In this document: positions 1 through 64,000 of the stretch, in pieces
How positions within the stretch are numbered: position 1 is the first letter of the stretch
Layout of the letters: the number at the start of each line of letters is the position of its first letter
Source: Patescibacteria group bacterium
GTDB lineage: Bacteria; Patescibacteriota; UBA1384; JBAYJO01
Reading direction: 5' to 3'
Assembly (NCBI GenBank): GCA_041665085.1
Contig: JBAYJO010000003.1
Span: 2,131 to 66,130 of the forward strand
Length of the DNA stretch: 64,000 nucleotides
Notes under the pieces: generated by a model
What the model was told of the DNA's origin: nothing
The model's input: only the letters and a program-made list of their open reading frames with translations
The model's database searches: none
Made by a program: the position numbers and the translations under genes

Positions 1-156
1 TGTCCGACTGATTTATGCGAGAGTGAAATACCTAAATCTATAAGCATTGTAATTGATTCATTTACTGCTTTTGCAGTTAAATAAGTGCGTAGTTTTATCA
101 ATGTGAATTAGATATAAGGAATTTATAAAATTGAAAATTCATACTATTATATTTAT

Positions 157-1749
157 TTAGGTGATTAATCTGCTGATCAATTCTTTAGCTTTTTCTATTG
201 AAATATGGGCAGTATTGGCGATTTCTTCAATTGAGGCTGTTTTTATATTTTCAACAGATCCGAAATGTTGGAGAAGAGATATTCTTTTTTTAGGTCCGAT
301 ACCTGATATTTCTTCAAGAGATGATTTCGGTTTTCGAAGCGACTTTTGAAAAGTAACAGCAAATCTATGAGCTTCATTTCTAATTCTTTGGAGTAAAAAC
401 AGGGTAGGCGAGAGAGTGGGAAGTATAATTGGTTCTTTTGAATTCGGAACAAAAATAAATTCAATTTTTTTTGCCATGGCGGCGATTGGAATATTTAAAT
501 CATATTTTTTAAGAATTGCTTTGCCGGCTGATAACTGACCCTTACCGCCATCAAGTAAAATAAGATCGGGGAGTGGCCAGAATTCTGATTTAGAATGGAT
601 TCCAGATCCGGATTGTCCTTCGGACTTCCGGTCTGGAATGACATTAGGATGGAGACTTCGCTTTGAGTCTGGAATGACAATGATAGATTGCTTTGTCGTT
701 CGCCTGTTGGCGGATTCTTTGCGATGACAAAAAGAGGAACTCGCAATGACAGAGGAGGATCTTGAAAATCGTCGATCAAGAATCTCGCGCATCGAGGCAA
801 CATCATTTTGAATATTTACTTTTTTAATTTTAAACTTTCGATATTCTGATTTATCTGATTCGCCTTCTGTAAAAACTATCATAGATCCGACAATATTTGT
901 GCTTCCTAAATTTGAAATATCAAAACATTCTATTCGGTGTGGAATAGATTTTAAATTTAATTCTTTTTTTAACTGATCAAGAGCTGACATATTTAATCTT
1001 TTTTCAGATTCGTTATTATCGCTTGAAAAGATAAAAGTGTCTGGTTGGTATTTTATTCTTTGAAGTATTGAAATTTGATCTCTTAAAATTTTTGCCAGTT
1101 CAAATTCTTCATTTTTTGAAGCAAGATTCATCTCACGCGATAAGTTGCGAATTGTTTTTTGAGATTTTGACGAGAGAAAATCAATTGCTCTTGCAACTTG
1201 TTTCGCATAAACTTCTTTTGATACTTTGCCTATGCAAGCATCTGTACATTTACCGATTAAATATCCTGAATATGGGCGATGATTGTGTTTAATGTGGCAG
1301 GTTCTGATGCCAAAAACTTGTTGCAAGACTCTGATTGTCTGGCGCATTGAAGAAGCGTTAGTATATGGACCAAAGTATTTTGCTCCATCACTTAATATTT
1401 TTCTGGCAATATGAATTCGAGGAAAATCTTCGTTGGTTAATTTAATGAGTGGGTAATTTTTATCATCTCTCATTTTAATGTTGTAATAGGGGTGATAGAG
1501 TTTGATTAAATTATTTTCAAGAATTAATGCTTCATTTGCTGACTTTGTTTTTATGAATTCGATATTATCGATTTGCTCTAGCATTGAAATATTTTTAAGC
1601 TCCGTTGGTTTTTGAAAATGGGATTTTATTCTATTTTTAATTGAAATTGCTTTTCCAACATAAATAATACGGTCGTTGGAATTTTTAAAAAGATAGACGC
1701 CGGTTTCATTTGGAAGCGATTTAATTATTTTTTTTATTTTATCTTTCAT
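157..1749 (-). CDS. uvrC: Excinuclease ABC subunit C (UvrC). The likely start is the internal Met at 'MKDKIKKIIKSLPNETGVYLF…', so the ORF-track start at 1794 is probably too far upstream. It carries a ~55-aa in-frame repeat-derived insertion.
   Basis: GIY-YIG N-terminus (…GVYLFKN…IIYVGKA…NRIKSHF). UvrBC-interaction region, RNase H-like 'DISNLGS…FWPLPDLILLDGGKGQ', and a C-terminal HhH. Nucleotides 600-765 are GC-rich and palindromic, and differ from the rest of the gene. Confidence 0.85.
   Translation of the reverse strand: MKDKIKKIIKSLPNETGVYLFKNSNDRIIYVGKAISIKNRIKSHFQKPTELKNISMLEQIDNIEFIKTKSANEALILENNLIKLYHPYYNIKMRDDKNYPLIKLTNEDFPRIHIARKILSDGAKYFGPYTNASSMRQTIRVLQQVFGIRTCHIKHNHRPYSGYLIGKCTDACIGKVSKEVYAKQVARAIDFLSSKSQKTIRNLSREMNLASKNEEFELAKILRDQISILQRIKYQPDTFIFSSDNNESEKRLNMSALDQLKKELNLKSIPHRIECFDISNLGSTNIVGSMIVFTEGESDKSEYRKFKIKKVNIQNDVASMREILDRRFSRSSSVIASSSFCHRKESANRRTTKQSIIVIPDSKRSLHPNVIPDRKSEGQSGSGIHSKSEFWPLPDLILLDGGKGQLSAGKAILKKYDLNIPIAAMAKKIEFIFVPNSKEPIILPTLSPTLFLLQRIRNEAHRFAVTFQKSLRKPKSSLEEISGIGPKKRISLLQHFGSVENIKTASIEEIANTAHISIEKAKELISRLIT
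600..765. repeat. Palindromic repeat element (GTCTGGAATGACA / TCGCAATGACA modules) inserted in-frame in uvrC.
   Basis: Its reverse complement carries 'tgtcattgcgag', 'aagcaatctatcat' and 'tgtcattccagac(c)gga' modules shared with the repeats at 18811-18880, 52849-53000 and 53451-53651. Local GC is well above the gene average. Confidence 0.7.
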
Positions 1750-1915
1750 CAAACGATATAATAACACATTTATTAATATTTGAATATTCCACATCTATTA
1801 AAATAGTTATATGTGAACTATATTATAGATAAGTAAATATTTATTTAAGGAAGGGACAAAATATTCGGGCCTTGGTTTTAGTTAAGTTTTGCTAATTCTA
1901 TTTTTGGTTATATTT

Positions 1916-4900
1916 ATGATAAAACGAATAAAGCTTATTATTTTTTCCGGGCTGTTTGCGATATTATCACTTCAATTGATAATTTTTCAGGGTCTTTTTA
2001 AATACAATGCGAACACTAATGACAAGCTTTCTGTTACGCCGACTGAAATATCCTCTATTTTATTAGCTCCCGATCAAATTAAAGTAAAATGGTCATTTAA
2101 TTCATCTGACGAATTGGGTTTTAAGGTCGAAAGATCTTTATCATATGAGGATGATTTTGTTGAAATTGCAAGAACCGGTCCTAATATTACTTCATATATT
2201 GACAGCGGGATTGATCCAGAAAAAATGTATTATTATCGGGTTAAGGCATATAATCTCGCAGGAGATACTGACTATTCGATCCTTACTTCTCCACCAAAAG
2301 AAGTTAATTATGATTTTATGGCTGGTATTGGAGACATGAAAGAAAGCACCCATATTCATGGTAGCAGTTATTTTAATAGTAACGATGTAGTTGGTCCTTC
2401 GGTAGATGATCAAGTGGCTAATGGTTGGCGTAGACATACTAATATGGCTACTATTCCTAAAATTAATTCTATATTTAGAATCGATCAAGAGGGTGGGTTT
2501 AATAGTCAGTATATGGGTGTTTTGGGAACTAAAAGTAATGATGCCGATATTTCAATAAGCAATGAAATAAATGTTTCGAATATAGATTTACAACAAGGAG
2601 ATATTTTAAGATTTGAATTTGATTATGTTAAGTTTAGCGGGTATGAAGATTTGCCTAATGGAAGCAGCGTGCAGTATGGAATTAGACTCTATGGTCAGGC
2701 AGGCGAAAGTACTAATCCAGCTTTAAATTATGTAAATATGTTTTTTATTCAAAAGGATAATATTGATCCTACGAGTCAAGGACCGTTATATGTTGAAGGA
2801 ACAGTTGTTAGAGACCTTAATATTGAAGGAATATCATATCCAAATTATCCAATTTTACATCTTTATAGTTCTTTTAGGATGTTTGTTGACGGCGATATCG
2901 GTACAGCACAACCAGGAGTTAATTTCAGTGGAGCACATATTTTTATTAAAAAGAAAGATCAATCAAGCTTTCAAAAAATTATTGTTCCAGCGCCTCATAA
3001 TCGTAATGTGCAAACAGGTTTAGTATTTTATAGTCCTGCAAGGTATAATATTTACGATGTGGCATCAAATTTTGATTGGGTTTCAACAGATTATTTGTTT
3101 GATGATGAGGTTTCTAAATTGAAATATTATAATCCAAATGTTAAAGTATATTTTTATATGGCAGCAGCGGCTATGGCAGATTATCGTGATGAAAATTTCA
3201 ATGACTGGACAAATCCTGGTACTGAATTTCAATGGGCGCTTGATAATCATCCGGAGTGGTTTTATAGTCGTTATCGTGATCCTGTTAATAAAATTGGCGA
3301 TATGATTCCTTTGGTCAACGGTGAAGATCCAAGAAAAAAAGAGTATAAAAGATATTTTAATGAGGAGGATTATGCGGAGTACTTAGCCACAGGTGATGAA
3401 TCAAAGCAAATTCCATATTTTTTTGATATTCAGTACCCGCAAATATATTCAGTCAACCCATCTATTCCTTCCTACCAAGATTATTATTATAATTCAGTTG
3501 TAAAAGCACAGAATTTTTATAATTTTGATGGTGTTTTTGTTGATACGCTAGGAGCAACAGGGTCATGGAGTGTAGCAAATCCCTCTCAAGATCTGCAGAA
3601 GTTAGTTTTGCCGGATCAAATTCAAAAATTTCAAGAAAATGTTTTCCCGAGATTAAGAGAAGCAGGCATTACAACCATTCAAAATAATTGTTCTATGCAT
3701 TATTCTACATATGGATACGGTGGTATAACTGCCCTTAACCCATATTGGAAAAAAGATAGTTTATCGGTGGAAAATTTATTACTTGAAAATACACCAACAA
3801 TTGATTTGACTACTTTTGTTAACAATTATTATGGCGGTAGTTCACCAATAGCACTATTTGATGATAATAACCCCGATATGACGGCAGATTTCTTTTTTCA
3901 GGAACGGGCTTTTTTTGGGGGTTATGATCGAAATTATTATAGTACTTCAGAATGGTTAAATGCTTTAACTGATATGGATTTAGCGAGTGAATGGAACGCA
4001 AATTTGTCAGATGATAAAAAGAAAAAAATCTTTCAGTTGGTTCATGGAGTAGATAATGCCGAAAATCCAGCTTTAGGAATTAATGGATGGGCACAGTTTG
4101 GGCTGACTTCTTATTTATTGGGATCAAGCGATTATTCGTGGTTAGGAATTGATAAGGTTGGATCTTATGAACAAATATTTTCATTTTATTCTTTAACCTC
4201 GAAGCTTGGTGATCCGGTTTCGCGTCGTGTGGATTTAAAATCTGATACTGATCATTCGCTTCAATCAAGAAGATTTTCAGGTGGTCTTGTGGTTGTAAAT
4301 GGGGATAGTAATATAGCTCAAAAATATATTCTTAGCAAAGAGATGTTGGATGAAACAAACAGTGTTATTAGCGGTGAAATTACATTGCTTCCTCATACTG
4401 GTCGTATTTTTTATGATTTTCCTATTACAACTGCAAATTATAATCAAAATTATCAATCAAAAAACGGTTTTTTTAATAAAGAAGTAAAAGTAAATTTGTC
4501 GACTTCTGAAACAGTTCATGATAATTTGGTAACATATTATCGTATTGATGATGATGTTCAGAAAATATATAGTGGAGAAATTGTGATTCCGGAAGGCAGC
4601 CACACTCTTTATTATTGGTCGGAAGATACAGGTCCTGATTCGTCATCAGTTGAAGAAGAAAAATCGATTGATTTTAAAATTGACCTGACGGCGCCTCCTG
4701 TAGCTGTTCCTAAAAGTCCATTGTATACATTTAAAAATATTTTAACCTTAAAATTAGATAAAAATATAGATATTACTCAAATGTTTGTCAATGATTCTGA
4801 AATTATCTATAACTCTTCCGGACAATATTGGCATATGGATCAGCAATTAAATGTTGGTGAGACAAAAACTTTAATTATTAAAACAATGGATTTGGCAGGA

Positions 4901-5110
4901 AACAATTCAAATTCTGCGTTAGTAGTTACTCGAAGAAGAATAGGTGATGCAGTATCGAATTTACAAGCAGGTATCGACAAGGTTAATATTTATGATTTTA
5001 GTGCTCTTCTATCTTTTTGGGGAACAAATAATTATTCCACTGATTTTAATGGGGATGGTACAACAGATATTTACGATTTTTCAGATATGTTGTTAAATTG
5101 GACGAATTAA
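1916..5110 (+). CDS. Large surface protein: N-terminal TM anchor, FN3 domain, large uncharacterised (enzyme-like) domain, Ig-like domain and a C-terminal dockerin.
   Basis: 1073-aa ORF with an ATG at 1916 after the TTG-initiated track start. C-terminal 'DFNGDGTTDIYDFSDMLLNW' matches the dockerin Ca-binding loop plus helix. FN3-like 'VKWSFNSSDELGFKVERS…YYYRVKAYN'. Confidence 0.7.
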   Translation: MIKRIKLIIFSGLFAILSLQLIIFQGLFKYNANTNDKLSVTPTEISSILLAPDQIKVKWSFNSSDELGFKVERSLSYEDDFVEIARTGPNITSYIDSGIDPEKMYYYRVKAYNLAGDTDYSILTSPPKEVNYDFMAGIGDMKESTHIHGSSYFNSNDVVGPSVDDQVANGWRRHTNMATIPKINSIFRIDQEGGFNSQYMGVLGTKSNDADISISNEINVSNIDLQQGDILRFEFDYVKFSGYEDLPNGSSVQYGIRLYGQAGESTNPALNYVNMFFIQKDNIDPTSQGPLYVEGTVVRDLNIEGISYPNYPILHLYSSFRMFVDGDIGTAQPGVNFSGAHIFIKKKDQSSFQKIIVPAPHNRNVQTGLVFYSPARYNIYDVASNFDWVSTDYLFDDEVSKLKYYNPNVKVYFYMAAAAMADYRDENFNDWTNPGTEFQWALDNHPEWFYSRYRDPVNKIGDMIPLVNGEDPRKKEYKRYFNEEDYAEYLATGDESKQIPYFFDIQYPQIYSVNPSIPSYQDYYYNSVVKAQNFYNFDGVFVDTLGATGSWSVANPSQDLQKLVLPDQIQKFQENVFPRLREAGITTIQNNCSMHYSTYGYGGITALNPYWKKDSLSVENLLLENTPTIDLTTFVNNYYGGSSPIALFDDNNPDMTADFFFQERAFFGGYDRNYYSTSEWLNALTDMDLASEWNANLSDDKKKKIFQLVHGVDNAENPALGINGWAQFGLTSYLLGSSDYSWLGIDKVGSYEQIFSFYSLTSKLGDPVSRRVDLKSDTDHSLQSRRFSGGLVVVNGDSNIAQKYILSKEMLDETNSVISGEITLLPHTGRIFYDFPITTANYNQNYQSKNGFFNKEVKVNLSTSETVHDNLVTYYRIDDDVQKIYSGEIVIPEGSHTLYYWSEDTGPDSSSVEEEKSIDFKIDLTAPPVAVPKSPLYTFKNILTLKLDKNIDITQMFVNDSEIIYNSSGQYWHMDQQLNVGETKTLIIKTMDLAGNNSNSALVVTRRRIGDAVSNLQAGIDKVNIYDFSALLSFWGTNNYSTDFNGDGTTDIYDFSDMLLNWTN

Positions 5111-5147
5111 TAGTGTATAATAAAAATATATTTATTAGTGGGGAAAA

Positions 5148-6602
5148 ATGAAAAAAATTGTTAGTTTAGTTATTGGAATAATATTTTTTAGCTCATTTAA
5201 TATAGCTTATGCAGCTAATGTAAGTTTATCAATTTCCGGAGCAGGAAGTCATGATAATGGAACTGAATTTGATGTTTCAATAAATGTTGGAGCAAATGGT
5301 AATAATGTTTGTGCTGTTAGAGCAAATCTTAATTATCCATCAAATTTATTAGATGTAGTAAGCGTTGTAAAAGCAGGTCCATCAAGTGCATACTTAGAAA
5401 TTGACAACGATACAACTACAGCGGGAGTGGTCAAATATCTTGGTGGTTTTATGAATTGTACTACTAGTGATAAGCCGTTGTATATTGTAAAATTTAGAGC
5501 AAAAGCTGCTGGCAGTGGGCAATTTTCATTTGGTGAGACCCAAGTAGTGGGAGGATCAGGTGAAAATACTGTTGCTTTAGGTTTTTCTAAATCAACATCA
5601 GATATAAATATTAATCAGGTCAATAGTAGTGTTAGTTCAAGCGCTGATAGTAGCGGCGACGGTAGTGCTAGTAGTAGTTCTTCTGCATCAGGAGATAGTA
5701 GCAGCTCGTCATCTGATAGTAGCTCCAGCAGTACTGATTCGAGTAATACTTCAGGCAGCTCGGCTTCAACTGATAGTAATTCTAGAGCGAGAAATTCAAA
5801 TACCAACAATCAAAATTCTAATACTACTCCAGTGATTGTAGCTGTTAATCCATATTTAAAAACAGTTGTTTTTTCTAGTGATGCCTCTTTTGATACGGAG
5901 AACAAAAAAGTCAAAGGATTTACTTTTTCTGGTACGGCGGAACCAGATAGTAAAGTATATATTACAATAATGAGCTTTCCGATTTTAGCTGAAGCGCAAA
6001 CAAATTCAAGCGGCGTTTGGTCCTTTAGTATTACGAATTGGCTTGAAGATGGCGATCACACTTTGACTGCTTATTCTGAAAAAAACGGAATAAAATCAGC
6101 GGAAATTAAAGTTGGTTTTACTTTTCAAAGTGCCGATAAAAATAGTTTAAAAATAATTTCTGCTTCCGTAGTAAATAAAAATAGTAATTCAAACAATAAT
6201 TATAATACAAATACAAATTCTACCGCTAGCGCGGAAACAAATGCTACTAAAAGTAATTTTTGGACTATTTTAATGTATATCACTCTTGCAATCGTTGCGG
6301 TGATTGTTGTTTTTCTTGTTTTAATTATTAGGCGAAATAAAAATAATAATTCTATAAATCCAACTGCCGATATAAATAATAATCCAGTAATTAATCCAAA
6401 TCCGGTAAATAATGTTGAATCTATGCAACCCGAAAATCAGATTTCTGAAGAAAAAGTTTCAACTGAAGTGTATTCAGCTCCTTCAGTAATTAGCGAGCCT
6501 GTTGAAACTGGCAATACTAATCAAACAAATCAACAAAGTGAAGAGCCAGCAATAATTACTCCGTCTCAAGCTGAAGATGTGACCAAAGATACTAAAAATT
6601 AA
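5148..6602 (+). CDS. Membrane-anchored cohesin-domain protein (scaffoldin-like): signal peptide, cohesin, Ser-rich linker, Ig-like domain, C-terminal TM helix and cytoplasmic tail.
   Basis: Cohesin-like N-terminal module ('FDVSINVGANGNNVCAVRANLNYPSNLLDVVSV…LYIVKFRAKAAGSGQFSF'). Poly-Ser/Asp linker and TM 'FWTILMYITLAIVAVIVVFLVLII' near the C-terminus. RBS GGGGAAAAATG. Confidence 0.65.
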   Translation: MKKIVSLVIGIIFFSSFNIAYAANVSLSISGAGSHDNGTEFDVSINVGANGNNVCAVRANLNYPSNLLDVVSVVKAGPSSAYLEIDNDTTTAGVVKYLGGFMNCTTSDKPLYIVKFRAKAAGSGQFSFGETQVVGGSGENTVALGFSKSTSDININQVNSSVSSSADSSGDGSASSSSSASGDSSSSSSDSSSSSTDSSNTSGSSASTDSNSRARNSNTNNQNSNTTPVIVAVNPYLKTVVFSSDASFDTENKKVKGFTFSGTAEPDSKVYITIMSFPILAEAQTNSSGVWSFSITNWLEDGDHTLTAYSEKNGIKSAEIKVGFTFQSADKNSLKIISASVVNKNSNSNNNYNTNTNSTASAETNATKSNFWTILMYITLAIVAVIVVFLVLIIRRNKNNNSINPTADINNNPVINPNPVNNVESMQPENQISEEKVSTEVYSAPSVISEPVETGNTNQTNQQSEEPAIITPSQAEDVTKDTKN

Positions 6603-9405
6603 GAACTTCTCTTAAATATTGTCCGGTAAATGATTTTTCAACGCCTGCGATATTTTCTGGCGTGCCGGTAGCAACAATTTTACCGCCCTTGTCTCCTCCT
6701 TCGGGTCCAAGATCAATTATAAAATCCGCTGATTTTATAACATCTAAATTGTGTTCAATTACTAAAATTGAATTTCCTGCGTCAACTAAACGATTTAAAA
6801 CTAAAAGTAGTTTATTAATATCATCAAAATGAAGTCCTGTTGTTGGCTCGTCAAGGATGTAAAAAGTGTTTCCTGTTGCGGGCTTGGCAAGCTCCGAGGC
6901 AAGTTTGATTCTTTGAGCCTCACCTCCGGAAAGAGTTGTTGCAGATTGTCCTAGCTTGATATATCCAAGCCCCACATCCATTAATGTTTGTAATTTATCG
7001 GCTATTTTTTTAATTGGTGAGAAAAATTTTAAAGCTTCTTCAACAGTCATATTTAAAACATCAGAAATATTTTTTCCTTTATATTTTACTTCTAGTGTTT
7101 CGTGGTTATATCTTGAGCCGTTGCATACTTCACATGGAACATAAACATCCGGCAGGAAATGCATTTCAATTTTGATCAAACCGTCGCCATTACAATTTTC
7201 GCATCTTCCTCCTGTAACATTAAATGAAAATCTTCCCGGTCTATAACCCCTTTCGCGCGCTTCTTTTGTCATGGAAAAAATTTCACGAATAATGTCAAAA
7301 GTTTTTGTGTAGGTGGCAGGATTTGAACGCGGAGTTCGTCCAATAGGTGATTGGTCGATAATTAGTATTTTGTCAATTTTTTCTGCACCAATGATATCTT
7401 TATGTTCGCCCGGTTTTTCAAGATGGCGCATGATTTTGAATGCAAGGCCTTTATATAATATGTCATTGATTAAAGTTGATTTTCCTGACCCGGAAACTCC
7501 TGTAACGCAAGTAAATACGCCAAGCGGAATAAATGAATTAATGTTTTTTAAATTGTGTTCGCGCGCTCCTCTTATTTCTATAAAATCTTTTGGCGCTCGT
7601 CTTTTTTTAGGAACAATAATTTTTTTCTCGCCTCTTAAATATTGACCGGTAAATGATTCCGGACTTTCTAAAATTTCATTAAGTGAGCCTGAAGCAACTA
7701 CATTTCCACCGTGTTCGCCTGCTCCCGGTCCAATATCGACAATGTAATCAGCGGTTCTAATTGTTTCTTCGTCATGCTCAACAACAATAACTGTGTTTCC
7801 CAGTTCGCGCAAATATTTTAATGTATTGATCAATTTTAAATTGTCTCTTTGATGTAAACCGATTGACGGTTCGTCTAAAATATATAACACGCCCATAAGT
7901 TTACTGCCTAGTTGAGAAGCAAGTCTGATTCTTTGAGCTTCACCGCCGGCAAGTGTCAGTCCCATTCTGTCTAAAGATAAATAGTCTAAACCAACATTCA
8001 TTAAAAATTCTAATCTGTTCATAATTTCTTTTAGGACTTGACCAATTATGGTTTTTTCTCGATCGGTTAATGGTAAATTATGAAAAAAATCATATGCATC
8101 TTTAACTGATTTTGAAGTAAGTTCAGAAATATTTATTCCGTTTACTTTTATTGATAATGATTCTTTTTTTAGTCTTGCGCCTTGGCAGTCCGGACAATTA
8201 TTGACTGAAAAATATTTTTCAATTTCTAATCTTACGGCGTCTGATTCAGTTTGTTTGTATCTATCTTCAAGCATTCTGACAATGCCTTTCCAATTCAGAT
8301 TAAAGACATGCGAACCTGTTGCTGTGCGATGATGTATTTTAATTTTTTCATTTGATCCGTTTAATATTATGTCGAACTGTTCTTTTTTCAAATCTTTAAT
8401 TCTAACATTTGTTGGAATTTGATGATGTTCGCAAACTGCTTTTAATATTGCAGTTAAATATCCATTTTTATTAAAACTCCAAGGTACTATTCCTCCTTGA
8501 TCAATGGTTTTATTGTGATCCGGCATGATTAAATCAGCGTCAATTTCTCTTTTTACTCCAAGCCCTTGGCAAGTAGGGCAGGCACCAAAAGGGGAATTGA
8601 AGGAAAAGAGTCGAGGTGAAATTTCAGAATAAGAAAACCCGCAGGTTGGACAGGAAAGTTCTTCAGAAAAAGTAAAATCTTCGCCTGTTTCAAGGTTGTG
8701 AATTATGACAAGATGATCTGACAAATGAAGAGCTTGTTCAATTGATTCAGCCAATATTTTTCTATTTTCTAAATTTACAGTTGTTTCTGTAATTACGGCG
8801 TCAATATTTTGAGTTTTATATCTTCCAAGCTCAATTTTTTGATTTAAATCAACAAATTTACCGTTAATTCTAACCCTTAAATATCCATCTTGATATAGGT
8901 CGTTTAAGAGTTGGTGATATTCACCTTTTCTTCCGATAACAATTGGAGATAGAATTATTATTTTCTTATTATTTAATAGATCGGCAACGAAATCTATAAT
9001 TTGATCAATGGTTTGTTTTACAATCGGAGTATTGTCGTTTGGGCAAAACGGTTTTCCAACTCTGGCGTAAAAAACTCTTAAATAATCATATATTTCTGTA
9101 ATGGTTCCGACAGTTGAGCGGGGGTTATGGCTGGCTGATTTTTGGTCAATTGAAATTGCAGGGGAAAGTCCATCGATTAAATCTACATCCGGTTTGTCCA
9201 TTGTTCCTAGAAATTGCCTAGCATAAGAGGAGAGAGATTCTATATATCTTCTTTGTCCTTCGGCGTAAATGGTATCAAAGGCAAGCGATGATTTGCCCGA
9301 ACCGGATATACCGGTAATAACAACAAGCTTGTTGCGTGGTATATCAAGATTAATATTTTTTAAATTGTGGGTTTTTGCACCGCGAATTATAATTTTATTT
9401 TCCAT
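6592..9405 (-). CDS. uvrA: Excinuclease ABC subunit A (UvrA).
   Basis: 937 aa, two ABC ATPase modules ([14 protein letters not shown]…, [11 protein letters not shown]…), zinc-finger Cys pairs and LSGGE signature motifs. Confidence 0.95.
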
Positions 9406-9406
9406 T

Positions 9407-11383
9407 TTAAAACTTAAATTTTCTTAATTCTTTGATTTCATCTCTGATTCTTGCTGCTGTTTCAAATTCCAAATGTTTGGCAGCTTCTCTCATGGCAATT
9501 GTTTTCTGTTTAATAATTTCCGGTACTTGCTCTAGATCTAAAACTAAATCTTCTGCTTTTTCTGCAATTTCTTCGTTTTTTTCATAAATTGAATATATTT
9601 CTTTTTTAATTGTTTGAGGTGTGATGTTGTGATCGGTATTATATTTTTGTTGGACTTTTCTTCTTTTTTCCGTGACTGAAATTGCTTTTTTCATTGAATC
9701 TGTGATTGTATCTCCATATAATATCACTCTTCCGGCTGAATTTCTAGCTGCTCGGCCAATTGTTTGAATAAGTGATCTTTCTGATCTTAAAAATCCTTCT
9801 TTATCTGCATCTAGAATTGCAACAAGTGAAACTTCGGGCAAATCTAGCCCTTCTCTTAAAAGATTAATTCCGACCAAGACATCAAATTCGCCTTTTCTAA
9901 GTCCGGCTAAGATTTCAAGTCTTTCGAGTGTATCTACTTCGGAGTGAATATATCTTGTTTTTACTCCTGCTTCGGTTAAAAATTCAGCAATATCTTCAGA
10001 CAAGGATTTTGTAAGTGTGGTTACTAAAATTCTTTCTTTTTTAACCTGTCTTAATCTAATTTCATGCAAGATATCATCGATTTGATTTTTTGTTGGACGA
10101 ACTTCAATTTCAGGATCAACAAGACCGGTTGGACGAATGACTTGTTCCACAATTTGAGTTGAGTTTTCCTCTTCAAAATGACTTGGTGTGGCTGATGTAA
10201 AAATTGCTTGAGAAACTTTTTTTTCAAATTCGTCAAATTTTAAAGGTCTATTATCAAGGGCTGATGGAAGTCTAAATCCATGTTCAACTAAAACTTCTTT
10301 TCTGGCGCGATCACCATTATGCATTCCGTTGATTTGAGGTATGGTAATGTGTGATTCATCGATTATGGTTAAAAAATCTGCAGGCCCGCCTTCAGTCGAG
10401 GCAGGAAAATAATCAAGTAAAGTTGCAGGAGGAGATCCGGCTGGACGATCTGACAAAATTCTTGAATAATTTTCAATACCATTACAATAACCAATATTTT
10501 CAAGCATTTCCATATCAAATTTTGTGCGCTGCTCCAGTCTTTGAGCTTCGAGCAATTTATTATGTGATTTTAAATCTTTAAGCCTTGATTCTAATTCAGA
10601 TTTTATTTCATTTAATGCTTTTTTGAGTTTTTGCGGTGAGATTAAAAAATGTTTTGCTGGGAAAATTGTAATATATCCAATATTTTCTGATTGTCGTCTT
10701 GAAATCGGATCAACTTCAAAAATATTAATTATTTTATTTCCCTGAAGTTCTACGCGAACAATTACATTTGCGTTAACCGGCATAATTTCAATTACTTCTC
10801 CTTTAGCTTTGAATGTTCCGCGTGTCAAATTTACATCGTTTCTCACAAAAAGCATTTCTATCAATTTTTTAATAATTTCATCTCGTGAAATTTTTTGAGC
10901 TGTGTAAATATTTAAAACCGTTTGTTTATATTCAATAGGGGATCCAAGACCATAAATGCAAGAAACGGAGGCAATTATAATTACGTCTTTGCGAGAAAGT
11001 AATGCTGAAGTGGCAGCATGTCGAAGTCTTTCAATTTCGTCATTTATTGTTGCTTCTTTCTCAATATAAGTGTCGGTTGTGGGTAAATATGCTTCCGGCT
11101 GATAGTAATCATAGTATGAAACAAAATATTCTACGGCATTTTTTGGAAAAAATTCGCGATATTCAGCGCAAAGTTGAGCCGCTAGAGTTTTATTTGGAGC
11201 AATTACAAGTGTTGGCTTTTGAATTTGGGCAATAATATTTGCAGCAGTGAATGTTTTTCCTGATCCGGTTACACCTAAAAGAGTCTGGTATTTTTGTTTT
11301 TCTTTGAGCCCTTTAACCAGCTTTTTTATTGCTTGTATTTGATCGCCTTTTGGCAAATATTTTTGTGATAATTCAAATTTCAT
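9407..11383 (-). CDS. uvrB: Excinuclease ABC subunit B (UvrB).
   Basis: 658 aa, helicase motifs ([12 protein letters not shown]), UvrB beta-hairpin region and C-terminal UVR domain '[13 protein letters not shown]'. Start is 2 nt downstream of the uvrA stop. Confidence 0.95.
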
Positions 11384-11507
11384 TGCGGGTATATAATAAC
11401 CTATTTTGATACTTTTTGAAAGGTCAAACTATTTAATTTAGTTTTTTTAATTGAAAATATTTGGTTTAGGATTATAATAGAATTAAGCAAATAATAAGGA
11501 GGCTCTA

Positions 11508-12440
11508 ATGTATATGTCGAAAAGAAAAACATTTAATGTGGCTGTTTATTCAATTGGGTTATTATTTCTTTTGGGGGCGATTTCATTTTCCTCATATAAT
11601 TTATTCTACAAAGCAGATGAACTTCCTTCTGCAAATTTGGCTCTAACTACTTCAAGCGCGGGTGGACAGGTTTCCAATAATGCTAATTTTAATTTATATG
11701 TCAATTTTATCCCCAGTGGAAATACAATTTGTGCTATTAGTTTCACAATAAATTATCCAACTGATACTATTCAATTAGCAGGTGAACCGGTTCTTGGAGA
11801 AGTATACGATTTGGCAGTAGAGGCAGATACTAGCGTCCCCGGTATTATTAATTACGCCCTTGGAGTAAAAGGATGCAGCACTAGCAGCGCTCAACTTTTA
11901 ACGGTTCCGTTAAAAGCGATTTCGCTTGGAACAGCAAATATTACAATATCAAGCTCCGAAGCGGTTACTGATATTGATGGTCAAGTTGTGCCGTTTTCCA
12001 ACGTGCCGACGGTTATTAATATTATTCCTTTGGCTAAGCCGGTAGTAACAACATCCAAAACTTTTACTTACAAGTCTACTTTGTCATTAGCCGGTACTAA
12101 ATCAGCTGAATTAACCAAGATAGTGATCGGTGGAGTTACAACAGATGTTTCCGCTATTGCAACAACTTGGGCTGTATCTGTTAATTTAACGATTGGAAAT
12201 AATAATTTATCAGTTGTTGGAAAGGATAACTTAAATAATTTAAGCGACGCGGCAAGTTATAGTATTGTCAGAAGAAAAATGGCTGATGCGGATAATGATG
12301 GTTTTGTTAATATTAATGATTTTGGATCATTGATGTTAAATTGGAAAAAAACAGGAGCTGACAATGTTGCTGATTTCAACGAAGATTTAACAGTTGATAT
12401 TAAAGATTTTGGTAATTTGATGCTAAATTGGAATAAATAG
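11508..12440 (+). CDS. Cohesin-like plus dockerin protein (adaptor-type scaffoldin component) with an N-terminal TM or signal anchor.
   Basis: Cohesin-like 'NFNLYVNFIPSGNTICAISFTINYPTDTIQLAG…LLTVPLKAISLGTANITIS'. C-terminal duplicated dockerin segments 'DADNDGFVNINDFGSLMLNW' and 'DFNEDLTVDIKDFGNLMLNW'. Strong RBS AAGGAGG. Confidence 0.7.
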   Translation: MYMSKRKTFNVAVYSIGLLFLLGAISFSSYNLFYKADELPSANLALTTSSAGGQVSNNANFNLYVNFIPSGNTICAISFTINYPTDTIQLAGEPVLGEVYDLAVEADTSVPGIINYALGVKGCSTSSAQLLTVPLKAISLGTANITISSSEAVTDIDGQVVPFSNVPTVINIIPLAKPVVTTSKTFTYKSTLSLAGTKSAELTKIVIGGVTTDVSAIATTWAVSVNLTIGNNNLSVVGKDNLNNLSDAASYSIVRRKMADADNDGFVNINDFGSLMLNWKKTGADNVADFNEDLTVDIKDFGNLMLNWNK

Positions 12441-12442
12441 TT

Positions 12443-13366
12443 TTATTTAGACCATCTATCTTCGATTCTAGCGATAAAATATGGTAGATCGTTATCAATA
12501 TGCATTCGGCCTAAAATAAATAAATCATTTTTATTATGATCAATTTCTTTATTGACCGAGGACGCGGATTGATATCCAAATTCAGAAACTTTTGCGATCG
12601 CTCGCGCTCCCATGCTGCCGCCGGGATAAGCATAATTTTTAATTTTGATTTCTAGCTTTTCTTCTAGGATTTTTTTAGATTCAGAAAGTTCGTAATTAAT
12701 TTCGTCATCTGTGGCTGCATTCATGTCGCGGTGAGTCATGTTGTGCGATCCGATTATCATGCCGTATTTTGCCATTTCTAGGGCATTGTTCCAGCTCATA
12801 TAATCGCTGCCTGTACCGACTGATCCTTTGTCTAACCACGAGGGAACCATAAAAAATGTTGCATTGTAATGATATTGTTTTAAAATAGGAAAAGCGTTTT
12901 GATATTGCCCGATTGTCCCATCGTCAAAAGTAATAACAATTGATTTGTCCGTTGGTTTATTTTTCCCTGTTGTTAAATAATTTACTAAAGCGTCAAGACT
13001 AATTACGCGATAATTATTTAAAGCTAGCCATCGCATTTGAAGTTCGAATTTTTCAGGGGAGACATAGTAGGATGTCTCTTCGCCTTCTTTTGGGGTGCCG
13101 ATTTTATGATAAAGAAGAATCGGGACTCTAATGGACCCTTTTTCTATTGGTTTGACTGGTAGTGTGCTCAAATATTCTTGGTCTTTTTTTTCCTCATCTG
13201 TAAATTCAATTGTTTTTTCTGTAATATCTGGTGCTTGCCAAGAAGTATCTTCATTATTTATTATATTTTGATCTGATTTTATTCGAGCATTTCTGATAAA
13301 TCCAAAAAAACAAATTCCGATGAATATTATTATAATAATTAAAAAAACGCTTTTTGTTGCTTTCAT
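12443..13366 (-). CDS. Polysaccharide deacetylase (NodB-homology, CE4) with an N-terminal TM anchor.
   Basis: 'SIVITFDDGTIGQYQNAFPILKQYHYNATFFMV' NodB motif and His-containing motifs (HNMTHRD). Confidence 0.8.
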   Translation of the reverse strand: MKATKSVFLIIIIIFIGICFFGFIRNARIKSDQNIINNEDTSWQAPDITEKTIEFTDEEKKDQEYLSTLPVKPIEKGSIRVPILLYHKIGTPKEGEETSYYVSPEKFELQMRWLALNNYRVISLDALVNYLTTGKNKPTDKSIVITFDDGTIGQYQNAFPILKQYHYNATFFMVPSWLDKGSVGTGSDYMSWNNALEMAKYGMIIGSHNMTHRDMNAATDDEINYELSESKKILEEKLEIKIKNYAYPGGSMGARAIAKVSEFGYQSASSVNKEIDHNKNDLFILGRMHIDNDLPYFIARIEDRWSK

Positions 13367-13491
13367 TTATTATATTATAACTTATTTGGAACTTAAGCTA
13401 AATGGTCCTAATGGATAAAATCATAATGATATTTTAGAATTAATGAAATATTATAGGGTTGTAATAAAAGAAATTGAAAGGGGGTGATAAT

Positions 13492-13842
13492 ATGTTTTGG
13501 TTATATGCATTAATAGCAGGTTTAATTGTTGGGTGGATTGTGAGTGCGGCAACAAAAGAAACAAGAGGTCAGAGTATTTTTGGATATATACTTATGGGAG
13601 CTGTAGGGGGGTTGGTTGGAAACTGGTTTTTTGCAGATTTACTTAAAATTGGAGTTCATTCAAGTGTTGCATTAAGAGATGTTTTGGCAATAGCTTGGGG
13701 AGGAATTGGATCGTTGGTTTTTGTTGCGGTAATCAGCGCAATCTGGCCGGAAAAGTATGTGTCTGATCGTGAAGAAAAATTTGGACGAGGTTATGCTCAT
13801 GAATATAGAGATCATGAAAAAGATAAAGATAAGGATGAATAA
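13492..13842 (+). CDS. GlsB/YeaQ/YmgE-family transglycosylase-associated small membrane protein.
   Basis: Two TM helices with Gly-rich 'GxxGGxxG' motifs. Start set at the ATG after RBS AAAGGGGGTGA; the track start at 13474 lies inside the RBS. Confidence 0.7.
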   Translation: MFWLYALIAGLIVGWIVSAATKETRGQSIFGYILMGAVGGLVGNWFFADLLKIGVHSSVALRDVLAIAWGGIGSLVFVAVISAIWPEKYVSDREEKFGRGYAHEYRDHEKDKDKDE

Positions 13843-13850
13843 TATGGCAA

Positions 13851-13878
13851 GTCCGTCTACCGGGGATGATAGACGGAC
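13851..13878. terminator. Perfect 9-bp stem hairpin (gtccgtcta…tagacggac) at the left edge of the GC-rich island, between convergent genes.
   Basis: Inverted repeat read directly; sits between the YeaQ stop (13842) and the island-gene stop (13879). Confidence 0.5.
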
Positions 13879-15093
13879 CTAGAATTTGAGGGTTGGGTGG
13901 GTGATTGTGATAATCTCCGGTTTAGGAGAGCTTTTCCTGTTCTTAGGAGGTCGTATCTTGTCGTTCGGAGAAGTTCCAATTGCATCCCGATCCAGTATCT
14001 GATGCTGTCTGATCTTAGTATCCTGTATTGAGACTAAGCGTGCTCCTTTCTTGGAAACTGTGATATTTCGGAAGTTGTTGGTTGCGTATTCTCTGTAGGA
14101 CATGCCATTATACATGGATCCAAGATCAAGTGTGGGATGAGGTACTGCTAGATCATAACACATTGAACCTCGAGAATGGTTCTCTTTGTTGGGCGGAACA
14201 TGGCATTGACAAAGTTCATAGCTTGGGCAAACCAAAGCGCAGTGCCTTTCGGCTGCTAAAGCGCTTGTTTTGGGTCGCCATTGACAGAGTCCGTTTCCAA
14301 TATGCCATGCACCTTGGTTGGAGTCGTAGCAGGACAATCCTGCATTATGGCAAGCAAGCGATAGATCTTCCGATAAGTCTTCGCTTATACCGTCTCTTTT
14401 GTCATAAGTGAAGCTTTTGATCATACCAAATTGGTAGACCAACCTCATGATCCAGATATCCACACAATAGAACGGTATTTGACGGAAGAATTCCCACTCC
14501 CTATCGTTGCCTTTCCATTGGATATCTTGAAGCCAGAGCAAGATTAGTTGAGCGATCTTGTGCTTCATCCCAACAGGTTTATCACGATGCTTGCCAGCGA
14601 GCGTCATTACCTTGATCAATCGGTCTCTGTTTTCCATCGGACTCTGATCAAGATTGAGATTCCGAAGAATCAAAATCCTAGGATCACCATCGTATTTCTC
14701 AAGGAGCTTAAGAGTGTTTCGCCACCAGTTGATTCTCTTTGGATCAGTGTGAGCAAAGGGAATGATTGGGGTTAGAATTCTCCGCAGCTCGTCTTGATAA
14801 CTCTCTGCCAGTCCAGTTGCAGGATTGAGTACTTCAGGGTGATCCAGACATACTGTGCTGCATTGGCTGATAGCTTTTTCAGCTGTTTTGCCAGATCTGT
14901 TGTTCCAGCCGACAAAGAAGAGATACATGGCATGCATTAGGCTGCCATATTCTATTTCTTTGGGTTGATGGCGAATTTCCGGGGGGTGCATATTGGCAAA
15001 ACCATAAGTACGGTTTTCCCATGCATCTGCCCAGCTTTTGCATACAACTGCTGCAGTATCGCAGTCAAACTCGTACTTTTTGATTCTGGCCAC
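13879..15093 (-). CDS. Hypothetical Cys-rich protein of the GC-rich island. There is a possible HhH-like 'FYCVDIWIMRLVYQFGMI' segment. Function unknown.
   Basis: Long ORF at ~48% GC. Likely GTG start at 15093, which lies 9 nt after GAAAGGAGG; the track gives TTG at 15129. Antisense ORFs over it are composition artefacts. Confidence 0.55.
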   Translation of the reverse strand: MARIKKYEFDCDTAAVVCKSWADAWENRTYGFANMHPPEIRHQPKEIEYGSLMHAMYLFFVGWNNRSGKTAEKAISQCSTVCLDHPEVLNPATGLAESYQDELRRILTPIIPFAHTDPKRINWWRNTLKLLEKYDGDPRILILRNLNLDQSPMENRDRLIKVMTLAGKHRDKPVGMKHKIAQLILLWLQDIQWKGNDREWEFFRQIPFYCVDIWIMRLVYQFGMIKSFTYDKRDGISEDLSEDLSLACHNAGLSCYDSNQGAWHIGNGLCQWRPKTSALAAERHCALVCPSYELCQCHVPPNKENHSRGSMCYDLAVPHPTLDLGSMYNGMSYREYATNNFRNITVSKKGARLVSIQDTKIRQHQILDRDAIGTSPNDKIRPPKNRKSSPKPEIITITHPTLKF

Positions 15094-15213
15094 TTGTGGC
15101 ACCCTCCTTTCAGATTGATCAGAATTCAAAAGAGAGCGTTCCTTGCTCCCTCATTTTCAATATAGATTATTTGTAAAAATAAGGCAAATGCAAAGGGGCA
15201 GCTATATTTCAAG

Positions 15214-16518
15214 CTACCCCGAGTTAGTCTGGCCTGTGCCAGCCAATACTGCTGGTTGTGATTCTTCAGCAGTCAGTTCGTCGATAGCGTCAAGTAGACG
15301 CCGAGTTTGTCGAGTCAGTCGTTTGACTTTCTTAGGATCAAGACTGATCAGGTGTCGCGCGAGTTTGGCTAGATGTGGTAGACCAATTCCCTCGAGACTA
15401 TTGATTACCATTTGGACTTGGCCAAGACATGAGTCAAGATGATCTAGTACTTTACCAAGTCTCTTACGGTTTTCAGGGTCGGTCATAGGTGAATCAGCTG
15501 TTGATAATAGGTGTTGTTCGCAGAGCCACTTCATTCCTTCGAATGTTAGTATAATGCCCTGCAAGCCATCGCCTGTCAAGCTCTTGATAGCATTGCGAAA
15601 TGCCTTTTCAGTATCAGCTTGGACAGAATAATCCATTGCTGCAGCTAAGTCCATTTGGACTAGACTGGCGATTCTTTCAGTGATGCGTCTGCGGTACTTT
15701 GGAATCGACAATCGTGGCCCTTGGCTTATGACATAACGCAATTCAGTTTCTAGCGTTTTTTCGCCGAACTTATGATCTGCCAATCGAGCCATCTCTATGG
15801 CAAAACCATACTTCATCTTGCTGTTTTCAACAGCTTTGCGCAAACGATCCGGCAAGCCGCAGAACTTGATCATGCGACTGACTTTGTTAGGGGAGCAACC
15901 AAGTTCTTTGGCCAATTTGGCATACGAGAATTGCGCATCTCTCTTGCGGTACATCTTAAGCATTGATTCGACAAAGTATGCCTCCTCATGTGCCGGTACT
16001 GTACCGTGGATGTTTTCGGAGACTTGAATGCATCTGGCGTAGAAAGGATCAGGATTGACATAGATGTCGCACCACCTGATTGCGCTTTTTGGAAACTGTA
16101 TCTCAAAGCAGTGGCATTCAGATGATTCTTCTCCATCAACCTTGCAACGCGAGCATCCTTTTTCACGGAGTTCGATCATTGCTCGAATTCTACATTCTCC
16201 TGCGATCAAGACATAGTATTTGCCTTTTCGCGCGTAGGATTTGTAGTCATCAAACTCGAGGGTTGCTCCATGAAGGTCTGCCGAGAAAAGCAAATACTCG
16301 ATGAACTTTGCTTTGCTGGTAAAAACAGCCAGCTTAATGTTGGTCAAAAGTCCCATTCGGCCGATATTCTCAGCCAAGTCAGTGATCTTGAGGGGATCAA
16401 AGGTGTGCCTTTCCTGTGGTAAGATAATCACATCTTCGATCGGGATTTCTCGACTTCGCATGAGCGATTCGAACTGTAGTCTCTCAACAACATTGTTTTC
16501 TGGTCCAGACTTTGTCAT
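15214..16518 (-). CDS. ParB/Srx-like nuclease-domain protein with an HTH domain.
   Basis: 'YVLIAGECRIRAM' resembles the ParB 'LIAGERRxRA' box. HTH 'SYAKLAKELGCSPNKVSRMIKF'. ATG at 16518 is preceded by AAAGGGGGTGA. GC ~50%. Confidence 0.65.
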   Translation of the reverse strand: MTKSGPENNVVERLQFESLMRSREIPIEDVIILPQERHTFDPLKITDLAENIGRMGLLTNIKLAVFTSKAKFIEYLLFSADLHGATLEFDDYKSYARKGKYYVLIAGECRIRAMIELREKGCSRCKVDGEESSECHCFEIQFPKSAIRWCDIYVNPDPFYARCIQVSENIHGTVPAHEEAYFVESMLKMYRKRDAQFSYAKLAKELGCSPNKVSRMIKFCGLPDRLRKAVENSKMKYGFAIEMARLADHKFGEKTLETELRYVISQGPRLSIPKYRRRITERIASLVQMDLAAAMDYSVQADTEKAFRNAIKSLTGDGLQGIILTFEGMKWLCEQHLLSTADSPMTDPENRKRLGKVLDHLDSCLGQVQMVINSLEGIGLPHLAKLARHLISLDPKKVKRLTRQTRRLLDAIDELTAEESQPAVLAGTGQTNSG

Positions 16519-16609
16519 TTCATCACCCCCTTTTGTCCAGACTAATTTAATCATTAAAATAAATACGAGACTTGTCAAATGGTACATGTTAATAAATATG
16601 TGGAAAAGT

Positions 16610-16648
16610 ATATATTAAAAAGGTTAAGGCAGGCGCAAGCGCCTGCCT
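16610..16648 (-). terminator. Rho-independent terminator downstream of purA (minus strand).
   Basis: Perfect hairpin 'aggcaggcgc aa gcgcctgcct', followed on the minus strand by TTAACCTTTTTAATATA. Confidence 0.7.
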
Positions 16649-16680
16649 AATAAGTCAATATTCAGTTTTGGGTCAATCCG

Positions 16681-17952
16681 CTATTTGCGGAGGATGATCT
16701 TGTCTCGATGAGCACCGTTGGTCACGATGACGATCGGAACTCCGAGAAGCTGCTCGATGTGATCGATGTAGCTGCGTGCTGCTTCGGGAAGTTCATCCAT
16801 GCTTGTTGCTCCTGTGATGTCTTCCTTCCAGCCGGGTAATGTCTCGTATTCTGGTTCGACTTTGCCTAGCAGATCCGTGGTCGGGTAGCTGGCAAGGATC
16901 GAATCCCGGTACTTGTAAGCGATGCAGATCTTGATCTCATCAAGCTGACTCAAGATATCAAGCTTGGTCATGATGAGACTGGTGAATCCGCCAACCATCA
17001 TAGCGTACTTGAGCGCTACGATATCGAGCCATCCGCATCTTCGTTTCCTGCCGGTAGTAGCGCCGTACTCGTTGCCAGATGTTCGGAGTTGTTCGCCGAT
17101 CTGGTCTCGCAATTCGGTGGGAAAAGGACCAGCACCAACAGCAGTGGTGTATGCTTTCATAACTCCGTAGATCTCGATGATTTCGAGCGGTGAAATTCCG
17201 GCTCCTGCAATAATACCAGCAGGGCTAGGGCAGGAGCTGGTAACGAATGGATAGGCACCTTCATTGAGATCCCGCATAAGGCCAAGTTGTCCTTCGAGCA
17301 AGATCTGCTTGCTGCCAGATACTGCAGTGTGGATCAGCTCAATTGGATTCATGACATGTGGAGCAATGAATCGACATGCTCCTTCAATCTCATCCATGAT
17401 CTGACTCAAGCTAAGCCCACTGTGACCATAGAGCGAGAGTCGATCATTGATCCATTCAAGTTCTTGGCTTATGTGGTTGCTAAATTGCCCAAGGTCAAGG
17501 ACCTCCTCGACTCGGAATCCGCTCCTGTTTGCCTTGTCGGCATAGCACCACGCAATGCCTTGATGGGTCGATCCAATCTCTTTGCCATTGCCCATGCGCC
17601 GCTTTTCATCTAGCATGTCGAAAAGGACGTGATAGGGCATGACGAGATGGGCAAGTGGGGAAATGATGAGCTTGCTGGTGTTGATTCCTACTTTCTGCAA
17701 CTCTCTGATTTCAGTTTCAACACCAACCGGATTGACGACGCAACCATTTCCGATGATGCAGGTGGTCTCGGGGTTGAATATCCCAGATGGGATAGCATGC
17801 AATTTGAAGACTCGGCCGTCGCGTTCAACAGTGTGGCCGGCATTGGCTCCACCTTGACCACGAATAACCATATCAGCTTCAGTGGCAAGATAATCAACCA
17901 CTTTGCCTTTGCCTTCATCTCCCCATTGTGTTCCGGCTACGATATCGACCAT
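16681..17952 (-). CDS. purA: Adenylosuccinate synthetase.
   Basis: 'VAGTQWGDEGKGK', 'GGANAGHTV', 'GTTGRKRRCGWLD' canonical motifs. Start at the internal 'MVDIVAG…'; the track ORF extends 25 codons upstream. GC ~52%, atypical for this window. Confidence 0.9.
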   Translation of the reverse strand: MVDIVAGTQWGDEGKGKVVDYLATEADMVIRGQGGANAGHTVERDGRVFKLHAIPSGIFNPETTCIIGNGCVVNPVGVETEIRELQKVGINTSKLIISPLAHLVMPYHVLFDMLDEKRRMGNGKEIGSTHQGIAWCYADKANRSGFRVEEVLDLGQFSNHISQELEWINDRLSLYGHSGLSLSQIMDEIEGACRFIAPHVMNPIELIHTAVSGSKQILLEGQLGLMRDLNEGAYPFVTSSCPSPAGIIAGAGISPLEIIEIYGVMKAYTTAVGAGPFPTELRDQIGEQLRTSGNEYGATTGRKRRCGWLDIVALKYAMMVGGFTSLIMTKLDILSQLDEIKICIAYKYRDSILASYPTTDLLGKVEPEYETLPGWKEDITGATSMDELPEAARSYIDHIEQLLGVPIVIVTNGAHRDKIILRK

Positions 17953-18087
17953 AGTAGAATTATCCTCTCTTGTGAAGTAGTGTAAGGCAATCGGTTGCTT
18001 ATCTTCACAACCATAAGAATAGTACAATTTAATAAATAAAAAATCAATCTATTTTAAAAAATATTTTAGAACTGTGTCAATTATTGT

Positions 18088-18795
18088 TTAGTCGTTTAGG
18101 CCGTCTTTTAGTTTTATTCGGTTTTTGCAGGCATCAGCAACTTCGGTATTGTGAGTAACAATTAAAAATGTTTGGTTGTTTTCTTTGTTTAATTTTTTAA
18201 GCATCTCAATAATTTCAAGTGAAGTTTTGCTATCAAGCTCGCCTGTTGGTTCGTCTGCTAAAATGACAGCAGGATTATTCATCAATGCACGAGCAATGGC
18301 AACTCGTTGTTGTTGTCCGCCGGATAGTTCATTTGGCTTGTGGTTAATTCTATCTGTAAGTCCAACCAATGTAAGCAGTTCTTTTGCTCGCTCTTTTCTG
18401 ACTTTTGCCTTCATGCCGCCATATTTTCCAGCTAGCATCACATTTTCAATAGCTGTCAAAGAGGGAATTAGATTAAATCCTTGAAAAATAAAACCAATTT
18501 TTTTTGCTCTGATTTTGTGAGCTTTTTTTTCATTGATTTTACTCATATCATCACCATCAATGATCAAAGTGCCTTCATTTGGTTTATCAAGGAGCCCAAG
18601 GATGTGCATCAATGTTGATTTTCCACAGCCTGATGGCCCGACAATAGCAGAAAAATCTCCTTCATTTACTTCAAGATCAATTCCTTTTAATGCCTCGACA
18701 ATATTTGTTTTAGACATTTTATATGTCTTTTTTAAACCAGTTGCTTTAATAATTGTTTTATTTCCACCCAAGGCGGACTTTATTTCATTTTGCAT
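18088..18795 (-). CDS. ABC transporter ATP-binding protein (MacB/LolD-type).
   Basis: Walker A 'GPSGCGKST', signature 'LSGGQQQRVAIARAL', Walker B 'ILADEPTGELD'. Confidence 0.9.
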   Translation of the reverse strand: MQNEIKSALGGNKTIIKATGLKKTYKMSKTNIVEALKGIDLEVNEGDFSAIVGPSGCGKSTLMHILGLLDKPNEGTLIIDGDDMSKINEKKAHKIRAKKIGFIFQGFNLIPSLTAIENVMLAGKYGGMKAKVRKERAKELLTLVGLTDRINHKPNELSGGQQQRVAIARALMNNPAVILADEPTGELDSKTSLEIIEMLKKLNKENNQTFLIVTHNTEVADACKNRIKLKDGLND

Positions 18796-18810
18796 ATTTA
18801 TCCTTTATGT

Positions 18811-18880
18811 TGTCATCCTGAACTTGATTCAGGATCTAATTATTATTTATATAGATTCCGGATCAAGTCCGGAATGACAT
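18811..18880. repeat. Intergenic palindromic repeat (two hairpin modules), same family as the uvrC insert.
   Basis: 'tgtcatcctgaacttgattcaggatc' and 'attccggatcaagtccggaatgacat'. Lies between the permease stop and the ATPase start. Confidence 0.6.
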
Positions 18881-18885
18881 TTGAA

Positions 18886-20172
18886 CTATAATTCTCTAAT
18901 TGCGTCAACAACTTTCATTTTTGAAGCTCGTATAGCAGGAATAATTCCGGCGATTATTCCTATTACAAATGAAAATACTACGACTCCAGCAAGGAAATTT
19001 GGTGAAAGTAAAAATATTTCCGCACCTTTGCTTGCCATTTTTGAATTGATTATTATAATTGCTAGAGCTCCTAGCCCCATGCCAAGCAATCCTCCAAAAA
19101 AGCTGATAACTCCTGCTTCAAGAGTGTATTCTAGAGCAATTGATCTACCTGAAGCGCCAAGAGCTTTTTTGATTCCGATTTCTTTTGTTCTTTCTGAAAT
19201 TGACATAACCATCGTGTTTGTTATTGAAAATATTCCTACGATCAAGGCTAGCATGGCCGCGCCATAAATAATTGCATTCATTGTGGCTGATGCTTTATCA
19301 ATTTGTTCTCCCATTTTTTTTGGAGATAAGACCACAACTTGGTCTTTAAATTGGTTTTTTATTTTTGCTACTATTACTTCCGGGTCGGCGCCATTTTTCC
19401 ATGAAACTGCTCCCATTGTTGAAACATCCTCAACATTAAATGTTTTTGCTTGGATTATTTGATTTCTGGTTTCGGGTGAAAGTTTTGCTAATTCAACATC
19501 TGAAATATTTGATGCTTCAGCAGCACGGTCTTTTAACGATTTTAAAAATGGATTTGAATCAATATACATTTCTCGTGCAACCGGTAATTTCATAAAGACA
19601 TAACTATCCGGACCAGTCATGGTTTTATCGAGTATGCCAACAACATTAAATTCTTTTTCTCGAATTTTAACTTTATCATTCACTTTCCAATTTTTGTCTA
19701 ATGCAACTGTTGAGCCGATCGAAATGTCATTATCTGCGCTATCTTTATTTATTAGTTTTCCTTCTTTCATATCCAGCGTTTCCCAGTTTTTGTTTTTAAA
19801 ATTAGAACTGGTGTCAAGCGAGTTGATTGTTGGAGGTGTGCTCATGCTAATTGAAACTGGTTCATCCGGATTTGGTTCATTAACGGCTAAACTGACCGAT
19901 CCTTCAACAGCTTCAATTCCATCAATTTTAGCGATATTATTTAATGTATCAACAGGCAACATTCCGCTCATTTGGCCGGTAGCAAAGTCGGTTCCTTTTG
20001 GCATAATCGTAATCTGACCGGTAATGTATTTTTTGCCGCCATCAATCATTTTATTTAATTTAAGCGCCATTGACCCCATTACTGTAAATGCAAAAATTCC
20101 AACAACAATTCCGACTATTGTTAAAAATGTGCGAAACTTTCGTCGCCACATATTTCGCAAAATTTCTATCAT
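18886..20172 (-). CDS. ABC transporter permease (FtsX/MacB-type with a large extracytoplasmic domain).
   Basis: N-terminal TM, ~250-aa periplasmic MacB_PCD-like domain, and C-terminal FtsX 4-TM bundle. Confidence 0.8.
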   Translation of the reverse strand: MIEILRNMWRRKFRTFLTIVGIVVGIFAFTVMGSMALKLNKMIDGGKKYITGQITIMPKGTDFATGQMSGMLPVDTLNNIAKIDGIEAVEGSVSLAVNEPNPDEPVSISMSTPPTINSLDTSSNFKNKNWETLDMKEGKLINKDSADNDISIGSTVALDKNWKVNDKVKIREKEFNVVGILDKTMTGPDSYVFMKLPVAREMYIDSNPFLKSLKDRAAEASNISDVELAKLSPETRNQIIQAKTFNVEDVSTMGAVSWKNGADPEVIVAKIKNQFKDQVVVLSPKKMGEQIDKASATMNAIIYGAAMLALIVGIFSITNTMVMSISERTKEIGIKKALGASGRSIALEYTLEAGVISFFGGLLGMGLGALAIIIINSKMASKGAEIFLLSPNFLAGVVVFSFVIGIIAGIIPAIRASKMKVVDAIREL

Positions 20173-20303
20173 CTTACTCCTTATATTTATTTTTATCTTT
20201 ATTGATTATAACAAAAAAATAGATATCAAACAATATTTTTATTAAATAATGATATAATATAAATATATTTATTTTATTTGCCGTTTGGCAAAATGGAGGA
20301 AAA

Positions 20304-21080
20304 ATGGAAGAAAAATTTAAAAGGTTAAAAACCTTGAATGCGTGGGCGTGTTTGCTTCATTTGGTCTCGGGAATATTAATGGTAGCGTTATCAACTAACC
20401 TAGAAGTGCCTATTACGGCCTCTTTTTTGCATTTTGACAGATTTAGTCAGACTCTGGTTCCGCAGATGGAAACATTATTTTCAATTAAACTTGGACTACT
20501 TGTAGCATCATTTTTGTTTATGTCTTCAATCGCTCATTTTTTAATTGCTTTTCCACTTAATAGTTGGTACAACAAAAACCTTAAGAATAATATAAATATT
20601 GCAAGATGGATTGAATATGCTTTTTCGTCATCTGTTATGATGGTTGTTATTTCATTTTTAGTTGGTATGAGCGATATTGCAACTTTAATTGTAATATTTT
20701 TTCTAAATGCAATGATGATACTTTTTGGATGGATGATGGAGCTTCATAACCAAACCCTTCGACAGTGTTCGGAACAGGCCGAAAAGGTAAACTGGACAGC
20801 ATACATTTTTGGTTGTATTGCTGGAATTGGTCCATGGATTGCTGTTGCGATATATTTAGCAAGTCCGGGAGTAGCTGATAATCCACCAACTTTTGTGTAT
20901 TGGATTTTCTTTTCAATTTTTATTTTCTTTAACATTTTTGCTGTAAACCAGATACTTCAATATAAAAAATTCGGTAAATGGAATGATTATCTTTATGGAG
21001 AAAAAGTATATATTATTTTAAGTTTTGTGGCAAAATCGCTTCTTGCGTGGCAAGTTTTTGCTGGTACACTAAGACCATAG
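20304..21080 (+). CDS. Heliorhodopsin (7-TM retinal protein, inverted topology).
   Basis: Full-length similarity to characterised heliorhodopsin 48C12: 'RWIEYAFSSSVM', 'FGWMMELHN', 'FGCIAGIGPWIAV', 'KFGKWNDYLYGEKVYIILSFVAKSLLAWQVFAGTL'. TM7 has the Schiff-base Lys in 'SFVAKS' and TM3 the counterion Glu in 'WIEY'. Confidence 0.9.
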   Translation: MEEKFKRLKTLNAWACLLHLVSGILMVALSTNLEVPITASFLHFDRFSQTLVPQMETLFSIKLGLLVASFLFMSSIAHFLIAFPLNSWYNKNLKNNINIARWIEYAFSSSVMMVVISFLVGMSDIATLIVIFFLNAMMILFGWMMELHNQTLRQCSEQAEKVNWTAYIFGCIAGIGPWIAVAIYLASPGVADNPPTFVYWIFFSIFIFFNIFAVNQILQYKKFGKWNDYLYGEKVYIILSFVAKSLLAWQVFAGTLRP

Positions 21081-21085
21081 GAAGT

Positions 21086-21454
21086 ATGAAAAAGATAAAC
21101 AAAAATTTAATTGCTTCGTGTGGAATGAACTGCGGAGTTTGTAGAGCATATTTGCGAGAGAAAAATAAATGTCCGGGCTGCCAAAAAGGTCCGACTATGA
21201 TTTCGTGCCAGCGTTGCAAACTTATGAACTGTCCTGATAGAAAGGGTGAATTTTGTTTTGAATGTGAGAAATTTCCATGTGATAGGCTTAATCATTTAGA
21301 TAAACGATATCGCGAAAAATACGGCATGAGTGAAATTGAAAATCTTGAAAATATTAGAGATAATGGGATTGATGAATTTATGAAAAGCCAGCGAAAAAAA
21401 TACCAATCAGAAAAAGGAACTTTTTGCGTGCATGATAAAAAATATTATAAATAA
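21086..21454 (+). CDS. Cys-rich DUF3795-family protein, translationally coupled to heliorhodopsin.
   Basis: CGMNCGVC…CPGCQ…CQRC…CPDR…CFEC…C pattern. ATG is 5 nt after the heliorhodopsin stop, preceded by AGGAAG. Confidence 0.65.
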   Translation: MKKINKNLIASCGMNCGVCRAYLREKNKCPGCQKGPTMISCQRCKLMNCPDRKGEFCFECEKFPCDRLNHLDKRYREKYGMSEIENLENIRDNGIDEFMKSQRKKYQSEKGTFCVHDKKYYK

Positions 21455-21466
21455 AAAGGAGAAAAA

Positions 21467-21790
21467 ATGGATCATAATAATATTACTACAGCACTCGAAT
21501 TGCCAGATTTAAAAATTGAAAAAAATTTAGGTGTTGTAAAAGGGATTACTGTTAGATCAAGATCATTATTTGGAACTATTGGAGCAGCATTTCAGACACT
21601 AGCAGGTGGAAATATTTCACTTTTAACAACACTTTGTGAAAAAACTCGAGCCGAAGCTTATGAATTAATGATTAAGCACGCAGAAGAAATTGGGGCAAAT
21701 GCTGTTGTGGCGGTAAAATATGACGCTACTGAAGTGATGAGTGGCGTGACTGAAGTATTGTGCTACGGCACTGCCGTTGTGGTGAAATAA
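21467..21790 (+). CDS. YbjQ/UPF0145 (DUF74) family protein.
   Basis: 107 aa, 'GVVKGITVRSRSLFGTIGAAFQTLAGG…ANAVVAVKYD' typical of YbjQ. Confidence 0.7.
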   Translation: MDHNNITTALELPDLKIEKNLGVVKGITVRSRSLFGTIGAAFQTLAGGNISLLTTLCEKTRAEAYELMIKHAEEIGANAVVAVKYDATEVMSGVTEVLCYGTAVVVK

Positions 21791-21802
21791 TAAAAAAAGG
21801 AG

Positions 21803-22597
21803 TTGATGATGAATCTTGTAGACAAGATAATTTTGGTTACGGGTGCTGGAAGCGGCATTGGCAGAGAGCTTACTTTGTCTTTATTAAAAAAAGGTACAAA
21901 AGTTATAGCTGTTGATATTGATAATGAATCTTTAGAAGAAACTAAAAAACTGGCAGGGTTAAATAGTGAAAATATTACAACTCAAATTATAAATATCGCC
22001 GATAAAAAAGCAGTTGAAAATTTGCCCGAAAAGATCAAAAATATTGATGGTATTGTTAATAATGCTGGAATAATTCAACCTTTTGTCAAAATAAATGATC
22101 TTGATTATGAATCAATTGAAAGAGTTATGAATATTAATTTTTACGGTACACTTTATATGACCAAGGCGTTTTTGCCACTTTTATTAAAACGTCCAGAAGC
22201 GTATATTGTAAATATTTCCAGTATGGGAGGATTTTTGCCAGTGCCTGGTCAAAGCATTTATGGCGCATCAAAAGCGGCAGTAAAACTTATGACAGAGGGA
22301 TTGTATGCGGAGTTGGCGGACACTAATGTTCATGTTACGGTTGTTTTTCCGGGAGCTACTAAAACAAATATTACTGTAAATTCTGGTTTAGATCAGCCAA
22401 AAGGCGGTTCGGAAAATAATTTTCCAATGTTGCCGGCGAAAAACGCAGCAAATTTAATTGTTAAAGGTATTGAAAACAATAAATTTCAAGTATTTTTGGG
22501 TAAAGACTGCAAATCAATGAACTTTTTATACCGTCTGAATCCTCGCTTTGCCACCAATTTTATTGCCAAGCAAATGCGTTCTTTGTTGACCAAATAA
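21803..22597 (+). CDS. Short-chain dehydrogenase/reductase (SDR).
   Basis: 'VTGAGSGIGRE' Rossmann motif, 'NNAG', catalytic 'YGASKAA'. Confidence 0.85.
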   Translation: MMMNLVDKIILVTGAGSGIGRELTLSLLKKGTKVIAVDIDNESLEETKKLAGLNSENITTQIINIADKKAVENLPEKIKNIDGIVNNAGIIQPFVKINDLDYESIERVMNINFYGTLYMTKAFLPLLLKRPEAYIVNISSMGGFLPVPGQSIYGASKAAVKLMTEGLYAELADTNVHVTVVFPGATKTNITVNSGLDQPKGGSENNFPMLPAKNAANLIVKGIENNKFQVFLGKDCKSMNFLYRLNPRFATNFIAKQMRSLLTK

Positions 22598-22612
22598 TTC
22601 AAATCTTATACT

Positions 22613-22657
22613 AAAATTGTCCCGACGAATAATGTCGGGACAATTTTAGTTAGAGAG
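22613..22657. terminator. Bidirectional intrinsic terminator (15-bp perfect stem).
   Basis: 'aaaattgtcccgacg aataa tgtcgggacaatttt', flanked by A- and T-runs. Confidence 0.75.
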
Positions 22658-22659
22658 TT

Positions 22660-22869
22660 CTACTTTCCGATCAAACCTGCTAAATGAAGCAGGTAGAGAA
22701 ATACTCCTACACAAACAAGTCCTGGTGCCCAAGCGAGCATTAGCCCAACTGGCGAGCCCCATTCATCCCAATGCGATCTGCGATACAATGGATAATCCAC
22801 ATTTCTGGTGCTTCTCAAAACCGATTCTTCGATTTCTTTGTTGAATCGCTTTGTTTCTTGTTTGTCCAT
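22660..22869 (-). CDS. Hypothetical small membrane protein (69 aa), GC-rich. Coding status is uncertain.
   Basis: Single ORF in a locally GC-rich patch with a C-terminal hydrophobic stretch. No recognisable family. Confidence 0.3.
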   Translation of the reverse strand: MDKQETKRFNKEIEESVLRSTRNVDYPLYRRSHWDEWGSPVGLMLAWAPGLVCVGVFLYLLHLAGLIGK

Positions 22870-23275
22870 AATGTGTACCTCTTTTAGTTCATAAGATGAC
22901 TATCCGATCGACCCTTCGACAAGCTCACCATTCGATCCCGAGCAACTCATGGTCGAGGGATGGCAAGCCGAATTTTAGGATAGTTTTTGGGGCCCTTGAG
23001 TTTTCTCGTTTGGACTCCTTTAATTGCTTCAAGGGTAAAGCAGGAGTATCTAATCCAACGAGTTTATTATAATAAATTCAGGCAAAAAAACAACACCACT
23101 CTTGCTTGTCATTCCTTAATTTTACGCGAAGGAGAAACTTTTCCTTAATATTTTTGGCACTATAATAGAGGTGGTAAATACCATTTACTCTATGAGCTGA
23201 ACGACCTTGAGGTAGACGGCCTATTTGTTCTATAAGATGGAAAGACTGGGCGGAAGAAATAAATATATATTCATA

Positions 23276-23304
23276 TTGACATCAATAATGTATGGGTATA
23301 TATT
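23276..23304 (+). promoter_or_regulatory. Sigma70-type promoter (TTGACA-17-TATATT) upstream of the DUF5320 gene.
   Basis: Exact consensus -35 and a near-consensus -10 with a 17-nt spacer, ~40 nt upstream of the RBS AAAGGAGGTGA. Confidence 0.55.
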
Positions 23305-23346
23305 TATAGTATAAGGTAAAATTATCACCGAAAGGAGGTGAGAAAT

Positions 23347-23586
23347 ATGCCAGGATTTGATCAAACAGGTCCTCAAGGACGAGGTCCAATGACAGGAAGA
23401 GGGTTGGGACCATGCGGGAGAGGTATGGGCTGGGGCAGAGGTTACGGACAAGGTTGTGGGAGATTCGCAGGACGATCCTATCTCTCAAAAAGAGAAGAAG
23501 TGGAAGATTTAGAAGAAGAAGCCAAAGATCTTGAATCAGATCTTAAAGCTTTAAAAGAAAGAATTGCTGAGATCAAGGGAGAATAA
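23347..23586 (+). CDS. DUF5320-family protein (Gly/Arg-rich N-terminus, C-terminal coiled coil).
   Basis: 'MPGFDQTGPQGRGPMTGRGLGPCGRGMGWGRGYG' followed by an acidic coiled coil. ATG after AAAGGAGGTGA. This family typically accompanies NifB/NifX-like and MinD-FeS genes. Confidence 0.7.
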   Translation: MPGFDQTGPQGRGPMTGRGLGPCGRGMGWGRGYGQGCGRFAGRSYLSKREEVEDLEEEAKDLESDLKALKERIAEIKGE

Positions 23587-23686
23587 AAAAGCCGCTCCGG
23601 CGATCCAGTCTTTCTGGACGCTGGGGCGACCCTGCATTTTCAATTTTACTGAAAAATAAATATTTATCAATAAGAGAGGGAGTAAA

Positions 23687-24418
23687 ATGAGATTGGAAAA
23701 TAAAGTAGCGATTGTAACGGGTGCAGCATCCGGTATCGGCAAAGCGATCGCTGAAACATTTATTAAAGAAGGGGCCAAGGTTGTCTATTCCGATATTAAT
23801 GCGCCGGATAATTTTGAAACAACCGACAGAACATTATTTATAAAATGCGATGTTTCAAATTCAAAAGATGTGGATGCGTTGATTGGTGGAACAATCGATC
23901 ATTTTGGTAAAATTGACATTATGGTAAATAATGCCGGAATCGGCGGTTTGGGCGGTATTCTTGATGTTACTGATGAGAATTGGGATAAAACAATCGGGAT
24001 AAATCTTTCCGGCGTGATGTACGGCATGAGAGCAGTAGCCAATAAGATGAAGGAGTCGAACATCAAGGGCGCTATCATTAATATGAGTTCTATCTTGGGA
24101 AGTGTTGGTTTTAATGGAGCTATTGCATACTGCGCGGCAAAAGGCGGAATTGTTCAACTAACGCATGCCGGTTCTCTTGATCTTGCTCAATATAATATTA
24201 GAGTAAACGCAATTGCCCCGGGATTTATCCAAACCAATATGACAAAAGATATTTTGAAAGATGAACAATTTAATCAATTAGTAACCGGATCAACACCGCT
24301 GGGGCATGTTGGTGAGCCAGATGACATTGCCAATGCTGCTGTTTATTTGGCATCAGACGAGGCCAAATATGTCACAGGTAACATTTTATATGTTGACGGT
24401 GGGTGGACAGCTAAATAG
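23687..24418 (+). CDS. SDR-family oxidoreductase (FabG-like 3-oxoacyl-ACP reductase type).
   Basis: 'VTGAASGIGKA', 'NNAGI', 'YCAAKGG', 'YVTGNILYVDGGWTA'. Confidence 0.85.
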   Translation: MRLENKVAIVTGAASGIGKAIAETFIKEGAKVVYSDINAPDNFETTDRTLFIKCDVSNSKDVDALIGGTIDHFGKIDIMVNNAGIGGLGGILDVTDENWDKTIGINLSGVMYGMRAVANKMKESNIKGAIINMSSILGSVGFNGAIAYCAAKGGIVQLTHAGSLDLAQYNIRVNAIAPGFIQTNMTKDILKDEQFNQLVTGSTPLGHVGEPDDIANAAVYLASDEAKYVTGNILYVDGGWTAK

Positions 24419-24428
24419 AAAGGAAGAA

Positions 24429-24767
24429 ATGAAAATAGCAATCGGAATAAAAGACAAAGAGAGCAAAGAAATAAATGAGATGTTTGCTAGATCTTCGTAT
24501 TTTTTATTTATAGAAGTTGAAAATAAAGAAATTGTCAATGAAAAAATTGAAGAAAATACATTTACCGATCAAATGAGCGGCGCTGGGATTGCCGTAATTG
24601 AACATTTGGCAAAAAAGGAAGTCGAGACAATAATTTGCGCTAATCTTGGACCACGTGCGCTTGATCTTTGTAAACAACTTCAAATTAAAGCCTACAAAAC
24701 AAATGATTCTACCTATGAAAAAACTATAGAATTATTTTTGAAAAATGATTTAGTTGAGATCAAATAA
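24429..24767 (+). CDS. NifX/NifB-C-terminal-like (dinitrogenase FeMo-cofactor-binding fold) protein.
   Basis: 112 aa, 'MKIAIGIKDK…MFARSSYFLFIEV…GAGIAVIEHLAKKEVETIICANLGPRALDL'. Start placed after RBS AGGAAG; the track ORF runs on from the upstream gene. Confidence 0.7.
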   Translation: MKIAIGIKDKESKEINEMFARSSYFLFIEVENKEIVNEKIEENTFTDQMSGAGIAVIEHLAKKEVETIICANLGPRALDLCKQLQIKAYKTNDSTYEKTIELFLKNDLVEIK

Positions 24768-24768
24768 T

Positions 24769-25116
24769 ATGAAAATAGCAATACCAACAAACGACAAAAA
24801 AACTGTTGCAGACCATTTTGGACGTTGCCAAACATACTTGTGTTTTGACGAAAAAGGCAATAGTTTGGCCGAGATTAACAATACTTCCGAGCATATGGGC
24901 GGACAAGGATTGCCTCCGGAATTACTAAAAAATAACGGTGTGGATGTTCTTTTGTGCAAAGATTTAGGACCCTACGCTATCTCACTTTGCAGTGAAAATA
25001 ACATAAAGGTTTACAAACATTCTGAAGCAGAATTGATAAATAGCCTTTTTAATTTATGGCAGTCTAATAAATTAAAAGAAATCGCTATCGGTGAAGGCTG
25101 TGAAAGCCATCAATAA
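24769..25116 (+). CDS. NifX/NifB-like FeMo-co-binding-fold protein (second paralog).
   Basis: 'MKIAIPTNDKKTVADHFGRCQTYLCFD…GVDVLLCKDLGPYAISL', with the characteristic HFG motif. Confidence 0.7.
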   Translation: MKIAIPTNDKKTVADHFGRCQTYLCFDEKGNSLAEINNTSEHMGGQGLPPELLKNNGVDVLLCKDLGPYAISLCSENNIKVYKHSEAELINSLFNLWQSNKLKEIAIGEGCESHQ

Positions 25117-25125
25117 GGAGAAAAT

Positions 25126-25995
25126 ATGAAAATTGCAGTCGCCGGAGGAAAAGGTGGAACCGGAAAATCTACTATCGCGACAATAATTGCGGCAGAATTG
25201 GGCGTAAAAGCAAAAACTATGCTCATTGATTGCGATGTAGAATGTCCCAATGATCATTTGCTTTTGAATACTAAGCTTAAATTCTATAAAGATGTTTTTC
25301 AAGTTATTCCTAAATGGGATCAAGACATCTGCAACAAATGTGGCAAATGCGCTGAAATTTGTAAACAAGATGCTATAATTTTTGTCGAAGGCAAATTTCC
25401 CGCGTTTTTAGCGGAAAGATGCATTGGTTGTAAGGCATGCTTAGCTGCCTGTCCGCTCCATGCAATAAGCACTGATCAAAGGCCTGTTGGAAAAATTTAC
25501 CTGTCGGATAGCAAAAAATATAATATTACTTTAGTCACCGGAGAGTTAAATATTGGAGATTTGGCTTCCGGAGAAATTGTAGCCGAATTACGAAAAGAGT
25601 CAAAAAAAATTAATCTTGATAAAAAATGCGAGCATATTGTTACTGATGCGGCCGCCGGAATCGGTTGTCCTGTTATCGCTTCAATATTGAACAATGATTA
25701 TATGATCGCGGTTACCGAGCCAACTCCTTCTGCTTTTAGCGACTTAAAGAGAGTAATCAGCTTGGCAACTCATTTTAATATTCCCATTGGAATTGTAATA
25801 AATAAGTATGATATAAATGAAAAATTTATTAAGGAAATTGAAAAATTTGCCGATTGCTATAAAATTAAAATAGTCGGAAAAATCCCTTACGATAAAAATC
25901 TGATAAAATTAAATGTGGAAGGAAAAATAAGCGACAAGAGCAAATATAAAGAAATTATTAAAAAATTATTAAGCAATATTGAAGAAACCATATGA
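25126..25995 (+). CDS. MinD/ParA-superfamily P-loop ATPase with a 2x[4Fe-4S] ferredoxin insert (CooC/Mrp-like).
   Basis: 'AGGKGGTGKST' deviant Walker A and two CxxCxxCxxxCP motifs (CNKCGKCAEIC, CIGCKACLAACP). Confidence 0.8.
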   Translation: MKIAVAGGKGGTGKSTIATIIAAELGVKAKTMLIDCDVECPNDHLLLNTKLKFYKDVFQVIPKWDQDICNKCGKCAEICKQDAIIFVEGKFPAFLAERCIGCKACLAACPLHAISTDQRPVGKIYLSDSKKYNITLVTGELNIGDLASGEIVAELRKESKKINLDKKCEHIVTDAAAGIGCPVIASILNNDYMIAVTEPTPSAFSDLKRVISLATHFNIPIGIVINKYDINEKFIKEIEKFADCYKIKIVGKIPYDKNLIKLNVEGKISDKSKYKEIIKKLLSNIEETI

Positions 25996-27263
25996 AAATG
26001 AACGCCAAAATAATTTCATTAATCTCAGCCATTACCAATATTATATTGTCGGCGGCAAAATTGATTGCCGGTTTTGCTTTTGGTAGCATTACATTGATTG
26101 CATCAGGTATAGATTCATCCCTAGACATTGTGTCTTCTCTTATAACTTTCTTTGGAATTAAAATCTCTGAAAAACCTGCCGACAAAGAACATCCTTATGG
26201 TCATGCAAGATATGAAAGTTTGGCTAGCTATACCGTAGTAATGCTTATTTTTGCTTCGACGCTTTGGATTATTTATGAAGCTTTCATTGAATTATTCAAA
26301 GGCGGTTACAATGTGCAGTATTCAATAATTTCTATAATAGTAATTATTGCTGCCATAATTATTACAGAAGTGCTAGCACGGCTTAAGTACTACTTTGGCA
26401 ATAAGTTTTCCTCGCTTTCTCTTGTTGCGGACGCACAACATTCAAGAGCCGATGTTCTATCGCAGATTGCCGTTTTAACCGGTCTTTATATAACAAAATA
26501 TTTTTCTGTCGCAGACAATATTTTAGCAATTCTAATTGCTTTTTATGTTCTCTGGAGTACATATAATCTTGCTAAGGAATCGGTTGATTCGCTAGTCGAT
26601 AAGGCAAATAATGAACTTGAAAAAAAGATTGATGATTGGCTTAAAACCAATGATTATCATTTTTCCGATATAAAGACTCGAAAAATAGGATCTCAAAATT
26701 TTGCTGAAATATTCTTAGTATTGGAAAAAAAATTAGAAACAGAAGAAATAACTGAATATCTTCGAAAACTCGAGCATCAGATATTAAACAGTTTTAACGA
26801 ATTGACTCAAGTCACTTTGTCCATTGATTCGCATAATATTTCGGACTCTTCGACCAGAAATTGGCTTGGCGGAAGAATGCATTTTCGATTTGCCAATTCT
26901 AATATGAAAGGCACAGCAATCAGCCCCAAAGAAACAGATGCTTACCGTATTGTAATTCCGTATCAAGATGGCAAAATATCTTCAGATTTTGGTTCTAAAG
27001 AGTACATGCTAATCGACCGTTCCTCTAAAAAAGAAGGGTTTAAGAAAGAAATTACAGCCAATCCTTTTTTTGACAATGGAGAAAATTCAGGTCACGGAGT
27101 TCGTTTTATAAAATCCGTCGATGCGGATGAAATCATTGTTAGATCGATCGGTCACGGAGCATTGAACAATTTAAAGTCACAAAATGTTAAGATTACTATC
27201 CTTAAGAAGGATATTAGTTTAGATGAATTAGAAAGAGAAAAGTATGAAACCGAGAAAATGTAG
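25992..27263 (+). CDS. Cation diffusion facilitator (CDF) transporter fused to a C-terminal NifX-like domain.
   Basis: N-terminal 6-TM CDF core ('HPYGHARYESLAS', 'HSRADVLSQ'). C-terminal ~110 aa 'RIVIPYQDGKISSDFGSKEYMLID…GHGVRFIKSVDADEIIVRSIGHGALNNL' resembles the upstream NifX-like proteins. Confidence 0.7.
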   Translation: MKMNAKIISLISAITNIILSAAKLIAGFAFGSITLIASGIDSSLDIVSSLITFFGIKISEKPADKEHPYGHARYESLASYTVVMLIFASTLWIIYEAFIELFKGGYNVQYSIISIIVIIAAIIITEVLARLKYYFGNKFSSLSLVADAQHSRADVLSQIAVLTGLYITKYFSVADNILAILIAFYVLWSTYNLAKESVDSLVDKANNELEKKIDDWLKTNDYHFSDIKTRKIGSQNFAEIFLVLEKKLETEEITEYLRKLEHQILNSFNELTQVTLSIDSHNISDSSTRNWLGGRMHFRFANSNMKGTAISPKETDAYRIVIPYQDGKISSDFGSKEYMLIDRSSKKEGFKKEITANPFFDNGENSGHGVRFIKSVDADEIIVRSIGHGALNNLKSQNVKITILKKDISLDELEREKYETEKM

Positions 27264-27528
27264 AAAAATCGAATTTGAACCAAGCGTTTTTTATTTTAAA
27301 CCGCAGGGAGTCCCGCTTCGTTTTTTGGATGAGGTTGATCTTTCAGCTGAAGAATTAGAAGCAATGAGGCTAAAAAATATTGAGGATATGGATCAGATCG
27401 AAGCAGCAGAAAAAATGCATACTTCGCAGAGTACCTTCCAACGAATCTTGTCTTCCGCATACAAAAAGATTTCCATTGCCTTGATAGAAGGCAAAGCAAT
27501 AAAAATTCATGAAATTGAGCGTCCATAA
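27244..27528 (+). CDS. DUF134/UPF0251 predicted DNA-binding protein.
   Basis: 'KPRKCRKIEFEPSVFYFKPQGVP…LSAEELEAMRLKNIEDMDQIEAAEKMHTSQSTFQRIL…ALIEGKAIKI' matches the family hallmark. Confidence 0.7.
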   Translation: MKPRKCRKIEFEPSVFYFKPQGVPLRFLDEVDLSAEELEAMRLKNIEDMDQIEAAEKMHTSQSTFQRILSSAYKKISIALIEGKAIKIHEIERP

Positions 27529-27588
27529 AACATTTTGCGTGTCAATAAACCAATGTCTTGTTAAAAAATAGCTTTAGCTTTAGCTTTA

Positions 27589-28354
27589 GGGGACGCTTCA
27601 CTTTCACTCAATGCTTTAGCGATAACTTAAATTTTGGTATAGTATAGTTATGCCACGACAACCAAGATTTCTTCCACCGGACAACTACTATCATATAATG
27701 AACCGCGGTAATAACGGCCAGCAGATTTTTACTTGTGATGAAGATTATCAATATTACCTCGACAAATTATTAGAACTTAAATATGAACATCCATTTAATC
27801 TCTCTCACTATTGTCTGATGCCTACTCATGTTCATTTTTTACTAAAAATAATCAAAGAAACTGATTTTTCCATCTTTTCAAAACGGTTGAACTTAAGTTA
27901 CGCTATTTATTTTAAAAGAAACTATGGCTCTATAGGCCATTTCTGGCAGGGTAGGTTTAAAAGCCAGTTAATAAGCAATGATATCTATCTTATGCAGTGC
28001 GGAAAATATATTGAATTAAATCCAGTCAGAGCAGACATGATAACAATGCCAGAAGACTATTCCTGGTCAAGCTATCAATATTATGCCTTTGGTAAAAAGA
28101 ACAGTTTGATTACCGAAGATATTTTTTACAATGAATTTGGAAATGATCAAAAAGAAAGGCAAAAAAATTATTCCCAATTTATGATTGATGAGGCTATTGC
28201 GACTACGATGAGTAGTAAGAAGCTAGCTATCGGAGCTAAAGATTTCGTGTATAATATAAATAGAAAAAATAAATACCACTTAGAAAATAAAGATGCTTCC
28301 TACCATTCAAAAAATACTTATCGCTAAAGTATTGAGTGAAAGTGAAGCGTCCCC
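27589..28354 (+). mobile_element. REP-associated tyrosine transposase (RAYT)/IS200-like element bounded by 33-bp perfect inverted repeats.
   Basis: Left inverted repeat 27589-27621 'ggggacgcttcactttcactcaatgctttagcg' and right inverted repeat 28322-28354 (its exact reverse complement). Short tandem repeats (tagcttt)x3 and (ccccgaaag)x2 lie just outside. Confidence 0.75.
27650..28327 (+). CDS. Y1 HUH tyrosine transposase (RAYT / TnpA-REP family).
   Basis: 'YHIMNRGNNGQQIF…HYCLMPTHVHFLLK…' has the HxH (HVH) motif, and there is a downstream Tyr region ('YSWSSYQYY'). Confidence 0.75.
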   Translation: MPRQPRFLPPDNYYHIMNRGNNGQQIFTCDEDYQYYLDKLLELKYEHPFNLSHYCLMPTHVHFLLKIIKETDFSIFSKRLNLSYAIYFKRNYGSIGHFWQGRFKSQLISNDIYLMQCGKYIELNPVRADMITMPEDYSWSSYQYYAFGKKNSLITEDIFYNEFGNDQKERQKNYSQFMIDEAIATTMSSKKLAIGAKDFVYNINRKNKYHLENKDASYHSKNTYR

Positions 28355-28397
28355 GAAAGTCCCCGAAAGACTATGATTTAGAGGGCGGGTATAATAC

Positions 28398-29141
28398 ATG
28401 GACGGTGCAATGAGCAGTATTAATATTTTAATTTTAGCTTTTCTTTCCGGATTGGCTACATTTTTCGGTGTTTACCTTGGAGACAAAAGCAATAAAAGCA
28501 CTGCAAATATTGCTTTCGGCACTAGTTTTGCGGCTGGTATTATGATTTTAATATCATTTTTTGAGCTTATTCCGGAAGCTTACCATAGTGCTGGTGCAAG
28601 GTCTTTATTTTGGGTAGTTTTAGGTTTATTGGCAGTTTGGTTGATAAATAAAATCTTGCCGCATATTCACTCAATAAAAGGGATTGAAAATTGTGAACAA
28701 AAATGTTCTCTAAAATTATCTTATCTTTTAGCGATCGGCTTAATTCTTCATGACTTTCCGGAAGGATTTGCCATCCCAAGCTCATTTACAAGTTCTTCAG
28801 AGCTAGGATTGCTTCTAGTAATTGCTACATTTATTCACAATATTCCAGAAGGATATGTTTTAACTGTTGCCTCGGCTAAATACAAGAGCAAAGGGTTCTT
28901 TTATAAATTGGCACTATTTTCAGCAGTTTCGACACTGTTAGGGGCTACTCTAGGCGTAATTTTAATTCATTACTTTAGTTTTCTTAACCCAGTCTTTCTT
29001 TCGATTGCCGCAGGAGCGATGATATTTATATCTATTCACGAACTCATTCCAGCGAGTTTAAAGAATGGCAGGAAACTGACTTTTCTTCTCGGAACTAGTA
29101 CTTCGCTGGCTGTTTACTTCGGACTTAATTTAATATTTTAA
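28398..29141 (+). CDS. ZIP-family metal (Zn/Fe) transporter.
   Basis: 'HDFPEGFAI' and 'HNIPEGYVL' metal-binding TM motifs, ~8 TM. Confidence 0.85.
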   Translation: MDGAMSSINILILAFLSGLATFFGVYLGDKSNKSTANIAFGTSFAAGIMILISFFELIPEAYHSAGARSLFWVVLGLLAVWLINKILPHIHSIKGIENCEQKCSLKLSYLLAIGLILHDFPEGFAIPSSFTSSSELGLLLVIATFIHNIPEGYVLTVASAKYKSKGFFYKLALFSAVSTLLGATLGVILIHYFSFLNPVFLSIAAGAMIFISIHELIPASLKNGRKLTFLLGTSTSLAVYFGLNLIF

Positions 29142-29208
29142 TTTTTGTTAGATTTAGATTTACTTTTTTGTGGTATGATAAAATTATATAAATAACTAAA
29201 GGAGAAAA

Positions 29209-29937
29209 ATGAAAATTACACATGTTTTATTAACAGCGGTGATCGTCGCTATGCCAAATGCTATCTTAGCGGTATCGAGCAATAGTCAAGGGCAGGGATC
29301 GGTTTCATCAAATAGTTCATCGAGTACATCGGTAAACTCAAACAGCGCAAATTCAAACAGTCAGTCCGGTACCGGTATTCAGACGCAAAACCAAACTCAG
29401 ACGAACAACGCTGGGGCTTCAACACAGATTCAAACTCAAACAGAGGAGGAAACTCAAGCTGCAGCAAAGGTAAAAGAAACTGCTCCGAAATATATCCCGA
29501 CTAATTCAAAATCTGTCGAACACAAAAGCGTGGTTGCTAATGCGGTTCAAAGTTTAATTCAAGCCTCTTATCAACTTGAAAACACTGGTCTTGGTGATCA
29601 AGTTAGAACTATCGCTCAAACTCAGTCGCAAAATCAAGATAAAATTGGTCAGGCTGTAGATAACGCAGACAAACGAACTGGCTTTGCCAAATTTTTTATC
29701 GGTGTAAATTACAAAGAGTTAAGACTTGCCAAGACGGCCATGGAGCAAAATCGAACGCAGATTCAAGAGTTAGAACAACTAATGGCTCAAATTGATAATG
29801 AGGGCGACAAGTTGGAAATTGCCAACCAAATTATAGTTTTGCAAAATCAACAAATCGAACTTAAAGATCAACTAGCAGAAGAAACTTCGGGTTTTTCGCT
29901 CTTTGGCTGGCTCGCACGATGGCGTAATAGCTACTAA
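29209..29937 (+). CDS. Secreted S/N/Q-rich protein with a C-terminal coiled coil. Hypothetical.
   Basis: Signal peptide, low-complexity Ser/Asn/Gln region, heptad-like C-terminus. RBS AAGGAG. Confidence 0.5.
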   Translation: MKITHVLLTAVIVAMPNAILAVSSNSQGQGSVSSNSSSSTSVNSNSANSNSQSGTGIQTQNQTQTNNAGASTQIQTQTEEETQAAAKVKETAPKYIPTNSKSVEHKSVVANAVQSLIQASYQLENTGLGDQVRTIAQTQSQNQDKIGQAVDNADKRTGFAKFFIGVNYKELRLAKTAMEQNRTQIQELEQLMAQIDNEGDKLEIANQIIVLQNQQIELKDQLAEETSGFSLFGWLARWRNSY

Positions 29938-29996
29938 AATTTTCTCAGTATTTTTTCAGCACAATATAATATTGTAAGGTCAAGGAGTTTGCAAAT

Positions 29997-30626
29997 ATGA
30001 AATTTTTAATCAAACTTGATCGGTTTTTTGCGTGGGTTCTGTTCGGTGGGATGTTACTTTATTTTGTCTCCGGTTATGGCATGACTAAAGGTATAATTGA
30101 TGTATCTTTTGCAACTAAAATTCATCTCAACTTTTTGACGTACATTATTCTGATGGCTTTCACCTTTCATACTTTTTATGCCATTCACTTGGCTTTTAAA
30201 CGATGGCGAATTTGGGGTGGGCCAGCGAAGGTTTTACTGGTCAGTTTTTTCGTTGCCTTTTTCGGATCTTTCGTCTATATCGATCGATATTATCAAATCT
30301 CTAAGCAAATACCCGTAGAGTCTAGCCCTAGTGAAAGTGTGAGCAACACAAATTCTGAAGCAATAACACTGACAAACTCAAACAGCAATAGTGCTTTGTC
30401 TACCGAAGAGACTTTTACCATCTCACAGCTTTCGAAGTATAATGGCAAAAATGGTCAGAGCGCCTATGTAGCTGTTGACGGTAACATTTATGATCTAACT
30501 TCGGTTTTTAATAATGGTAGTCATTTTTCTCATTATGCCGGAACCGAATTAACTAATGCATTTTACACTCGTCATGCTAAAAGTGCTCTCTCTAAATTTC
30601 CAATTGTGGGAAAATTGGTAAAATAA
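29997..30626 (+). CDS. Membrane protein with a C-terminal cytochrome b5-like heme/steroid-binding (MAPR-type) domain.
   Basis: 4 TM, then 'FTISQLSKYNGKNGQSAYVAVDGNIYDLT…HYAGTELTNAF'. Confidence 0.6.
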   Translation: MKFLIKLDRFFAWVLFGGMLLYFVSGYGMTKGIIDVSFATKIHLNFLTYIILMAFTFHTFYAIHLAFKRWRIWGGPAKVLLVSFFVAFFGSFVYIDRYYQISKQIPVESSPSESVSNTNSEAITLTNSNSNSALSTEETFTISQLSKYNGKNGQSAYVAVDGNIYDLTSVFNNGSHFSHYAGTELTNAFYTRHAKSALSKFPIVGKLVK

Positions 30627-30811
30627 TTTTTTTGAATATTTAATTTGCTGAGTTTTAACTGTAGTTTTTTTATGATAAAATATTAGTTAGTTAAGATAGA
30701 AGATTTGTTATTAAATTTGGGTTGAAAATTGTTATTTAACATAAGAATTTTTTTCAATAAATAATCTTTTATTAGAAAACATAGCTCAAATAATATTAAA
30801 TGGAGGGGAAA

Positions 30812-32272
30812 ATGAATGATTCAAACCAACCCAAGAAGAAATTGGTTATATTTATTGTAATTCTTATTCTAATTATCGCGGGGATAGTTGTAAGTGGCTA
30901 TTGTCTGTATTGTTCTATAACCAAAACCAGTACCAACTTTGATACTAGTTCTATTTCTAGCATCGATGAGATGGCTTCATCGTGGCCGAAAAGTGATTCG
31001 CCTTGGCCGATGTTTCATGGCAACTATAATCATACCGGATTTGTTAATGTTTCAGGACCGGCTACTAATCAATTAAAATGGAAATATTTAATCGGGGCAA
31101 CTGCGGGTAATTTTCCTAACAGTGTGATTGTTGCTAAGGATGGAATCATATTTGTGGCTGGCAATAATAAGATAACGGCTTTAAATACCGATGGTTCTTT
31201 AAGGTGGGTTAAGGATTATAATTCAACGCAAGGTCCGTCTTTGTCTGCAGATGGAAAAACCTTATATTTTGTTTCTATGTCTTCGATCATTGCTACTTCC
31301 TCGCTTGACGGCAGTAAAATTTGGGAATTTAAAGCAGATGGTAATATGGTTTTTGGTCCGACGATCGGACCGGACGGGGTGATCTATCAGGGTTCTTGGG
31401 ATAAATATTTTTATGCCATTAATCCCGACGGCACACTCAAATGGAAATATTTGACCAAGGGCACAATCTCATATCCATCAAGTATTGATAAAAACGGTAA
31501 TATTTATCTTGGCGGCGGCGATGCTCACTTTGGTCCGGACGGCAATATTTACGCTTTTGACAAAGATGGCAAATTGCTTTGGACTTATGATACGAAAATG
31601 CTGCGAGTCGGTTCTCCTGCTATCGGTTACGATGGTTTGCTCTATTTCCCGGCCTCACCGGATTTGTTTGTATTGAATGTAAAAGGAGAACTGGTTTGGA
31701 AAAAAGGACCGGAAGCGGTTGTGACAGCGGCTCCAGAAAGTGAAGCTTCGAACGTCACGCCTGTTGGAACGACAAGCGAACCACAAAGCGGGGCACCGGC
31801 AACAGATTGTCCTCCGCCACCAGCACCTTGCGGTAATGTTCCCAGTGAAGCCGATGGAGGTGCGCAAGGAGGACCGTCGGGCATGGAAATTGAAGCTGGT
31901 GTGGAAGTAATTGCCGGTATTATTTCACCGGCCTTAACACCGGAAGGACTGATTTATATCGGTAACCCGCAAGGCAAATTAATGGCTATTGATTCAAAGA
32001 CTCAAGAAATTAAATGGTCATATCAAACCGGTAAAAATCCGGATCCAAAAGGCATTGATTTTGGTCTGCCAAGTTTTATTATTACAGATAAAGATGGAAC
32101 AGCTTATCTGGGTGCGTTTGATCATAAATTTTATGCTATTAGTAAAGACGGTAAAGAGAAATGGAGTTATGAAACGGGCGACAAGATTACCGAAGCGGCT
32201 CCTGCCATTGGCGCTGATGGCACAATTTATTTTACTTCGGAAGACGGATATGTTTATGCGATAGGGAAATAA
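30812..32272 (+). CDS. PQQ-like beta-propeller repeat protein (BamB-like) with a TM anchor and an internal Pro/Gly-rich GC-rich insertion.
   Basis: Repeated '…DG..YF.S.DG.LYA…G...W.Y.T' blades. The insertion at ~31715-31900 encodes 'TAAPESEASNVTPVGTTSEPQSGAPATDCPPPPAPCGNVP…'. Start follows RBS GGAGGGGA. Confidence 0.7.
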   Translation: MNDSNQPKKKLVIFIVILILIIAGIVVSGYCLYCSITKTSTNFDTSSISSIDEMASSWPKSDSPWPMFHGNYNHTGFVNVSGPATNQLKWKYLIGATAGNFPNSVIVAKDGIIFVAGNNKITALNTDGSLRWVKDYNSTQGPSLSADGKTLYFVSMSSIIATSSLDGSKIWEFKADGNMVFGPTIGPDGVIYQGSWDKYFYAINPDGTLKWKYLTKGTISYPSSIDKNGNIYLGGGDAHFGPDGNIYAFDKDGKLLWTYDTKMLRVGSPAIGYDGLLYFPASPDLFVLNVKGELVWKKGPEAVVTAAPESEASNVTPVGTTSEPQSGAPATDCPPPPAPCGNVPSEADGGAQGGPSGMEIEAGVEVIAGIISPALTPEGLIYIGNPQGKLMAIDSKTQEIKWSYQTGKNPDPKGIDFGLPSFIITDKDGTAYLGAFDHKFYAISKDGKEKWSYETGDKITEAAPAIGADGTIYFTSEDGYVYAIGK

Positions 32273-32291
32273 TCGGATCCAAGGAGATAGT

Positions 32292-33473
32292 ATGGCGGAG
32301 CAACAATACAAACAAGCGCTAGCTACTCAAGACCAAGATATTGAGGAGAAAGTAATAAAGCCGAAAAAATGGTGGCGTTGGTGTTGTGGCATTCCGGCGA
32401 TTATTTGCGTATTGATATTTATCGCATTGATTATTTTTGTATTTATAATCGAAAAGAAACAAGCAGACAGGATGTCTAATCGTAATAAGCCGGAAACTTA
32501 TTCCGAAATATTTAATATCAATATCTTGCCTGACTATACAGTTAGTGAAACTGATGAAAAAGAGTTTAATAAGAAAATTGTAATTTTGTTTCAGAAAAAT
32601 GATTCAGAAATTGGTAACTACACTGAAAACGGAGACACAAAATTACTTCCTTTACTAAATAAAGACAAAAAGTTAGCTAAAGCCATATCGGATATGAAAT
32701 TTCTCAAAGATTATTATCCAGAAGGATACTATTTGGTAGTAAACTCCGTCCTTAAAACTCCTGAAAAAGAACAACAATTTCCAAATTTTTATCGTCATTC
32801 TACAGGGGAAGTAGACAGGGTGAATTTCCTTGTTCACGAGCTTTCTCACCTTAGTATTATTGTTAATGCATTAGGATGCGATGATTTTGGATATCTTGTT
32901 GAGGATAAATTTGTCAATTTCAATAAATTAACAAATGCACCCAAGGGCGATGAACTATTAAAATACATTAGCGAGTTGACTGCTTTAGACAATAAATACT
33001 TAAAAGAAAGTAAACATAACATTTACGCTACGCTTGATGAAATTGTTGCATATACAAAAAGTGTCAGATTGTATAGGGCTTTTGCCTATAAGAATAAAGT
33101 TACAATTGATGAAGACGCACCGCAGGGATTATCCAGACAGCTATATTATTTATCTTTGCATCTTAAAAATATTAAGGAAAACCACCCTGCTTTTTGGGAA
33201 AACTTAAAAAAAGAAAAGGGATTTGCCTATATAGTTTCTCGCGAAGTAACTATTGTTAAAACCGAGATAAAAGCAGCAAAGGATGAAGGTGTATGGAGTT
33301 CGACCAATACCGATTTTGCCGGTTCGATAGATAATAATCTATTGTCATTCGATCAGAATCAATCCGTGTTAGACGAATTATTTGACGCTGCTGGTTTAGA
33401 CTCTATGAACAATTTGCAAAATCTTACAGAACAGAAACTAATGATACTTGGCCTCAAGATTAAGAAATTTTGA
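32292..33473 (+). CDS. Membrane-anchored hypothetical protein with an HExxH motif (possible zinc metalloprotease).
   Basis: N-terminal TM 'WWRWCCGIPAIICVLIFIALIIFVFII' and 'LVHELSHLS'. Confidence 0.4.
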   Translation: MAEQQYKQALATQDQDIEEKVIKPKKWWRWCCGIPAIICVLIFIALIIFVFIIEKKQADRMSNRNKPETYSEIFNINILPDYTVSETDEKEFNKKIVILFQKNDSEIGNYTENGDTKLLPLLNKDKKLAKAISDMKFLKDYYPEGYYLVVNSVLKTPEKEQQFPNFYRHSTGEVDRVNFLVHELSHLSIIVNALGCDDFGYLVEDKFVNFNKLTNAPKGDELLKYISELTALDNKYLKESKHNIYATLDEIVAYTKSVRLYRAFAYKNKVTIDEDAPQGLSRQLYYLSLHLKNIKENHPAFWENLKKEKGFAYIVSREVTIVKTEIKAAKDEGVWSSTNTDFAGSIDNNLLSFDQNQSVLDELFDAAGLDSMNNLQNLTEQKLMILGLKIKKF

Positions 33474-33501
33474 GAGTTAATAATTGTTTCAATAAGATAA
33501 T

Positions 33502-34491
33502 ATGAAGAGAAAATATATTTACGATTTAATAATAATAGTGTTTCTAGGATTAACATTTTTGTATTTTCAATTTTATACTCCGCGATCGGCAATCAAACTA
33601 AGCCAAAGGATCGATGAAACGCAAGCTGGCAATTATGATTCCGATCGGATCACATTATCAAAAAAATATGAAACATATCTAGCCAAATGGTTGCCTAAGG
33701 GCGACAAAACTCCAACCATCGGACATTATTATATTGGCCAGCAAAGAAAGCTTTTAGATTTGAGGATTGAAAAAGCGATTGATGAGGTTAAAACTATAGT
33801 CATACCAACACGAAAAGTGCGGATTTGGAGTTTGTTGAATATGGGGGTAGTTGTTAAAACTCATGATAAAATAATTTCCATCGATACTGCCAATATTCCT
33901 TTTGTTTCTATTGCTCACAATGAACTGACCAGCATTGCCGATATTTTTCTTGTTACTCATGCTGATGCTGATCACTACGATAGGCAACTTTTAGCAGAAG
34001 CTTTAAAAAATAAAAAAACAATAATTTTTCCGGAGGGATTTTACTTTACTGGAGAAGATAATAACCCCAATATTTATAAATTAAAAAGCGGCCAAAGAAC
34101 AAATATTGATGGTATTTATGTTACTGCGTTTAAAACCGATCATCGCGGTGATGGAAATTTTCAAATTCCAAACTGTTGGTTTTTGATCGAAGTTGACGGC
34201 TTTAAAATATTGCACACTGGTGATGGCTTAGCTTTTCAAAATCCGACCGAAAGCCAGTATTTGCGGGATCGTCGCGATATCGATATTATGCTGACCAATC
34301 TAATGTTAAGTGATGAGAATATTCGAAATATTAAGCCAAATGTAGCAGTACCGCTTCATTTATTTAAATATATACACAGTCGTGAACAACTCAAAGAAAG
34401 TACTTTTGAATCTGCGATAGCTAAATATGATCAAAAAATATCCGGTATAGATATGAAAATGTTGTTTGCTGGAGAAGGTTTTGAATATTGA
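33502..34491 (+). CDS. Metallo-beta-lactamase-fold hydrolase with an N-terminal TM anchor.
   Basis: 'IFLVTHADADHYD' HxHxDH motif. Downstream His and Asp residues. Confidence 0.65.
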   Translation: MKRKYIYDLIIIVFLGLTFLYFQFYTPRSAIKLSQRIDETQAGNYDSDRITLSKKYETYLAKWLPKGDKTPTIGHYYIGQQRKLLDLRIEKAIDEVKTIVIPTRKVRIWSLLNMGVVVKTHDKIISIDTANIPFVSIAHNELTSIADIFLVTHADADHYDRQLLAEALKNKKTIIFPEGFYFTGEDNNPNIYKLKSGQRTNIDGIYVTAFKTDHRGDGNFQIPNCWFLIEVDGFKILHTGDGLAFQNPTESQYLRDRRDIDIMLTNLMLSDENIRNIKPNVAVPLHLFKYIHSREQLKESTFESAIAKYDQKISGIDMKMLFAGEGFEY

Positions 34492-34571
34492 GAAAATTTT
34501 AATCATTTTAATAATAAATGTTGTGTTTTTACTTGGTAAAATATGATAACATAATTATATAAGGAGGAAAA

Positions 34572-35663
34572 ATGAAAAGAATTTTAACAATAGTATCTGT
34601 GTGTTTAGTATTTTTTTCGGCTGTACCGGTATTGGCAGCGAATGAAAATCAATTACCGTCAAAATTTACCTATGCTAAAGAATGGGTTGTATTAAATTTG
34701 TTTACTTGGAAATATGAGTCAAAATTGACTGTCTTAGATCGTTATGCCACCGAACGAGTGGGTAATATTGAAACTACTAGTCGAAATGGCTCTGATGGTG
34801 AAATTCAAGAATTGGTTGATAGATATTTGCGAATTAATGGAAAAGAAAACAACCTGATTCAAACAAAAAACATATCGGATAAAAAGATAAATATGGTAAT
34901 GGAGCAAGAGTTAGAAAGACAAAGAATTTTGTCGACAATAAGGCAAGAAACTAAATCTGAAGATGTTAAAAACAAAATGGTTGAGACACAAGAGAGAGTT
35001 GTGAACAATATTAAAACAGCCTTAAAGAATAATAAGAATGATGACGATATAAATGAATTTCAGAATAATATTGTAGCTTCTTGGCGTGATCCTAAAGGTG
35101 AACTGAACCAAAATCAGGAAAGAGAAACTCGTGTTTATACTACTGGTACGACGGAAAATGGCACAATTGACGATGGGGTAATTATTGATGGCGGCGAGGC
35201 AAAAATCAGTAAAGACAATGGCGGCAATTTAAAAATTGAATACGCACCTGGCACTGGGCCATCTTCAACTACTACCGAGAGTGGTTTGAGAATATGGAAA
35301 ATCGTTCAAAGCGACGGCACAACCATAGATAGTTATCAGGCGGCAGGTAGAGTAGTAATTGGACAAAGTACGGGAGTATCTGGGAATGTTGTGGTTAATA
35401 CTGTTGCGGACGGAACAAACACTACTTCATCAGAAGCTAATGTTGTTGCTGGAAATAATAGTGCTGCGAGCGGTGTAACGGTTGTTGGCGGTAAGCCGAT
35501 AATAAAAACAGGACAAGCAGGAATGGAATCCGACGATTCAGTTTCCGATCCTTCACAAGCTACCAGAAACGAAATCAATTCCTCCAATGGTGCCAATTTA
35601 ATAAACGGAACAAATAGTGGTGGACAAAATGTAGAGCAGGCTACTCCGGTTTCCCCACAATAA
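34572..35663 (+). CDS. Secreted hypothetical protein.
   Basis: Signal peptide 'MKRILTIVSVCLVFFSAVPVLAA'. RBS AAGGAGG. No family recognised. Confidence 0.5.
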   Translation: MKRILTIVSVCLVFFSAVPVLAANENQLPSKFTYAKEWVVLNLFTWKYESKLTVLDRYATERVGNIETTSRNGSDGEIQELVDRYLRINGKENNLIQTKNISDKKINMVMEQELERQRILSTIRQETKSEDVKNKMVETQERVVNNIKTALKNNKNDDDINEFQNNIVASWRDPKGELNQNQERETRVYTTGTTENGTIDDGVIIDGGEAKISKDNGGNLKIEYAPGTGPSSTTTESGLRIWKIVQSDGTTIDSYQAAGRVVIGQSTGVSGNVVVNTVADGTNTTSSEANVVAGNNSAASGVTVVGGKPIIKTGQAGMESDDSVSDPSQATRNEINSSNGANLINGTNSGGQNVEQATPVSPQ

Positions 35664-35696
35664 TTTACTATTTTTGATTTATACTGGGAGAGACAA

Positions 35697-36929
35697 ATGA
35701 AAGATGGATTAAACCAGCCCAATCTGTCGGAGCAAAAAAATAAGAAAAAAATATGTTTTTGGGTTATATTGATTATTATAATTTCAGCTATTGGTCTATA
35801 TTGTTATCTGGATTGGCAAAGTAGCCGACCGGTGGATGATTTTATTTCTCCATTAGGTCCAATAGTGGATACTAACACAACGCCGAAAATAATTCCGCAA
35901 CAGATTTTGGATAATAAGTTTGGCTGGCTTGGCGGAGGAATAGAGGATTCAGGGGATGGAATCGTAGAGAAAGAAGGCGGATGGATGAGACCGCATCCGG
36001 GTGCGTTTGTTTGGGATATGATGCAGAAATCAAAAGATGGTGAAATTGATTTTTCGCTAGCTGACACAGAAGTTAAAAATATTCAAAAAAACAACCTTGG
36101 AATATTAGCAACTATTTGGCCGTTTGCTGACTGGGATCAAAAAAACTTATCTGATGCGGAAAATTGTAAAGTTTCTGAAAATGACGAATTTTTACCAAAA
36201 AATGATAAAAAAGGGCGCGGAGTTTATTTGCCGGAATGTCGATGCAATCCAAGCGATTGGGCTAGCTATCAAAAATTCGTAGAGGCAGTTGTCGAGCGGT
36301 ATGATGGTGATGGAATTTCTGATATGCCGGGACTAATTATTCCGATCAAATATTGGGAAGTAATGAATGAACCGGACCTGCAATACGGAAGTAATGCGCC
36401 AATTGGCGATTCTGATCGCTTGACTTTTTACAAACAGGGCCCAACTGAATATGGAGAACTACTCAAAAAAAGTTATTTTTCAATCAAAAGCGCAGACTCT
36501 ACCGCAAGTGTGTTAATCGCTGGCGCCGCTGGAGCGGATGAGAGAATGCTTGGTTTTTATGAAGAAGTTTTTGCCGATCCGGAAACAAAAACATCTTTTG
36601 ACATTGGCAATATCCATTGCATTTCCAACGATCAACAGACACATGATTTTAATGTTACGGCATATAAAAAAATGCTGGCCAGTTTTGGTATTACGAAGCC
36701 AATCTGGGTTACAGAAGCAGAGGCAATGTATGGCACAACCGGTGAGACAAATTTTCAAAGCACAAAAACAAGCACTACCGGCGCCATCGCTGCCGGAGCT
36801 GAAAGAATATTTTTTACGCGAGACGATTTTGGCGACACTAGAACAGATATGTCAAAAATAAATACGGCAAGCGACTATCCAAGTGCGGAAAAGTATCGAG
36901 AAATTATTAAGAGCTATTTAAATAAATAA
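35697..36929 (+). CDS. Membrane-anchored glycoside-hydrolase-like protein (GH5/GH39-like TIM barrel).
   Basis: 'IWPFADWDQ' and 'YWEVMNEPD' (NEP acid/base motif) with a later 'WVTEAE' nucleophile-like motif. N-terminal TM. Confidence 0.55.
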   Translation: MKDGLNQPNLSEQKNKKKICFWVILIIIISAIGLYCYLDWQSSRPVDDFISPLGPIVDTNTTPKIIPQQILDNKFGWLGGGIEDSGDGIVEKEGGWMRPHPGAFVWDMMQKSKDGEIDFSLADTEVKNIQKNNLGILATIWPFADWDQKNLSDAENCKVSENDEFLPKNDKKGRGVYLPECRCNPSDWASYQKFVEAVVERYDGDGISDMPGLIIPIKYWEVMNEPDLQYGSNAPIGDSDRLTFYKQGPTEYGELLKKSYFSIKSADSTASVLIAGAAGADERMLGFYEEVFADPETKTSFDIGNIHCISNDQQTHDFNVTAYKKMLASFGITKPIWVTEAEAMYGTTGETNFQSTKTSTTGAIAAGAERIFFTRDDFGDTRTDMSKINTASDYPSAEKYREIIKSYLNK

Positions 36930-37011
36930 ATTTTTCGTATTTTTAAGCCTATGAAAAGAATATTTTTAGTTATATAATAAATACACATGTTAATAACTAT
37001 CTTGGATAAAT

Positions 37012-37620
37012 ATGGAATTATTTAGTGGAGAATCATTAACGAATTTAGTTAGAACTGCTGGCTATTTAGGACTTTTTGCGATTATTTTTGCTGAGTCGGG
37101 ACTGTTTATCGGTTTTTTCTTGCCGGGGGATAGTTTGCTGTTTACAGCCGGTTTATTAGCTTCTCAAGGTATTCTTAATATTTATTGGTTGATATTAGTA
37201 TTATTTGTTGCTGCTGTTACTGGCGATAATGTTGGATACACTTTTGGTCGTCGAGTAGGCCATAGGATATTTAAAAGAGAGGATTCTCTTCTTTTTCATA
37301 AAAATAATTTAATTAGAGCGGAGAATTTTTATAAACAGTATGGTTCCATGACAATAATTATTGCCAGATTTATTCCAATTGTTAGAACGTTTGCTCCAAT
37401 TGTTGCAGGCGTTGGAAAAATGGAGTATAAAAGATTTTTTACTTATAATCTGATTGGTGGGTTTCTGTGGACTATCGTGATGACTTTGTCGGGATTTATC
37501 TTGGTGAAAATATTTCCAAATATTGAACATAATCTTTCACTAGTGGTGTTAATAATTATTATAGTTTCGGTTATACAACCGGCTTATCATATTATTAAAG
37601 AGAGATCAAAAAAGAGTTAG
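37012..37620 (+). CDS. DedA/SNARE-associated family membrane protein.
   Basis: 'FLPGDSLLFTAG…VTGDNVGYTFGRRVG' DedA signature. Confidence 0.85.
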   Translation: MELFSGESLTNLVRTAGYLGLFAIIFAESGLFIGFFLPGDSLLFTAGLLASQGILNIYWLILVLFVAAVTGDNVGYTFGRRVGHRIFKREDSLLFHKNNLIRAENFYKQYGSMTIIIARFIPIVRTFAPIVAGVGKMEYKRFFTYNLIGGFLWTIVMTLSGFILVKIFPNIEHNLSLVVLIIIIVSVIQPAYHIIKERSKKS

Positions 37621-38288
37621 AACTTTTTGTTTTTAAGTTCATTTAATGCGTTTGCAGCAATCCATTTTGCGGCTTTGTTTTCTTTAGGTTGTATTTTTTT
37701 AGCCAGCTCTATTGCTTCTATATTTAATTTTTTATTTCTCTTACCAATTTGTCTTAAGGCCCAATTTACTGCTTTTTTAACAAAATTTCTCTCATCAGTT
37801 GAATATTTTTCTATCAGTGGAAAAAATGAAGTATATACTTTATCTTCAGCTTTTTTGTTATGAACTGCTAGCCAAGCAACCATCACAAAACCTGCTCGTC
37901 TAGTATATTCTTTTTCAGATAGTATATACTCTTTAATTTTTTTGTAAGCAAATGGAGTTTTGTCGAACAGTGAACCACAGACACTATCGCAAATATCCCA
38001 TGAATTAAAACTATTTACCCATTCATCCATTTGATTTTCTGTTACATTTTTTGGATCCTCAATAAATGCTGCAATCATTCGTGCTTCATGGATTTCGCTA
38101 TTCCAAAGTTCCATTGCTAGCTCGTGATTATTTGTTGTGGATTTTTTGATTTCTTTTGCCATTTGTCTAAGAATTGGCATAGAAACTCCATAGGTATTTT
38201 TAGTGTTTATTCCAAATCTAGCCATTCCTGCAATATTTTTCTCATTTTTTAAAGATTTTATTTTTGTAATTATATCTTCTTTTTTCAT
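37617..38288 (-). CDS. DNA alkylation repair enzyme (AlkD/AlkC-like HEAT-repeat glycosylase).
   Basis: '…ARFGINTKNTYGVSMPILRQMAKEIKK…ELWNSEIHEARMIAAFIEDP…' matches the AlkD-family pattern. Confidence 0.7.
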   Translation of the reverse strand: MKKEDIITKIKSLKNEKNIAGMARFGINTKNTYGVSMPILRQMAKEIKKSTTNNHELAMELWNSEIHEARMIAAFIEDPKNVTENQMDEWVNSFNSWDICDSVCGSLFDKTPFAYKKIKEYILSEKEYTRRAGFVMVAWLAVHNKKAEDKVYTSFFPLIEKYSTDERNFVKKAVNWALRQIGKRNKKLNIEAIELAKKIQPKENKAAKWIAANALNELKNKKF

Positions 38289-38377
38289 ATTTAAATAATA
38301 ACATAAATCACTAATCCTTTGACAATTTTAGCAAATTGGAGTATTATTAATAAGTTATACACTTTAATTTTATCTTT

Positions 38378-40189
38378 ATGGAAATTAGAAATGCCGCCAT
38401 TATTGCCCATGTAGATCATGGAAAAACTACACTGGTTGATGGCTTACTAAAACAATCAAAAACATTTCGCGACAATGAAGCAGAGATGAGTCAAGATTTA
38501 ATTATGGACTCAAATGATCAGGAAAGAGAGCGTGGAATTACGATTTTAGCTAAAAATACTGCTATTAATTATAATGGTGTCAAAATTAATATTATTGATA
38601 CGCCAGGGCATGCGGATTTTGGCGGTGAGGTTGAGAGAACTTTAAATATGGCTGAAGGTGCTATTCTTTTAATTGATGCTCAAGAAGGCCCTATGCCTCA
38701 AACAAAATTTGTACTAAAAAAAGCTTTAGATTTAGGTTTAAAAATTATTGTTGTAATTAATAAAATCGACAAATCTAATGCAAATATTCAACAAACGCTT
38801 GATCGAACCTACGAGTTATTTTTGGAGCTTGCTCAAAAAGATGATCATTTAGATTTCCCAATTTATTACTGTATTAGTCGAGAAGGAAAATCATGGAATG
38901 AAATGCCGGATGATCCATCAGAAACTGCCGATTTAACCCCAATTTTAGATGCAATCATCGAGCATATCCCTACTCCTAAAAAAGATATTAATAGTCCATT
39001 TAAAATGCTTGTTTCAGCACTTGATTGGGATAATTTTATGGGGAAATATGTTATTGGAAAGATTACATCTGGTACTGCAAAAGCTGGTATGGCGACAAAT
39101 GTATTAAATGAAAATGGTATATTCGAAAATGGAAAAATTGAAAAAATATATATTACACAAGGACTTAAGAAAAATTCAGTTATAGAAGCAGAATCTGGTG
39201 ATATCGTTTCAATCGCTGGATTTAAAAATGCATCAATTGGGGATACGCTTGCCGATTTAGAAGTTAAAGAAGCTTTGCCTTCGATTGCAATTGAAGAACC
39301 GACATTAAGTATTTCAGTATATACTAATACTTCTCCTTTTGCCGGAAATGAAGGCAAATATGTTACGGCAAGACATTTGCTTGAAAGAATCAAAAAAGAA
39401 CTTGAAACCAATATTTCAATGAAACTTGAAATTGCCGACAATGGAGAGTATATACTTTCCGGTAGAGGAGAACTGCATTTATCAGTATTTATTGAAACTT
39501 TAAGACGAGAAGGTTTTGAACTGCAAGTTGGTAAACCGAAAGTTATTGAGAAAAAAATTGATGGTGTTTTGTGCGAACCAATCGAAGAGCTGACTGCTGA
39601 TGTTGCACCGGCTTATGTTAATACAATTATTGGCGAGGTAAACAAAAGACGAGGAATTCTTTTGAGACAGGATTCAAATGCTGATAATTCAACCAGAATT
39701 GAATTTGAGATCTCGACTCGCGGCACACTTGGTCTTCGAAATGTTTTAATGACAGCATCAAAAGGTACGGCTGTAACAAATTCGTTATTTTTAAGATATG
39801 ATCCGGTTGGAGGAACTATTCCAAAACTAAGAAATGGAGTTTTGGTTGCTTTTGAAGCAGGTAAAGCAGTTTCTTACGGTTTAAATATTGCTCAACAAAG
39901 AGGAACCACTTTTATTGCGCCGGGAACTATTGTTTATGCGGGAATGATTATCGGATCAAATACACGTGAAGAAGATATTGAAATAAATGTTACAAAAGAG
40001 AAAAAATTAACAAATGTTAGATCTTCAAATGCTGATATTGCTACTATTTTATCACCTCCAACTATTTTATCGCTTGAACAATGCATCGATTTTTTGGAAG
40101 ATGATGAGCTGCTTGAAGTAACACCTAAAAATTTAAGGCTTCGAAAAAGAATACTTGATTCTGTTGCTCGAAAACGAGCAAATAAATAA
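38378..40189 (+). CDS. typA: Translational GTPase TypA/BipA.
   Basis: 'AIIAHVDHGKTTLVD', 'DTPGHADF', 'NKIDK'. 603 aa with BipA-type C-terminal domains. Confidence 0.9.
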   Translation: MEIRNAAIIAHVDHGKTTLVDGLLKQSKTFRDNEAEMSQDLIMDSNDQERERGITILAKNTAINYNGVKINIIDTPGHADFGGEVERTLNMAEGAILLIDAQEGPMPQTKFVLKKALDLGLKIIVVINKIDKSNANIQQTLDRTYELFLELAQKDDHLDFPIYYCISREGKSWNEMPDDPSETADLTPILDAIIEHIPTPKKDINSPFKMLVSALDWDNFMGKYVIGKITSGTAKAGMATNVLNENGIFENGKIEKIYITQGLKKNSVIEAESGDIVSIAGFKNASIGDTLADLEVKEALPSIAIEEPTLSISVYTNTSPFAGNEGKYVTARHLLERIKKELETNISMKLEIADNGEYILSGRGELHLSVFIETLRREGFELQVGKPKVIEKKIDGVLCEPIEELTADVAPAYVNTIIGEVNKRRGILLRQDSNADNSTRIEFEISTRGTLGLRNVLMTASKGTAVTNSLFLRYDPVGGTIPKLRNGVLVAFEAGKAVSYGLNIAQQRGTTFIAPGTIVYAGMIIGSNTREEDIEINVTKEKKLTNVRSSNADIATILSPPTILSLEQCIDFLEDDELLEVTPKNLRLRKRILDSVARKRANK

Positions 40190-40206
40190 AAAAATTAGTA
40201 ATAAAA

Positions 40207-40240
40207 AAAGCGAGAGCTAATGCTCCCGCTTTTCTTTTTT
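40207..40240. terminator. Bidirectional intrinsic terminator between typA and the RRM gene.
   Basis: 'aaagcgagagc taat gctcccgcttt' plus TTTTCTTTTTT. An A-run upstream serves the opposite strand. Confidence 0.75.
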
Positions 40241-40251
40241 GATTTCGATAT

Positions 40252-40572
40252 TTATCTTCCAGATTGGAAGTTTCGATTTCCGCCTCTGAATCTATCGTTT
40301 CTCTCGGTTTGAGGTCGTGAAATATTTACGATGATACTTCTACCATCAATTTCTTTGTTGTTCATTGCATCAATAGCTTTTTGGGCCATTTCTTGATTCT
40401 CAACTTCAACAAATCCGAAACCTCTTGGTCTACCTGTTTCACGATCATTAATGATCGTGGTTTTAACTACGGTAACACCTTCGACAGCACTGAATAGTTC
40501 AGAAAGTTGTTCTTCGTTAACACTATATGGTAGGTTTCCGACGAATAACTTATTGTTTGCTTCTTCTTGCAT
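40252..40572 (-). CDS. RRM-domain RNA-binding protein (glycine/arginine-rich tail).
   Basis: RNP motifs 'KLFVGNLPY' and 'RGFGFVEV'. C-terminal RGG-like 'RNDRFRGGNRNFQSGR'. Confidence 0.85.
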   Translation of the reverse strand: MQEEANNKLFVGNLPYSVNEEQLSELFSAVEGVTVVKTTIINDRETGRPRGFGFVEVENQEMAQKAIDAMNNKEIDGRSIIVNISRPQTERNDRFRGGNRNFQSGR

Positions 40573-40767
40573 AGGATTTCCTAATATTATTTTTTCGACC
40601 CGTTTGAGTTCTCGATCACCTAATATATCCTATTAGAAAGAAAGCGAGTTCCAAACTACTGTCTATATATTAGCATGATTCGTCAAAATAGTCAATGCAA
40701 TAATTGTGTATATTTCAAAATTTGTCATAATATAATAAGTAAATATTTTAAATATTGCGAGGGGATA

Positions 40768-42441
40768 GTGAACCATGTTTTTTTAGAGATAAGTTTAGTA
40801 ATACTATTGGCTACAGCTATTTCCGGTTTAATGCAGTTTCTTCGTCAGCCGTTAATAATTGGTCATATCATTACTGGTTTGATTGTCGGACCATATTTAT
40901 TAAATATTGTAAGTTCAAATGAGACTTTTGAAGTTTTTTCTCAAATGGGAATCGCGCTTTTATTATTTATTATTGGACTAAGTTTGAATCCAAAAGTAAT
41001 TAAAGAAGTGGGAAGAATATCTTTAATTACAGGTGCTGGCCAAGTGATATTTACAGCAATTGTCGGTTATTTAATTTGTCATTTTTTGGGTTATTCTAGT
41101 ATTGAATCGATGTATATTGCAATTGCGTTGACTTTCAGTAGCACAATTATTATTATGAAACTTTTAACTGATAAAAAAGATACAGGAAGACTTTATGGTA
41201 AAATATTAATCGGATTTTTACTGGTTCAGGATATTATAGCAACCCTGATTTTAATTGCGATTTCATCGTTTAGTAAAGGCGGGGATATTGCAACTCTTGC
41301 TTCAGCAGCTTTAATAAAAGGTGTTGTTTTGTTTTTACTTTTAATTTTGACCAGTATTTATATTGTTCCAAAATTAAGTTATTTTTTTGCAAAATCACAA
41401 GAATTCTTATTTTTATTTTCAATTGCATGGGGACTTGGAATTGCAACGCTTTTTCAATATTCCGGTTTTTCAATTGAGATTGGAGCATTATTTGCTGGAG
41501 TTGTTTTAGCAACTTCTCCTTATCATCTTGAAATAAGTTCGCGCCTCAAGCCGCTAAGAGATTTTTTTATAGTTTTGTTTTTTATTCTTATTGGATCACA
41601 AATCGCAATTGTCAACCTGTCAAGTATTTTACTGCCGGCATTATTATTATCGTTATATGTTTTGGTGGGAAATCCAATAATTTTTATTATTGTAATGACA
41701 TTGCTTAAATTTGATATGAAAACCAGTTTTAAAGCTGGTCTTGCTATTGCACAAATTAGTGAATTTTCTTTGGTTTTAATTACGCTTGCAGGACGACTTG
41801 GACATGTTGATCAATCGATCGTATCTCTTGTTACGTTAGTCGGACTTGTAACGATTTTAGTTTCAACATATTTTATAATTTATTCTGATGAGTTATATCA
41901 TTTTTTTGAACCTTATTTGAGAATATTTGAAAGAAAGACAACGAGAAAAGATCAAAGGACGAAATTATCAACAGAAATTGTTTTATTTGGATTTGAGAAA
42001 ATTGGTTATGATTTATTAAATGCTTTTAAAAAGATGGGGAAAACCTTTACGGTTGTTGATTATAATCCGGAGACAATTGCCAATTTGGAAAAAGAGGGGA
42101 TTAATTGCATTTATGGTGATGCCGATGATAATGAGCTTTTGAGTCAATTAAATCTAGAGGATGTTAAAATGGTGATTTCAACCATTACTGATATTGAGGC
42201 TAGCACCATGATTGTAAGTCAATCTAGAAAAGTAAATAAAAAAATGATTATAATTGCAAAAACCGATGAAATTGAAGAGGCAATTAATCTTTATGATAAA
42301 GGCGCTTCATATGTAATGATGCCTCATTATCTGGGAGTTGAGCAGATAATTAATCTTATAGATAAGCATGAATTAAATTTTGATAAATTTGTAAGAGAAA
42401 AAGAAGGACATTTGTCTTTACTAAAGGAAAAGTCTGTTTAG
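40768..42441 (+). CDS. Monovalent cation:proton antiporter (CPA2/Kef-type) with a C-terminal TrkA-N (RCK) domain.
   Basis: 12-13 TM Na+/H+-exchanger core. C-terminal 'IVLFGFEKIGYDLLNAFKKMGKTFTVVDYNPE' Rossmann. GTG at 40768 after GAGGGGA is preferred over the track ATG at 40675, which has no RBS. Confidence 0.7.
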   Translation: MNHVFLEISLVILLATAISGLMQFLRQPLIIGHIITGLIVGPYLLNIVSSNETFEVFSQMGIALLLFIIGLSLNPKVIKEVGRISLITGAGQVIFTAIVGYLICHFLGYSSIESMYIAIALTFSSTIIIMKLLTDKKDTGRLYGKILIGFLLVQDIIATLILIAISSFSKGGDIATLASAALIKGVVLFLLLILTSIYIVPKLSYFFAKSQEFLFLFSIAWGLGIATLFQYSGFSIEIGALFAGVVLATSPYHLEISSRLKPLRDFFIVLFFILIGSQIAIVNLSSILLPALLLSLYVLVGNPIIFIIVMTLLKFDMKTSFKAGLAIAQISEFSLVLITLAGRLGHVDQSIVSLVTLVGLVTILVSTYFIIYSDELYHFFEPYLRIFERKTTRKDQRTKLSTEIVLFGFEKIGYDLLNAFKKMGKTFTVVDYNPETIANLEKEGINCIYGDADDNELLSQLNLEDVKMVISTITDIEASTMIVSQSRKVNKKMIIIAKTDEIEEAINLYDKGASYVMMPHYLGVEQIINLIDKHELNFDKFVREKEGHLSLLKEKSV

Positions 42442-42581
42442 TTCTAATGTATAAAATCGCTGGCAGGACGCTAAGCGTCCTTGTTGCCAAGCTAAACTTG
42501 TTAGGGCTTGGTGGCTGTGCCCTTCCGTAGCCTTGGCGAAGGAGGGAGGATGTTGGAACCTGTTGGATAAATAAATTACTA

Positions 42582-43151
42582 TTAGATTATTAATTTTTTA
42601 TCTAGTTTAAAAATAATTTGTTCCGTAATTTTTTCGGGAGATTCATAGGAAAAAATAATTAAATCATAGTCATATTTCAAATATATTTGATACCTCGATT
42701 GAAATTTTAATTCTTCTTTGGTTTTATTGAGTCCAAAACCTCTTTTTAATTGTCTTGATACAACTATTTTTTTGGATAATTCCATATTTTCAGAGGGTAA
42801 AAGTAAAATCTTTGTTCCATAATTTTTGATTTCTTGATAATTAGCTAAAACAATATCATTTAGTCCTTCATGTGCTAAAAAACCCGAAGATAATACAATT
42901 ACAGTATTTTTAATGATCGCTTTCTTTAATTTTTTAAATAAAAAAGAATTTTTAATGCAATAATCAGCATATCCATTTTTTTTAATGTATGTGCCAATAT
43001 TTTCTATTTTGTCACAAAATGATTGATCTAGATCGACAAAAGCATAGCCAATCTTTTCGGCTAAAACTTTCCCAGTAGTTGTTTTTCCTACGCCTCCCGG
43101 ACCTAATAAAATTATAATTTTTGATTGTTCCATCTGATTTAATTTTAACAA
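42582..43151 (-). CDS. P-loop NTPase / shikimate-kinase-like small kinase.
   Basis: 'IIILLGPGGVGKTTTGKVLAEKIGYAFVDLD'. Confidence 0.55.
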   Translation of the reverse strand: MLKLNQMEQSKIIILLGPGGVGKTTTGKVLAEKIGYAFVDLDQSFCDKIENIGTYIKKNGYADYCIKNSFLFKKLKKAIIKNTVIVLSSGFLAHEGLNDIVLANYQEIKNYGTKILLLPSENMELSKKIVVSRQLKRGFGLNKTKEELKFQSRYQIYLKYDYDLIIFSYESPEKITEQIIFKLDKKLII

Positions 43152-43206
43152 AAAAATACATCATATAATAATTAAAATTTATAACAAAAAAACCTACTAA
43201 CAGGTT

Positions 43207-43280
43207 TGGCAGGAGATAGAGGAGTTGAACCTCTGACTAGGGTTTTGGAGACCCTTATTATACCGTTTAACTAATCTCCC
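43207..43280 (-). tRNA. trnW: tRNA-Trp (anticodon CCA).
   Basis: Cloverleaf folded by hand: acceptor GGGAGAT/ATCTCCT, D stem GTTA/TAAT, anticodon stem AGGGT/ACCCT, loop CTCCAAA, T-loop TTCAACT. 3' CCA is encoded. Confidence 0.8.
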
Positions 43281-43392
43281 TGATAATCATATTTTATACT
43301 ATATTCATGGTTTATTCAATCATTATTATAACATTTGATCGAAAATTCGGTTGATGATAGAATGAATATTGCCATATTAAAAAAGGAGACTA

Positions 43393-45027
43393 GTGCCAGT
43401 AAGAAGTAATGAACAATTATCAAGATTTAAAAAAGTAGCAATTATTTTTGTATTGAGCTTGGCTCTTGCGATTATAATTATTGATGCAACGCTTCTTAAT
43501 GTCTCTTTGTCATATTTAATTCGCGATCTCAATACCGATATAAAGAGTTTGCAGTGGGTAATTACCGCTTATGCACTGACAATCGCGGCATTTACCGTAA
43601 CTGGCGGACGATTGGGAGATCTATTTGGTCGCAAAAAAATGTTTAAATTGGGAGCCGTTTTATTTGCTATTGGATCGCTTATGGCTTCATACAGTCATAC
43701 TGTCGGTCAGATGATAATCGGTGAATCGATTATTGAAGGAATCGGTGCTGCTTTAATGATGCCTGCAACAGCGTCTCTTTTAACCTCAACATTTAGAGGG
43801 CCGTCTCGAGCTATGGCAATGGGTATTTGGGGTGGTATTGCCGGAGCAGCATCAGCAGTTGGTCCTATTTTAGGTGGATATCTTACTACTAACTATAGTT
43901 GGAGGTGGGGATTTAGAATAAATGTTGTTGTGGCTATTATTTTGCTTATTGGTTCAGTAATTATTAAAGAATATAGAGATGAAGAAGAAAAGCCCGCACT
44001 TGATTGGCGCGGAGTGATATTATCATCTGTCGGGCTTTTTACTTTAGTTTTTGGTATTATCGAATCTTCAAGTTATGGCTGGATCAAAGCCAAAGAAATA
44101 TTTTCAATTGCCGGTCATACCGTTGATCTTGGTTCAATTTCAATTGTTTTGCCGTCTCTCATTTTAGCAGCGATTTTACTTGTATCTTTTGTAATATGGG
44201 AAATCAAAATTGAAAAAAGAGGACTTACTCCAATTGTCTCAATGAGCATATTTAAAAATAAACAATTTACCTCAAGTTCGATTACCACAACGGTTATGGC
44301 TCTGGGTCAGTCGGGATTGATATTTGCTATGCCGATATTTTTTCAATCTGTTAGAGGACTTGACGCATATCATACCGGACTCGCGATTTTGCCGGTTTCG
44401 GTCGCAGCAATTGTAGTTGCGCCGATTGCAGCAATATTGAGTCGAAAAATTATGCCAAAAAGATTGATTCAAGTTGGATTATTTTTAAATTTATTGGCTA
44501 TGCTGCTTTTGTATAGAAAACTAAATATTGATACCATTCCTCGTGATTTGATTTTTGAGCTAGTTATTTACGGAATTGGTATGGGGCTTGTGATGGCACA
44601 GATTAGCAACATGGTGATGTCTTCTGTTTCTGTTCAAAAGGCGGGGGAAGTTTCAGGAGTGAATAATACAATGCGTCAAATTGGCTCATCTCTTGGGTCG
44701 GCTATTATTGGTGCAGTTTTGTTGACATCTTTAGCAACTGGAATTAAAGATGGTATCGCAAATAGTACGGTTATCCCAAATAATATAAAGCAAAAAGTTG
44801 CAACAGATGTTGCTGCTGAATCAACCAATATTGAATTTAAAGGCGGGGCAGTTGCTTCAAAGGAAATACCGGCAAGTATTGTTAAGGAAATAAACACAAT
44901 TGCTCATCAGTCAACAACTGATTCTGCGAGAAAATCTTTATTATATGCTTCTTTATTTGTTTTAATTGGCTTATTTGCTTCGATTGCTTTGCCAAACAAA
45001 AGAGATCTTGAAGAAGGTCAAACTTAA
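43393..45027 (+). CDS. MFS transporter, DHA2 (EmrB/QacA) 14-TM drug:H+ antiporter family.
   Basis: 'GGRLGDLFGRKKMFKLGAVLFAIGSL' motif A. 544 aa, ~14 TM. Confidence 0.8.
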   Translation: MPVRSNEQLSRFKKVAIIFVLSLALAIIIIDATLLNVSLSYLIRDLNTDIKSLQWVITAYALTIAAFTVTGGRLGDLFGRKKMFKLGAVLFAIGSLMASYSHTVGQMIIGESIIEGIGAALMMPATASLLTSTFRGPSRAMAMGIWGGIAGAASAVGPILGGYLTTNYSWRWGFRINVVVAIILLIGSVIIKEYRDEEEKPALDWRGVILSSVGLFTLVFGIIESSSYGWIKAKEIFSIAGHTVDLGSISIVLPSLILAAILLVSFVIWEIKIEKRGLTPIVSMSIFKNKQFTSSSITTTVMALGQSGLIFAMPIFFQSVRGLDAYHTGLAILPVSVAAIVVAPIAAILSRKIMPKRLIQVGLFLNLLAMLLLYRKLNIDTIPRDLIFELVIYGIGMGLVMAQISNMVMSSVSVQKAGEVSGVNNTMRQIGSSLGSAIIGAVLLTSLATGIKDGIANSTVIPNNIKQKVATDVAAESTNIEFKGGAVASKEIPASIVKEINTIAHQSTTDSARKSLLYASLFVLIGLFASIALPNKRDLEEGQT

Positions 45028-45044
45028 TAGTTAGAACTAAAAAA

Positions 45045-45233
45045 TTATTTTGTTTCTTTGTGGGCTGTGGCTTTTTTGCATTTTTTGCAATATTTGTTCA
45101 TTTCTAGTCTGTCTGGGTGGTTGATTTTATTTTTTTTGCTGACATAGTTATGTTCTTTACATTCTGTGCATTGCATAGTAACGATAATAACCTTATCTTT
45201 TTTCTTTCCACCACTTTTTTTTGTTTCTGCCAT
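45045..45233 (-). CDS. rpmG: 50S ribosomal protein L33.
   Basis: 62 aa, CxxC…CxxC zinc ribbon ('CTECKEHNY…[12 protein letters not shown]'). Confidence 0.8.
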
Positions 45234-45274
45234 ATTTTCATTTCCTTTCGGTTTTTTTTATCTAATTTAATTAA

Positions 45275-45351
45275 TGGAGCCCACGAGGAGGGTCGCACTC
45301 CTGGCCTCGATCTTACCAAGATCGCGCTCTAACTACCTGAGCTACATGGGC
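45275..45351 (-). tRNA. trnT: tRNA-Thr (anticodon GGT). The T-loop is atypical.
   Basis: Acceptor GCCCATG/CGTGGGC, D stem GCTC/GAGC, anticodon stem CGATC/GATCG, loop TTGGTAA, 3' CCA encoded. The unusual T-loop TGCGACC lowers confidence. Confidence 0.6.
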
Positions 45352-45543
45352 TAATTATATTTTAACAGATCTATCTGTTCGTCAATCCATTGGCGTAACT
45401 TGGAATTATGGCAATAAATTTGTAATACACCATATTTAGTTTTATTTTTTTTTAAATATATCCATCATCGAATAGCCGCTATTGTAAAGTGTGGCTAATT
45501 CTTCTTTTGTAAGCATATCCCTCTTTGCTTGAAAGATAATAAA

Positions 45544-45629
45544 TGGTGCCGGGTGAAGGATTCGAACCTCCGTAGCCGTAAGGCGCCAGATTTACAGTCT
45601 GGAGCAATTGACCGCTCTGCCAACCCGGC
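45544..45629 (-). tRNA. trnY: tRNA-Tyr (anticodon GTA), class II with a long variable arm.
   Basis: Acceptor GCCGGGT/ACCCGGC, anticodon stem CCAGA/TCTGG, loop CTGTAAA, T-arm GGAGG-TTCGAAT-CCTTC, discriminator A plus CCA. Confidence 0.8.
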
Positions 45630-45671
45630 ACAGTATTTACTTTATCACAAACAGCTGGTTTTATCTATGGA

Positions 45672-45746
45672 TGGAGCCGGGAAGAGGAATCGGACCTCCG
45701 ACAAGCTGTTTACAAAACAGCTGCTCTACCACTGAGCTATCCCGGC
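45672..45746 (-). tRNA. trnT: tRNA-Thr (anticodon TGT).
   Basis: Acceptor GCCGGGA/TCCCGGC, D stem GCTC/GAGC, anticodon stem GCTGT/ACAGC, loop TTTGTAA, T-loop TCCGATT, CCA encoded. Confidence 0.8.
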
Positions 45747-45915
45747 ATATTCATACTTTAATCTTAATATATTATATGTTTTTTTAGGTCTATTGTCAAA
45801 GGTAAAATAGTTATTCTCAATAAATAGATTTGCCTAAAATCTTATAAGTATGTAAAATTAGTATAGAATATAGTATGATAAATATATCAAAGCCAACTAA
45901 GATAACAGGAGGGGA

Positions 45916-46629
45916 ATGCCTGATATTCAACCGCCAGCTGTGGAAAAATTTACTCCCACGCAGCATCAACAATTTGTTCCAAACACAGGACTTAACTCTG
46001 TAGAATCTCGTAGTTATACTTCGGGCGGTTTGGGTATTGGCACATATGCATTTTTAGTTGCAGTTTTAGTTGTTGCATTAGGCGTAGGTTGTTTTTATGT
46101 ATTTTTAACTCAAATAAAATCTCAATCAACTGCTTATGAAGCAAAAAACAATGATTTGAAAAATCAACTTTCAACTGGTGATTATGCAAAAATGGAAAAA
46201 ACTCTCGAGGATCTTACGGTTCAAGTCAGTTCTTTTAACTCCGTAGTTCGAAGTCAAAAACCTTTTCAAAAAATGTTTGATGCAATCAAGAGTACAACTT
46301 ATAAAAAAGCAAAATATTCCAGTTTTTCAGTTGATAAAAATGGAAAAATTGCAATTAGTGGAATAACTGATACTTATACTGATTTAGGAATAGTTCTTGC
46401 TGTTTTTTCTTCATCAACCGATATTACAAATTTTACAGTTGGAACTTTTTCAGGAGGAGTTAATTCTCCTTCAGACTCGTCCAAACCTGCTTTAGCAAAT
46501 GCGGCCAAGGTTAATTTTTCAGTAAGTTTTGATTATATTTTTGCCAGTACTCCAGTGGTTCAAAATACTAATACAAATAATACTAATGTAAATGCTAATT
46601 CTAACTCTTCAACCGGAGGTACCAAATGA
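45916..46629 (+). CDS. Type IV pilus assembly membrane protein (PilN/PilO-like bitopic).
   Basis: Single TM after a ~40-aa N-terminus, coiled-coil then periplasmic domain. Strong RBS AGGAGGGGA. First gene of the pilus operon. Confidence 0.45.
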   Translation: MPDIQPPAVEKFTPTQHQQFVPNTGLNSVESRSYTSGGLGIGTYAFLVAVLVVALGVGCFYVFLTQIKSQSTAYEAKNNDLKNQLSTGDYAKMEKTLEDLTVQVSSFNSVVRSQKPFQKMFDAIKSTTYKKAKYSSFSVDKNGKIAISGITDTYTDLGIVLAVFSSSTDITNFTVGTFSGGVNSPSDSSKPALANAAKVNFSVSFDYIFASTPVVQNTNTNNTNVNANSNSSTGGTK

Positions 46630-47231
46630 AAGAAGGCAAAAGCTCTCTTGGTTTAGCGGCTTTAATTATATTTTTGTCGCTTTTTGGTATTGGCTATGGT
46701 TTTTATTATATGAATATTCAAAGCGCGGATCTTAAGGATGCAAAACAAAAACTTGAAATTACTAAAATTGAAAACAAAGCCTTAACTGATAAAAAAGTTG
46801 CTCTTGACGCGGCTGCTAAAAAATTAATACAAAAAGACGGCGATCTAAAACTTCTCAAACTTGCAATGCCAAAAGGACCCAATTTGTCCGAAGCATTAAT
46901 TGAATCTGACAGTCTTTTTAGGTCTCTTCAGTCCAATGCCGTTCCCGGAGTTCAAGCAAAATCATTTTCAGTTGGATTACCGGTTTTAACTGATGGCAAA
47001 ATTCCGGTAAATATATCAATCGATTCCGATGTTAATAGTTTAATCGCGATGATTGCAAAATATTATAATAATATTAGACCATTTACTGTAGAGTCAATTA
47101 ATATTACTTCATCTGAAACGCCGATTTTTACTTCTAATCTTCAGATGAATTTATCATTTGTTCCGACAACAGGAGCTGTTAGTACTGAAAAAAAACAAGA
47201 AAATTCTAATCAAAATAGCGCTACAGAGTAA
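46626..47231 (+). CDS. Type IV pilus assembly protein PilO-like.
   Basis: TM plus coiled coil 'LKDAKQKLEITKIENKALTDKKVALDAAAKKL'. Overlaps the upstream gene by 4 nt. Confidence 0.45.
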   Translation: MKEGKSSLGLAALIIFLSLFGIGYGFYYMNIQSADLKDAKQKLEITKIENKALTDKKVALDAAAKKLIQKDGDLKLLKLAMPKGPNLSEALIESDSLFRSLQSNAVPGVQAKSFSVGLPVLTDGKIPVNISIDSDVNSLIAMIAKYYNNIRPFTVESINITSSETPIFTSNLQMNLSFVPTTGAVSTEKKQENSNQNSATE

Positions 47232-47245
47232 TAGCAGGAGGATCA

Positions 47246-47512
47246 ATGAATAAGCAATCATCACAATTAATTATCGGTATAAGTTTAATTGTCATTTGCC
47301 TTGGTGTAATTGGATGGTTTTATTATTCCAGTTCAAAGATTTCAACAAATATTGTATCGTCTGTTGTTCCTGCGAAAGTAGAAGTGCTTGAAACAAATTT
47401 TAGTAAATTATTTGAAAATAGAGAAATTCCGACTGTCTCAATCCAACAGCAACAACAACAAAAAGTTGATCCGTCGCAATTGGGTAGAGACAATCCGTTT
47501 GCTCCATATTAA
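47246..47512 (+). CDS. Small bitopic pilus-associated protein (PilP-like?), poly-Q, ending in a DNPF motif.
   Basis: 88 aa, one TM. RBS AGGAGGA. Its position between pilO-like and pilB is the only functional clue. Confidence 0.35.
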   Translation: MNKQSSQLIIGISLIVICLGVIGWFYYSSSKISTNIVSSVVPAKVEVLETNFSKLFENREIPTVSIQQQQQQKVDPSQLGRDNPFAPY

Positions 47513-47518
47513 TTTGCT

Positions 47519-50125
47519 ATGATAAATAACCAAACAATAAATTCAGGAGCAGCTGTTAGTTCTCAAAAGAGAACTATTTTAGATGTGATGCTTGAATGGA
47601 AAGTTGTTGATCAGAAAAAAGTTGAATTGATGTCTAATTTAACCAATAATCTGGATATTGAAAATTTTTTACTTGGTCATAAACTTACTGATCGAGTTGT
47701 AATAAATAGGGCATATGCGCATTTATTTAATTTACAATATATTAATTTGCAAGATCAGACAGTAGATTTGAAAGTAGTTAAACTGATAAAAGAAGAGTTT
47801 TGCCGAAAATATTTTTTATTGCCTTATAGCTATTATGTAAATTCAGTTACAAAGCGAAAAGTAATTAGAATTGCTCTTGGTATGCCCGGCATGCTAAGAG
47901 GTGGCAATGGCCAAAATAGTCCTGGTGTGATTAGTAACTTAAAAAAATCTCAAAATGCTGATATCGAAATGGTCATTGCAAGTCCTGATGAAATAATTTC
48001 AATTCTAAATGATGTTTATCAAAAAAATAATTTTGTAGTTGAAAAAAAAGTTGATTTAAAAAAAGTTACAGTTCCTGTCAATATACTTTCCAGATTTCCC
48101 GAAGAAGTTGCGCGAAAATATCGAATGGTTGTTTTTGAAAACTCAAATCCATTAAAAATTAATGTTGCAGCAGAAAATCCGAAAGATAAAAAAGTTATTG
48201 ATATTTTAAATTTTATAAAAAAAAGAAGTAAATTTGACATTGATTTATTTCGAACGGACAGAGATAGCATTGATCATGTTTTGATGCAATATAATCCGCA
48301 AGTCAAGGGTGATCTAAATTTAATCAAAGAAGACACTTTAAAAAATATTAATAGTGTTGCGCCTGGAAAAGCAGAAGAATTATTTTCGTCTTTTGGTTCT
48401 ATAGGTCAACCAAACAGCCAAGTTATTTTTCCAAAACCGCAAGTGGATAATATTCCGCTAAAACCTAATGCGAATCAAGATATTGATTCTAAAAAAAATA
48501 TTAAGACCAATGATTTTTGGTCAGATGATAAACCAGAATCAGCACAAAAAAATCAAACAAAAACTTCGCGTGATTTATTGTCGGTTGATCCGCATTTGAT
48601 TGAAATAGATAAAAATGCAAGCAAAAAGACAGTTGATGAGACAGAGACGTCAGAAGAAGAAAAACGACAAAAAGAGCTTGATAGATTTAATTCTTTAGGT
48701 GGCCAGCTTGTAAAATCTAATCAAGCAGCACAAAAAAATATTGTAAAGCCGGAAATGGCTGCTGCACCTACGCAGGATATGCAAAATGATGAATTAGTTG
48801 TTAAAGACGAACATGAAATGCAAGTTGCAGAAATGAAAAGTCTTGAAAAAGAGCTAACTTTAAGATCAGAATCTGATTTATCATCTGTTCTAAAAGAAGA
48901 GGTATCATCTGAAGATCAGCTTAAGAAGATTATTGATAGTGCAACCATACCAGTCATTGTTGCGGCAATGATAAATTTTGCTTTACACAAAAGAGCTTCG
49001 GATATTCATATTGAACCTACTGAAAAAGAAGTGAGACTTCGATTTAGAATTGACGGAATTTTATACGACATTATGAGTATGCCAAGATATTTTAGGAGCG
49101 CTTTGATCTCTAGAGTAAAAATTATGTCAAAGTTAAAAATTGATGAGCAAAGAGTTCCGCAAGATGGTAGATTTGATGTTGTTTTTAGCAAGCAAAAGAT
49201 TGATGTTCGTGTTTCTACCTTGCCAACAATTTTTGGGGAAAAGGTAGCAATGAGGCTTCTTGATAAATCTGCCGGACTTTATACTTTGGAAGAACTTGGA
49301 CTTTCCGGTTCGAATTTAAAAAGACTTGAGGAAAATATTTTAAAACCTTACGGAATTATCTTAGCAACCGGTCCGACTGGTTCAGGAAAATCTACAACTC
49401 TTTATGCGATTTTGAAAAGAATTTCCAATCCGTCGGTTAATATTATTACTCTTGAGGATCCAGTTGAATATGAAATACCCGGTGTGAATCAGTGTCTTGT
49501 TAAACCGAAAATTGGTTTTAGTTTTGCCGAGGGACTTAGATCGGTTTTAAGACAAGATCCAAATATTATTATGGTTGGTGAAATTCGTGATTCTGAAACT
49601 GCCAATTTAGGTGTTCAGGCTGCAATGACAGGACATTTAGTGCTTTCAAGTTTGCATACAAACAATGCTTCAGGTGCCATTCCGCGTTTGGTTAATATGA
49701 AGGTTGAACCGTTTTTAATTACCTCAACAGTTAGCGCAATTATTGCTCAAAGACTTGTGCGACGCATTTGCCAACATTGCAAGCAAGAAGTAAAATTACA
49801 TCAGGAAGTAGAAATGAAAGTTCGTTCTGCTTTGGAAAATTTACAGGGTACTGATAGCTTGCCAGCGAATTTAGAATATAAATTTTATCAAGGTAAAGGT
49901 TGCTCTGAATGTCATCTTGGTTATGCCGGCAGAATCGGTTTATATGAAATTATGGTTATGAGCGATGAGCTTGAAAAGTTGACTGTTCAAAATAGACCAA
50001 CAAGCGAGATTGAAGCGCAAGCTGTAAAAGAAGGTATGATCACAATGTTTCAAGACGGTTTAATTAAAGCAATGAAGGGGATTACAACGATTGATGAAGT
50101 ATTTAGAGAAACGAAATTAGATTAA
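47519..50125 (+). CDS. pilB: Type IV pilus assembly ATPase PilB (GspE family) with a long N-terminal extension.
   Basis: C-terminal 'ILATGPTGSGKSTTLYA', Asp box, His box, tetracysteine 'CQHC…C…CSEC'. About 450 aa of N-terminal N1/N2 plus a low-complexity acidic region. Confidence 0.85.
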   Translation: MINNQTINSGAAVSSQKRTILDVMLEWKVVDQKKVELMSNLTNNLDIENFLLGHKLTDRVVINRAYAHLFNLQYINLQDQTVDLKVVKLIKEEFCRKYFLLPYSYYVNSVTKRKVIRIALGMPGMLRGGNGQNSPGVISNLKKSQNADIEMVIASPDEIISILNDVYQKNNFVVEKKVDLKKVTVPVNILSRFPEEVARKYRMVVFENSNPLKINVAAENPKDKKVIDILNFIKKRSKFDIDLFRTDRDSIDHVLMQYNPQVKGDLNLIKEDTLKNINSVAPGKAEELFSSFGSIGQPNSQVIFPKPQVDNIPLKPNANQDIDSKKNIKTNDFWSDDKPESAQKNQTKTSRDLLSVDPHLIEIDKNASKKTVDETETSEEEKRQKELDRFNSLGGQLVKSNQAAQKNIVKPEMAAAPTQDMQNDELVVKDEHEMQVAEMKSLEKELTLRSESDLSSVLKEEVSSEDQLKKIIDSATIPVIVAAMINFALHKRASDIHIEPTEKEVRLRFRIDGILYDIMSMPRYFRSALISRVKIMSKLKIDEQRVPQDGRFDVVFSKQKIDVRVSTLPTIFGEKVAMRLLDKSAGLYTLEELGLSGSNLKRLEENILKPYGIILATGPTGSGKSTTLYAILKRISNPSVNIITLEDPVEYEIPGVNQCLVKPKIGFSFAEGLRSVLRQDPNIIMVGEIRDSETANLGVQAAMTGHLVLSSLHTNNASGAIPRLVNMKVEPFLITSTVSAIIAQRLVRRICQHCKQEVKLHQEVEMKVRSALENLQGTDSLPANLEYKFYQGKGCSECHLGYAGRIGLYEIMVMSDELEKLTVQNRPTSEIEAQAVKEGMITMFQDGLIKAMKGITTIDEVFRETKLD

Positions 50126-50160
50126 GATTTTTTCACATTTTACTAAATTAAGGAGGGTAT

Positions 50161-51225
50161 TTGCCGGTTTTATCTGAAAGAATGAAATCATTACTTGACC
50201 AAGTACTGACGCGAAATGCCAGCGATTTACATATGATGGTTGGAACAGCGCCTATTTTAAGGATAGATGGCAAATTAGCAACTATTCCGGATGAAGCGGT
50301 GCTTTCGGAAGCTGATTGCGAAGAACTGATTGGCAGTATGTTGCTAGAAACACATATGGAAATTTTAAAACATCGAAAAGAGTTGGATTTTTCATTTGGA
50401 TATAAAGATTTAAGATTTAGAACTAATGTTTATTATCAAAAAGGAACTCTTGCGGCTTCGCTTCGTTCTATTTCCAGTGTAATTAGAAGTTTTGCTGAAC
50501 TTGGACTCCCGCCGATAATTGAAAGATTTGCAACTAATTCCCAAGGTTTTGTTCTGATTACCGGTCCAACCGGACATGGGAAAACAACTACGCTTGCATC
50601 AATGATTGAGCATATTAATATTACTCGAAGTGAGCACATAGTTACAATTGAAGATCCGATTGAATATGTATTTAATAATAAAAAAAGTATTATCTCGCAA
50701 CGAGAGGTTGGTTCAGATACAAATACATTTGCTCGTGCTTTAAGGGCTTCGCTTCGTGAAGATCCGAATGTTGTTTTAATTGGTGAAATGAGAGATCTTG
50801 AAACAATCGAAACCGCGCTTACTATCGCTGAAACAGGACATTTGGTTTTTGCAACGCTTCATACCAATAGCGCTTCTCAAACTGCCGATCGAATTATTAA
50901 TGTTTTTCCTCCACACCAACAACAACAAGTCAGACAACAACTTGCATCGGTTCTTTTGGGTATTGTTTCACAAAGATTAATGCCTCGGGTGCAGGGTGGA
51001 AGAATTGTTGCTTCTGAAATAATGCTTGCATCAACTGCTGTTAGGAGTTTAATTCGCGAAGGTAAAACATATCAATTGCCTAATGTGATTCAAACTTCTG
51101 CTTCCGAAGGAATGATTAGTCTAGATAAGGTTTTGGCTGAACTTGTAAGTAAAGGTGAGATAACAATTGATGATGCTTTGACTTGGGCAACTGATCCAAA
51201 AGCATTTAAAATGATGATTTACTAG
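50161..51225 (+). CDS. pilT: Twitching-motility ATPase PilT.
   Basis: 'ASDLHMMVG', 'VLITGPTGHGKTTTLASM', 'VVLIGEMRDLETI', 'GHLVFATLHTN'. The TTG start at 50161 lies 3-4 nt after AAGGAGGG. An alternative ATG is at 50182. Confidence 0.85.
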   Translation: MPVLSERMKSLLDQVLTRNASDLHMMVGTAPILRIDGKLATIPDEAVLSEADCEELIGSMLLETHMEILKHRKELDFSFGYKDLRFRTNVYYQKGTLAASLRSISSVIRSFAELGLPPIIERFATNSQGFVLITGPTGHGKTTTLASMIEHINITRSEHIVTIEDPIEYVFNNKKSIISQREVGSDTNTFARALRASLREDPNVVLIGEMRDLETIETALTIAETGHLVFATLHTNSASQTADRIINVFPPHQQQQVRQQLASVLLGIVSQRLMPRVQGGRIVASEIMLASTAVRSLIREGKTYQLPNVIQTSASEGMISLDKVLAELVSKGEITIDDALTWATDPKAFKMMIY

Positions 51226-51283
51226 AGATAGCTAAAAACTTAAAACTGAAAGATTAAAATCACAACTTAAAATTTATATTAAA

Positions 51284-51646
51284 ATGATTAAAACAAATAC
51301 TGATTTAAAATCACGTTCATACAAATTCTCATTAGATATTATTAGTTTTATTCAAAATATATCAAATTCTAAAATAAGTTTAGTTTTGATAAATCAGCTA
51401 TTAAGGTCAGCTACTTCAATAGGTGCTAATATTTTTGAAGCAAAATCATCTTCATCAAAAAGAGATTTTATTAAGTTTTTTGAAATTTCATTAAAATCTG
51501 CTAATGAAACAGAATATTGGTTAAATTTATTCAAAGATAGTAGGATCAGTAGCGTCAAAGAGGTTGATATTTTACTTGATGAATTAGTTGAATTAAGCAA
51601 AATGATTGCCGCAAGTTTATTAACAATGAAAAACAAAAGGAATTAA
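51284..51646 (+). CDS. Four-helix-bundle protein ('23S rRNA intervening-sequence protein' family, homologous to the DGR Avd protein).
   Basis: 120 aa, 'SYKFSLDIISFIQNI…LINQLLRSATSIGANIFEAKSSSSKRDFIKFFEISLKSANETEYWL' matches the family pattern. Flanked by AT-rich (T)TAAAACT-type repeats. Confidence 0.65.
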   Translation: MIKTNTDLKSRSYKFSLDIISFIQNISNSKISLVLINQLLRSATSIGANIFEAKSSSSKRDFIKFFEISLKSANETEYWLNLFKDSRISSVKEVDILLDELVELSKMIAASLLTMKNKRN

Positions 51647-51649
51647 AAA

Positions 51650-51687
51650 GGATTTAAGTTTTAAACTGTGGATTTAAGTTTTAAACT
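51650..51687. repeat. Tandem direct repeat 2 x 'ggatttaagttttaaact', followed by 'ttaaacttta aactttaaat'.
   Basis: Read directly. Sits between the four-helix-bundle gene and pilC. Confidence 0.6.
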
Positions 51688-51708
51688 TTAAACTTTAAAT
51701 TAAAAACA

Positions 51709-52779
51709 ATGGATAATATAATTCATTACATAAATAAATACATTAAGCATGTGAGCGTTAAGGAAAAGGCGTTTTTTTCTCGTCAGTTGGCAACCATGCT
51801 TAGCTCTGGCTTGCCATTGACCCAGTCGCTATATATTTTAGCTGTTCAGAGTACCAATGAATATTTTAAAAGTATTTTAAATGATGTGATTTTTGATCTT
51901 GAGGCTGGATATAATTTTCACAATGCTCTTTCAAAACACCCTAAAGTATTTAATAAAGTTTTTGTCAGTCTTGTTAAGGCAGGCGAATCATCCGGTAAAT
52001 TAGAGCAAATTTTAGATGATTTAGCTACGCAAATTGAAAATGACGCTGCTTTTTCATCAAAAATAAAAGCTGCTTTGCTTTATCCGGTTTTTATTTTAGT
52101 TGTATTAATTGGAGTTTCTGTAATGATGATGGTTAAGGTTATTCCTCAACTCGAGGATGTTTTTAAAGAATCCAATGCCAAATTACCATGGATTACTACA
52201 ACTTTAATGTCCATGAGTCGTTTTATGGTTCATTATTGGTGGATTTGTATTTTTGCAATTGTAGGCTTGGTTATTTTGGTTCGAGTTTTGCTTAAAACAG
52301 ATGGTTTTGAATATTTTTGGAATAAATTTAAAATTAAAGGTCCGATTATTGGAAAAATTGTTACCGGTATTTATATGCATAGATTTACCAATACTTTAAG
52401 TTTACTTACATCATCAGGAATTCCAATTATTGAATCTTTGGATATTGTGGGCGATGTGATGAATAATCGCATTTATATTGAAGAGCTGCAAAATGTGGCT
52501 GTTCAAGTAGAGCGAGGTGTTCCGATATCTGTGCCTTTAAGTAAAAATTCAAATTTTCCGCTCATTGTTTCGCAGATGATTATGGTGGGGGAACAAACTG
52601 GAAAATTAGATAAAGTGCTAAAGGGGCTTGCAAAATATTATTATGAAGAAACCGATAATAAGATCAAAGGTATTTCGAGTCTTTTTGAGCCGGTTATGAT
52701 TGTTTTTATTGGTGGAGGAGTAGCATTTTTGGTTTTTGCGATTTTAATGCCGATATACAACCTAGCCCAGATTCAGTAA
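51709..52779 (+). CDS. pilC: Type IV pilus inner-membrane platform protein PilC (GspF family).
   Basis: Two GspF repeats ('FSRQLATMLSSGLPLTQSL' and 'FTNTLSLLTSSGIPIIESL') and 3 TM. Confidence 0.85.
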   Translation: MDNIIHYINKYIKHVSVKEKAFFSRQLATMLSSGLPLTQSLYILAVQSTNEYFKSILNDVIFDLEAGYNFHNALSKHPKVFNKVFVSLVKAGESSGKLEQILDDLATQIENDAAFSSKIKAALLYPVFILVVLIGVSVMMMVKVIPQLEDVFKESNAKLPWITTTLMSMSRFMVHYWWICIFAIVGLVILVRVLLKTDGFEYFWNKFKIKGPIIGKIVTGIYMHRFTNTLSLLTSSGIPIIESLDIVGDVMNNRIYIEELQNVAVQVERGVPISVPLSKNSNFPLIVSQMIMVGEQTGKLDKVLKGLAKYYYEETDNKIKGISSLFEPVMIVFIGGGVAFLVFAILMPIYNLAQIQ

Positions 52780-52848
52780 ATAGTATTGAGTATTTAGTAT
52801 TGGGTATTGAGTATAAAAAATAATTTGTAAAGCTTAAAGTCAAACTTT

Positions 52849-53000
52849 GTCATTGCGAGGTGTTTCCCTTTCCGTCATTGCGCCTGCCCGCCTTGGGAGG
52901 GAGGTCATCCGAAGCAATCTATCATATACAGATCGCCACAGCGCTGACGCTTCGCGATGACTACTTCTGTCATTCCAGCGTAGGCTGGAATCCAGAAGCA
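52849..53000. repeat. Composite palindromic repeat, copy A of a ~150-bp direct repeat.
   Basis: 'gtcattgcgaggtgtttccctttccgtcattgcgcctgcccgccttgggagggaggtcatccgaagcaatctatcatatacagatcgccacagcgctgacgcttcgcgatgactacttctgtcattccagcgtaggctggaatccagaagca'. Confidence 0.8.
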
Positions 53001-53035
53001 TTGATTTTGCAAAGAAATAAAATTAAACTTAAAGT

Positions 53036-53446
53036 ATGAAGAAAAAAGATTTTACAATTGATGATTTAGCAGTTATGGTGCAAAGTGGTTTTTTGGAGTT
53101 AAGAGATGAGATGCATGACGGATTTAATTCCCTTGATAAGAAAATTGACAATGAAGTGGGTAATCTTAGATCTGAAATGCAAGAAGGTTTTAATGAGGCT
53201 AGTAAGGAATTGCATAATGAAATAGACAAATTAAGAACCGAGATGCACGATGAGTTTAGGCGAGTTCACGAAGAGATAAGTGTATTAAAAGAGAGAATCG
53301 AATCCTTGGAAAACAGAATTAAGGATGATTTTAGTGTTTATGATGATGAAATAAGCGAGTTTCGTCGAAGAATCGATATGTTGGAAAAAGAGGTTGCAAG
53401 ATTAAAAAAGGATAATCCGTACATTCCAAAAAGGACTGTCCTTTAA
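53036..53446 (+). CDS. Coiled-coil protein (136 aa) with an N-terminal 'TIDDLAVMVQSGFLEL' motif. Paralog of 54522-54869.
   Basis: Repetitive 'LR.EM.EGF.E' heptad-like units. RBS absent or weak. Bracketed by the direct repeats. Confidence 0.55.
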   Translation: MKKKDFTIDDLAVMVQSGFLELRDEMHDGFNSLDKKIDNEVGNLRSEMQEGFNEASKELHNEIDKLRTEMHDEFRRVHEEISVLKERIESLENRIKDDFSVYDDEISEFRRRIDMLEKEVARLKKDNPYIPKRTVL

Positions 53447-53450
53447 ATAA

Positions 53451-53651
53451 GTCATTGCGAGGTTGTTTCCCATTGGTCGCTTTGGAAACAGGCTCTGTCA
53501 TTGCGAGGTGTTTCCCTTTCCGTCATTGCGCCTGCCCGCCTTGGGAGGGAGGTCATCCGAAGCAATCTATTATCATATACAGATCGCCACAGCGCTGACG
53601 CTTCGCGATGACTACCTCTGTCATTCTAGCGCAGGCTAGAATCCAGAAGCA
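53451..53651. repeat. Composite palindromic repeat, copy B. About 97% identical to copy A over ~150 bp, plus an extra 5' module.
   Basis: Nucleotides 53498-53651 align with 52849-53000 with ~5 mismatches and 1 indel. The extra 'gtcattgcgaggttgtttcccattggtcgctttggaaacaggctc' hairpin module sits at the 5' end. Confidence 0.8.
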
Positions 53652-53796
53652 ATCCCACGAGTTATCCCCAGTTTTGATTATGTCTGAAAGATAGTATTAT
53701 ATAGATAATAAATATTAATTATATCCTTTGTTTGAGTAGGTCGATCAGGGGATAGTATGTTTATTAAGTCGATTATTCATATTAAGGAGGTTTAAA

Positions 53797-54309
53797 ATGA
53801 GAAAAATTAAAGGTTTCACACTTATTGAACTTTTGGTTGTGATTGCCATTATTGGTATTCTAGCAGCCATGATTTTGGTAGCTCTTGGTGGCGCACGAGC
53901 CAAAGCACGAGATGCCACGAGAAAGTCAGATTTAAGATCGGTAAAGACAGCTTTAGAAATGTTTGCTACAGATGATCCAGCAGGTAAGTATTCAACAGCA
54001 ACTGTTAATATAACAAGTAGCTTTTTGGTATCAGGTGGATATATGAAAGTTGCGCCTACTGAGAAAAAATGGACTACATCACTATATGCTTATCTTACCG
54101 ATGCTAGCGCGTCTAACTATGTTCTTGCTGCTTTATTGGAAAATCAATCAGATCCTGGAATAAATGGTGTATTAAATACATTGCCTACTGGTTCTACTTG
54201 GATAGCTGCAACCCCAACAGCTATTGCAGCATCAACTAACACAAATTGGAGTGACAAAACAGAAGCTCCTGCAGACGGAAATTATAATTATTATTTAGGT
54301 AATAATTAA
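53797..54309 (+). CDS. pilA: Type IVa major pilin (PilA-like).
   Basis: Class III signal '[24 protein letters not shown]' with Gly(-1)/Phe(+1)/Glu(+5). RBS AAGGAGG. Confidence 0.85.
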
Positions 54310-54400
54310 TAGTATTTTAAGCTAAAGCTATATAAGAATACCTTGTCTTGCTGATGAGGTATTTTTATATTTATACTTAGAGGTAGAGGACGCATCACTT

Positions 54401-54424
54401 CTGCCTGCCGTCAGGCAGGTTTTA
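54401..54424 (+). terminator. Intrinsic terminator after the major pilin gene.
   Basis: 'ctgcctgcc gtc aggcaggt' plus TTTT. An additional AT-rich hairpin plus T-run lies 40 nt upstream. Confidence 0.65.
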
Positions 54425-54521
54425 ACCTGTTATATTCCATAAGCTATTAGATATTGTTTTATTGTCTTTTTAAATAAATAATTGTTGCTATAATATAGAT
54501 AAGAAGTAAAAAAGGAGAAGG

Positions 54522-54869
54522 GTGGCAAAAACAACAATTGATGATTTGGCAATAATGGTTCAGAAAGGTTTTCTGGAGATAAACGATAGGTTTAATGATT
54601 TTGATGAAAGGTTCAATCAGGTTGATGCAAGATTTGATCGCATTGAAGCTCGTCTTGATCGTGTGGAAAAACGCCTTGATCATATCGAAGCTCGTCTTGA
54701 TTTGATTGAAACCGATGTTGCAATTATCAAAAAAGATGTTGCTAGTATAAAAACTCGTCTTGATGCGACGGGTCAAAGAGATTCCGAAGACATTGAAGTT
54801 TTGTCAAGAGATATGCAGAAAGCGGAGCTTCGTTTAGATAAACTGGAAAAGCAGTGTTATGGCAAATGA
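54522..54869 (+). CDS. Coiled-coil protein (115 aa), paralog of 53036-53446. GTG start. The 3' end overlaps pilD by 11 nt.
   Basis: 'TIDDLAIMVQKGFLEI' then 11-residue repeats 'ARFDRIEARLDRVEKRLDHIEARLDLIETD'. RBS AAGGAGAAGG. Confidence 0.6.
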   Translation: MAKTTIDDLAIMVQKGFLEINDRFNDFDERFNQVDARFDRIEARLDRVEKRLDHIEARLDLIETDVAIIKKDVASIKTRLDATGQRDSEDIEVLSRDMQKAELRLDKLEKQCYGK

Positions 54870-55632
54870 TATTTTTTTCAATTTAATAATATTTATCTTC
54901 GGGCTCTGTATCGGGTCGTTTTTAAATGTGGTAGCTTTGAGATTTCCGGAATTTGTCTCGATTGCAACTACCCGAAGCCACTGTCCTTCATGCAAGAAAA
55001 ATCTCAAATGGTATGATCTTTTTCCTTTGTTCAGTTTTTTGTTTTTATGGGGTAAATGTCGATATTGCAAAGTTAAAATATCATGGCAATATCCTTTGGT
55101 TGAACTAGCGACCGGAATAATTACACTTGGCGTAATATATTTTTTCGGATTTACTTTTCAAAGCATTATTTTAATTCTTTTTTCTTGGATTTTGATAATA
55201 ATTTCAATTTTTGATTTGGAATCAATGGAGATTCCCGAATTTTTTCTGCGCATGGGGATAATATTTGCATTAATTTATCTTGTCTTTGGTTATTTTAATT
55301 TTGGTTATAATACGGATTTGTTATCTGCCATATATGGCGTATTGGTTTTTGCCGGCGTGCCGCTATTTATTTATCTTATTACAAAAGGCAAGGGGATGGG
55401 GGAAGGGGATTGGAAAATTGGATTTTCTCTTGGTTTGATTTTGGGTTTTCCACAGGCAGTTGTTGGATTTATTTTTTCAGTAGTTATCGGATCTTCGGTC
55501 GGCTTGATTTTAATAGCTTTAAAAATAAAATCTTTAAAAAGCGCTATCCCATTTGGTCCCTTTCTTGTGTTGGGATTTTTTATTGCATTATTTTGGGGAG
55601 AATATTTATGGCGGGTGTATTTCGGTTTATGA
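54859..55632 (+). CDS. pilD: Prepilin peptidase PilD (A24 family).
   Basis: N-terminal CxxC…CxxC ('CPSCKK…CRYCK'), catalytic Asp regions ('IFDLE', 'GMGEGDWK'), 8 TM. Confidence 0.85.
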   Translation: MANDIFFNLIIFIFGLCIGSFLNVVALRFPEFVSIATTRSHCPSCKKNLKWYDLFPLFSFLFLWGKCRYCKVKISWQYPLVELATGIITLGVIYFFGFTFQSIILILFSWILIIISIFDLESMEIPEFFLRMGIIFALIYLVFGYFNFGYNTDLLSAIYGVLVFAGVPLFIYLITKGKGMGEGDWKIGFSLGLILGFPQAVVGFIFSVVIGSSVGLILIALKIKSLKSAIPFGPFLVLGFFIALFWGEYLWRVYFGL

Positions 55633-55729
55633 TATAATAAGAATAAGTTGAAAGTTCGTAAAGCGCCTCATCGGCGCTCGCCGTAGAGGCGAGTTTATAA
55701 AATTTAAGATTTATAAATAGCGAGGGAAA

Positions 55730-56224
55730 ATGATTTTTAATTATAAAAAAAGAGCTTTTACATTAATTGAGCTTTTGGTTGTAATTGCAATTATAGGTAT
55801 TTTAGTTGCTTTGGCAACATTTAGTTATACAAGAGTAAGAAAACAAGCGCGTGATGTGAAAAGAAAAGAAGATATTGCGGCTATTGCCGGAGCATTGCAA
55901 CTTTATTATCAGGATAATTATAAGTATGTAAACATGTCTGGTAGTGTAACTGTGTTTACTTCTACTGCTACGACTTTGGGTGAGTTATCAACAGGAAAAT
56001 ATATTGATCTTCCATCAGCTGCTATGGATTCTTATCCTTATGAATATTGCACAGTCGAAGGTTATAACTACGCGTTAAGAGCAAAATTAGAAATTACAAA
56101 AGAAAGTGTTTTAGAAGAAAGTGGCGGTCTGTGTTCAATCCCGGGTTATTATATTTCCGGTGAATATATCGATGATAATGGTTTAGGAGATAGTTATACC
56201 TCGAAAAGTACCGGATTTGAATAA
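55730..56224 (+). CDS. Type IV pilin-like protein.
   Basis: '[23 protein letters not shown]' prepilin signal. Confidence 0.8.
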   Translation: MIFNYKKRAFTLIELLVVIAIIGILVALATFSYTRVRKQARDVKRKEDIAAIAGALQLYYQDNYKYVNMSGSVTVFTSTATTLGELSTGKYIDLPSAAMDSYPYEYCTVEGYNYALRAKLEITKESVLEESGGLCSIPGYYISGEYIDDNGLGDSYTSKSTGFE

Positions 56225-56236
56225 ATAAGGAGAGAT

Positions 56237-56866
56237 TTGAAAAAAGGCTTTACTTTAATTGAACTTTTAGTAGTTATGGTAATTATTAGTGTTTTGATTT
56301 CTATTTCCATTGCCAGCATTACAAAATCGCAAAAAAACAGCCGCGATACACGAAGAAAAGCGGATATTGGCATTATTCAATCAGCTCTTGAGTCTTTTTA
56401 TAATCAGAACAAAACATATCCAGATACATCAGGAAAAAAATGTGGTGGTACTGTAAATGATTGGGAGTGTGATTATACAACATCAAACCCTGTTTGGATT
56501 TCTGGTTTAACTGGTGTTGTGGATAAAATTGGCAAAGATCCTAAACCAGTTGATTCCGATTATCCATCAACTGCAAATGGACCGCTTGCTGCTAGTGAAT
56601 TTGGTGTAAACTATTACGGGTATCGTTCTGTGAATTATTCATCAGCGTGTGTTTCTCCGGTCAGCGCTTGTCCGTACAAAGATATTTGTATTAATCCTTA
56701 TGCGCAAGGTAAATATTATATTTTAACAGCAGTTTTAGAAAACAATAATGACATCGAAACAATTGGTAACAGCGCTGTTCCGAAATATTTTCTAAATTGC
56801 GACAACATGAAAAGTTTGACCACTGTTTATAACAAAAACGCTTATGTTAAAATTAATGCTTTTTAA
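56237..56866 (+). CDS. Type IV pilin-like protein (TTG start).
   Basis: '[22 protein letters not shown]'. RBS AAGGAGAG 5 nt upstream of TTG. Shares its C-terminal 'YVKINAF' with the next pilin. Confidence 0.75.
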   Translation: MKKGFTLIELLVVMVIISVLISISIASITKSQKNSRDTRRKADIGIIQSALESFYNQNKTYPDTSGKKCGGTVNDWECDYTTSNPVWISGLTGVVDKIGKDPKPVDSDYPSTANGPLAASEFGVNYYGYRSVNYSSACVSPVSACPYKDICINPYAQGKYYILTAVLENNNDIETIGNSAVPKYFLNCDNMKSLTTVYNKNAYVKINAF

Positions 56867-56885
56867 AGACATTTGGAGGATAAAA

Positions 56886-57575
56886 ATGATGAAATTTATT
56901 CAAGTCAAAAATAAGGGTTTTATGCTGGTCGAGCTGGTTGTGGCGATTTTGATTATTGGCATTTTAACTTCTGTTACTTCAATTAGTATTATAAAATCAC
57001 AAAAAGTTAGTCGCGATACGCAGAGAAAATCTGATATTGCTCAAATCGAGAAAACCTTAGAGTCGTATTATTCTGTGAATCATAAGTATCCTGTATCTGA
57101 TACATCTGGTGCTGAATGTAAGGAAGGCAGTCTAGGCTGTACAGGTGTTTCTAGTTGGCAGACTGATGCTACAACTAAAATTCCTATAGCAAAAACTGAT
57201 ATGTGGATAGTTGATTTAGCTAAGTATGCCGATAAATTGCCAAGCGATCCAAGAGGAAATAACGATACTACTCCTGGATTTGCACCAGTTTTTAAAGGTT
57301 CTGAATCGACTTATTTTTACGCGTATTATTCAAAAAGTTGTACCGAGTTGATGGTTAGCTATGTTAGTAAAAATTGTCCATATTATAAAGAGGGATCTAC
57401 TGAAGATACTAAGAGTTATGTAGTTGGATCTTACTATATTTTAGCAACTTCTCTTGAAAATAGGTCCGATCCTGAAGCTATAAGTAATTCTGATATATAC
57501 TATACAAACTGCGCAAGAATGAAACAAGATATTAATTACAATCAAAATGCTTTAGTTAAAATTAAGGTATTTTAA
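56886..57575 (+). CDS. Type IV pilin-like protein.
   Basis: 'KGFMLVELVVAILIIGILTSV'. ATG after GGAGGA; the track ORF starts upstream at 56844. C-terminus 'LVKIKVF'. Confidence 0.75.
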   Translation: MMKFIQVKNKGFMLVELVVAILIIGILTSVTSISIIKSQKVSRDTQRKSDIAQIEKTLESYYSVNHKYPVSDTSGAECKEGSLGCTGVSSWQTDATTKIPIAKTDMWIVDLAKYADKLPSDPRGNNDTTPGFAPVFKGSESTYFYAYYSKSCTELMVSYVSKNCPYYKEGSTEDTKSYVVGSYYILATSLENRSDPEAISNSDIYYTNCARMKQDINYNQNALVKIKVF

Positions 57576-57576
57576 A

Positions 57577-58221
57577 ATGATACTCAAGAGGGACTCATCT
57601 TTTACTTTAATCGAGATGGTTATCTCTCTTTTTATAATTATGGTTTTAATGGTGATCGGTTTTTACAGTTTTAATCAACTTGATAGAAATACTTATCTTC
57701 AAAAATCTGCCGAAGAGATTGCCGGTGCGATTGAAACGGCGCGGGGATATTCCATGAGTCTGCCAAGTATAATTCCAAATCCAGAAATAAAAGATATTAC
57801 TTATACCGGAATTAAATTTAATAAAAATTCTGATGATGATTCAGCTCTAAGTTATGAATATTTTTATACAAAGTGTGATGATCTAGATTCATTTAATCCT
57901 GATAGCCTTAGCACAGATGATGATTGCTTGAAAGATAGTATTATTAGAATTGGGGATGATCAAACATTTTCTAAAAATATATTTATTCGAGATGACAATT
58001 CTAGTGATCCAGACTTGCCTGATTACCCTATTCTATTATTTAATAAAAACAAGATCGTTTTTTGGTGCAATAATGATGGAAGTTGTAACTCAAACAAATT
58101 AGATTTAAGTGGTTTGGCGCCAGCTTACGAAAAAACAATTTGGTTGACAAAAAGATTATCAACAACTGAAGGTAAAGCAATTATTATTAATGTAAATTCA
58201 GGAATACCAAGTGTTGAATAA
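57577..58221 (+). CDS. Minor pilin/pseudopilin (GspH/FimT-like).
   Basis: 'SSFTLIEMVISLFIIMVLMVIGF' N-terminal prepilin helix. Confidence 0.7.
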   Translation: MILKRDSSFTLIEMVISLFIIMVLMVIGFYSFNQLDRNTYLQKSAEEIAGAIETARGYSMSLPSIIPNPEIKDITYTGIKFNKNSDDDSALSYEYFYTKCDDLDSFNPDSLSTDDDCLKDSIIRIGDDQTFSKNIFIRDDNSSDPDLPDYPILLFNKNKIVFWCNNDGSCNSNKLDLSGLAPAYEKTIWLTKRLSTTEGKAIIINVNSGIPSVE

Positions 58222-59191
58222 GGATTTAAACAAAATTAAAAGTTTTGGGTTAATCGAGGTAATGCTTTCGGTTTCTATATTTGTGATTCTTCTGACCGGC
58301 ATTACAGGTTTAACTCAAAAAACAATGAGTGCTTCCACTAGAACAATTGAAAGACAATATGCCTTGGGGTTGGCGCAAGAAGGAATTGAAGTAATATTGC
58401 ATAAAGGAGTTGATGGTCTTCCAGCGGCAGAGTCGTTTCATGATTATGAATGGTTAGGGTATGTAGAGTTTGTGGATGGAAGTTGGATATTGAAAGATAA
58501 TGATAATATGGTAAATGATGATCCTTGTGGTTTTGATGAAAACAAAGTGCATTTAGATGATGTAGATTGGATGTGCGCTGAAGATTTTGTTAGTCCCTAT
58601 GGGGATGATTCAACTCGTTTCTCAAGAATAATTAATATCAAAAAAGATGCAGCAAGTACTGAATTTATAATTACAGTAAAAGTTGCGTGGGATACGATTA
58701 TTCCTGATGAAGCAAGCTCAATTGATCCGAAAAATTCCGTTATACTTTCAACTATATTAGTTAGCGGCGGTCTTAGCGGAGGTGATTTGATTCCACCAGC
58801 TTTTCCTATCGGTTCGATTATCAATGTAGCTAATCCATGGGGAAGTACTGATTTTGTACGACTACCACTAGTATTAACATGGCCAAGTGCAGTTGATAAT
58901 TCAGGTGGCAGTGGTGTTGCTTATTATAAAATTAGTGCTACCGGTGTAGGTTATGGCTGCGGGGGCGATGATGAATATCAGGAAGCAATTAATTTTCCTA
59001 ATGAGGGTGAAATTGTTGATGTTCAGACGGCTACAATAGAATATAGTTATTTATCCGGTAGATTTTGGGAAAATACTTGTGGTGGTGATACGGATTTTAT
59101 CAATTTGACAATTACTGCTTATGATGGAGCTAATAATCCTAGTAAAAGTTTGATTATTCCTGAAGGAAGATTATCAGGTATTATTTATTAA
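58211..59191 (+). CDS. Minor pilin (PilV/GspI-like).
   Basis: 'SFGLIEVMLSVSIFVILLTGI'. Overlaps the upstream gene. Confidence 0.65.
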   Translation: MLNKDLNKIKSFGLIEVMLSVSIFVILLTGITGLTQKTMSASTRTIERQYALGLAQEGIEVILHKGVDGLPAAESFHDYEWLGYVEFVDGSWILKDNDNMVNDDPCGFDENKVHLDDVDWMCAEDFVSPYGDDSTRFSRIINIKKDAASTEFIITVKVAWDTIIPDEASSIDPKNSVILSTILVSGGLSGGDLIPPAFPIGSIINVANPWGSTDFVRLPLVLTWPSAVDNSGGSGVAYYKISATGVGYGCGGDDEYQEAINFPNEGEIVDVQTATIEYSYLSGRFWENTCGGDTDFINLTITAYDGANNPSKSLIIPEGRLSGIIY

Positions 59192-59201
59192 TATTAGTAA
59201 A

Positions 59202-59828
59202 ATGAAAAAGAACAAAAGTTTTTCTTTAATTGAAATATTGATTGCAAGTACAATTTTTTCAGTAGTGATTTTAGTTGTATTAAGTACGGTTGCTATGCTT
59301 TCGAGTGTAGAATCAGGTTTAAAATCAGCAAAAGTTGTAAACTCAACAAGCAGCTATGTTTTGGAATCAATGTTTCGCGACATAGCTGAAGCAGATGAAA
59401 GTTTGTCAATTAATGGAGGAATTACATATCACGCTTTTACTCTTTCTAATTCAATACCAAGCAGCATTATATATTCTGGAGGAACGCTACCAAATGATTT
59501 TTGTGAAGATGCATCTATACCAAAAAGTGGGATTTTACTCCATGTAAATGATGAGTATAAGTTTTATTATTTAGATACTAATAATAAAATAAATTTAAGA
59601 ACAGATTCAGATCTTGTAGACTTATTTAGTCCTTCAGGTTCTTATAGAGAATTTGTGATTGCCGGGTCTGACAAAGTGATAATTAGTAAATTTGCAGTAA
59701 CTGGAATTGCAAGTACCAGTAATCCTTGGGCGAAAATTGATATTGAAATTAAAAGTAGTAATTTTATCAAATCAGAAGAAACATTTAAATTTAGCACAAT
59801 GGTTTCAACAAGGAAAATAACATGGTAA
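59202..59828 (+). CDS. Minor pilin (PilW/GspJ-like).
   Basis: 'SFSLIEILIASTIFSVVILVVL'. Confidence 0.65.
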   Translation: MKKNKSFSLIEILIASTIFSVVILVVLSTVAMLSSVESGLKSAKVVNSTSSYVLESMFRDIAEADESLSINGGITYHAFTLSNSIPSSIIYSGGTLPNDFCEDASIPKSGILLHVNDEYKFYYLDTNNKINLRTDSDLVDLFSPSGSYREFVIAGSDKVIISKFAVTGIASTSNPWAKIDIEIKSSNFIKSEETFKFSTMVSTRKITW

Positions 59829-60166
59829 AAAATAATTCAAATAAAGGTTCTGCGCTTCTAATTACTTTAATAATTATGAGTATTGCTTCAGTTTTAATTT
59901 TTAGTATAAGCAAATTATCAATGTTTCAGCAATTAAGACAAGGATCTTACGAATCATCGCTTGGCGCCTATTATGCAGCTGAAGCAGGGTATAATTTAGC
60001 ATTGAAAGCTGCCGATGGTTCAAGTACAGACGCTCCCATAGAGTTGCCAAATGGTGCAAAATACGAATATGATAGAAATGATGCTAGTGATATTATTTCG
60101 ACCGGAACATTCGGTAAGGTGAAACATCAGATAATTTGGGACGGGACAACTAAAATAATCAAATAG
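59822..60166 (+). CDS. Minor pilin (PilX/GspK-like).
   Basis: 'GSALLITLIIMSIASVLIFSI'. No Glu5; typical of PilX-type. Confidence 0.6.
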   Translation: MVKNNSNKGSALLITLIIMSIASVLIFSISKLSMFQQLRQGSYESSLGAYYAAEAGYNLALKAADGSSTDAPIELPNGAKYEYDRNDASDIISTGTFGKVKHQIIWDGTTKIIK

Positions 60167-60172
60167 GAACAT

Positions 60173-60613
60173 ATGAACTTAAAAGTATATACTGATGGGG
60201 GAGCGAGAGGAAATCCCGGGCCGGCTGGAATTGGGATAATAATTAAAAATGATGATAAAATTATCGCTAAAATTAAAAAATATATTGGAGAGGCAACAAA
60301 TAATCAAGCAGAATATCAAGCGATTTTATCTGCCCTTGAATTTATAAAAGCAAATTATGTTGGTAAAATTGATTCTTTACTGTGCAGTCTTGATTCACAA
60401 CTTGTTGTTGAGCAATTAAGAGGTAATTATAAAGTCAAAAATCAAGATTTGGCTATTTTGTTTTTAAAGATAAAAAAAATATGCGAAGATTTAGATTTAA
60501 AAATAGAGTTTGTTCATATTCCTCGTGAGCAAAATAAATTAGCGGATAAGCTGGTAAATATTGCGATTGATGAGAAAAGTGATTTCTCTGTTGAATTACC
60601 TCTTGAAAAGTAG
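60173..60613 (+). CDS. rnhA: Ribonuclease HI.
   Basis: 'VYTDGGARGNPGPAGIG' and 'NNQAEYQAILSALE' catalytic DEDD residues. Confidence 0.85.
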   Translation: MNLKVYTDGGARGNPGPAGIGIIIKNDDKIIAKIKKYIGEATNNQAEYQAILSALEFIKANYVGKIDSLLCSLDSQLVVEQLRGNYKVKNQDLAILFLKIKKICEDLDLKIEFVHIPREQNKLADKLVNIAIDEKSDFSVELPLEK

Positions 60614-60625
60614 TAATATTTATTT

Positions 60626-60847
60626 GTGTTAGTAAATATAAATGTAAAACCCGGATCTAGTAAAATTGAAGTCCAAAAAGATGACCAAGGATTACTAGTT
60701 TATTTGACCGCTTTACCGGTAAAAGGTATGGCAAATAAACAATTGATAGAGGTTTTATCAGATTATTATAATGTATCAAAATCATCCATTGATATTATCA
60801 GAGGATGGAATTTTCATAAAAAAGTAGTAGAGGTTAAAAATGTTTAA
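60626..60847 (+). CDS. DUF167/YggU (UPF0235) family protein.
   Basis: 'VKPGSSKIEV…ALPVKGMANKQLIEVLSDYYNVSKSSIDIIRGWNFHKKVVEV'. Confidence 0.65.
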   Translation: MLVNINVKPGSSKIEVQKDDQGLLVYLTALPVKGMANKQLIEVLSDYYNVSKSSIDIIRGWNFHKKVVEVKNV

Positions 60848-63812
60848 ATCCATTAATCAAAGACAAAATTTTGTTGAACTTGAAAAAGAGATTTTAGAAT
60901 TTTGGAACAGTAACAAAATTCTAGAAAAATATTTAAATCGAAATAATGGTAGTAGCAAAAAATTTAGTTTTTTAGACGGACCGATCACCGCAAATAATCC
61001 TATGGGAGTTCATCATGCTTGGGGTAGGACATATAAAGATGCTTGGCAAAGATATAAAGCAATGAATGGTTTTGACCAAAGATTTCAAAATGGTTTTGAT
61101 TGTCAGGGACTTTGGGTTGAAGTTGAAGTTGAAAAAGAGCTAGATTTTAAAACAAAAAAAGATATTGAAACTTATGGACTTGAAAAATTTACTAATAAAT
61201 GTAAAGAAAGAGTTGTAAAATATTCTGCAATTCAAACAGAACAATCGAAAAGACTTGGTATGTTTATGGATTGGGACAATTCTTATTACACCATGAGTGA
61301 AGAAAATAATTACGCTATTTGGCATTTTTTAAAAAAATGTTCTGAACTTGGTTATTTATATAAAGGTGAAGATGTGGTGCCGTGGTGCCAGAGGTGTGGA
61401 ACAGCAATTTCACAGCATGAAATATTAACTGAAGAATACAAAGAGCTTACGCATGCTTCTTTTTATGTTAAATTCCCACTAAAAGATGAGAAAAATATAT
61501 ACTTTTTAGTTTGGACAACCACACCGTGGACTTTGCCAGCAAATACTGGTCTTGCTGTTGGAAAAGATATTAAATATTCAATTTATAAAAATATTGAAAC
61601 TGATGAAAAGTATATACTAGCTGAAGAGATTGCAGAAAAATTATTAAAAGAAAATTTTGAAAAAATTTGTTTTTCCGATGGATCAAAAACAAAAACCGGT
61701 AATGAGCTACTTGGTCTTGAATATAATTCCATATTGCCTGAAATTCAAAATAGTTTAGATTTATCTGAAAATAAATTTAAAGTTTGGGTTGGTGATTTTG
61801 TAAATACTGAAGAAGGAACAGGGATTGTTCATATTGCTCCGGGATGCGGTAAAGAAGATTTTGAACTTGCTAAAGAAAATAATATTCCTATTATTAATCC
61901 GATAAAAAATGATGAAGGTGATTACGCGGATTATATGGGAATATTATCTGGAAAAAATGTAAGTCATATAAATTCAGAGATAAAAGATTTGCTTGGAATT
62001 TTATTATTTAAAGAACAGAGCTATACTCATCGCTACCCAACTTGTTGGAGATGCAAATCAGAATTAATATTTCGCTTAGTTAATGAGTGGTATATAAAAA
62101 TGGATGAGATTCGTCAGAAAATGATGGAAGTAACTAAAAAAATCAAATGGTTACCATCATTTGGACTTGAAAGAGAGTTGGATTGGCTTAAAAATATGGA
62201 TGATTGGCTGATTTCTAAGAAAAGGTATTGGGGATTGGCTTTGCCTATATTTGAGTGTGAATGCGGACACTATGAAGTAATTGGAAGTAAAGAAGAGCTG
62301 AAAGAAAAGTCAGTTGAAGGCTGGGAAAAATTTGAAGGTAATACGCCTCATAGACCTTGGGTTGATAATATTATAATTCAATGTTCTAAATGCGGTAATT
62401 TGGTCTCAAGAATTAAGGATGTGGGAAATCCTTGGCTTGATGCCGGCATTGTTCCTTTTTCAACAATACCCGGAAATAAAACTGATAAAGAAAATAAACC
62501 AACCTCGTATTTTAATGACAGAGAAAACTGGGAAAAATGGTTTCCGGCCGATTTTATTACAGAATCTTTTCCAGGACAGTTTAAAAACTGGTTTTATTCA
62601 TTAATTGCTATGAGTACAGTTCTTGAAAACGAGCCTTCATTTAAAACAGTTTTAGGTTTTGCGTCAGTTAAAGATGAAAAAGGCGAAGAGATGCATAAAA
62701 GTAAAGGTAATGCAATTTGGTTTGATGAAGCTGCTGATACTATTGGTGTTGATACAATGAGACTTTTGTATTGTTTGCAAAATCCATCCAACAATTTACT
62801 TTTTGGATACAGGGCAAATGAAGAGGTTAGAAGGAAGTATATACTAATTCTATGGAATGTATATTCGTTTTTTGTAACTTATAGTAATATTGATAATTTT
62901 AAACCTGAAAAATCTACTAAATCAGAAAATTTGATGGACATGTGGATAATGGCGGATCTTCAAGAAACAATTGAGATTACTAGAAAAGGATTTGATGATT
63001 ATAATTTGCAAAAATCAACGCAGCAATTGGTTAAATTTATTGAAGATTTATCGACCTGGTATTTGCGAAGATCGAGAAACAGAAAAACATCAGAATTTTA
63101 TCAAACCATGTATGATGTTTTGAAAAATCTTGTAAAACTTCTTGCACCAATTACGCCATTTTTATCTGAAAGTATATATCAAAATTTGAAATTTGAAAAT
63201 GAGCCAGAATCTGTTCATTTGTGCGATTATCCTGAAGTAAATGATACTTTTGTAAATAAAGAATTATTAAGTGAAATGAGTATGATTCGCGATATCGTTG
63301 AGCTTGCTCATAGTGCTCGAGAAGAAGCAAATATAAAAATTAGACAACCACTATCTGACATTAAAGTATATACTTCGATAAAATTAAATTATAATTTTAA
63401 TGATATTTTGATTGACGAATTAAATATTAAAGAAATTACATTTATACAAAATACAGAAATTGAGTTAATGGACAAAAATAATGATTATATAATGAAACAA
63501 AATAATGATTTTAAAGTATATACTAATATTAAAATCACTCCTGAATTGCTTGAAGAATGTACATTTCGAGATTCGGTACGAAAAATTCAAGATTTGCGAA
63601 AAAATGTCGATCTTAAGCCCAATCAAATTGTTGATATATACTATTTTGCTGAAAATAATGAAATTGAAAAATTTATTGATAAACATACTTCCGAGTTATC
63701 TGCTAAAACAAATTGTAAATTAATACCGCTTGATATTAAGGACGGCAAAATAGAATCGTCTTTAAAAGTTGAAAATGGAACTATTAGCTTTTACATTAAT
63801 CAAAAAGATTAA
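60840..63812 (+). CDS. ileS: Isoleucyl-tRNA synthetase (class I aminoacyl-tRNA synthetase, divergent HIGH region).
   Basis: 990 aa. HIGH-like 'PMGVHHAWG', KMSKS 'HKSKGN', Zn fingers 'CWRCKSEL' and 'CECGH…CSKCGN', and an editing-domain-sized insertion. The N-terminal 'FVELEKEILEFW' is IleRS-typical. Confidence 0.7.
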   Translation: MFKSINQRQNFVELEKEILEFWNSNKILEKYLNRNNGSSKKFSFLDGPITANNPMGVHHAWGRTYKDAWQRYKAMNGFDQRFQNGFDCQGLWVEVEVEKELDFKTKKDIETYGLEKFTNKCKERVVKYSAIQTEQSKRLGMFMDWDNSYYTMSEENNYAIWHFLKKCSELGYLYKGEDVVPWCQRCGTAISQHEILTEEYKELTHASFYVKFPLKDEKNIYFLVWTTTPWTLPANTGLAVGKDIKYSIYKNIETDEKYILAEEIAEKLLKENFEKICFSDGSKTKTGNELLGLEYNSILPEIQNSLDLSENKFKVWVGDFVNTEEGTGIVHIAPGCGKEDFELAKENNIPIINPIKNDEGDYADYMGILSGKNVSHINSEIKDLLGILLFKEQSYTHRYPTCWRCKSELIFRLVNEWYIKMDEIRQKMMEVTKKIKWLPSFGLERELDWLKNMDDWLISKKRYWGLALPIFECECGHYEVIGSKEELKEKSVEGWEKFEGNTPHRPWVDNIIIQCSKCGNLVSRIKDVGNPWLDAGIVPFSTIPGNKTDKENKPTSYFNDRENWEKWFPADFITESFPGQFKNWFYSLIAMSTVLENEPSFKTVLGFASVKDEKGEEMHKSKGNAIWFDEAADTIGVDTMRLLYCLQNPSNNLLFGYRANEEVRRKYILILWNVYSFFVTYSNIDNFKPEKSTKSENLMDMWIMADLQETIEITRKGFDDYNLQKSTQQLVKFIEDLSTWYLRRSRNRKTSEFYQTMYDVLKNLVKLLAPITPFLSESIYQNLKFENEPESVHLCDYPEVNDTFVNKELLSEMSMIRDIVELAHSAREEANIKIRQPLSDIKVYTSIKLNYNFNDILIDELNIKEITFIQNTEIELMDKNNDYIMKQNNDFKVYTNIKITPELLEECTFRDSVRKIQDLRKNVDLKPNQIVDIYYFAENNEIEKFIDKHTSELSAKTNCKLIPLDIKDGKIESSLKVENGTISFYINQKD

Positions 63813-63840
63813 TTTAAAGTATATATTTTAAGGAGTATTT

Positions 63841-64000
63841 TTGCTTAAGAAACTTCGAATGTTTGATTGGGTATTGTATGGTTTAGTGTTAATTTTACTT
63901 TCTATTAGTATTATTTTGATATATACAATTACTTTTGGCAATCAAGTAAATTTAGCTCTAAGACAAGGAATTTTTGCTGGAATAGGTTTAGTTTTTATGT
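63841..64000 (+). CDS. N-terminus of an FtsW/RodA (SEDS)-like membrane protein (partial, runs off the window). TTG start.
   Basis: 'MFDWVLYGLVLILLSISIILIYTITFGNQ…' matches the SEDS N-terminal pattern. RBS AAGGAG upstream. Confidence 0.4.
   Translation, partial: MLKKLRMFDWVLYGLVLILLSISIILIYTITFGNQVNLALRQGIFAGIGLVFM

What the first reader, a model, noticed from the sequence alone, without database searches (positions are those of the whole stretch)
13851..18030. GC-rich (~50%) three-gene island containing purA, a ParB-like protein and a Cys-rich unknown
GC content jumps by ~18 points over exactly three co-oriented genes and drops back at both ends. A perfect hairpin marks the left edge. The genes encode a canonical adenylosuccinate synthetase, a ParB/Srx-fold protein with an HTH, and a 404-aa Cys-rich protein with no obvious family. 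This pattern indicates recent horizontal acquisition. ParB-like proteins occur in DNA-modification or defence modules and mobile elements. PurA paralogs (PurZ) are used by phages for Z-base DNA, although here the PurA motifs look canonical. An identical RBS (AAAGGGGGTGA) on an island gene and the native neighbour is curious.
Basis: partly seen in the sequence, partly recalled or inferred. Interest (0 to 1): 0.6.

Follow-up and report, generated by a model that had tools for sequence, protein, structure and literature searches.

The report
ParB-like partner with EndoIII-like glycosylase, plus PurA
The GC-rich stretch is real, but it is two things side by side: an ordinary adenylosuccinate synthase gene, and a conserved, undescribed gene pair from ultra-small (CPR) bacteria that couples a ParB-type DNA-binding protein to an iron-sulfur DNA-glycosylase-like enzyme.

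Summary
The composition anomaly is confirmed. The three minus-strand genes have GC3 of 0.46, 0.46 and 0.54, against 0.25 ± 0.05 (max 0.35) for the other 50 ORFs. It is not one recent island.

- **purA (16681..17952).** It is canonical: it passes the NCBIfam PurA cut-offs and fails PurZ. It has its own promoter-like site and terminator. It is absent from the same locus in a syntenic relative. No homolog exceeds 55% identity.
- **The other two genes.** They form a conserved pair, found adjacent in 9 diverged loci in four different arrangements. The named members are Patescibacteria and Berkelbacteria.
- **The "Cys-rich unknown".** It belongs to an undescribed HhH-GPD family close to AGOG and endonuclease III. 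The AF2 model has pLDDT 83, and all top-20 PDB fold hits are HhH-GPD enzymes. The helix-hairpin-helix Lys, the catalytic Asp and three Cys are kept in 59-60 of 60 members. The four Cys align with the EndoIII [4Fe-4S] ligands.
- **Its partner.** It is a divergent ParB/Noc-type protein with the NTP-pocket boxes and a ParB-like HTH.

The hairpin is the pair's terminator, and the shared RBS is just a strong Shine-Dalgarno sequence. My best reading is a ParB-assisted base-excision module, comparable to DpdA/DpdB and 5mYOX/ParB. The substrate is unknown.

The parts
13848..13881 (-). Intrinsic-terminator-like hairpin after the glycosylase-like gene, in the gap between convergent genes.
   Evidence: 14-pair stem, -21.2 kcal/mol, z -6.07, 0 of 200 shuffles fold as well. 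A hairpin with a related stem (AAGTCCGCC...GGCGGACTT) lies at the same place in L001.
13879..15129 (-). The maximal ORF is 416 aa; NCBI aa (MFA6423128.1); the conserved core starts at the Met at 14991. Key codons: Lys 14557-14559, Asp 14458-14460, Cys 14284-14286, 14239-14241, 14227-14229 and 14209-14211.
   Evidence: - Family of 152 representatives at E<1e-3.
- AF2 model pLDDT 83.
- Foldseek top-20 PDB hits are all HhH-GPD.
- The best BFVD hit is a viral EndoIII, TMt 0.67.
- hhalign to E. coli Nth aligns K120/D138 and the four Cys.
- Distant members hit Pfam AGOG, HhH-GPD and Q_salvage.
15159..15194 (-). Two overlapping promoter-like sites upstream of the glycosylase-like gene.
   Evidence: Consensus scan, 9 of 12 matches each. 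Weak evidence only.
15195..15220 (-). Hairpin overlapping the stop codon of the ParB-like gene. It may be a partial terminator or attenuator between the two genes of the pair.
   Evidence: 9-pair stem, -17.8 kcal/mol, z -3.7.
15214..16518 (-). Divergent ParB/Noc-type protein of 434 aa (MFA6423129.1). It has an N-terminal ParB/Srx NTP-binding fold (LPQERHTF box I, AGECRIRA box II, SENIH box III), a Cys-rich insert (GCSRC...C.C), a ParB-type HTH and a helical C-terminal domain.
   Evidence: - PDB profile hits to Spo0J, ParB and Noc at 1.4e-9 to 4e-5, with all three boxes aligned.
- HTH_ParB 8.7e-4; TIGR00180 2.2e-6, below its cut-off; PHROG ParB-like 5.5e-8.
- Q36, R38, G108, R111, Q166 and N170 are invariant in 8 orthologs.
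16523..16533 (-). Shine-Dalgarno AAAGGGGGTGA of the ParB-like gene.
   Evidence: The same 11-mer precedes the native 122-aa gene at 13477. It matches the SD consensus AAAGGAGGTGA with one change.
16550..16578 (-). Promoter-like site (TTGACA-17-AATGAT) for the pair.
   Evidence: 10 of 12 matches.
16627..16648 (-). Intrinsic terminator of purA (GGCAGGCGC-TT-GCGCCTGCC followed by a T-run).
   Evidence: -19.9 kcal/mol, z -4.6.
16681..17952 (-). purA, a canonical adenylosuccinate synthase of 423 aa (MFA6423130.1). It is a separate transcription unit and is not part of the conserved pair.
   Evidence: - Pfam PF00709 1.2e-158.
- NCBIfam PurA equivalogs: 493 bits against a 402 cut-off, and 456 against 396. 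PurZ: 110 against 300.
- PDB PurA hits down to 5.7e-114.
- Absent from the syntenic locus L001.
18051..18080 (-). Promoter-like site (TTGACA-18-TAAAAT) upstream of purA.
   Evidence: 11 of 12 matches.

Best explanation
The region holds two independent units.

**Unit 1: purA.** purA (16681..17952) is an ordinary adenylosuccinate synthase (IMP + Asp + GTP -> adenylosuccinate). It is of foreign composition and has its own promoter-like site and terminator. It most likely serves purine interconversion or salvage in a CPR cell.

**Unit 2: a two-gene DNA base-excision module (13879..16518), apparently typical of CPR bacteria.**

*Shown:*
- The downstream protein has the HhH-GPD glycosylase fold.
- It has an invariant helix-hairpin-helix Lys and an invariant Asp at the positions of EndoIII K120 and D138.
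- It has a four-Cys motif that aligns with the EndoIII [4Fe-4S] ligands.
- The upstream protein is a ParB/Noc-type protein that keeps the NTP-pocket boxes and a ParB-like HTH.
- The two genes stay adjacent through co-oriented, swapped, divergent and convergent arrangements in diverged genomes.

*Inferred:*
- The glycosylase flips out a damaged or modified base and excises it, probably as a bifunctional glycosylase/beta-lyase acting through the Lys.
- The ParB-like protein is its dedicated DNA-loading, targeting or activating partner. It would act as an NTP-gated DNA clamp that holds the enzyme on duplex DNA or opens the duplex for it.
- Experimental precedents for this kind of partnership are DpdB for the transglycosylase DpdA and phage ParB176 for the thymine dioxygenase 5mYOX176.

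I favour a housekeeping repair or genome-maintenance role over defence, because the neighbours are housekeeping genes and no mobile-element or defence genes are nearby. The substrate is unknown.

**Origin.** Both units entered this low-GC lineage by horizontal transfer, the pair probably from a CPR lineage of about 45-50% GC. They came in separate events, and the pair's arrival was not recent.
For: **Composition.** GC3 z-scores are 4.0-5.5.

**Two units.**
- L001 has the pair but no purA at the syntenic locus.
- There are separate promoter-like sites and terminators.

**PurA identity.**

**Glycosylase fold.**
- AF2 model pLDDT 83, pTM 0.78.
- The Foldseek PDB top 20 are all HhH-GPD: Qng1/DUF2419, NTHL1, OGG1, AGOG, MjOgg, MutY. 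Probabilities reach 1.00.
- The BFVD top hit is an EndoIII: E 0.02, TMt 0.67, rmsd 4.3 Å.
- hhalign against E. coli Nth gives E 1e-4, with K120<->K145, D138<->D178 and C187/194/197/203<->C236/251/255/261.
- In 60 members, K145, D178, C251 and C255 are kept 60/60 and C261 59/60. C236 is Cys in 51 and His in 7.
- Of 89 distant family members, the only recurrent Pfam hit is AGOG (9 members, best E 9e-7). HhH-GPD (2) and Q_salvage (1) belong to the same superfamily. The other two hits, Thymidylate_kin and PAH, were single.

**ParB-like.** Spo0J, ParB and Noc hit at 1.4e-9 with boxes I-III aligned. Box residues are invariant.

**Linkage.** A ParB-like gene is adjacent in:
- the window, L001, L003, L087 and L108 (upstream, co-oriented);
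- L110 (downstream, co-oriented);
- L088 and L102 (divergent);
- L109 (convergent).

**Context.**
- Neighbours are housekeeping genes: UvrABC, LigA-GatCAB, BacA, MurB, BipA.
- There are no phage, plasmid or viral-contig relatives and no PADLOC hit.
- Named members are Patescibacteria and Candidatus Berkelbacteria.

**Precedents.** DpdB ATPase is required for DpdA base exchange (PMC10164549). ParB176 is required for 5mYOX176 activity on dsDNA (PMC13229309).
Against: - Sequence-level links to known glycosylases are weak:
  - no Pfam or NCBIfam hit for the window protein;
  - Foldseek E-values are only 0.02-1;
  - hhalign probability is 57% against Nth alone, and falls to 9% (HhH-Asp core only) when Nth is merged with a MutY-like sequence.
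- The Cys spacing (C-x14-C-x3-C-x5-C) differs from the EndoIII C-x6-C-x2-C-x5-C.
- The best PDB fold hit is Qng1, a nucleotide hydrolase rather than a DNA enzyme. One distant member is fused to thymidylate kinase. A nucleotide substrate is therefore not excluded.
- One long-family locus (L112) and the ~280-aa subfamily lack a ParB-like neighbour.
- The GERR box reads GECR here, so CTP binding is unproven.
- In the 5mYOX system, mutations in the NTP pocket did not abolish function.
- No parS-like site was found.
- GC3 stays high in both relatives although orthologs have diverged far enough to saturate synonymous sites. Simple ancient transfer followed by amelioration does not explain that.
- There is no activity, complex or expression data.
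Confidence: 0.55

Rival explanations
1. Anti-phage or anti-foreign-DNA module. The glycosylase excises modified bases typical of phage DNA (as Brig1-type glycosylases do). The ParB-like protein acts as the DNA sensor or loader.
For: - ParB/Srx-fold proteins recur in defence and modification systems such as DndB, SspE and DpdB.
- The composition is foreign and the ParB-like partner evolves fast: 43% identity against 70-80% for flanking core proteins.
- The glycosylase gene is duplicated in tandem in L087.
- The locus picks up different GC-rich genes in two relatives.
Against: - No PADLOC hit for either protein.
- Neighbours in 10 loci are housekeeping genes, not defence islands.
- There is no cognate modification or immunity gene.
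- The pair keeps a stable chromosomal position between relatives.
- No relatives in phages, plasmids or IMG/VR.
Confidence: 0.17
2. DNA modification or base-exchange system analogous to DpdA/DpdB. The HhH-GPD protein removes or exchanges a specific base at sites chosen by the ParB-like HTH, giving an epigenetic mark or its erasure.
For: - The ParB-like NTPase plus base-flipping enzyme architecture has two experimental precedents.
- The ParB-like protein here keeps an HTH, so it could be sequence-specific.
- The best PDB fold hit is the 7-deazaguanine-nucleotide hydrolase Qng1.
Against: - No biosynthesis genes for a modified base, and no restriction partner, lie nearby.
- No PADLOC Dpd match.
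- The HhH-GPD fold with Lys/Asp is typical of excision, not exchange.
- Qng1 scores no better than OGG1 or NTHL1.
Confidence: 0.1
3. Nucleotide-salvage reading. The HhH-GPD-like protein hydrolyses a free (modified) nucleotide as Qng1 does. The ParB/Srx-fold protein is a small-molecule NTP-dependent enzyme or regulator. Both would cooperate with PurA in purine salvage, so the three genes form one metabolic island.
For: - Top PDB fold hits are Qng1/DUF2419.
- One distant member hits Pfam Q_salvage and another is fused to thymidylate kinase.
- Some loci have nucleotide-metabolism neighbours: Pribosyltran and PfkB in L110, nucleoside deoxyribosyltransferase in L112.
- purA is adjacent here.
Against: - purA is adjacent in only 1 of 11 loci and is transcriptionally separate.
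- The protein keeps the HhH DNA-binding motif and an EndoIII-like Fe-S cluster loop, both DNA-contacting elements.
- The partner's best matches are DNA-binding Spo0J and Noc, including their HTH.
Confidence: 0.08
4. One reading: a single, recently acquired three-gene island, possibly linked to phage-type Z-base (PurZ) chemistry or carried by a mobile element.
For: The composition is atypical over exactly these three genes. PHROG 1211 ('2-aminooxy adenylosuccinate synthetase') matches PurA at 5e-111, but that only reflects PurA/PurZ homology.
Against: - The PurZ model scores 110 against a 300 cut-off, while the PurA equivalogs pass.
- The pair is present without purA in the syntenic relative.
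- No donor exceeds 55% identity for PurA.
- No integrase, tRNA or direct repeats at the edges.
- No phage, plasmid or viral relatives.
Confidence: 0.04

Closest known systems
Endonuclease III (Nth) and AGOG: HhH-GPD bifunctional DNA glycosylase/lyases
   Same: - Predicted two-domain helical HhH-GPD fold.
- A GxGxK helix-hairpin-helix, followed by a (P)VD-x-[WH]-x-x-R motif carrying the catalytic Asp.
- The Lys sits at the position of the Nth K120 nucleophile.
- A C-terminal four-Cys motif aligns with the Nth [4Fe-4S] ligands.
- Distant members reach Pfam AGOG at 9e-7.
   Different: - No library model is passed.
- There is a ~13-residue insert between the HhH and the Asp, and extra conserved motifs (PPE, YxGDPRNIF).
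- The first Cys spacing is x14, not x6, and the second is x3, not x2.
- AGOG has no Fe-S cluster.
- The protein is about 100-150 aa longer than Nth.
- It is encoded with an obligate-looking ParB-like neighbour.
- The substrate is unknown.
DpdA/DpdB of the Dpd 7-deazaguanine DNA modification system (PMC10164549)
   Same: A DNA base-flipping N-glycosidic-bond enzyme is encoded next to a ParB/Srx-fold NTPase with a helical C-terminal domain. In Dpd the partner's ATPase is required for the base reaction on DNA.
   Different: - The enzyme here is HhH-GPD, not a TGT fold.
- The partner has a GExR box and a ParB HTH, rather than DGQQR and an SspE-like C-domain.
- There is no PADLOC Dpd hit.
- No preQ0 genes or restriction components are nearby.
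Phage 5mYOX thymine dioxygenase with its ParB activator (PMC13229309)
   Same: A ParB homolog is repurposed as the cognate activator of a DNA base-modifying enzyme and is needed specifically on dsDNA. The pairs are specific to each other.
   Different: - That ParB lacks a DNA-binding domain, whereas this one keeps the HTH.
- The enzyme there is an Fe/2OG dioxygenase and the context is phage. Here the context is chromosomal CPR, with no viral relatives.
Chromosomal ParB/Spo0J, Noc and KorB CTPase clamps
   Same: The N-terminal boxes I-III and the HTH align with Spo0J, ParB and Noc structures (6SDK, 1VZ0, 4UMK, 7OL9) at 1e-9 to 6e-7.
   Different: - It falls below the TIGR00180 and Pfam cut-offs.
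- It has GECR instead of GERR, plus a Cys-rich insert.
- The helical C-terminal half is unrelated.
- There is no adjacent ParA, and no parS-like palindrome was found.
PurA (adenylosuccinate synthase) versus phage PurZ
   Same: It is full-length PurA and passes two NCBIfam equivalog cut-offs. The GDEGKGK P-loop, GHT and TTGR-RR-GW motifs are present.
   Different: - It is not PurZ (110 against a 300-bit cut-off).
- It belongs to a large PurA sub-clade with EGQLG in place of E. coli EGAQG (97 of its 120 best homologs).
- It sits on a long branch next to Armatimonadota-type sequences.
- It is compositionally foreign in its host.

Membership tests
HhH-GPD DNA glycosylase superfamily | Helix-hairpin-helix (GxGxK/x) followed by a Gly/Pro-rich stretch and an invariant catalytic Asp | tested here: met
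   The family motif is F-x-G-[IV]-G-x-K-I-A-Q-L ... P-V-D-x-[WH]-x-x-R. G141, K145 and D178 are kept 60/60. They align with Nth G116-K120 and D138.
HhH-GPD DNA glycosylase superfamily | Two-domain all-helical fold shared by Nth, MutY, OGG, AGOG and AlkA | tested here: met
   The AF2 model has pLDDT 83. The top 20 Foldseek PDB hits are all HhH-GPD proteins, with probability up to 1.00 and TMt up to 0.60. The viral EndoIII hit has TMt 0.67. E-values are weak (0.02-3).
HhH-GPD DNA glycosylase superfamily | Passes the Pfam PF00730 (or AGOG PF09171) gathering score | tested here: not met
   - No hit for the window protein.
- 3 of 60 close members hit at E<=0.049.
- 9 of 89 distant members hit AGOG (best 9e-7) and 2 hit HhH-GPD.
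Endonuclease III (Nth) family | [4Fe-4S] cluster loop C-x6-C-x2-C-x5-C at the C-terminus | tested here: inconclusive
   The four Cys align one-to-one with Nth C187/194/197/203 and are conserved. The spacing is C-x14-C-x3-C-x5-C, however, and the first ligand is His in 7 of 60 members. Metal content is not testable here.
Endonuclease III (Nth) family | Orthology to Nth (NCBIfam or PDB sequence-level match) | tested here: not met
   No NCBIfam hit. PDB profile searches give no hit, or EndoIII at E about 1.
HhH-GPD DNA glycosylase superfamily | N-glycosidic bond cleavage on DNA (with or without AP-lyase activity) | not testable with these tools
   Needs enzyme assays.
ParB/Srx superfamily, ParB-CTPase type | N-terminal domain with box I (QPR-like), box II (GxxRxxA) and box III (ENxxR-like) | tested here: met
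   LPQERHTF, AGECRIRA and SENIH align with Spo0J QPRKHF, AGERRFRA and ENLQRE in 6SDK. Q36, R38, G108, R111 and N170 are invariant in 8 orthologs. The first Arg of GERR is Cys here.
ParB/Srx superfamily, ParB-CTPase type | ParB-type HTH DNA-binding domain | tested here: inconclusive
   - PF17762 scores 19.8 bits against a 22.6 cut-off in the window protein.
- The L087 ortholog scores 23.0 and passes.
- The PDB profile alignment covers the HTH of Spo0J and Noc.
Canonical chromosome/plasmid partition ParB | Passes TIGR00180, has an adjacent ParA, and has parS sites | tested here: not met
   - TIGR00180 scores 27.6 against 58.45.
- No ParA neighbour in any of 9 loci.
- No shared palindrome in or near the loci.
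ParB/Srx superfamily, ParB-CTPase type | CTP (NTP) binding and hydrolysis with clamp closure | not testable with these tools
   The single-sequence AF2 model was unusable (pLDDT 38). Biochemistry is needed.
PurA (adenylosuccinate synthase) | Passes the equivalog cut-offs and carries the catalytic motifs | tested here: met
   NF002223 scores 493.2 against 402, and TIGR00184 scores 455.8 against 395.55. The GDEGKGK, NAGHT and TTGRxRRxGW motifs are present.
PurZ (phage succino-amino-deoxyadenylate synthase) | Passes NF038379 | tested here: not met
   109.7 bits against a cut-off of 300.
Recently acquired genomic island | Atypical composition | tested here: met
   GC3 z-scores of 4.0-5.5.
Recently acquired genomic island | Absent from close relatives, near-identical donor or copies elsewhere, and mobility genes, tRNA or flanking repeats at the edges | tested here: not met
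   - The pair is present at the syntenic locus of L001; only purA is absent.
- Best foreign identities are 55% (PurA) and 38% (glycosylase-like).
- The nearest tRNA is 25 kb away.
- No flanking repeats and no integrase nearby.
Dpd system (DpdA/DpdB) and other known defence systems | Match to PADLOC models | tested here: not met
   No hit at E<=0.01 for any of the three proteins.

The most novel reading that the evidence does not exclude
CPR bacteria carry a previously unrecognised class of base-excision machinery. In it, a ParB-family NTP-gated DNA clamp with its own HTH loads, targets or activates a dedicated [4Fe-4S] HhH-GPD glycosylase/lyase. This would be the first ParB-dependent DNA glycosylase. 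It would extend the emerging rule that ParB-fold NTPases serve as accessory 'DNA openers' for base-flipping enzymes from modification enzymes (DpdA, 5mYOX) to excision enzymes.
Probability: 0.4. Interest if true: 0.75.

Novelty: new variant of a known kind. Interest (0 to 1): 0.58.

Why it matters
- **New ParB partnership.** ParB-fold CTPases were long seen only as chromosome-segregation clamps. Two recent experimental systems show them assisting DNA base-modifying enzymes. A conserved ParB-like/glycosylase pair would add base excision to that list. It would also give a tractable two-protein system for asking what the ParB fold does for base-flipping enzymes: loading, duplex opening, or site choice through the retained HTH.
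- **Annotation of CPR dark matter.** It gives a fold and catalytic residues to a family now annotated only as 'hypothetical protein' in Patescibacteria and Berkelbacteria, organisms with minimal repair repertoires.
- **The original question.** The result is sobering. The PurA gene is ordinary. The 'island' is a composite of at least two old transfers at a locus that also gained a different GC-rich gene in a relative.

Tried and rejected
**Searches that found nothing**
- PDB sequence search with the 3-sequence profile of the Cys-rich protein: no hit. The 60-sequence profile gave only E about 1 to EndoIII and OGG.
- Word-indexed homolog search for the ParB-like protein: self only. Orthologs had to be collected from neighbouring ORFs.
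- parS-like site search (perfect palindromes with 7-nt arms, shared between 8 loci): nothing shared.
- Direct or inverted repeats flanking the island: only short chance-level matches.
- Phage, plasmid and IMG/VR searches for both pair proteins: no relatives.
- PADLOC: no hits.
- Literature searches for a ParB/HhH-GPD or ParB/EndoIII pairing: no papers.

- The 60-sequence alignment was too diverse for the search for related loci. An 11-sequence subset worked.
The single-sequence run gave pLDDT 38 and was discarded without a fold search.
- The first NJ script timed out. A lighter version ran.

**A weaker control**
- hhalign against a merged Nth plus MutY-like alignment kept only the HhH-Asp core, at 9% probability.

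**Readings rejected**
- PurZ or Z-base chemistry.
- A single recent three-gene island.
- The hairpin as an attachment site or island edge.
- The shared RBS as a sign of common regulation.
- High expression as the cause of the GC shift: GC3 is far above that of all other genes in the window, including the pilus, tRNA-synthetase and Uvr genes.

Full report
**1. The observation**

The window averages about 0.34 GC. The four 1-kb bins from 14 to 18 kb read 0.450, 0.454, 0.452 and 0.499. At 200-nt resolution the right edge is sharp: 0.48 falls to 0.33 and then 0.26 across 17.9-18.2 kb. There is an internal dip to 0.37 in the spacer at 16.4-16.7 kb.

Three co-oriented minus-strand ORFs fill the stretch. 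Per gene:

| Gene | GC | GC3 | z(GC3) |
|---|---|---|---|
| Glycosylase-like (13879..14991 core) | 0.452 | 0.466 | 4.1 |
| ParB-like | 0.459 | 0.459 | 4.0 |
| purA | 0.505 | 0.536 | 5.5 |
| Other 50 ORFs >=120 aa | 0.341 ± 0.034 (max 0.421) | 0.253 ± 0.052 (max 0.348) | – |

GC2 hardly changes, so the anomaly lies in codon choice rather than amino-acid content. The total-GC step is 11-16 points rather than 18. The stretch is also heterogeneous, because purA is distinctly richer than the other two genes.

**2. Host and surroundings**

NCBI holds the same proteins as MFA6423128-30 from a "Patescibacteria group bacterium" MAG. The first two are annotated "hypothetical protein".

The window is ordinary CPR chromosome:
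- uvrC, uvrA and uvrB, a polysaccharide deacetylase and an ABC exporter;
- a heliorhodopsin, BipA and an AlkD-type repair protein;
- type IV pilus genes and IleRS;
- four tRNAs 25 kb or more away.

 No integrase, tRNA or flanking repeat marks the GC-rich stretch.

**3. purA**

- The 423-aa product matches Pfam Adenylsucc_synt end to end (1.2e-158).
- It passes two NCBIfam PurA equivalog cut-offs (493.2 against 402; 455.8 against 395.55).
- It scores 109.7 against the 300-bit cut-off of the PurZ model.
- It aligns with solved PurA structures down to 5.7e-114, with the GDEGKGK, NAGHT and TTGRxRRxGW motifs intact.
- In an alignment with 14 homologs and an E. coli PurA sequence, the classic catalytic positions are invariant.
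- One deviation is EGQLG where E. coli has EGAQG. This variant is shared by 97 of the 120 best homologs, so it marks a large PurA sub-clade and not a change of function.

On origin:
- Apart from itself, the best homolog among 5.8 billion proteins is 55% identical.
- Named relatives are Armatimonadota (52%), Anaerolineae (47-49%) and Alicyclobacillus (46%). No other Patescibacteria sequence is in the top 120.
- GTDB species representatives reach only 42-47%.
- In a neighbour-joining tree it sits on a long branch beside a 15-member clade that contains the Armatimonadota sequence.

So purA looks foreign to CPR, but no recent donor exists in the data.

purA has its own promoter-like site (TTGACA-18-TAAAAT, 11 of 12 matches). 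It also has a strong intrinsic terminator (GGCAGGCGC/GCGCCTGCC plus a T-run; -19.9 kcal/mol, z -4.6).

**4. The stretch is not one island**

The Cys-rich protein has only three hits in the word-indexed search: itself, P0002 (62%) and P0003 (38%).

P0002 lies on a 212-kb contig (L001) that is syntenic with the window on one side: a small Transgly_assoc-type membrane protein, the deacetylase, UvrB and UvrA. Amino-acid identities between L001 and the window:

| Protein | Identity |
|---|---|
| UvrA | 80% |
| UvrB | 75% |
| BipA | 70% |
| Deacetylase | 69% |
| Glycosylase-like | 62% |
| ParB-like | 43% |

L001 has the ParB-like and Cys-rich genes in the same place and orientation. The next gene is BipA, not purA. 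The pair was therefore in place before these two lineages split, or was replaced in place. purA is a separate gain or loss.

L001 in turn has an extra GC-rich 166-aa ORF on the other side of the small membrane-protein gene, where the window has only a short intergenic gap. This locus therefore collects foreign genes.

The pair is also GC3-elevated in L001 (0.37-0.40 against about 0.29) and in the L003/L108 lineage. It is compositionally native in L087, L088, L102 and L109 (GC 0.40-0.57). The likely source is therefore a CPR-type lineage of about 45-50% GC. Berkelbacteria loci carrying the pair have GC 0.50.

One point I cannot explain. GC3 is still far above background in both relatives, although their orthologs have diverged enough to saturate synonymous sites.

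**5. The Cys-rich protein**

*Family size and conservation.*
- An exhaustive profile search of 1.84 billion cluster representatives found 152 proteins at E<1e-3 and 58 at E<1e-30.
- A 60-member alignment shows F-x-G-[IV]-G-x-K-I-A-Q-L, then P-V-D-x-[WH]-x-x-R, then C...C-x3-C-P-x4-C.
- Numbering from the Met at 14991: G141, K145, D178, C251 and C255 are kept in 60 of 60 members, and C261 in 59 of 60. C236 is Cys in 51 members and His in 7.

*Fold.*
- AlphaFold2 with this alignment gives a confident model: pLDDT 83, pTM 0.78, with 266 residues at 90 or above.
- Against the PDB, the 20 best Foldseek hits are all HhH-GPD superfamily enzymes: Qng1/DUF2419, NTHL1, OGG1, AGOG, MjOgg, SsOgg and MutY. 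Probabilities reach 1.00, but E-values are only 0.1-3.
- Against viral models, the single clear hit is an endonuclease III: E 0.02, TMt 0.67, rmsd 4.3 Å.

*Sequence-level links.*
- A profile-profile comparison was run with E. coli Nth, whose sequence I checked as identical to 2ABK. It gives E 1e-4 and 57% probability.
- That alignment places K145 on the K120 nucleophile and D178 on D138. It places the four Cys on the [4Fe-4S] ligands C187, C194, C197 and C203.
- A diluted control, Nth merged with a MutY-like sequence, retains only the HhH-Asp core at 9% probability.
- Among 89 more distant family members, the only recurrent Pfam hit is AGOG (9 members, best 9e-7). HhH-GPD (2) and Q_salvage (1) belong to the same superfamily. 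Thymidylate_kin and PAH each hit once.

I conclude, at about 0.8, that this is an undescribed HhH-GPD family combining an AGOG/Nth-like active site with an Nth-like Fe-S loop of altered spacing. No library model covers it.

**6. The ParB-like protein**

- A three-sequence profile hits Spo0J, ParB and Noc structures at 1.4e-9 to 4e-5.
- The alignment covers box I (LPQERHTF against QPRKHF), box II (AGECRIRA against AGERRFRA), box III (SENIH against ENLQRE) and the HTH.
- Library scores are sub-threshold: HTH_ParB 19.8 against 22.6, and TIGR00180 27.6 against 58.45. PHROG ParB-like families match at 5.5e-8.
- Across eight orthologs, Q36, R38, G108, R111, Q166 and N170 are invariant. These are the residues that line the nucleotide pocket in ParB.
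- The closer orthologs carry a Cys-rich insert (GCSxC...C.C), and all have a helical C-terminal half of unknown relationship.
- The true start is the ATG at 16518, preceded by the SD AAAGGGGGTGA. This gives the 434-aa NCBI product.

**7. The two genes are linked**

I built HMMs of both families and scanned every ORF in the loci recovered from metagenomes. A ParB-like gene lies directly next to the glycosylase-like gene in nine loci:

| Arrangement | Loci |
|---|---|
| ParB-like upstream, co-oriented | window, L001, L003, L087, L108 |
| ParB-like downstream, co-oriented | L110 (Berkelbacteria) |
| Divergent | L088, L102 |
| Convergent | L109 |

L087 has two tandem glycosylase copies.

Two exceptions:
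- L112, a long-family member next to BipA, has no ParB-like gene within 6 kb.
- A ~280-aa subfamily has variable neighbours.

Adjacency that survives four gene arrangements and deep sequence divergence (ParB-like identities of 20-42%) is good evidence of a functional link.

The surrounding genes are housekeeping ones: UvrBA, LigA-GatCAB, BacA, MurB, phosphoketolase, BipA and thioredoxin-like genes. They are not defence or mobile-element genes. Neither protein has relatives in 50,697 phage records, 72,556 plasmids or IMG/VR.

**8. The small features**

- The "perfect hairpin" (13848-13881) folds at -21.2 kcal/mol on the minus-strand transcript (z -6.1). It lies just after the stop codon of the glycosylase-like gene.
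- L001 has a hairpin at the same position with a related stem. It is therefore the module's terminator, sitting between convergent genes, and not an island boundary element.
- A weaker hairpin overlaps the ParB-like stop codon (-17.8 kcal/mol).
- AAAGGGGGTGA is one change away from the SD consensus AAAGGAGGTGA, which also occurs at 23331. Three matches at up to one mismatch are reached by 4 of 100 shuffles.

**9. Mechanism and comparison with known systems**

*Shown:* fold, conserved catalytic-type residues, a Cys motif, ParB boxes and HTH, and conserved adjacency.

*Inferred:*
- The HhH-GPD protein excises a base from DNA, probably with lyase chemistry through K145.
- The ParB-like protein acts as its NTP-gated loader, targeting factor or activator.

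Two experimental systems give precedent:
- DpdB, a ParB-fold ATPase, is required for the DNA transglycosylase DpdA to exchange guanine for preQ0 (PMC10164549).
- Phage ParB176 is required for the thymine dioxygenase 5mYOX176 specifically on duplex DNA. The authors of that study suggest a KorB-like clamp that keeps the enzyme on DNA (PMC13229309).

Literature searches found no description of a ParB/HhH-GPD pairing.

I rank the readings as follows:

| Reading | Confidence |
|---|---|
| Housekeeping repair or maintenance | 0.55 |
| Defence against modified foreign DNA | 0.17 |
| Dpd-like modification or erasure system | 0.10 |
| Nucleotide salvage | 0.08 |
| The original single recent PurZ-flavoured island | 0.04 |

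The nucleotide-salvage reading was prompted by three things: the Qng1 fold hits, a thymidylate-kinase fusion in a distant member, and nucleotide-metabolism neighbours in L110 and L112.

**10. Verdict**

The finding as written, a GC-rich purA island, is largely ordinary. It is a canonical purA of old foreign origin beside another old foreign insertion.

They are a conserved, CPR-associated pair of a ParB-family protein and a new Fe-S HhH-GPD glycosylase-like family. This is a new variant of the emerging "ParB-fold partner plus base-flipping enzyme" theme. Everything beyond fold, motifs and linkage remains inference.

Noticed in passing
window 20304..21080 (+): A heliorhodopsin gene (Pfam PF18761, 1.1e-96, full length) lies 2 kb from the GC-rich stretch in this Patescibacteria chromosome. 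Its composition is native (GC3 0.27).
   Followed up: no
L001 11731-12231 (-), compared with the window gap 13367-13473: The syntenic relative has an extra GC-rich 166-aa ORF (GC 0.46, GC3 0.43, no Pfam hit) between the small membrane-protein gene and the deacetylase, where the window has only a short spacer. The same locus therefore gained different GC-rich genes in two relatives (purA here).
   Followed up: partly
window 13879..16518 and L001 8534-11107: GC3 of the pair stays well above background in both relatives (0.46 against 0.25, and 0.37-0.40 against about 0.29). Flanking orthologs are only 63-80% identical in protein, so synonymous sites should be saturated. Simple ancient transfer followed by amelioration does not account for this.
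   Followed up: partly
protein P0199 (481 aa; distant family member): This is a fusion of an N-terminal thymidylate kinase (PF02223, 2.3e-20) with the HhH-GPD-like domain. It hints that some branches of the family may act on nucleotides.
   Followed up: no
L087 5830-6828 and 6863-7876: Two tandem copies of the glycosylase-like gene follow a single ParB-like gene (family-profile E 8e-109 and 8e-108).
   Followed up: no
L003 2715-3539 and L108 3192-5264: In one lineage the pair is followed directly by NAD-dependent DNA ligase LigA and then GatC, GatA and GatB. The window and L001 copies lie 2.5 kb from uvrB-uvrA. These may be repair-gene neighbourhoods or plain shared synteny.
   Followed up: partly
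L084 4028-7145: The nearest PurA homolog (55% identity) also sits in a three-gene GC3-rich stretch (0.50-0.54) next to genes with GC3 0.28-0.38. That PurA may be island-borne in another low-GC genome.
   Followed up: no
window 27650..28327 (+): An IS200-like Y1 transposase (PF01797, 2e-12), 10 kb from the stretch. No link to the stretch was seen.
   Followed up: no
window 37617..38288 (-): An AlkD-type DNA alkylation repair protein (PF08713, 1.3e-40). Together with uvrABC, this shows that the genome keeps several conventional repair genes.
   Followed up: no
window 30800..32272 (+): A PQQ/BamB-like beta-propeller protein has the highest GC (0.42) among the native genes, but its GC3 is only 0.34. 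This shows what a non-foreign GC-rich gene looks like in this genome.
   Followed up: partly
window 15214..16518, residues ~122-140 of the ParB-like protein: A Cys-rich insert (GCSRCKVDGEESSECHC) lies between box II and box III. It is present in the closer orthologs (window, L001, L003, L087) and absent in L088 and L102. It may be a zinc-binding element.
   Followed up: no

Follow-up and report, generated by a model that had tools for sequence, protein, structure and literature searches.

A heliorhodopsin of a Patescibacteria bacterium and its tightly spaced, non-conserved gene neighbourhood

The function of heliorhodopsins (HeRs) is understood only in part, and conserved neighbours (glutamine synthetase, photolyase, ABC exporters) have so far been the main route to their partners. 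Regulation of an ABC transporter by a HeR has been shown experimentally for OcHeR and OmrDE, a heterodimeric multidrug-resistance ABC transporter, in a study that also defines an ABC-transporter neighbour group and an "SDR group" of HeR operons, SDRs being one of ten frequent operon partners (Cho et al. 2024, PMC11109279). The adh_short genes found near HeR have been proposed to encode retinol dehydrogenases, and Cys-rich HeR fusions (Znf-HeR ntv1-3, icl3v1) and RINGv genes beside HeR have been described together with cited evidence of zinc binding by TaHeR (bioRxiv 10.1101/2021.02.01.429150). HeRs of CPR/Patescibacteria have been surveyed (Chiriac et al. 2022, PMC9166423; Bulzu et al. 2021); SFVAK is one of their three commonest TM7 motifs (PMC9166423), and they are assumed to depend on external retinal (PMC9296517). 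Against this background a conserved module of HeR with a DUF3795, a YbjQ and an SDR protein in CPR would have been a useful lead for HeR signalling, and equally for DUF3795, a family with neither known function nor solved fold. Just such an arrangement was pointed out in an initial annotation of the locus described here, which suggested that it might reveal the HeR partner or pathway.

The window (the whole stretch of 64,000 nucleotides that was analysed) contains a genuine, full-length heliorhodopsin gene, as the family profiles and the alignment with solved relatives confirm; the source is a Patescibacteria (CPR) MAG, the protein being 100% identical to an NCBI entry of that origin. The ORF matches PF18761 over the entire profile (1-242/242; E=1.1e-96, 323 bits against a cut-off of 26.7) and the NF038020 equivalog "heliorhodopsin HeR" at 333.8 bits (cut-off 100); the heliorhodopsin HMM search called for in the initial annotation is positive. 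Among solved structures the closest is that of TaHeR from Thermoplasmatales archaeon SG8-52-1 (PDB 6is6, 7u55): the window protein aligns with 6is6 from end to end (E=1.2e-71), and the two are 53.5% identical. In this alignment the Schiff-base lysine of TM7 is K244 (TaHeR K238), within an S240-F-V-A-K244 motif (SxxxK) whose serine corresponds to TaHeR S234; the counterion E104 occupies the column of TaHeR E108, pinned by the E108D mutant entry 7clj; and H19 and H78 correspond to TaHeR H23 and H82. The earlier reading of an end-to-end heliorhodopsin match with its TM7 Lys and TM3 Glu thus holds. Of the lysines and arginines counted, 13 fall in the N-terminus and every second loop and 2 on the opposite side, a distribution that fits an N-in orientation, with some helices merged in our crude hydropathy scan.

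The shared counterion Glu, SxxxK motif and two His, and an inverted topology that would, from the charge distribution, be the same as in TaHeR, go with some differences: the host of TaHeR is archaeal and that of the window HeR bacterial; the latter has seven more residues in the TM4-5 loop and three more in the TM5-6 loop; and TaHeR H100 and H225 are replaced by N96 and Y231. The founding heliorhodopsin, 48C12 of freshwater Actinobacteria (PDB 6su3, 6uh3), belongs to the same family (E=8e-56 over residues 4-258) but is further from the window HeR than is TaHeR, and its host phylum differs. The HeRs of the CPR surveys share the host group of ours, whose motif is also SFVAK and whose dependence on external retinal is likewise assumed; nothing substantive sets it apart from them, the locus being one more with its own idiosyncratic neighbours. 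By homology, the protein is expected to be inserted in the membrane with a cytoplasmic N-terminus, to obtain all-trans retinal from its surroundings and to bind it at K244 with E104 as counterion; its role would be that of a light sensor with a slow photocycle, acting on other proteins and pumping no ions. The protein is already annotated by NCBI (100% identity to "MAG: heliorhodopsin HeR [Patescibacteria group bacterium]"), and CPR HeRs, retinal scavenging, SDRs near HeR and Cys-rich modules of HeRs have all been put forward in earlier publications.

Features of the heliorhodopsin locus. Positions are those of the window; profile cut-offs are in parentheses.
Feature	Position	Strand	Description
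MacB-type ABC exporter pair	18088..20172	-	FtsX/MacB_PCD permease 18886-20172, ATPase 18088-18795; divergent from HeR
Divergent intergenic region	20173..20303	.	131 nt, AT-rich; between MacB-type permease gene (-) and HeR (+)
Heliorhodopsin (HeR) gene	20304..21080	+	258 aa; Pfam and NCBIfam profiles, PDB alignment
DUF3795 protein	21086..21454	+	122 aa; PF12675, 33 bits (22.6)
YbjQ_1 (UPF0145) family protein	21467..21790	+	107 aa; PF01906, E=1.5e-27, 96.6 bits (23), profile 3-103/103
SDR1, classical short-chain dehydrogenase	21803..22597	+	adh_short PF00106, E=1.4e-50
17-bp hairpin	22610..22650	.	A-run and T-run at flanks; between convergent SDR1 and 69-aa genes
Conserved 69-aa protein	22660..22869	-	single hydrophobic segment at the C-terminus; motif HWDEWGSPVG; gene convergent with HeR unit
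Conserved non-coding leader of 69-aa gene	22904..23059	-	alignments; possible H-type pseudoknot, then variable hairpin

The three genes downstream of HeR are, as the initial annotation had it, those of a Cys-rich DUF3795 protein, a YbjQ-family protein and an SDR (Table). In the DUF3795 protein a Cys-rich N-terminal module (CX3CX2C, three CX2C pairs and further Cys) is followed by a helical C-terminal part that holds C114 and H116; the protein as a whole is confidently predicted to fold compactly, and it has no signal peptide or TM segment. Its cysteines, previously put at about nine, number 12, of which 11 (C12, 16, 19, 29, 32, 44, 49, 57, 60, 65 and 114), together with H116, are invariant in 60 homologs. 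It presumably binds a metal or an Fe-S cluster. Homologs are plentiful (1168 at E<=1e-5). In the literature we found DUF3795 named in passing by one paper, which has no functional data. The assignment of the YbjQ-family protein stands on its Pfam match, every match to NCBIfam equivalogs lying under its cut-off. SDR1 is 262-264 aa long, depending on whether it starts at TTG 21803, ATG 21806 or ATG 21809, and has the motifs of its family: TGAGSGIG, NNAG, S140 and Y153GASK157 (YxxxK). In SDRs an acidic residue (Asp) after beta-2 goes with use of NAD(H), and Asp38 at the end of beta-2 suggests that SDR1 would prefer this cofactor. A specific name for SDR1 was sought and dropped, as NCBIfam and PDB gave generic SDR relatives only: the best 25 of 220 NCBIfam matches all stay under their cut-offs, are named generically or for something other than retinoids, and include no model of a retinol or retinal dehydrogenase, and in a PDB search the closest structures are of FabG or hydroxyacyl-CoA dehydrogenase types. 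The statement that no retinal biosynthesis gene is evident is borne out within the window, where 50 of the approximately 53 non-spurious ORFs of at least 110 aa, reaching to 56.9 kb, gave no match to retinal-biosynthesis families.

All four ORFs are on the plus strand, separated by 5, 12 and 12 nt. As had been noted, DUF3795 starts 5 nt after HeR: the HeR stop codon is TAG at 21078-21080 and the DUF3795 ATG is at 21086, with the ribosome-binding site of the second gene overlapping the stop codon of the first. HeR itself has a GGAGG ribosome-binding site 7 nt ahead of its ATG. The intergenic region upstream (GC 0.29) is presumably the promoter region for both HeR and the divergent permease gene, its promoter-like matches showing no excess over shuffled expectation. 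Matches to promoters and terminators inside the stretch from HeR to SDR1 are no higher than shuffled expectation either, and beyond SDR1 lies a hairpin with a fold of -30 kcal/mol (z = -8.85 vs shuffles), probably a bidirectional intrinsic terminator that ends the unit. Because the genes abut, no internal terminator is found and a strong hairpin follows SDR1, the four are probably co-transcribed; as an apparent single transcription unit they are probably expressed together in this organism, however they came to be neighbours.

A lack of conservation of the neighbourhood at other HeR loci had been set beforehand as the result that would refute its functional significance. We assembled 141 distinct loci with related HeRs of 55-81% identity, for the most part from CPR, together with 1.61 Mb of flanking sequence; 126 of the loci have at least 500 bp downstream; many metagenomic contigs being short, absence is established for 94-126 loci, according to the distance considered. 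The DUF3795/YbjQ/SDR neighbourhood is absent from these loci. DUF3795 is the gene following HeR in none of the 126 and lies within 10 kb in one of the 141 (L029, 6.5 kb off); one match in 1.61 Mb is about the chance rate for a single-copy gene in a genome of ~1 Mb. YbjQ was found near none of the 141, and an SDR1 ortholog near a single one, L083, where it is 66% identical and is followed after 33 nt by a HeR of 80% identity. The four closest of the HeRs read from Logan assemblies (77-81% identity) have different neighbours in each case, and the window shares almost no ortholog-level genes within 12 kb on either side of HeR with any of the loci.

Look-ups in the reverse direction were negative as well. 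Three HeR-bearing contigs have DUF3795 orthologs, more than 10 kb from HeR in each; co-location is confirmed for the 199-kb contig, in which the distance is ~87 kb, and presumed for the 687-kb and 972-kb contigs. Of the DUF3795 genes read on long contigs, the closest (73%; the second closest of all) is beside a YbjQ gene, without HeR. SDR1 orthologs are widespread in Patescibacteria, and in five of the loci found (L172-L176) occur without HeR; the closest of all is in a DUF134-SDR-Cyt-b5 arrangement that also lacks it, and in GCA_964406145.1 HeR and the SDR1 ortholog are on separate contigs. Nor is the 5-nt gap special, since a same-strand gene overlaps HeR or begins no more than 11 nt downstream in about 15 of 77 related loci, and these genes belong to unrelated families. 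UvrA, UvrB and UvrC are encoded 9-20 kb upstream of HeR in the window, and a UV-repair link was considered and rejected: the apparent UvrB matches in 11 HeR loci are weak helicase matches of ~30 bits, not UvrB.

The trio is thus not found beside HeR in some 140 related loci, and the arrangement therefore says little on HeR function. We consider it probable, at roughly 0.75, that this is an ordinary CPR heliorhodopsin whose present neighbours were brought together specifically in its lineage, in a compact region prone to rearrangement, so that the gene order carries little information on a HeR partner or pathway; the suggestion that the neighbourhood points to one is not supported. Non-conservation lowers the chance of a functional link while leaving some chance of one in this lineage, and the links that might be envisaged have to be weighed on that basis. 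A role for SDR1 as an NAD+-dependent retinol dehydrogenase, converting scavenged retinol to retinal for HeR and hence co-expressed with it, possibly along with a Cyt-b5-like lipid-binding protein encoded after SDR1 in relatives, would suit the presence of both genes in the same predicted unit (as in published HeR operons of the SDR group), the lack of a retinal-synthesis gene in the window, and Asp38, which fits NAD(H) and the oxidative direction; in L083 the SDR1 ortholog is directly upstream of a close HeR, and an ortholog of the Cyt-b5-like protein is directly upstream of HeR in L012 and L112 and directly downstream of SDR1 in L175 and L176. Residual synteny explains the co-occurrences of SDR1, Cyt-b5, BipA and DUF134 equally well, however, and the window SDR, unlike those of the published group, is three genes from HeR in a link that its relatives do not conserve: SDR1 orthologs are common in Patescibacteria mostly without an adjacent HeR, and in two HeR-bearing genomes the distance from it exceeds 10 kb and 20 kb, with the ortholog on another contig in the second. 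With the generic relationships of SDR1 noted above, we regard retinoid salvage by this enzyme as unlikely. Still more doubtful is that DUF3795 is a metal- or Fe-S-binding partner which relays a light, redox or metal signal from HeR, with YbjQ as an accessory. The close junction of the two genes, the eleven invariant Cys and one His in a confidently predicted compact fold, and the frequency of metal-related genes further downstream in the window (CDF, ZIP, NifX-like, MinD-like 4Fe-4S ATPase) would be in keeping with such a role, and the gene does resemble the published Cys-rich variants and RINGv genes in placing a Cys-rich, probably metal-binding module in physical association with a HeR gene. 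But those variants carry their Cys-rich N-terminal and loop modules as fusions, of which the separate DUF3795 protein would be a putative counterpart; its orthologs are unlinked to HeR in three HeR-bearing genomes, the closest DUF3795-YbjQ pair has no HeR nearby, and it has nothing in its sequence to tie it to the membrane. The two proposals can be combined into a photoreceptor module particular to this lineage, formed by the co-transcribed genes. SDR1 would supply HeR with retinal by oxidising scavenged retinol, and DUF3795, as a soluble metalloprotein possibly assisted by YbjQ, would bind HeR on its cytoplasmic side and pass on a redox or metal signal that depends on light; DUF3795 would then correspond, as a protein with its own gene, to the Cys-rich extensions that some archaeal heliorhodopsins carry as fusions. 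We think such a module very improbable.

A different partner might be sought on the other side of HeR, where the ABC exporter adjoins it much as in the published ABC-transporter neighbour group. That HeR regulates this exporter in a light-dependent manner, as OcHeR does OmrDE, gains something from the divergent intergenic region common to HeR and the permease gene, from ortholog-level copies of the ABC pair, which directly precede HeR on its own strand in L108, with a gap of 15 nt, and are found 1.7 kb downstream of it in L109, and from the presence of MacB-type permeases within 3 kb of HeR in eight distinct loci. The enrichment is weak: eight matches in 0.64 Mb of near sequence against five in 0.97 Mb of far sequence, or 1.25 and 0.52 per 100 kb, a difference that is not significant (binomial p=0.096). 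CPR genomes hold several such transporters, two of them within 10 kb in L087, and most HeR loci have no such ABC pair nearby. A heterodimeric multidrug-resistance ABC transporter implies fused half-transporters, unlike the FtsX/MacB_PCD permease and separate ATPase of the window. The pair is of MacB rather than OmrDE type, it is transcribed divergently, and its association with HeR is not conserved among the relatives of this HeR; regulation of this kind appears highly improbable here.

Lineage-specific juxtaposition, the reading we prefer, is in keeping with what lies beyond the hairpin. No gene recurs more often in close proximity to the HeRs most similar to ours than that of the 69-aa protein. 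Its family is rare (17 representatives among 1.84 billion). In L084 and L171 the ortholog and its leader are both found just downstream of HeR, in convergent orientation, and in L121 an ortholog is 8 kb from HeR. The leader alignment is 98% paired with one compensatory change, which at n=4 is not significant; an nhmmer search with the leader over the 2.26 Mb of examined sequence returned just the four known copies, and Rfam gave no match at E<=1 on 22600-23400 except for a sub-threshold chance miRNA. The region is marked as dynamic by an island of high GC (13.6-18.0 kb) and by a gene for an IS200-type transposase (27650-28327). To judge from the gene orders compared, DUF3795, YbjQ and SDR1 seem to have been inserted after HeR, separating it from an older convergent neighbour, the gene of the 69-aa membrane protein with its conserved leader.

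As the module is not conserved, the locus is one more case of the published "promiscuous" contexts of HeR, rather than a lead to a new pathway. In practice, closely packed genes in compact CPR genomes should not be taken as a sign of functional coupling.

The heliorhodopsin gene of the window (HeR) matches its Pfam family over the full profile, and its product scores 333.8 bits against the NCBIfam HeR equivalog model (cut-off 100); its best solved-structure match is the characterised archaeal heliorhodopsin TaHeR (PDB 6is6; E=1.2e-71, residues 4-258 aligned, 53.5% identity). In this alignment, whose counterion column is fixed because the E108D mutant chain 7clj marks TaHeR E108, HeR E104 falls on the counterion, S240-F-V-A-K244 on S234...K238, and H19 and H78 on H23 and H82. 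The initial annotation of a heliorhodopsin with Schiff-base lysine (K244) and TM3 glutamate (E104) is thus borne out. A crude hydropathy scan places 13 K/R residues in the N-terminus and alternate loops vs 2 on the other side, a distribution that would fit the inverted, N-in topology. SFVAK is among the three commonest TM7 motifs in surveyed heliorhodopsins of CPR bacteria (Patescibacteria) (PMC9166423), and the window HeR is already annotated publicly: the NCBI protein 'MAG: heliorhodopsin HeR [Patescibacteria group bacterium]' is 100% identical to it. Of about 53 non-spurious window ORFs with 110 aa or more, 50, all within the first 56.9 kb, were scanned and showed no retinal-synthesis family, in line with the initial annotation; CPR rhodopsin carriers lack blh and are thought to obtain retinal from other organisms (PMC9296517).

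HeR is the first of four abutting plus-strand genes, followed by those for DUF3795, YbjQ and a classical short-chain dehydrogenase (SDR1), which Pfam assigns to DUF3795, YbjQ_1 and adh_short, as proposed. Five nucleotides separate the HeR stop (21078-21080) from the DUF3795 ATG, and an AGGAAG ribosome-binding site overlaps the stop. Public gene calls (Logan/ENA, protein entry P0121) start DUF3795 at M14, giving 109 aa and losing invariant A10 and C12; homologs cover the 122-aa form, including both residues, and therefore the 5-nt spacing stands. Within the run, no promoter or terminator stood out convincingly in a consensus scan. Fifteen bases past the SDR1 stop, a 17-bp hairpin bordered on its two flanks by an A-run and a T-run (folding energy -30 kcal/mol, z = -8.85) separates SDR1 from a convergent 69-aa ORF; on the upstream side, 131 nt of AT-rich intergenic DNA lie between HeR and the divergent permease gene of a MacB-type exporter. 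We infer from this layout that the four genes form one transcription unit closed by a predicted bidirectional terminator.

Features of the window and of related loci (L-numbers; coordinates are those of the window unless a locus is named)
Feature	Position	Strand	Remarks
HeR	20304-21080	+	258 aa; Pfam Heliorhodopsin E=1.1e-96
DUF3795	21086-21454	+	122 aa from homolog-supported ATG; Pfam 33 bits, cut-off 22.6
YbjQ_1	21467-21790	+	107 aa; Pfam E=1.5e-27
SDR1	21803-22597	+	264 aa from TTG, two ATG codons right after; adh_short E=1.4e-50
MacB-type ABC exporter, FtsX/MacB_PCD permease	18886-20172	-	upstream of HeR
MacB-type ABC exporter, ATPase	18088-18795	-	upstream of HeR
Hairpin	22610-22650		predicted terminator
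69-aa protein	22660-22869	-	motif HWDEWGSPVG, C-terminal hydrophobic segment
Conserved non-coding leader	22904-23059	-	upstream of 69-aa ORF
Leader copy, L084	10594-10712	-	
Leader copy, L121	1926-2042	+	
Leader copy, L171	11352-11470	-	
Cyt-b5-like protein	29997-30626		209 aa; heme/steroid-binding domain
Cyt-b5-like protein, L012	9346-9963		
Cyt-b5-like protein, L175	10826-11446		
GC-rich island	13600-18000		4.4 kb
Adenylosuccinate synthetase	16681-18027		in island
Anaerobe-type cluster	23338-27528		
IS200-type transposase	27650-28327		
ZIP zinc transporter	28398-29141		
uvrC	157-1794		
uvrA	6592-9405		
uvrB	9407-11383		
Type IV pilus cluster	47.5-57 kb		within 47519-60600
23S-rRNA-IVP family	51284-51646		in pilus cluster
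Pyr_excise, L027	10769-11101		E=3e-25

The initial annotation held that this neighbourhood may point to a partner or pathway of HeR. We collected 80 HeR loci from species-representative genomes, 80 from JGI metagenomes and the 4 closest from Logan assemblies; once duplicates were removed, 141 distinct loci remained, with flanking sequence totalling 1.61 Mb, mostly from Patescibacteria (Berkelbacteria, Kerfeldbacteria, 'Saccharibacteria', WS6) and some from Chloroflexota and Actinomycetota; the downstream flank reached at least 500 bp in 126 and at least 2.5 kb in 94. Window proteins were compared by phmmer with all ORFs of at least 40 aa. The neighbourhood proved not to be conserved in these 141 loci: DUF3795 never adjoined HeR, occurring once (L029), 6.5 kb away, YbjQ was absent from all flanks, and an SDR1 ortholog occurred only in L083, the SDR of L028 being distinct. 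A single DUF3795 match per 1.61 Mb is the chance level for a single-copy gene in a genome of ~1 Mb. The four closest HeRs (Logan, 77-81% identity) each have a different gene behind them: GyrI-like, Fic, BipA (convergent) or an unknown one (also convergent). Ortholog-level matches of the window genes lying within ±12 kb are almost absent from every HeR locus. Nor is tight spacing behind HeR distinctive: a same-strand gene overlaps the HeR stop or follows within 11 nt in about 15 of 77 loci, and these genes fall into unrelated clusters.

The same result was obtained from the side of the accessory genes. DUF3795 homologs number about 1170, many of them in Patescibacteria, yet none of three orthologs on large contigs that match HeR-carrying contigs in length lies within 10 kb of HeR (on one 199-kb contig the two are about 87 kb apart). 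The closest long-contig ortholog (73%, second closest overall) sits 2 nt behind a YbjQ ortholog, in the order opposite to that of the window, with no HeR in the 6.5 kb before the pair or the 10 kb after it. SDR1 orthologs (64-73% identity) are widespread in Patescibacteria; those of L172/L173 and L174 have no HeR nearby, GCA_964406145.1 carries HeR and the SDR1 ortholog on different contigs, and, again without HeR, the closest long-contig ortholog belongs to a DUF134-SDR1-Cyt-b5 arrangement that has DEAD-helicase and BipA genes a few kb off.

SDR1 has all catalytic motifs of a classical SDR, and the Asp after beta-2 suggests NAD(H). It matches no NCBIfam model at its cut-off, its nearest solved relatives are of the FabG and hydroxyacyl-CoA dehydrogenase types, and nothing in either comparison points to a retinoid substrate; YbjQ is a standard UPF0145 member. 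DUF3795 was described as having ~9 conserved cysteines; their conservation holds, but the count is 12, of which 11, together with H116, are invariant in 60 homologs. All 12 and H116 are arranged as C12x3C16x2C19, C29xxC32, C41xxC44, C49, C57xxC60, C65 and C114xH116, a pattern suggesting that the protein binds metal at several sites, as Fe-S clusters or Zn. Its AlphaFold2 model (60-sequence alignment; pLDDT 95.7, pTM 0.87), in which a largely irregular, Cys-rich N-terminal half is followed by three helices in the C-terminal part, is a confidently predicted fold without a solved relative. We found no functional data on DUF3795 in the literature; the SDR and DUF3795 homologs bear public names akin to that of the NCBI HeR entry.

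Bulzu et al. searched HeR loci for genes on the same strand no more than 10 bp away, proposed that adh_short genes near HeR are retinol dehydrogenases and reported Cys-rich modules that are either part of an HeR fusion or encoded beside HeR (bioRxiv 10.1101/2021.02.01.429150), and the ten frequent HeR operon partners of Cho et al. include SDR and ABC transporters (PMC11109279). CPR HeRs, retinal scavenging, SDRs near HeR and Cys-rich HeR modules are already published; the HeR-DUF3795-YbjQ-SDR order itself is new, yet by the evidence not a conserved feature. Those proposals and the arrangement in L083 would favour SDR1 as a retinol dehydrogenase serving HeR, but with so many of its orthologs unlinked to HeR we consider this unlikely. 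Control of the divergent MacB exporter by light through HeR would be analogous to OcHeR-OmrDE, and eight distinct loci have MacB-type pairs no more than 3 kb from HeR, among them ortholog-level copies in L108 (on the HeR strand, 15 nt upstream) and L109; the transporter class, however, differs from OmrDE, and the pairs are not significantly more frequent within 3 kb than at 3-10 kb (p=0.096), making such control very improbable. A lineage-specific photoreceptor module of all four genes is equally hard to credit. A role for DUF3795 as a Cys-rich partner accords in theme with Znf-HeR fusions, but its orthologs elsewhere are unlinked to HeR, and we regard it as the least probable of these. Our preferred reading, to which we give a probability of about 0.75, is that HeR would be a typical CPR heliorhodopsin relying on exogenous retinal, and that in this genome only it shares its orientation, and probably its transcript, with three accessory genes that ended up behind it, an arrangement that identifies no partner or pathway.

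Three low-frequency recurrent associations, those of the 69-aa gene, of the MacB-type pairs and of a group of genes around SDR1, we read as residual synteny in a rearranging region. SDR1, Cyt-b5-like, DUF134 and BipA genes are found near HeR or each other in varying combinations: SDR1-HeR-BipA in L083, ABC-MacB-Cyt-b5-HeR in L012/L112, DUF134-SDR1-Cyt-b5 near BipA in L175, and BipA at most five genes from HeR in seven loci. The Cyt-b5-like gene immediately precedes HeR in L012/L112, and the two are no more than 9 kb apart in L096, L132 and the window. In L175/L176 it comes immediately after the SDR1 ortholog; the real conserved pair may be SDR1-Cyt-b5. The island beside the ABC-HeR region (43-51% GC against about 33% for the genome) is probably foreign DNA, and with the IS200-type transposase gene it marks the region as dynamic. 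Besides adenylosuccinate synthetase it holds two ORFs, of 416 and 457 aa, that match no Pfam family; one shows a weak ParB-type HTH match.

Elsewhere in the window, a cluster typical of anaerobes encodes DUF5320, a second SDR, two NifX-like (Nitro_FeMo-Co) proteins, a MinD/ParA-type ATPase with 4Fe-4S motifs, a CDF cation-efflux protein and DUF134; the transposase and then the ZIP gene follow, and cluster, ZIP, DUF3795 and YbjQ make a metal-flavoured stretch. A DUF134-DUF5320 fusion is convergent right after HeR in L077. The uvr genes lie upstream of the HeR region; the type IV pilus cluster (T2SSE ATPases, T2SSF, prepilin peptidase, several N_methyl pilins) may reach about 60 kb, the scanned ORFs ending at 56.9 kb. 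In two patescibacterial loci (L027, L041) a Pyr_excise pyrimidine-dimer DNA glycosylase gene begins 3 nt past the HeR stop, echoing published HeR-photolyase and UV-repair links. Two families without Pfam match recur on the HeR strand: an apparently secreted or lipoprotein-like one of ~180-200 aa at -1 to -5 in nine loci (L015, L016, L027, L030, L031, L032, L041, L054, L070), and one of ~250 aa with an N-terminal TM segment at ±1 or ±2 in six (L027, L031, L034, L039, L040, L041). Both are absent from the window, and in their CPR subclade they are better candidates for conserved HeR neighbours than any window gene.

Among close HeR relatives the most recurrent neighbour is the 69-aa membrane protein, whose gene and leader are convergent just downstream of HeR in L084 (77% HeR identity) and L171 (73%) and whose gene lies 8 kb from HeR in L121. 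In the window the DUF3795-YbjQ-SDR1 trio intervenes, suggesting insertion between older neighbours. The family is very rare: a search of 1.84 billion proteins yields 17 representatives (E<=1e-3), of which about 11 are small (57-76 aa). The leader, ~120-155 nt long and downstream of a TATAAT box, has the invariant blocks CCCTTG...TCAAGGGCCCCAA...GCCA...GGTCGA and two interleaved helices, ACUCCU/AGGAGU (compensatory ACUACU/AGUAGU in L121) and CCCUUGR/UCAAGGG, which could fold into an H-type pseudoknot; the hairpin behind them varies in sequence by locus but stays paired. Paired positions amount to 98% with one compensatory change, not significant at n=4. The leader matches nothing in Rfam and is a possible new cis-regulatory RNA. 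This conserved leader, potentially a pseudoknot, with its rare 69-aa membrane protein, and the DUF3795 fold, may outweigh the original heliorhodopsin lead.

Follow-up and report, generated by a model that had tools for sequence, protein, structure and literature searches.

The seven genes at positions 23,347 to 27,528 of a 64,000-nucleotide stretch of DNA (the window, meaning the whole stretch that was analyzed) raise the question of whether they form one system and, if they do, what that system would handle. The host is a Patescibacteria MAG with a tiny genome; a protein 100% identical to one of the window carries that name at NCBI. A first-pass annotation had described a conserved but functionally uncharacterized module, and had proposed dedicated metal or metallocofactor trafficking, which we regard as a putative role. 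Domain annotation bore out all seven domain calls, each gene lying on the plus strand at the coordinates of Table 1. The consensus promoter upstream of the cluster was found as described, and the packing is tight: the ATPase and CDF genes overlap by 4 nt and the CDF and DUF134 genes by 20 nt, and the gaps from the SDR through the ATPase gene are 1 to 10 nt. The DUF5320–SDR gap is 100 nt, with a strong hairpin inside. The module is indeed conserved, but it is not wholly uncharacterized, as its parts have counterparts in the Desulfovibrio ORP complex and in iron–sulfur storage by IssA (PMC6345978, PMC5524996).

Table 1. Features of the cluster and its flanks in the window.
Feature	Position	Strand	Remarks
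Operator copy 1, ATAAATATATATTCAT	23259-23274	.	abuts -35 box on upstream side; 2 mismatches to family palindrome
Sigma-70-type promoter	23276-23304	+	TTGACA 23276-23281, 17 nt, TATATT 23299-23304; 11/12 match
Operator copy 2, ATGGGTATATATTTAT	23292-23307	.	-10 hexamer at centre of palindrome
DUF5320 protein	23347-23586	+	PF17253, 3.4e-13, 51 bits vs cut-off 27; 79 aa
Hairpin, 15-bp stem, then U-rich stretch	23593-23628	+	after DUF5320 stop; probable partial terminator or attenuator
Classical SDR oxidoreductase	23687-24418	+	adh_short_C2, 1e-70; 243 aa
NifX-like A	24429-24767	+	PF02579, 1e-16; 112 aa
NifX-like B	24769-25116	+	PF02579, 5e-14; 115 aa
MinD/ParA-superfamily ATPase, inserted 2x[4Fe-4S] ferredoxin domain	25126-25995	+	two 4Fe-4S motifs; 289 aa
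CDF::NifX-like fusion	25992-27263	+	Cation_efflux 4e-40; TIGR01297 201 bits vs cut-off 82
DUF134 helix-turn-helix protein, HTH only	27244-27528	+	PF02001, 9e-21; 94 aa
Y1 (IS200/REP-associated-type) tyrosine transposase element	27589-28354	+	gene 27650-28327 + inverted repeat
ZIP/ZupT-like metal importer	28398-29141	+	247 aa

The operator and the DUF5320–DUF134 pair

The palindrome ATG(G/A)(G/A)TATATA(T/C)TCAT, of which the window holds two copies, stands no more than 250 nt upstream of DUF5320 at 75 of 75 loci; counts over loci, here and below, are non-independent because many members of the comparison set (about 165 related loci) come from related CPR lineages. Across 1.6 Mb, 80 palindrome sites fell near DUF5320 vs 15 elsewhere, and in the intergenic DNA of the module conservation was restricted to the promoter/operator. 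A TTGACA box stands 9 to 13 nt upstream of the palindrome at 63 of 77 homologous sites, the same geometry as in the window. The palindrome is common to bacteria, where it overlaps the -10 box, and archaea, where it comes after the BRE/TATA box. Its conservation is owed in part to the -10 box.

DUF5320, which has a strong SD at 23332-23340, is always the first gene behind the operator in homologous loci. When loci were chosen by DUF134 alone, they showed the order operator–DUF5320–DUF134 and the cargo varied, comprising CDF, ZIP, Trx, YibE_F, and DsbD-like genes. Judged by gene content, the minimal conserved unit is operator–DUF5320–DUF134, a putative regulatory pair for which the NifX-like proteins, the ATPase, and the CDF are the cargo. 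DUF134::DUF5320 fusions were found that score above the Pfam cut-off, and elsewhere DUF134 shares a protein with NifX-like, DUF5320, or Cys-rich modules; a DUF134::NifX-like fusion is present in 8 of 10 long DUF134 family members, and the same Cys-rich motif is fused to DUF134, CDF, and NifX-like proteins, each separately. The HTH of DUF134 resembles DeoR/SorC and sigma region 4. DUF5320 begins with 45 residues rich in Gly, Arg, and aromatic side chains (pI 10.8, 2 Cys) and ends in an acidic coiled coil. The literature searched contained no characterized member of either family, and the shared palindromic operator makes the two a candidate regulator pair for it. From these sequences we infer the operator binder and the sign of regulation: DUF134 is probably a repressor acting at the operator.

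The 107-nt stretch between DUF5320 and the SDR gene has a fold of -35 kcal/mol (z = -4.2), and 60 of 85 loci have a hairpin placed likewise (median z -5.3). Its form suggests a probable partial terminator or attenuator, and because this 15-bp stem stands behind DUF5320, a single transcript for the cluster is not assured.

The exporter fusion, its clade, and the other cargo

Co-occurrence statistics strongly supported a single functional module, and the link to a metal exporter that the first-pass annotation had drawn was confirmed. Of the 37 closest CDFs, 25 have DUF134 within 5 kb, 22 have NifX-like proteins, and the ATPase and DUF5320 are each that near to 21, vs none of the four near 48 other CDFs; the operator common to all 75 loci adds to this support. 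The module-associated CDFs form one clade in a neighbor-joining tree, and among the loci retrieved this clade occurs only in CPR bacteria and DPANN archaea. The transport site in the window is D41/D45/H150/D154 (DD-HD); in 26 of the 37 clade members it is HD-HD, an arrangement that suits Zn2+ no less than Fe2+.

In the fusion protein, the CDF occupies residues 1-290 (six TM helices and the cytosolic CTD), followed by a disordered linker at about 288-309 and the NifX-like domain at residues 317-419 (nt 26940-27248). This last domain is under the Pfam cut-off in the window protein (22.5 vs 26.3 bits), and a profile built from 25 homologs matches, at 1.6e-7 to 3e-6, solved structures of the MTH1175/TM1290/PH0822 type. 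The AlphaFold model (pTM 0.50, relative placement of the domains uncertain) has a separate alpha/beta domain over the same residues, with a Foldseek match to TA1041 (2re2). The domain contains no cysteine. Sister lineages carry a Gly/Arg stretch and a Cys-rich motif in its place, and an independent archaeal CDF::NifX-like fusion is present outside the module.

The two separate NifX-like proteins of the window are acidic (pI 5.1 and 5.5) and tail-less. NifX-like A belongs to the '...FGR..YF / GGAG' motif class, whose orthologs in related loci have Gly/Arg cationic tails like IssA; its own motif is degenerate (MFAR). NifX-like B has Cys/His motifs, HFGRC near the N terminus and GCESH at the C terminus, that fit the CxHFGHCE...CDH pattern of the MrpORP Di-Nase domain (PMC6345978), and it matches the MrpORP model at 3e-12, far under the cut-off. 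The solved relatives of both proteins and of the fusion domain are the non-nif MTH1175, TM1290, PH0822 group. Across 27 homologs of the ATPase there is little or no variation in the Walker A motif GKGGxGKS, in the eight cluster cysteines, and at an extra Cys181.

Two claims about the remaining genes had to be revised. The SDR had been counted as a member of the module, but it is absent from a 69%-identical relative (L082), and apart from the window, the only loci where related SDRs (40-48% identity) accompany the module nearby are L086 and L168; by this distribution it is a lineage-specific accessory gene outside the core. The ZIP importer is a neighbor of the cluster, as claimed, but does not directly follow it: the Y1 transposase element, in which a perfect inverted repeat of 24 nt (27589-27612 and 28331-28354) brackets the gene, is foreign to the module and splits the DUF134–ZIP junction. 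ZIP stands directly behind DUF134 in L113, L168, and L169; in L029, L082, L084, L086, and L147 it is inside the module or close to it. Going by these loci, ZIP recurs as a cargo gene or neighbor of the module, and in the window the transposase insertion has split it off. The neighbor genes of relatives also include rhodanese and thioredoxin.

Proposed working of the operon and its alternatives

With moderate confidence, we favor an operon repressed by DUF134/DUF5320 that would sense and handle an inorganic metal–sulfur species, most likely iron–sulfur as with IssA and ORP, with the exporter gated by its own NifX-like domain; here we infer metal, ligand, and gating alike. DUF134 would most likely bind the palindrome as a dimer, and since the palindrome stands twice in the window, abutting the -35 and covering the -10 box, it would act as a repressor. 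DUF5320 would be its obligate partner, with a cationic N terminus bearing conserved Cys and a coiled coil, and is probably the most strongly expressed product because the hairpin behind it passes only part of transcription. The two NifX-like proteins may be carriers or sensors of a cluster that the dimer-type P-loop ATPase, with its two [4Fe-4S] clusters, would load or transfer. The CDF antiporter would export divalent metal (Fe2+/Zn2+), its extra cytosolic domain would couple export to the cluster-loading state as an overflow valve, and ZIP would provide metal uptake.

We lean toward Fe–S on several grounds. IssA, in which the same domain bears a cationic Gly/Trp/Arg tail, is a store of Fe and S in the form of thioferrate (PMC5524996); class-A orthologs carry IssA-like tails, and the DUF5320 N terminus is of like character. 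The Cys/His motifs of NifX-like B are those of the Fe–S-binding MrpORP domain (PMC6345978), the eight ATPase cluster cysteines are conserved, the best NCBIfam scores of the CDF are to the FieF, MntE, MamB, and MamM models, and rhodanese and thioredoxin adjoin the module in relatives. Against this reading, an importer and an exporter in one regulon would be odd if both moved the same metal, the NifX-like proteins of the window lack the tail and the fusion domain lacks Cys, and Gly/Arg-rich motifs bind nucleic acids too (PMC7565180).

A homeostasis operon for zinc (or Co/Ni/Cd), with DUF134/DUF5320 as metalloregulator, CDF export, ZIP import, and the NifX-like proteins and ATPase as metallochaperones like CooC, HypB, or ZNG1, would need no metal–sulfur cluster, and we regard it as unlikely. 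The HD-HD site A of most clade CDFs, the Zn transporters YiiP and ZnT as best structural matches, the recurrence of ZIP/ZupT, the Cys-rich zinc-ribbon-like motifs on CDF and DUF134, and a YbjQ 'heavy-metal-binding' gene upstream all fit it. However, the ligand of every characterized PF02579 domain is a cluster of Fe–S or metal-sulfide type rather than a lone ion (PMC5524996, PMC6345978), the ATPase has two [4Fe-4S] motifs, the FieF, MamB, and MamM scores exceed that of ZitB, and the rhodanese and thioredoxin neighbors point toward sulfur chemistry.

It is very improbable that the metal link is incidental and that DUF5320 and DUF134 regulate as a pair of general nucleic-acid binders, with nucleic acids (RGG-type, G-quadruplex, or RNA) as the ligand both of the Gly/Arg-rich DUF5320 and of the tails that DUF134, NifX-like, and CDF proteins carry. 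In favor of this reading, an RG-type quadruplex-binding motif was flagged in Methanosarcina DUF134 and DUF5320 proteins (PMC7565180), and DUF5320 has weak bZIP-like matches (1.6e-3). Against it, a membrane transporter and cluster-binding domains bear the same tails, the cargo consistently consists of metal, thiol, or sulfur genes, and a glycine-rich segment would not fit the helical basic region of a bZIP protein. Mo and W have few uses in CPR genomes, which counts against an ortholog of the Desulfovibrio ORP complex. Such an ortholog (Mo/W-Cu-sulfide 'orange protein' assembly, a cell-division role, and a merely adjacent transporter) has the slimmest chance of all. In its favor are the domains in common, namely a MinD-like ATPase that carries two ferredoxin motifs (Orp3/Orp4) along with PF02579 proteins (Orp8, Orp9 C terminus) (PMC6345978), and weak matches to the MrpORP model; against it, those matches score 26-52 bits vs a cut-off of 450, the Mrp/NBP35 gene, sigma-54 promoter, and OrpR are missing, zero orange-protein structures are among the PDB matches at E <= 0.01, and the CDF, ZIP, and DUF5320 core is foreign to ORP.

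Comparison with known systems

What is new here is the CDF clade, the shared operator, the operator–DUF5320–DUF134 core, the hairpin, and the assignment of the SDR as accessory and of ZIP as cargo. IssA of Pyrococcus furiosus, which forms thioferrate nanoparticles (PMC5524996), has the same MTH1175-like globular domain (PF02579/IPR003731), and its cationic tail has counterparts in the Gly/Arg-rich tails of NifX-like proteins in related loci and in the high-pI DUF5320 N terminus. In contrast, the NifX-like proteins of the window are acidic, and a coiled-coil protein of its own supplies the cationic element; the putative module also has a transporter, a dedicated regulator, and an ATPase, which are not described for IssA.

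The Desulfovibrio vulgaris ORP complex (Orp3/Orp4, Orp5, Orp8, Orp9 = MrpORP; PMC6345978, PMC8359166) is likewise anaerobe-associated and shares a MinD/ParA-type ATPase with two [4Fe-4S] motifs, several PF02579 proteins, and a Di-Nase motif resembled by that of NifX-like B. It differs in having the Mrp/NBP35 protein, two ATPases rather than one, and control by sigma-54, OrpR, and IHF rather than by a sigma-70-type promoter and a DUF134 palindrome, and CDF, ZIP, and DUF5320 are no ORP components.

The nitrogenase cofactor carriers NifX, NafY, and the NifB C-terminal domain share the fold and the Pfam family PF02579, but the nifX equivalog model gives 21.6 bits vs a cut-off of 112, the solved relatives are non-nif, and no nif genes lie near the cluster. 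Closest to the exporter are the Fe/Zn-group CDFs (E. coli and Shewanella YiiP/FieF; magnetosome MamB/MamM), with six TM helices and an alpha-beta CTD and TIGR01297 well over its cut-off in the window CDF, whose best Foldseek matches are YiiP (about 28% identity), with which it shares the DD-HD transport site. The window CDF differs from that group in its extra C-terminal NifX-like domain and its dedicated operon.

Promoter, operator, and gene order

Domain annotation of every ORF upheld the coordinates and domain calls of the first-pass annotation for all seven proteins, which are encoded on the + strand at 23347-27528. The consensus promoter that it had placed ahead of the cluster was likewise recovered, as a conserved sigma-70-type site. 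Promoter-like sites in the region totaled 15 against 23 expected from shuffling, i.e., below expectation, and we gave weight only to the conserved site and not to the overall count.

Features of the module region and occurrences of the Cys-rich motif (window coordinates unless a fetched locus, L, is named)
Feature	Position	Strand	Length	Remarks
Operator copy 1	23259-23274			abuts -35 box
Promoter	23276-23304			TTGACA-17-TATATT
Operator copy 2	23292-23307			covers -10 box
DUF5320 protein		+	79 aa	PF17253, 3.4e-13; 51 bits vs gathering cut-off 27; profile positions 1-99 covered
Hairpin	23593-23628		15-bp stem	in DUF5320-SDR gap; U-rich stretch after stem
SDR, classical		+	243 aa	between DUF5320 and NifX-like A
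NifX-like A		+	112 aa	PF02579, 1e-16; 61.3 bits vs cut-off 26.3
NifX-like B		+	115 aa	PF02579, 5e-14; 52.8 bits vs cut-off 26.3
MinD/ParA-type ATPase		+	289 aa	inserted 2x[4Fe-4S] ferredoxin domain
CDF transporter		+	423 aa	additional C-terminal domain
DUF134		+	94 aa	PF02001, 9e-21; 74.7 bits vs cut-off 27
Y1 (IS200/REP-associated-type) transposase element	27589-28354			inverted repeat GGGGACGCTTCACTTTCACTCAAT
Cys-rich motif	L001 7345-7560; L004, L005, L006, L009, L012, L020
Cys-rich motif, fused	L013-L033			CDF C-termini
Cys-rich motif, fused	L013, L015, L016, L023			DUF134

A palindrome, ATG(G/A)(G/A)TATATA(T/C)TCAT, with the extended form TTATGAATATATATTCATAA, emerged when the sequences preceding DUF5320 in many loci were aligned. 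With up to two mismatches allowed, all 75 loci having at least 120 nt of sequence ahead of DUF5320 had it in the 250 nt before that gene (median 75 nt to the ATG), although many of these loci, like the others counted below, come from related, uncultured lineages, so that the counts are non-independent, and MAG taxonomy labels are as in the records. Of the palindrome sites in the 1.6 Mb of fetched DNA, 80 were close to DUF5320 and 15 were not. TTGACA precedes the palindrome by 9-13 nt at 63 of 77 sites, which places the -10 hexamer at the palindrome's center. Besides the two operator copies, the 64-kb window has no comparable site. Where the records give Woesearchaeota, Aenigmatarchaeota, or Pacearchaeota as the source, an archaeal-type BRE/TATA element (cGAAA...TTTAWATA) precedes the palindrome, which is often present twice at a spacing of 23-24 nt. 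Judged by this geometry, it is what looks like a repressor site in both Bacteria and Archaea. Two archaeal loci have operator-like palindromes downstream of the ATPase gene as well (ATGAATAGGTATTCAT at L013 5087 and ATGGATAACTATTCAT at L019 5768), which may mark a second regulated unit.

Within the gap upstream of DUF5320, only the promoter and operator align, even with relatives that are 48-69% identical. Rfam returned no riboswitch or other known RNA at gathering score for the 470-nt upstream gap or the DUF5320-SDR gap, matches at E <= 5 being at chance level. The ~390 nt preceding the operator (22870-23258) lacked a convincing ORF, matched nothing in Rfam, and were not conserved in relatives; they may be decayed sequence. 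Farther upstream lies a heliorhodopsin gene (20304-21080, +; PF18761, 1e-96), after which come genes for a Cys-rich DUF3795 protein (21047-21454), a "heavy-metal-binding" protein of the YbjQ type (21467-21790), and another SDR (21803-22597). Three adjoining genes at 13879-18027 (-), encoding 416-457 aa and having 45-48% GC against 35% across the window, may be a horizontally acquired island; Rfam found no rRNA in that interval.

The tight packing with overlaps claimed for the cluster holds from SDR to DUF134, where the gaps up to the ATPase are 10, 1, and 9 nt and are followed by overlaps of 4 nt (ATPase/CDF) and 20 nt (CDF/DUF134), but it does not extend to the 100-nt DUF5320-SDR gap with its hairpin. 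The 107-nt intergenic stretch there has a folding energy of -35 kcal/mol (z = -4.2), and a stable hairpin lies within 60 nt past the DUF5320 stop in 60/85 loci (median z -5.3). Because the hairpin is kept so often, expression of DUF5320 that differs from that of the downstream genes is probably a conserved feature. DUF5320 itself is preceded by a strong Shine-Dalgarno sequence, and one full-length transcript of the module cannot be assumed.

Between DUF134 and ZIP, we found a Y1 tyrosine-transposase gene with a perfect 24-nt inverted repeat on both sides; this element is a mobile insertion, directly upstream of which is a threefold TAGCTT repeat. The first-pass annotation had a ZIP importer following the module, and ZIP is indeed a recurrent neighbor in relatives, directly after DUF134 in three loci (L113, L168, and L169) and in or near the module in five more (L029, L082, L084, L086, and L147), but in the window it is parted from DUF134 by the transposase, without which the two would adjoin. 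Just past ZIP and a Ser/Asn/Gln-rich protein of 242 aa lies a membrane-anchored protein with a cytochrome b5-like heme/steroid-binding domain (29997-30626, +).

Core pair, cargo, and fusions

In nearly all of 80 metagenome loci selected by DUF134 similarity alone, the order was operator, DUF5320, DUF134. The genes between or after this pair varied, and they included a CDF with a Cys-rich tail, NifX-like proteins, the ATPase, ZIP, thioredoxin, a 388-413 aa protein with a glutaredoxin-like N terminus, YibE_F, and a DsbD/SfLAP-like membrane protein; an SDR was among them in a single case. From these gene orders, we take the core of the module to be operator-DUF5320-DUF134. The SDR, which had been counted as a module member, was rejected from the core and is treated here as an accessory gene: it is near the module in only three lineages, the SDRs of the window, L086, and L168 are 40-48% identical to one another, a level that FabG-like SDRs ordinarily show, and L082, the closest relative with a long contig (69% identity), lacks it.

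Downstream of DUF134, L082 encodes thioredoxin, the 388-aa protein, rhodanese, TrmO, and ZIP. A cargo block of thioredoxin, the 388-413 aa protein, rhodanese, TrmO, YibE_F, the DsbD/SfLAP-like protein, and ZIP recurs in L082 (9556-12710), L084/L085, and several of L108-L169, which suggests that thiol and sulfur redox functions belong to the regulon as well. Pfam matched nothing in the 388-413 aa protein beyond its glutaredoxin-like N terminus. The 64-kb window lacks homologues of the thioredoxin, 388-aa, rhodanese, TrmO, YibE_F, and SfLAP/DsbD-like neighbors.

The DUF134 family profile matched only HTH domains in the PDB, in agreement with a sigma-r4-like HTH, and an exhaustive HMMER search with the window protein yielded 2,671 cluster representatives (50% identity) at E <= 1e-3. 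Among the best 150 of these, 40 are HTH-only, as in the window, 30 have Cys-rich zinc-ribbon-type tails, and 22 have Gly/Arg-rich tails. Pfam confirmed PF02001 together with PF02579 in 8/10 long DUF134 members tested. Two of these proteins (P0122 and P0126) are DUF134::DUF5320 fusions over the Pfam cut-off (36.5 and 33.9 bits), and in two others (P0127 and P0239), DUF134 is joined to both the N-terminal motif of DUF5320 and the Cys-rich motif; since DUF134 precedes DUF5320 in the fusions, opposite to the gene order, these are not read-through artifacts. The Cys-rich motif, which usually follows a Gly/Arg stretch, is found either on its own, in an ORF of ~70 aa, or fused to CDF, DUF134, or NifX-like proteins, and the NifX-like proteins of relatives carry Gly/Arg tails as well. 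The motif is absent from the window, and neither it nor the small Nealsonbacteria ORFs matched a Pfam family. Because DUF134 is repeatedly joined to modules seen on CDF, NifX-like, and DUF5320 proteins, the simplest reading of the sequences is that these modules recognize one ligand or one another, with the window representing a split version of this system.

The CDF clade, the NifX-like proteins, and the ATPase

The window transporter scored 201 bits against the CDF model TIGR01297 (cut-off 82.35) and fell below the equivalog cut-offs for FieF (145 vs 420), MamB (126 vs 350), and ZitB (63 vs 408). We conclude that it is a genuine CDF of a separate clade and not an equivalog of FieF, MamB, MamM, or ZitB. 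Its AlphaFold model (mean pLDDT 76) has six TM helices, an alpha-beta-beta-alpha-beta CTD, a disordered linker (288-309), and then a separate alpha/beta domain (317-419); the metal quartet of TM2/TM5 is D41, D45, H150, and D154. Alone, the C-terminal domain scored 22.5 bits with PF02579, below the cut-off of 26.3. A profile of 25 homologous C-terminal domains matched the MTH1175/TM1290/PH0822 group (1o13, 2yx6, and 1eo1) at 1.6e-7 to 3e-6. In Foldseek, the transporter part was matched by YiiP and ZnT transporters, and TA1041 (2re2), a solved PF02579-type protein, was returned as well. The NifX-like fold is thus assigned to A and B by Pfam score and to the fusion domain by profile and Foldseek; an hhalign comparison of the fusion domain with the NifX-like alignment was discounted because the target alignment included the query, and the independent PDB profile search was used in its place.

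An NCBI protein from a Patescibacteria MAG is identical to the fusion over 421 residues, starting two residues later, and an alignment of fusion homologues shows them to be numerous in Patescibacteria, including Nealsonbacteria, Portnoybacteria, and Parcubacteria. We selected 80 genomic loci by CDF similarity, added further contigs, and annotated the neighbors with phmmer. Within 5 kb of the 37 closest CDFs (CPR bacteria and DPANN archaea), we found DUF134 in 25, NifX-like proteins in 22, and the ATPase and DUF5320 in 21 each, whereas none of the four lay near any of the 48 more distant CDFs (Bacillota, Bacteroidota, Acidobacteriota, and others), a co-occurrence that bears out the earlier description of a conserved module. 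The CDFs linked to the module group as a single clade in a neighbor-joining tree, and this clade splits in two: one sub-clade (CPR, including the window) has the C-terminal NifX-like domain and the other a Gly/Arg/Trp stretch followed by the Cys-rich motif GPxGxCxCPxCGx4Hx2GxPCx4CPxC. The transport quartet is HD-HD in 26/37 clade members and DD-HD in 9/37, among them the window's. An archaeal contig (L088 7387-8565; neighbors NurA, UbiD, and CbiX) encodes a CDF::NifX-like fusion outside both the module and this clade, which implies at least two origins of the fusion.

NifX-like B has an HFGRC motif and a C-terminal CxxH motif, and the NifX-like domain of the window's fusion has no cysteine. 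A nitrogen-fixation role was rejected on the nifX equivalog score (TIGR02663, 21.6 bits vs 112), and no nif genes were among the annotated genes around the module. The ATPase had been called CooC/Mrp-like; its deviant Walker A motif with the signature lysine (KGG), GGKGGTGKS, is invariant in 27/27 homologues, but it missed the cut-offs of MinD TIGR01969 (53.7 vs 201.75) and MrpORP NF041136 (51.5 vs 450). It belongs to a ferredoxin-insert subgroup without a solved structure and has eight invariant cluster cysteines and an additional invariant Cys181. There is one copy in the window, and there are two in Nealsonbacteria loci.

Ligand, proposed mechanism, and relation to known systems

NifX and NafY bind NifB-co and FeMo-co, and orange protein binds a Mo-Cu-S cluster. 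All characterized PF02579 domains bind inorganic metal-sulfur clusters (PMC5524996, PMC6345978), and because our comparisons point the same way (class-A tails, DUF5320 chemistry, NifX-like B motifs, and ATPase cysteines), the ligand of the module is, by analogy, probably an inorganic metal-sulfur species. The rhodanese and thioredoxin added in relatives also point toward metal-sulfur chemistry, and the higher scores of the CDF against FieF, MntE, MamB, and MamM models than against ZitB point toward iron. Zinc homeostasis is a rival explanation for the module: the HD-HD/DD-HD quartet does not discriminate zinc from iron, and iron is opposed by the presence of importer and exporter in one regulon, by the acidic, tail-less NifX-like proteins of the window, and by the cysteine-free fusion domain.

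In the metal-sulfur mechanism that we propose, DUF134 dimers on the two palindromes would repress the promoter, and DUF5320 and/or the NifX-like proteins, judging from the fusions, would pass ligand state to DUF134. Upon induction, DUF5320 would be made in excess owing to the hairpin, and read-through would supply the NifX-like carriers, the Fe-S ATPase, and the CDF. By analogy with the Mrp, NifH, and CooC families, the ATPase may load or transfer the cluster, and the NifX-like domain of the CDF, tethered by its flexible linker under the cytosolic CTD, could tie divalent-metal efflux to store loading. Taken together, the data allow a reading that we offer tentatively and consider rather unlikely in full: that DUF134 and DUF5320 are an unrecognized cross-domain (CPR/DPANN) regulator sensing iron-sulfide via interchangeable NifX-like, Cys-rich, and Gly/Arg modules, that the same modules on the CDF make it the first cluster-gated metal transporter, and that DUF5320 and NifX-like proteins together form a thioferrate store of the IssA type in ultra-small cells.

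Iron and sulfur acquisition, storage, and disposal in minimal-genome strict anaerobes are poorly understood, and to our knowledge the only studied non-nitrogenase uses of NifX-like proteins are IssA and ORP, the physiological role of neither being settled. The locus connects NifX-like domains both to transport, by way of a membrane exporter and an importer, and to a dedicated regulator, and it gives an exact DNA target, a 16-20 bp palindrome with coordinates. The fusions tie together DUF134 (about 2,700 representatives), DUF5320, and the NifX-like domain, and DUF134 and DUF5320 become testable by gel shift and anaerobic reconstitution in Escherichia coli, without CPR culture. Bacterial and archaeal episymbiont lineages have the module together with its operator, which makes it a clear candidate for a regulated unit transferred whole between the two domains.

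IssA holds iron and sulfide as polymeric thioferrate, its cationic Gly/Trp/Arg tail being proposed to bind the anionic polymer electrostatically, and its distinguishing marks are a high pI together with a C-terminal tail rich in Gly, aromatic residues, and Arg, both on one protein (PMC5524996). The window's NifX-like proteins share its IPR003731 domain but have neither the tail nor the pI (A, 5.1; B, 5.5). Class-A proteins of related loci do carry cationic Gly/Trp/Arg tails like IssA's, and orthologues in five loci (L004, L005, L015, L018, and L020) have both tail and high pI. In the window, the cationic element is supplied in trans by the DUF5320 N terminus, whose 45 residues include 16 Gly, 6 Arg, and 5 aromatic residues (pI 10.8).

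The other rivals are an ORP-type Mo-Cu complex and, for DUF5320/DUF134, nucleic-acid binding by RG motifs. Like ORP, the window has an Orp3/Orp4-type MinD-like ATPase with two [4Fe-4S] motifs, and the HFGRC/CxxH motifs of NifX-like B resemble those of the MrpORP domain. Unlike ORP, the cluster has no Mrp gene, scores for MrpORP (Mrp/NBP35 plus Di-Nase domains) were 26-52 bits vs 450 with NF041136, orange-protein structures gave no sequence match at E <= 0.01 among the PDB matches, and the sigma-54 promoter/OrpR/IHF control of ORP is replaced by a sigma-70-type promoter with the DUF134-associated palindrome. Full-text literature searches turned up no studies of DUF5320 or DUF134 other than a brief reference to RG motifs, nor any paper on a CDF joined to a NifX-like domain. 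What is known, then, are metal-sulfur modules of the ORP and IssA type; what is new is the CDF clade with sensor-like appendages, the operator common to both domains of life, and the pairing of DUF5320 with DUF134.
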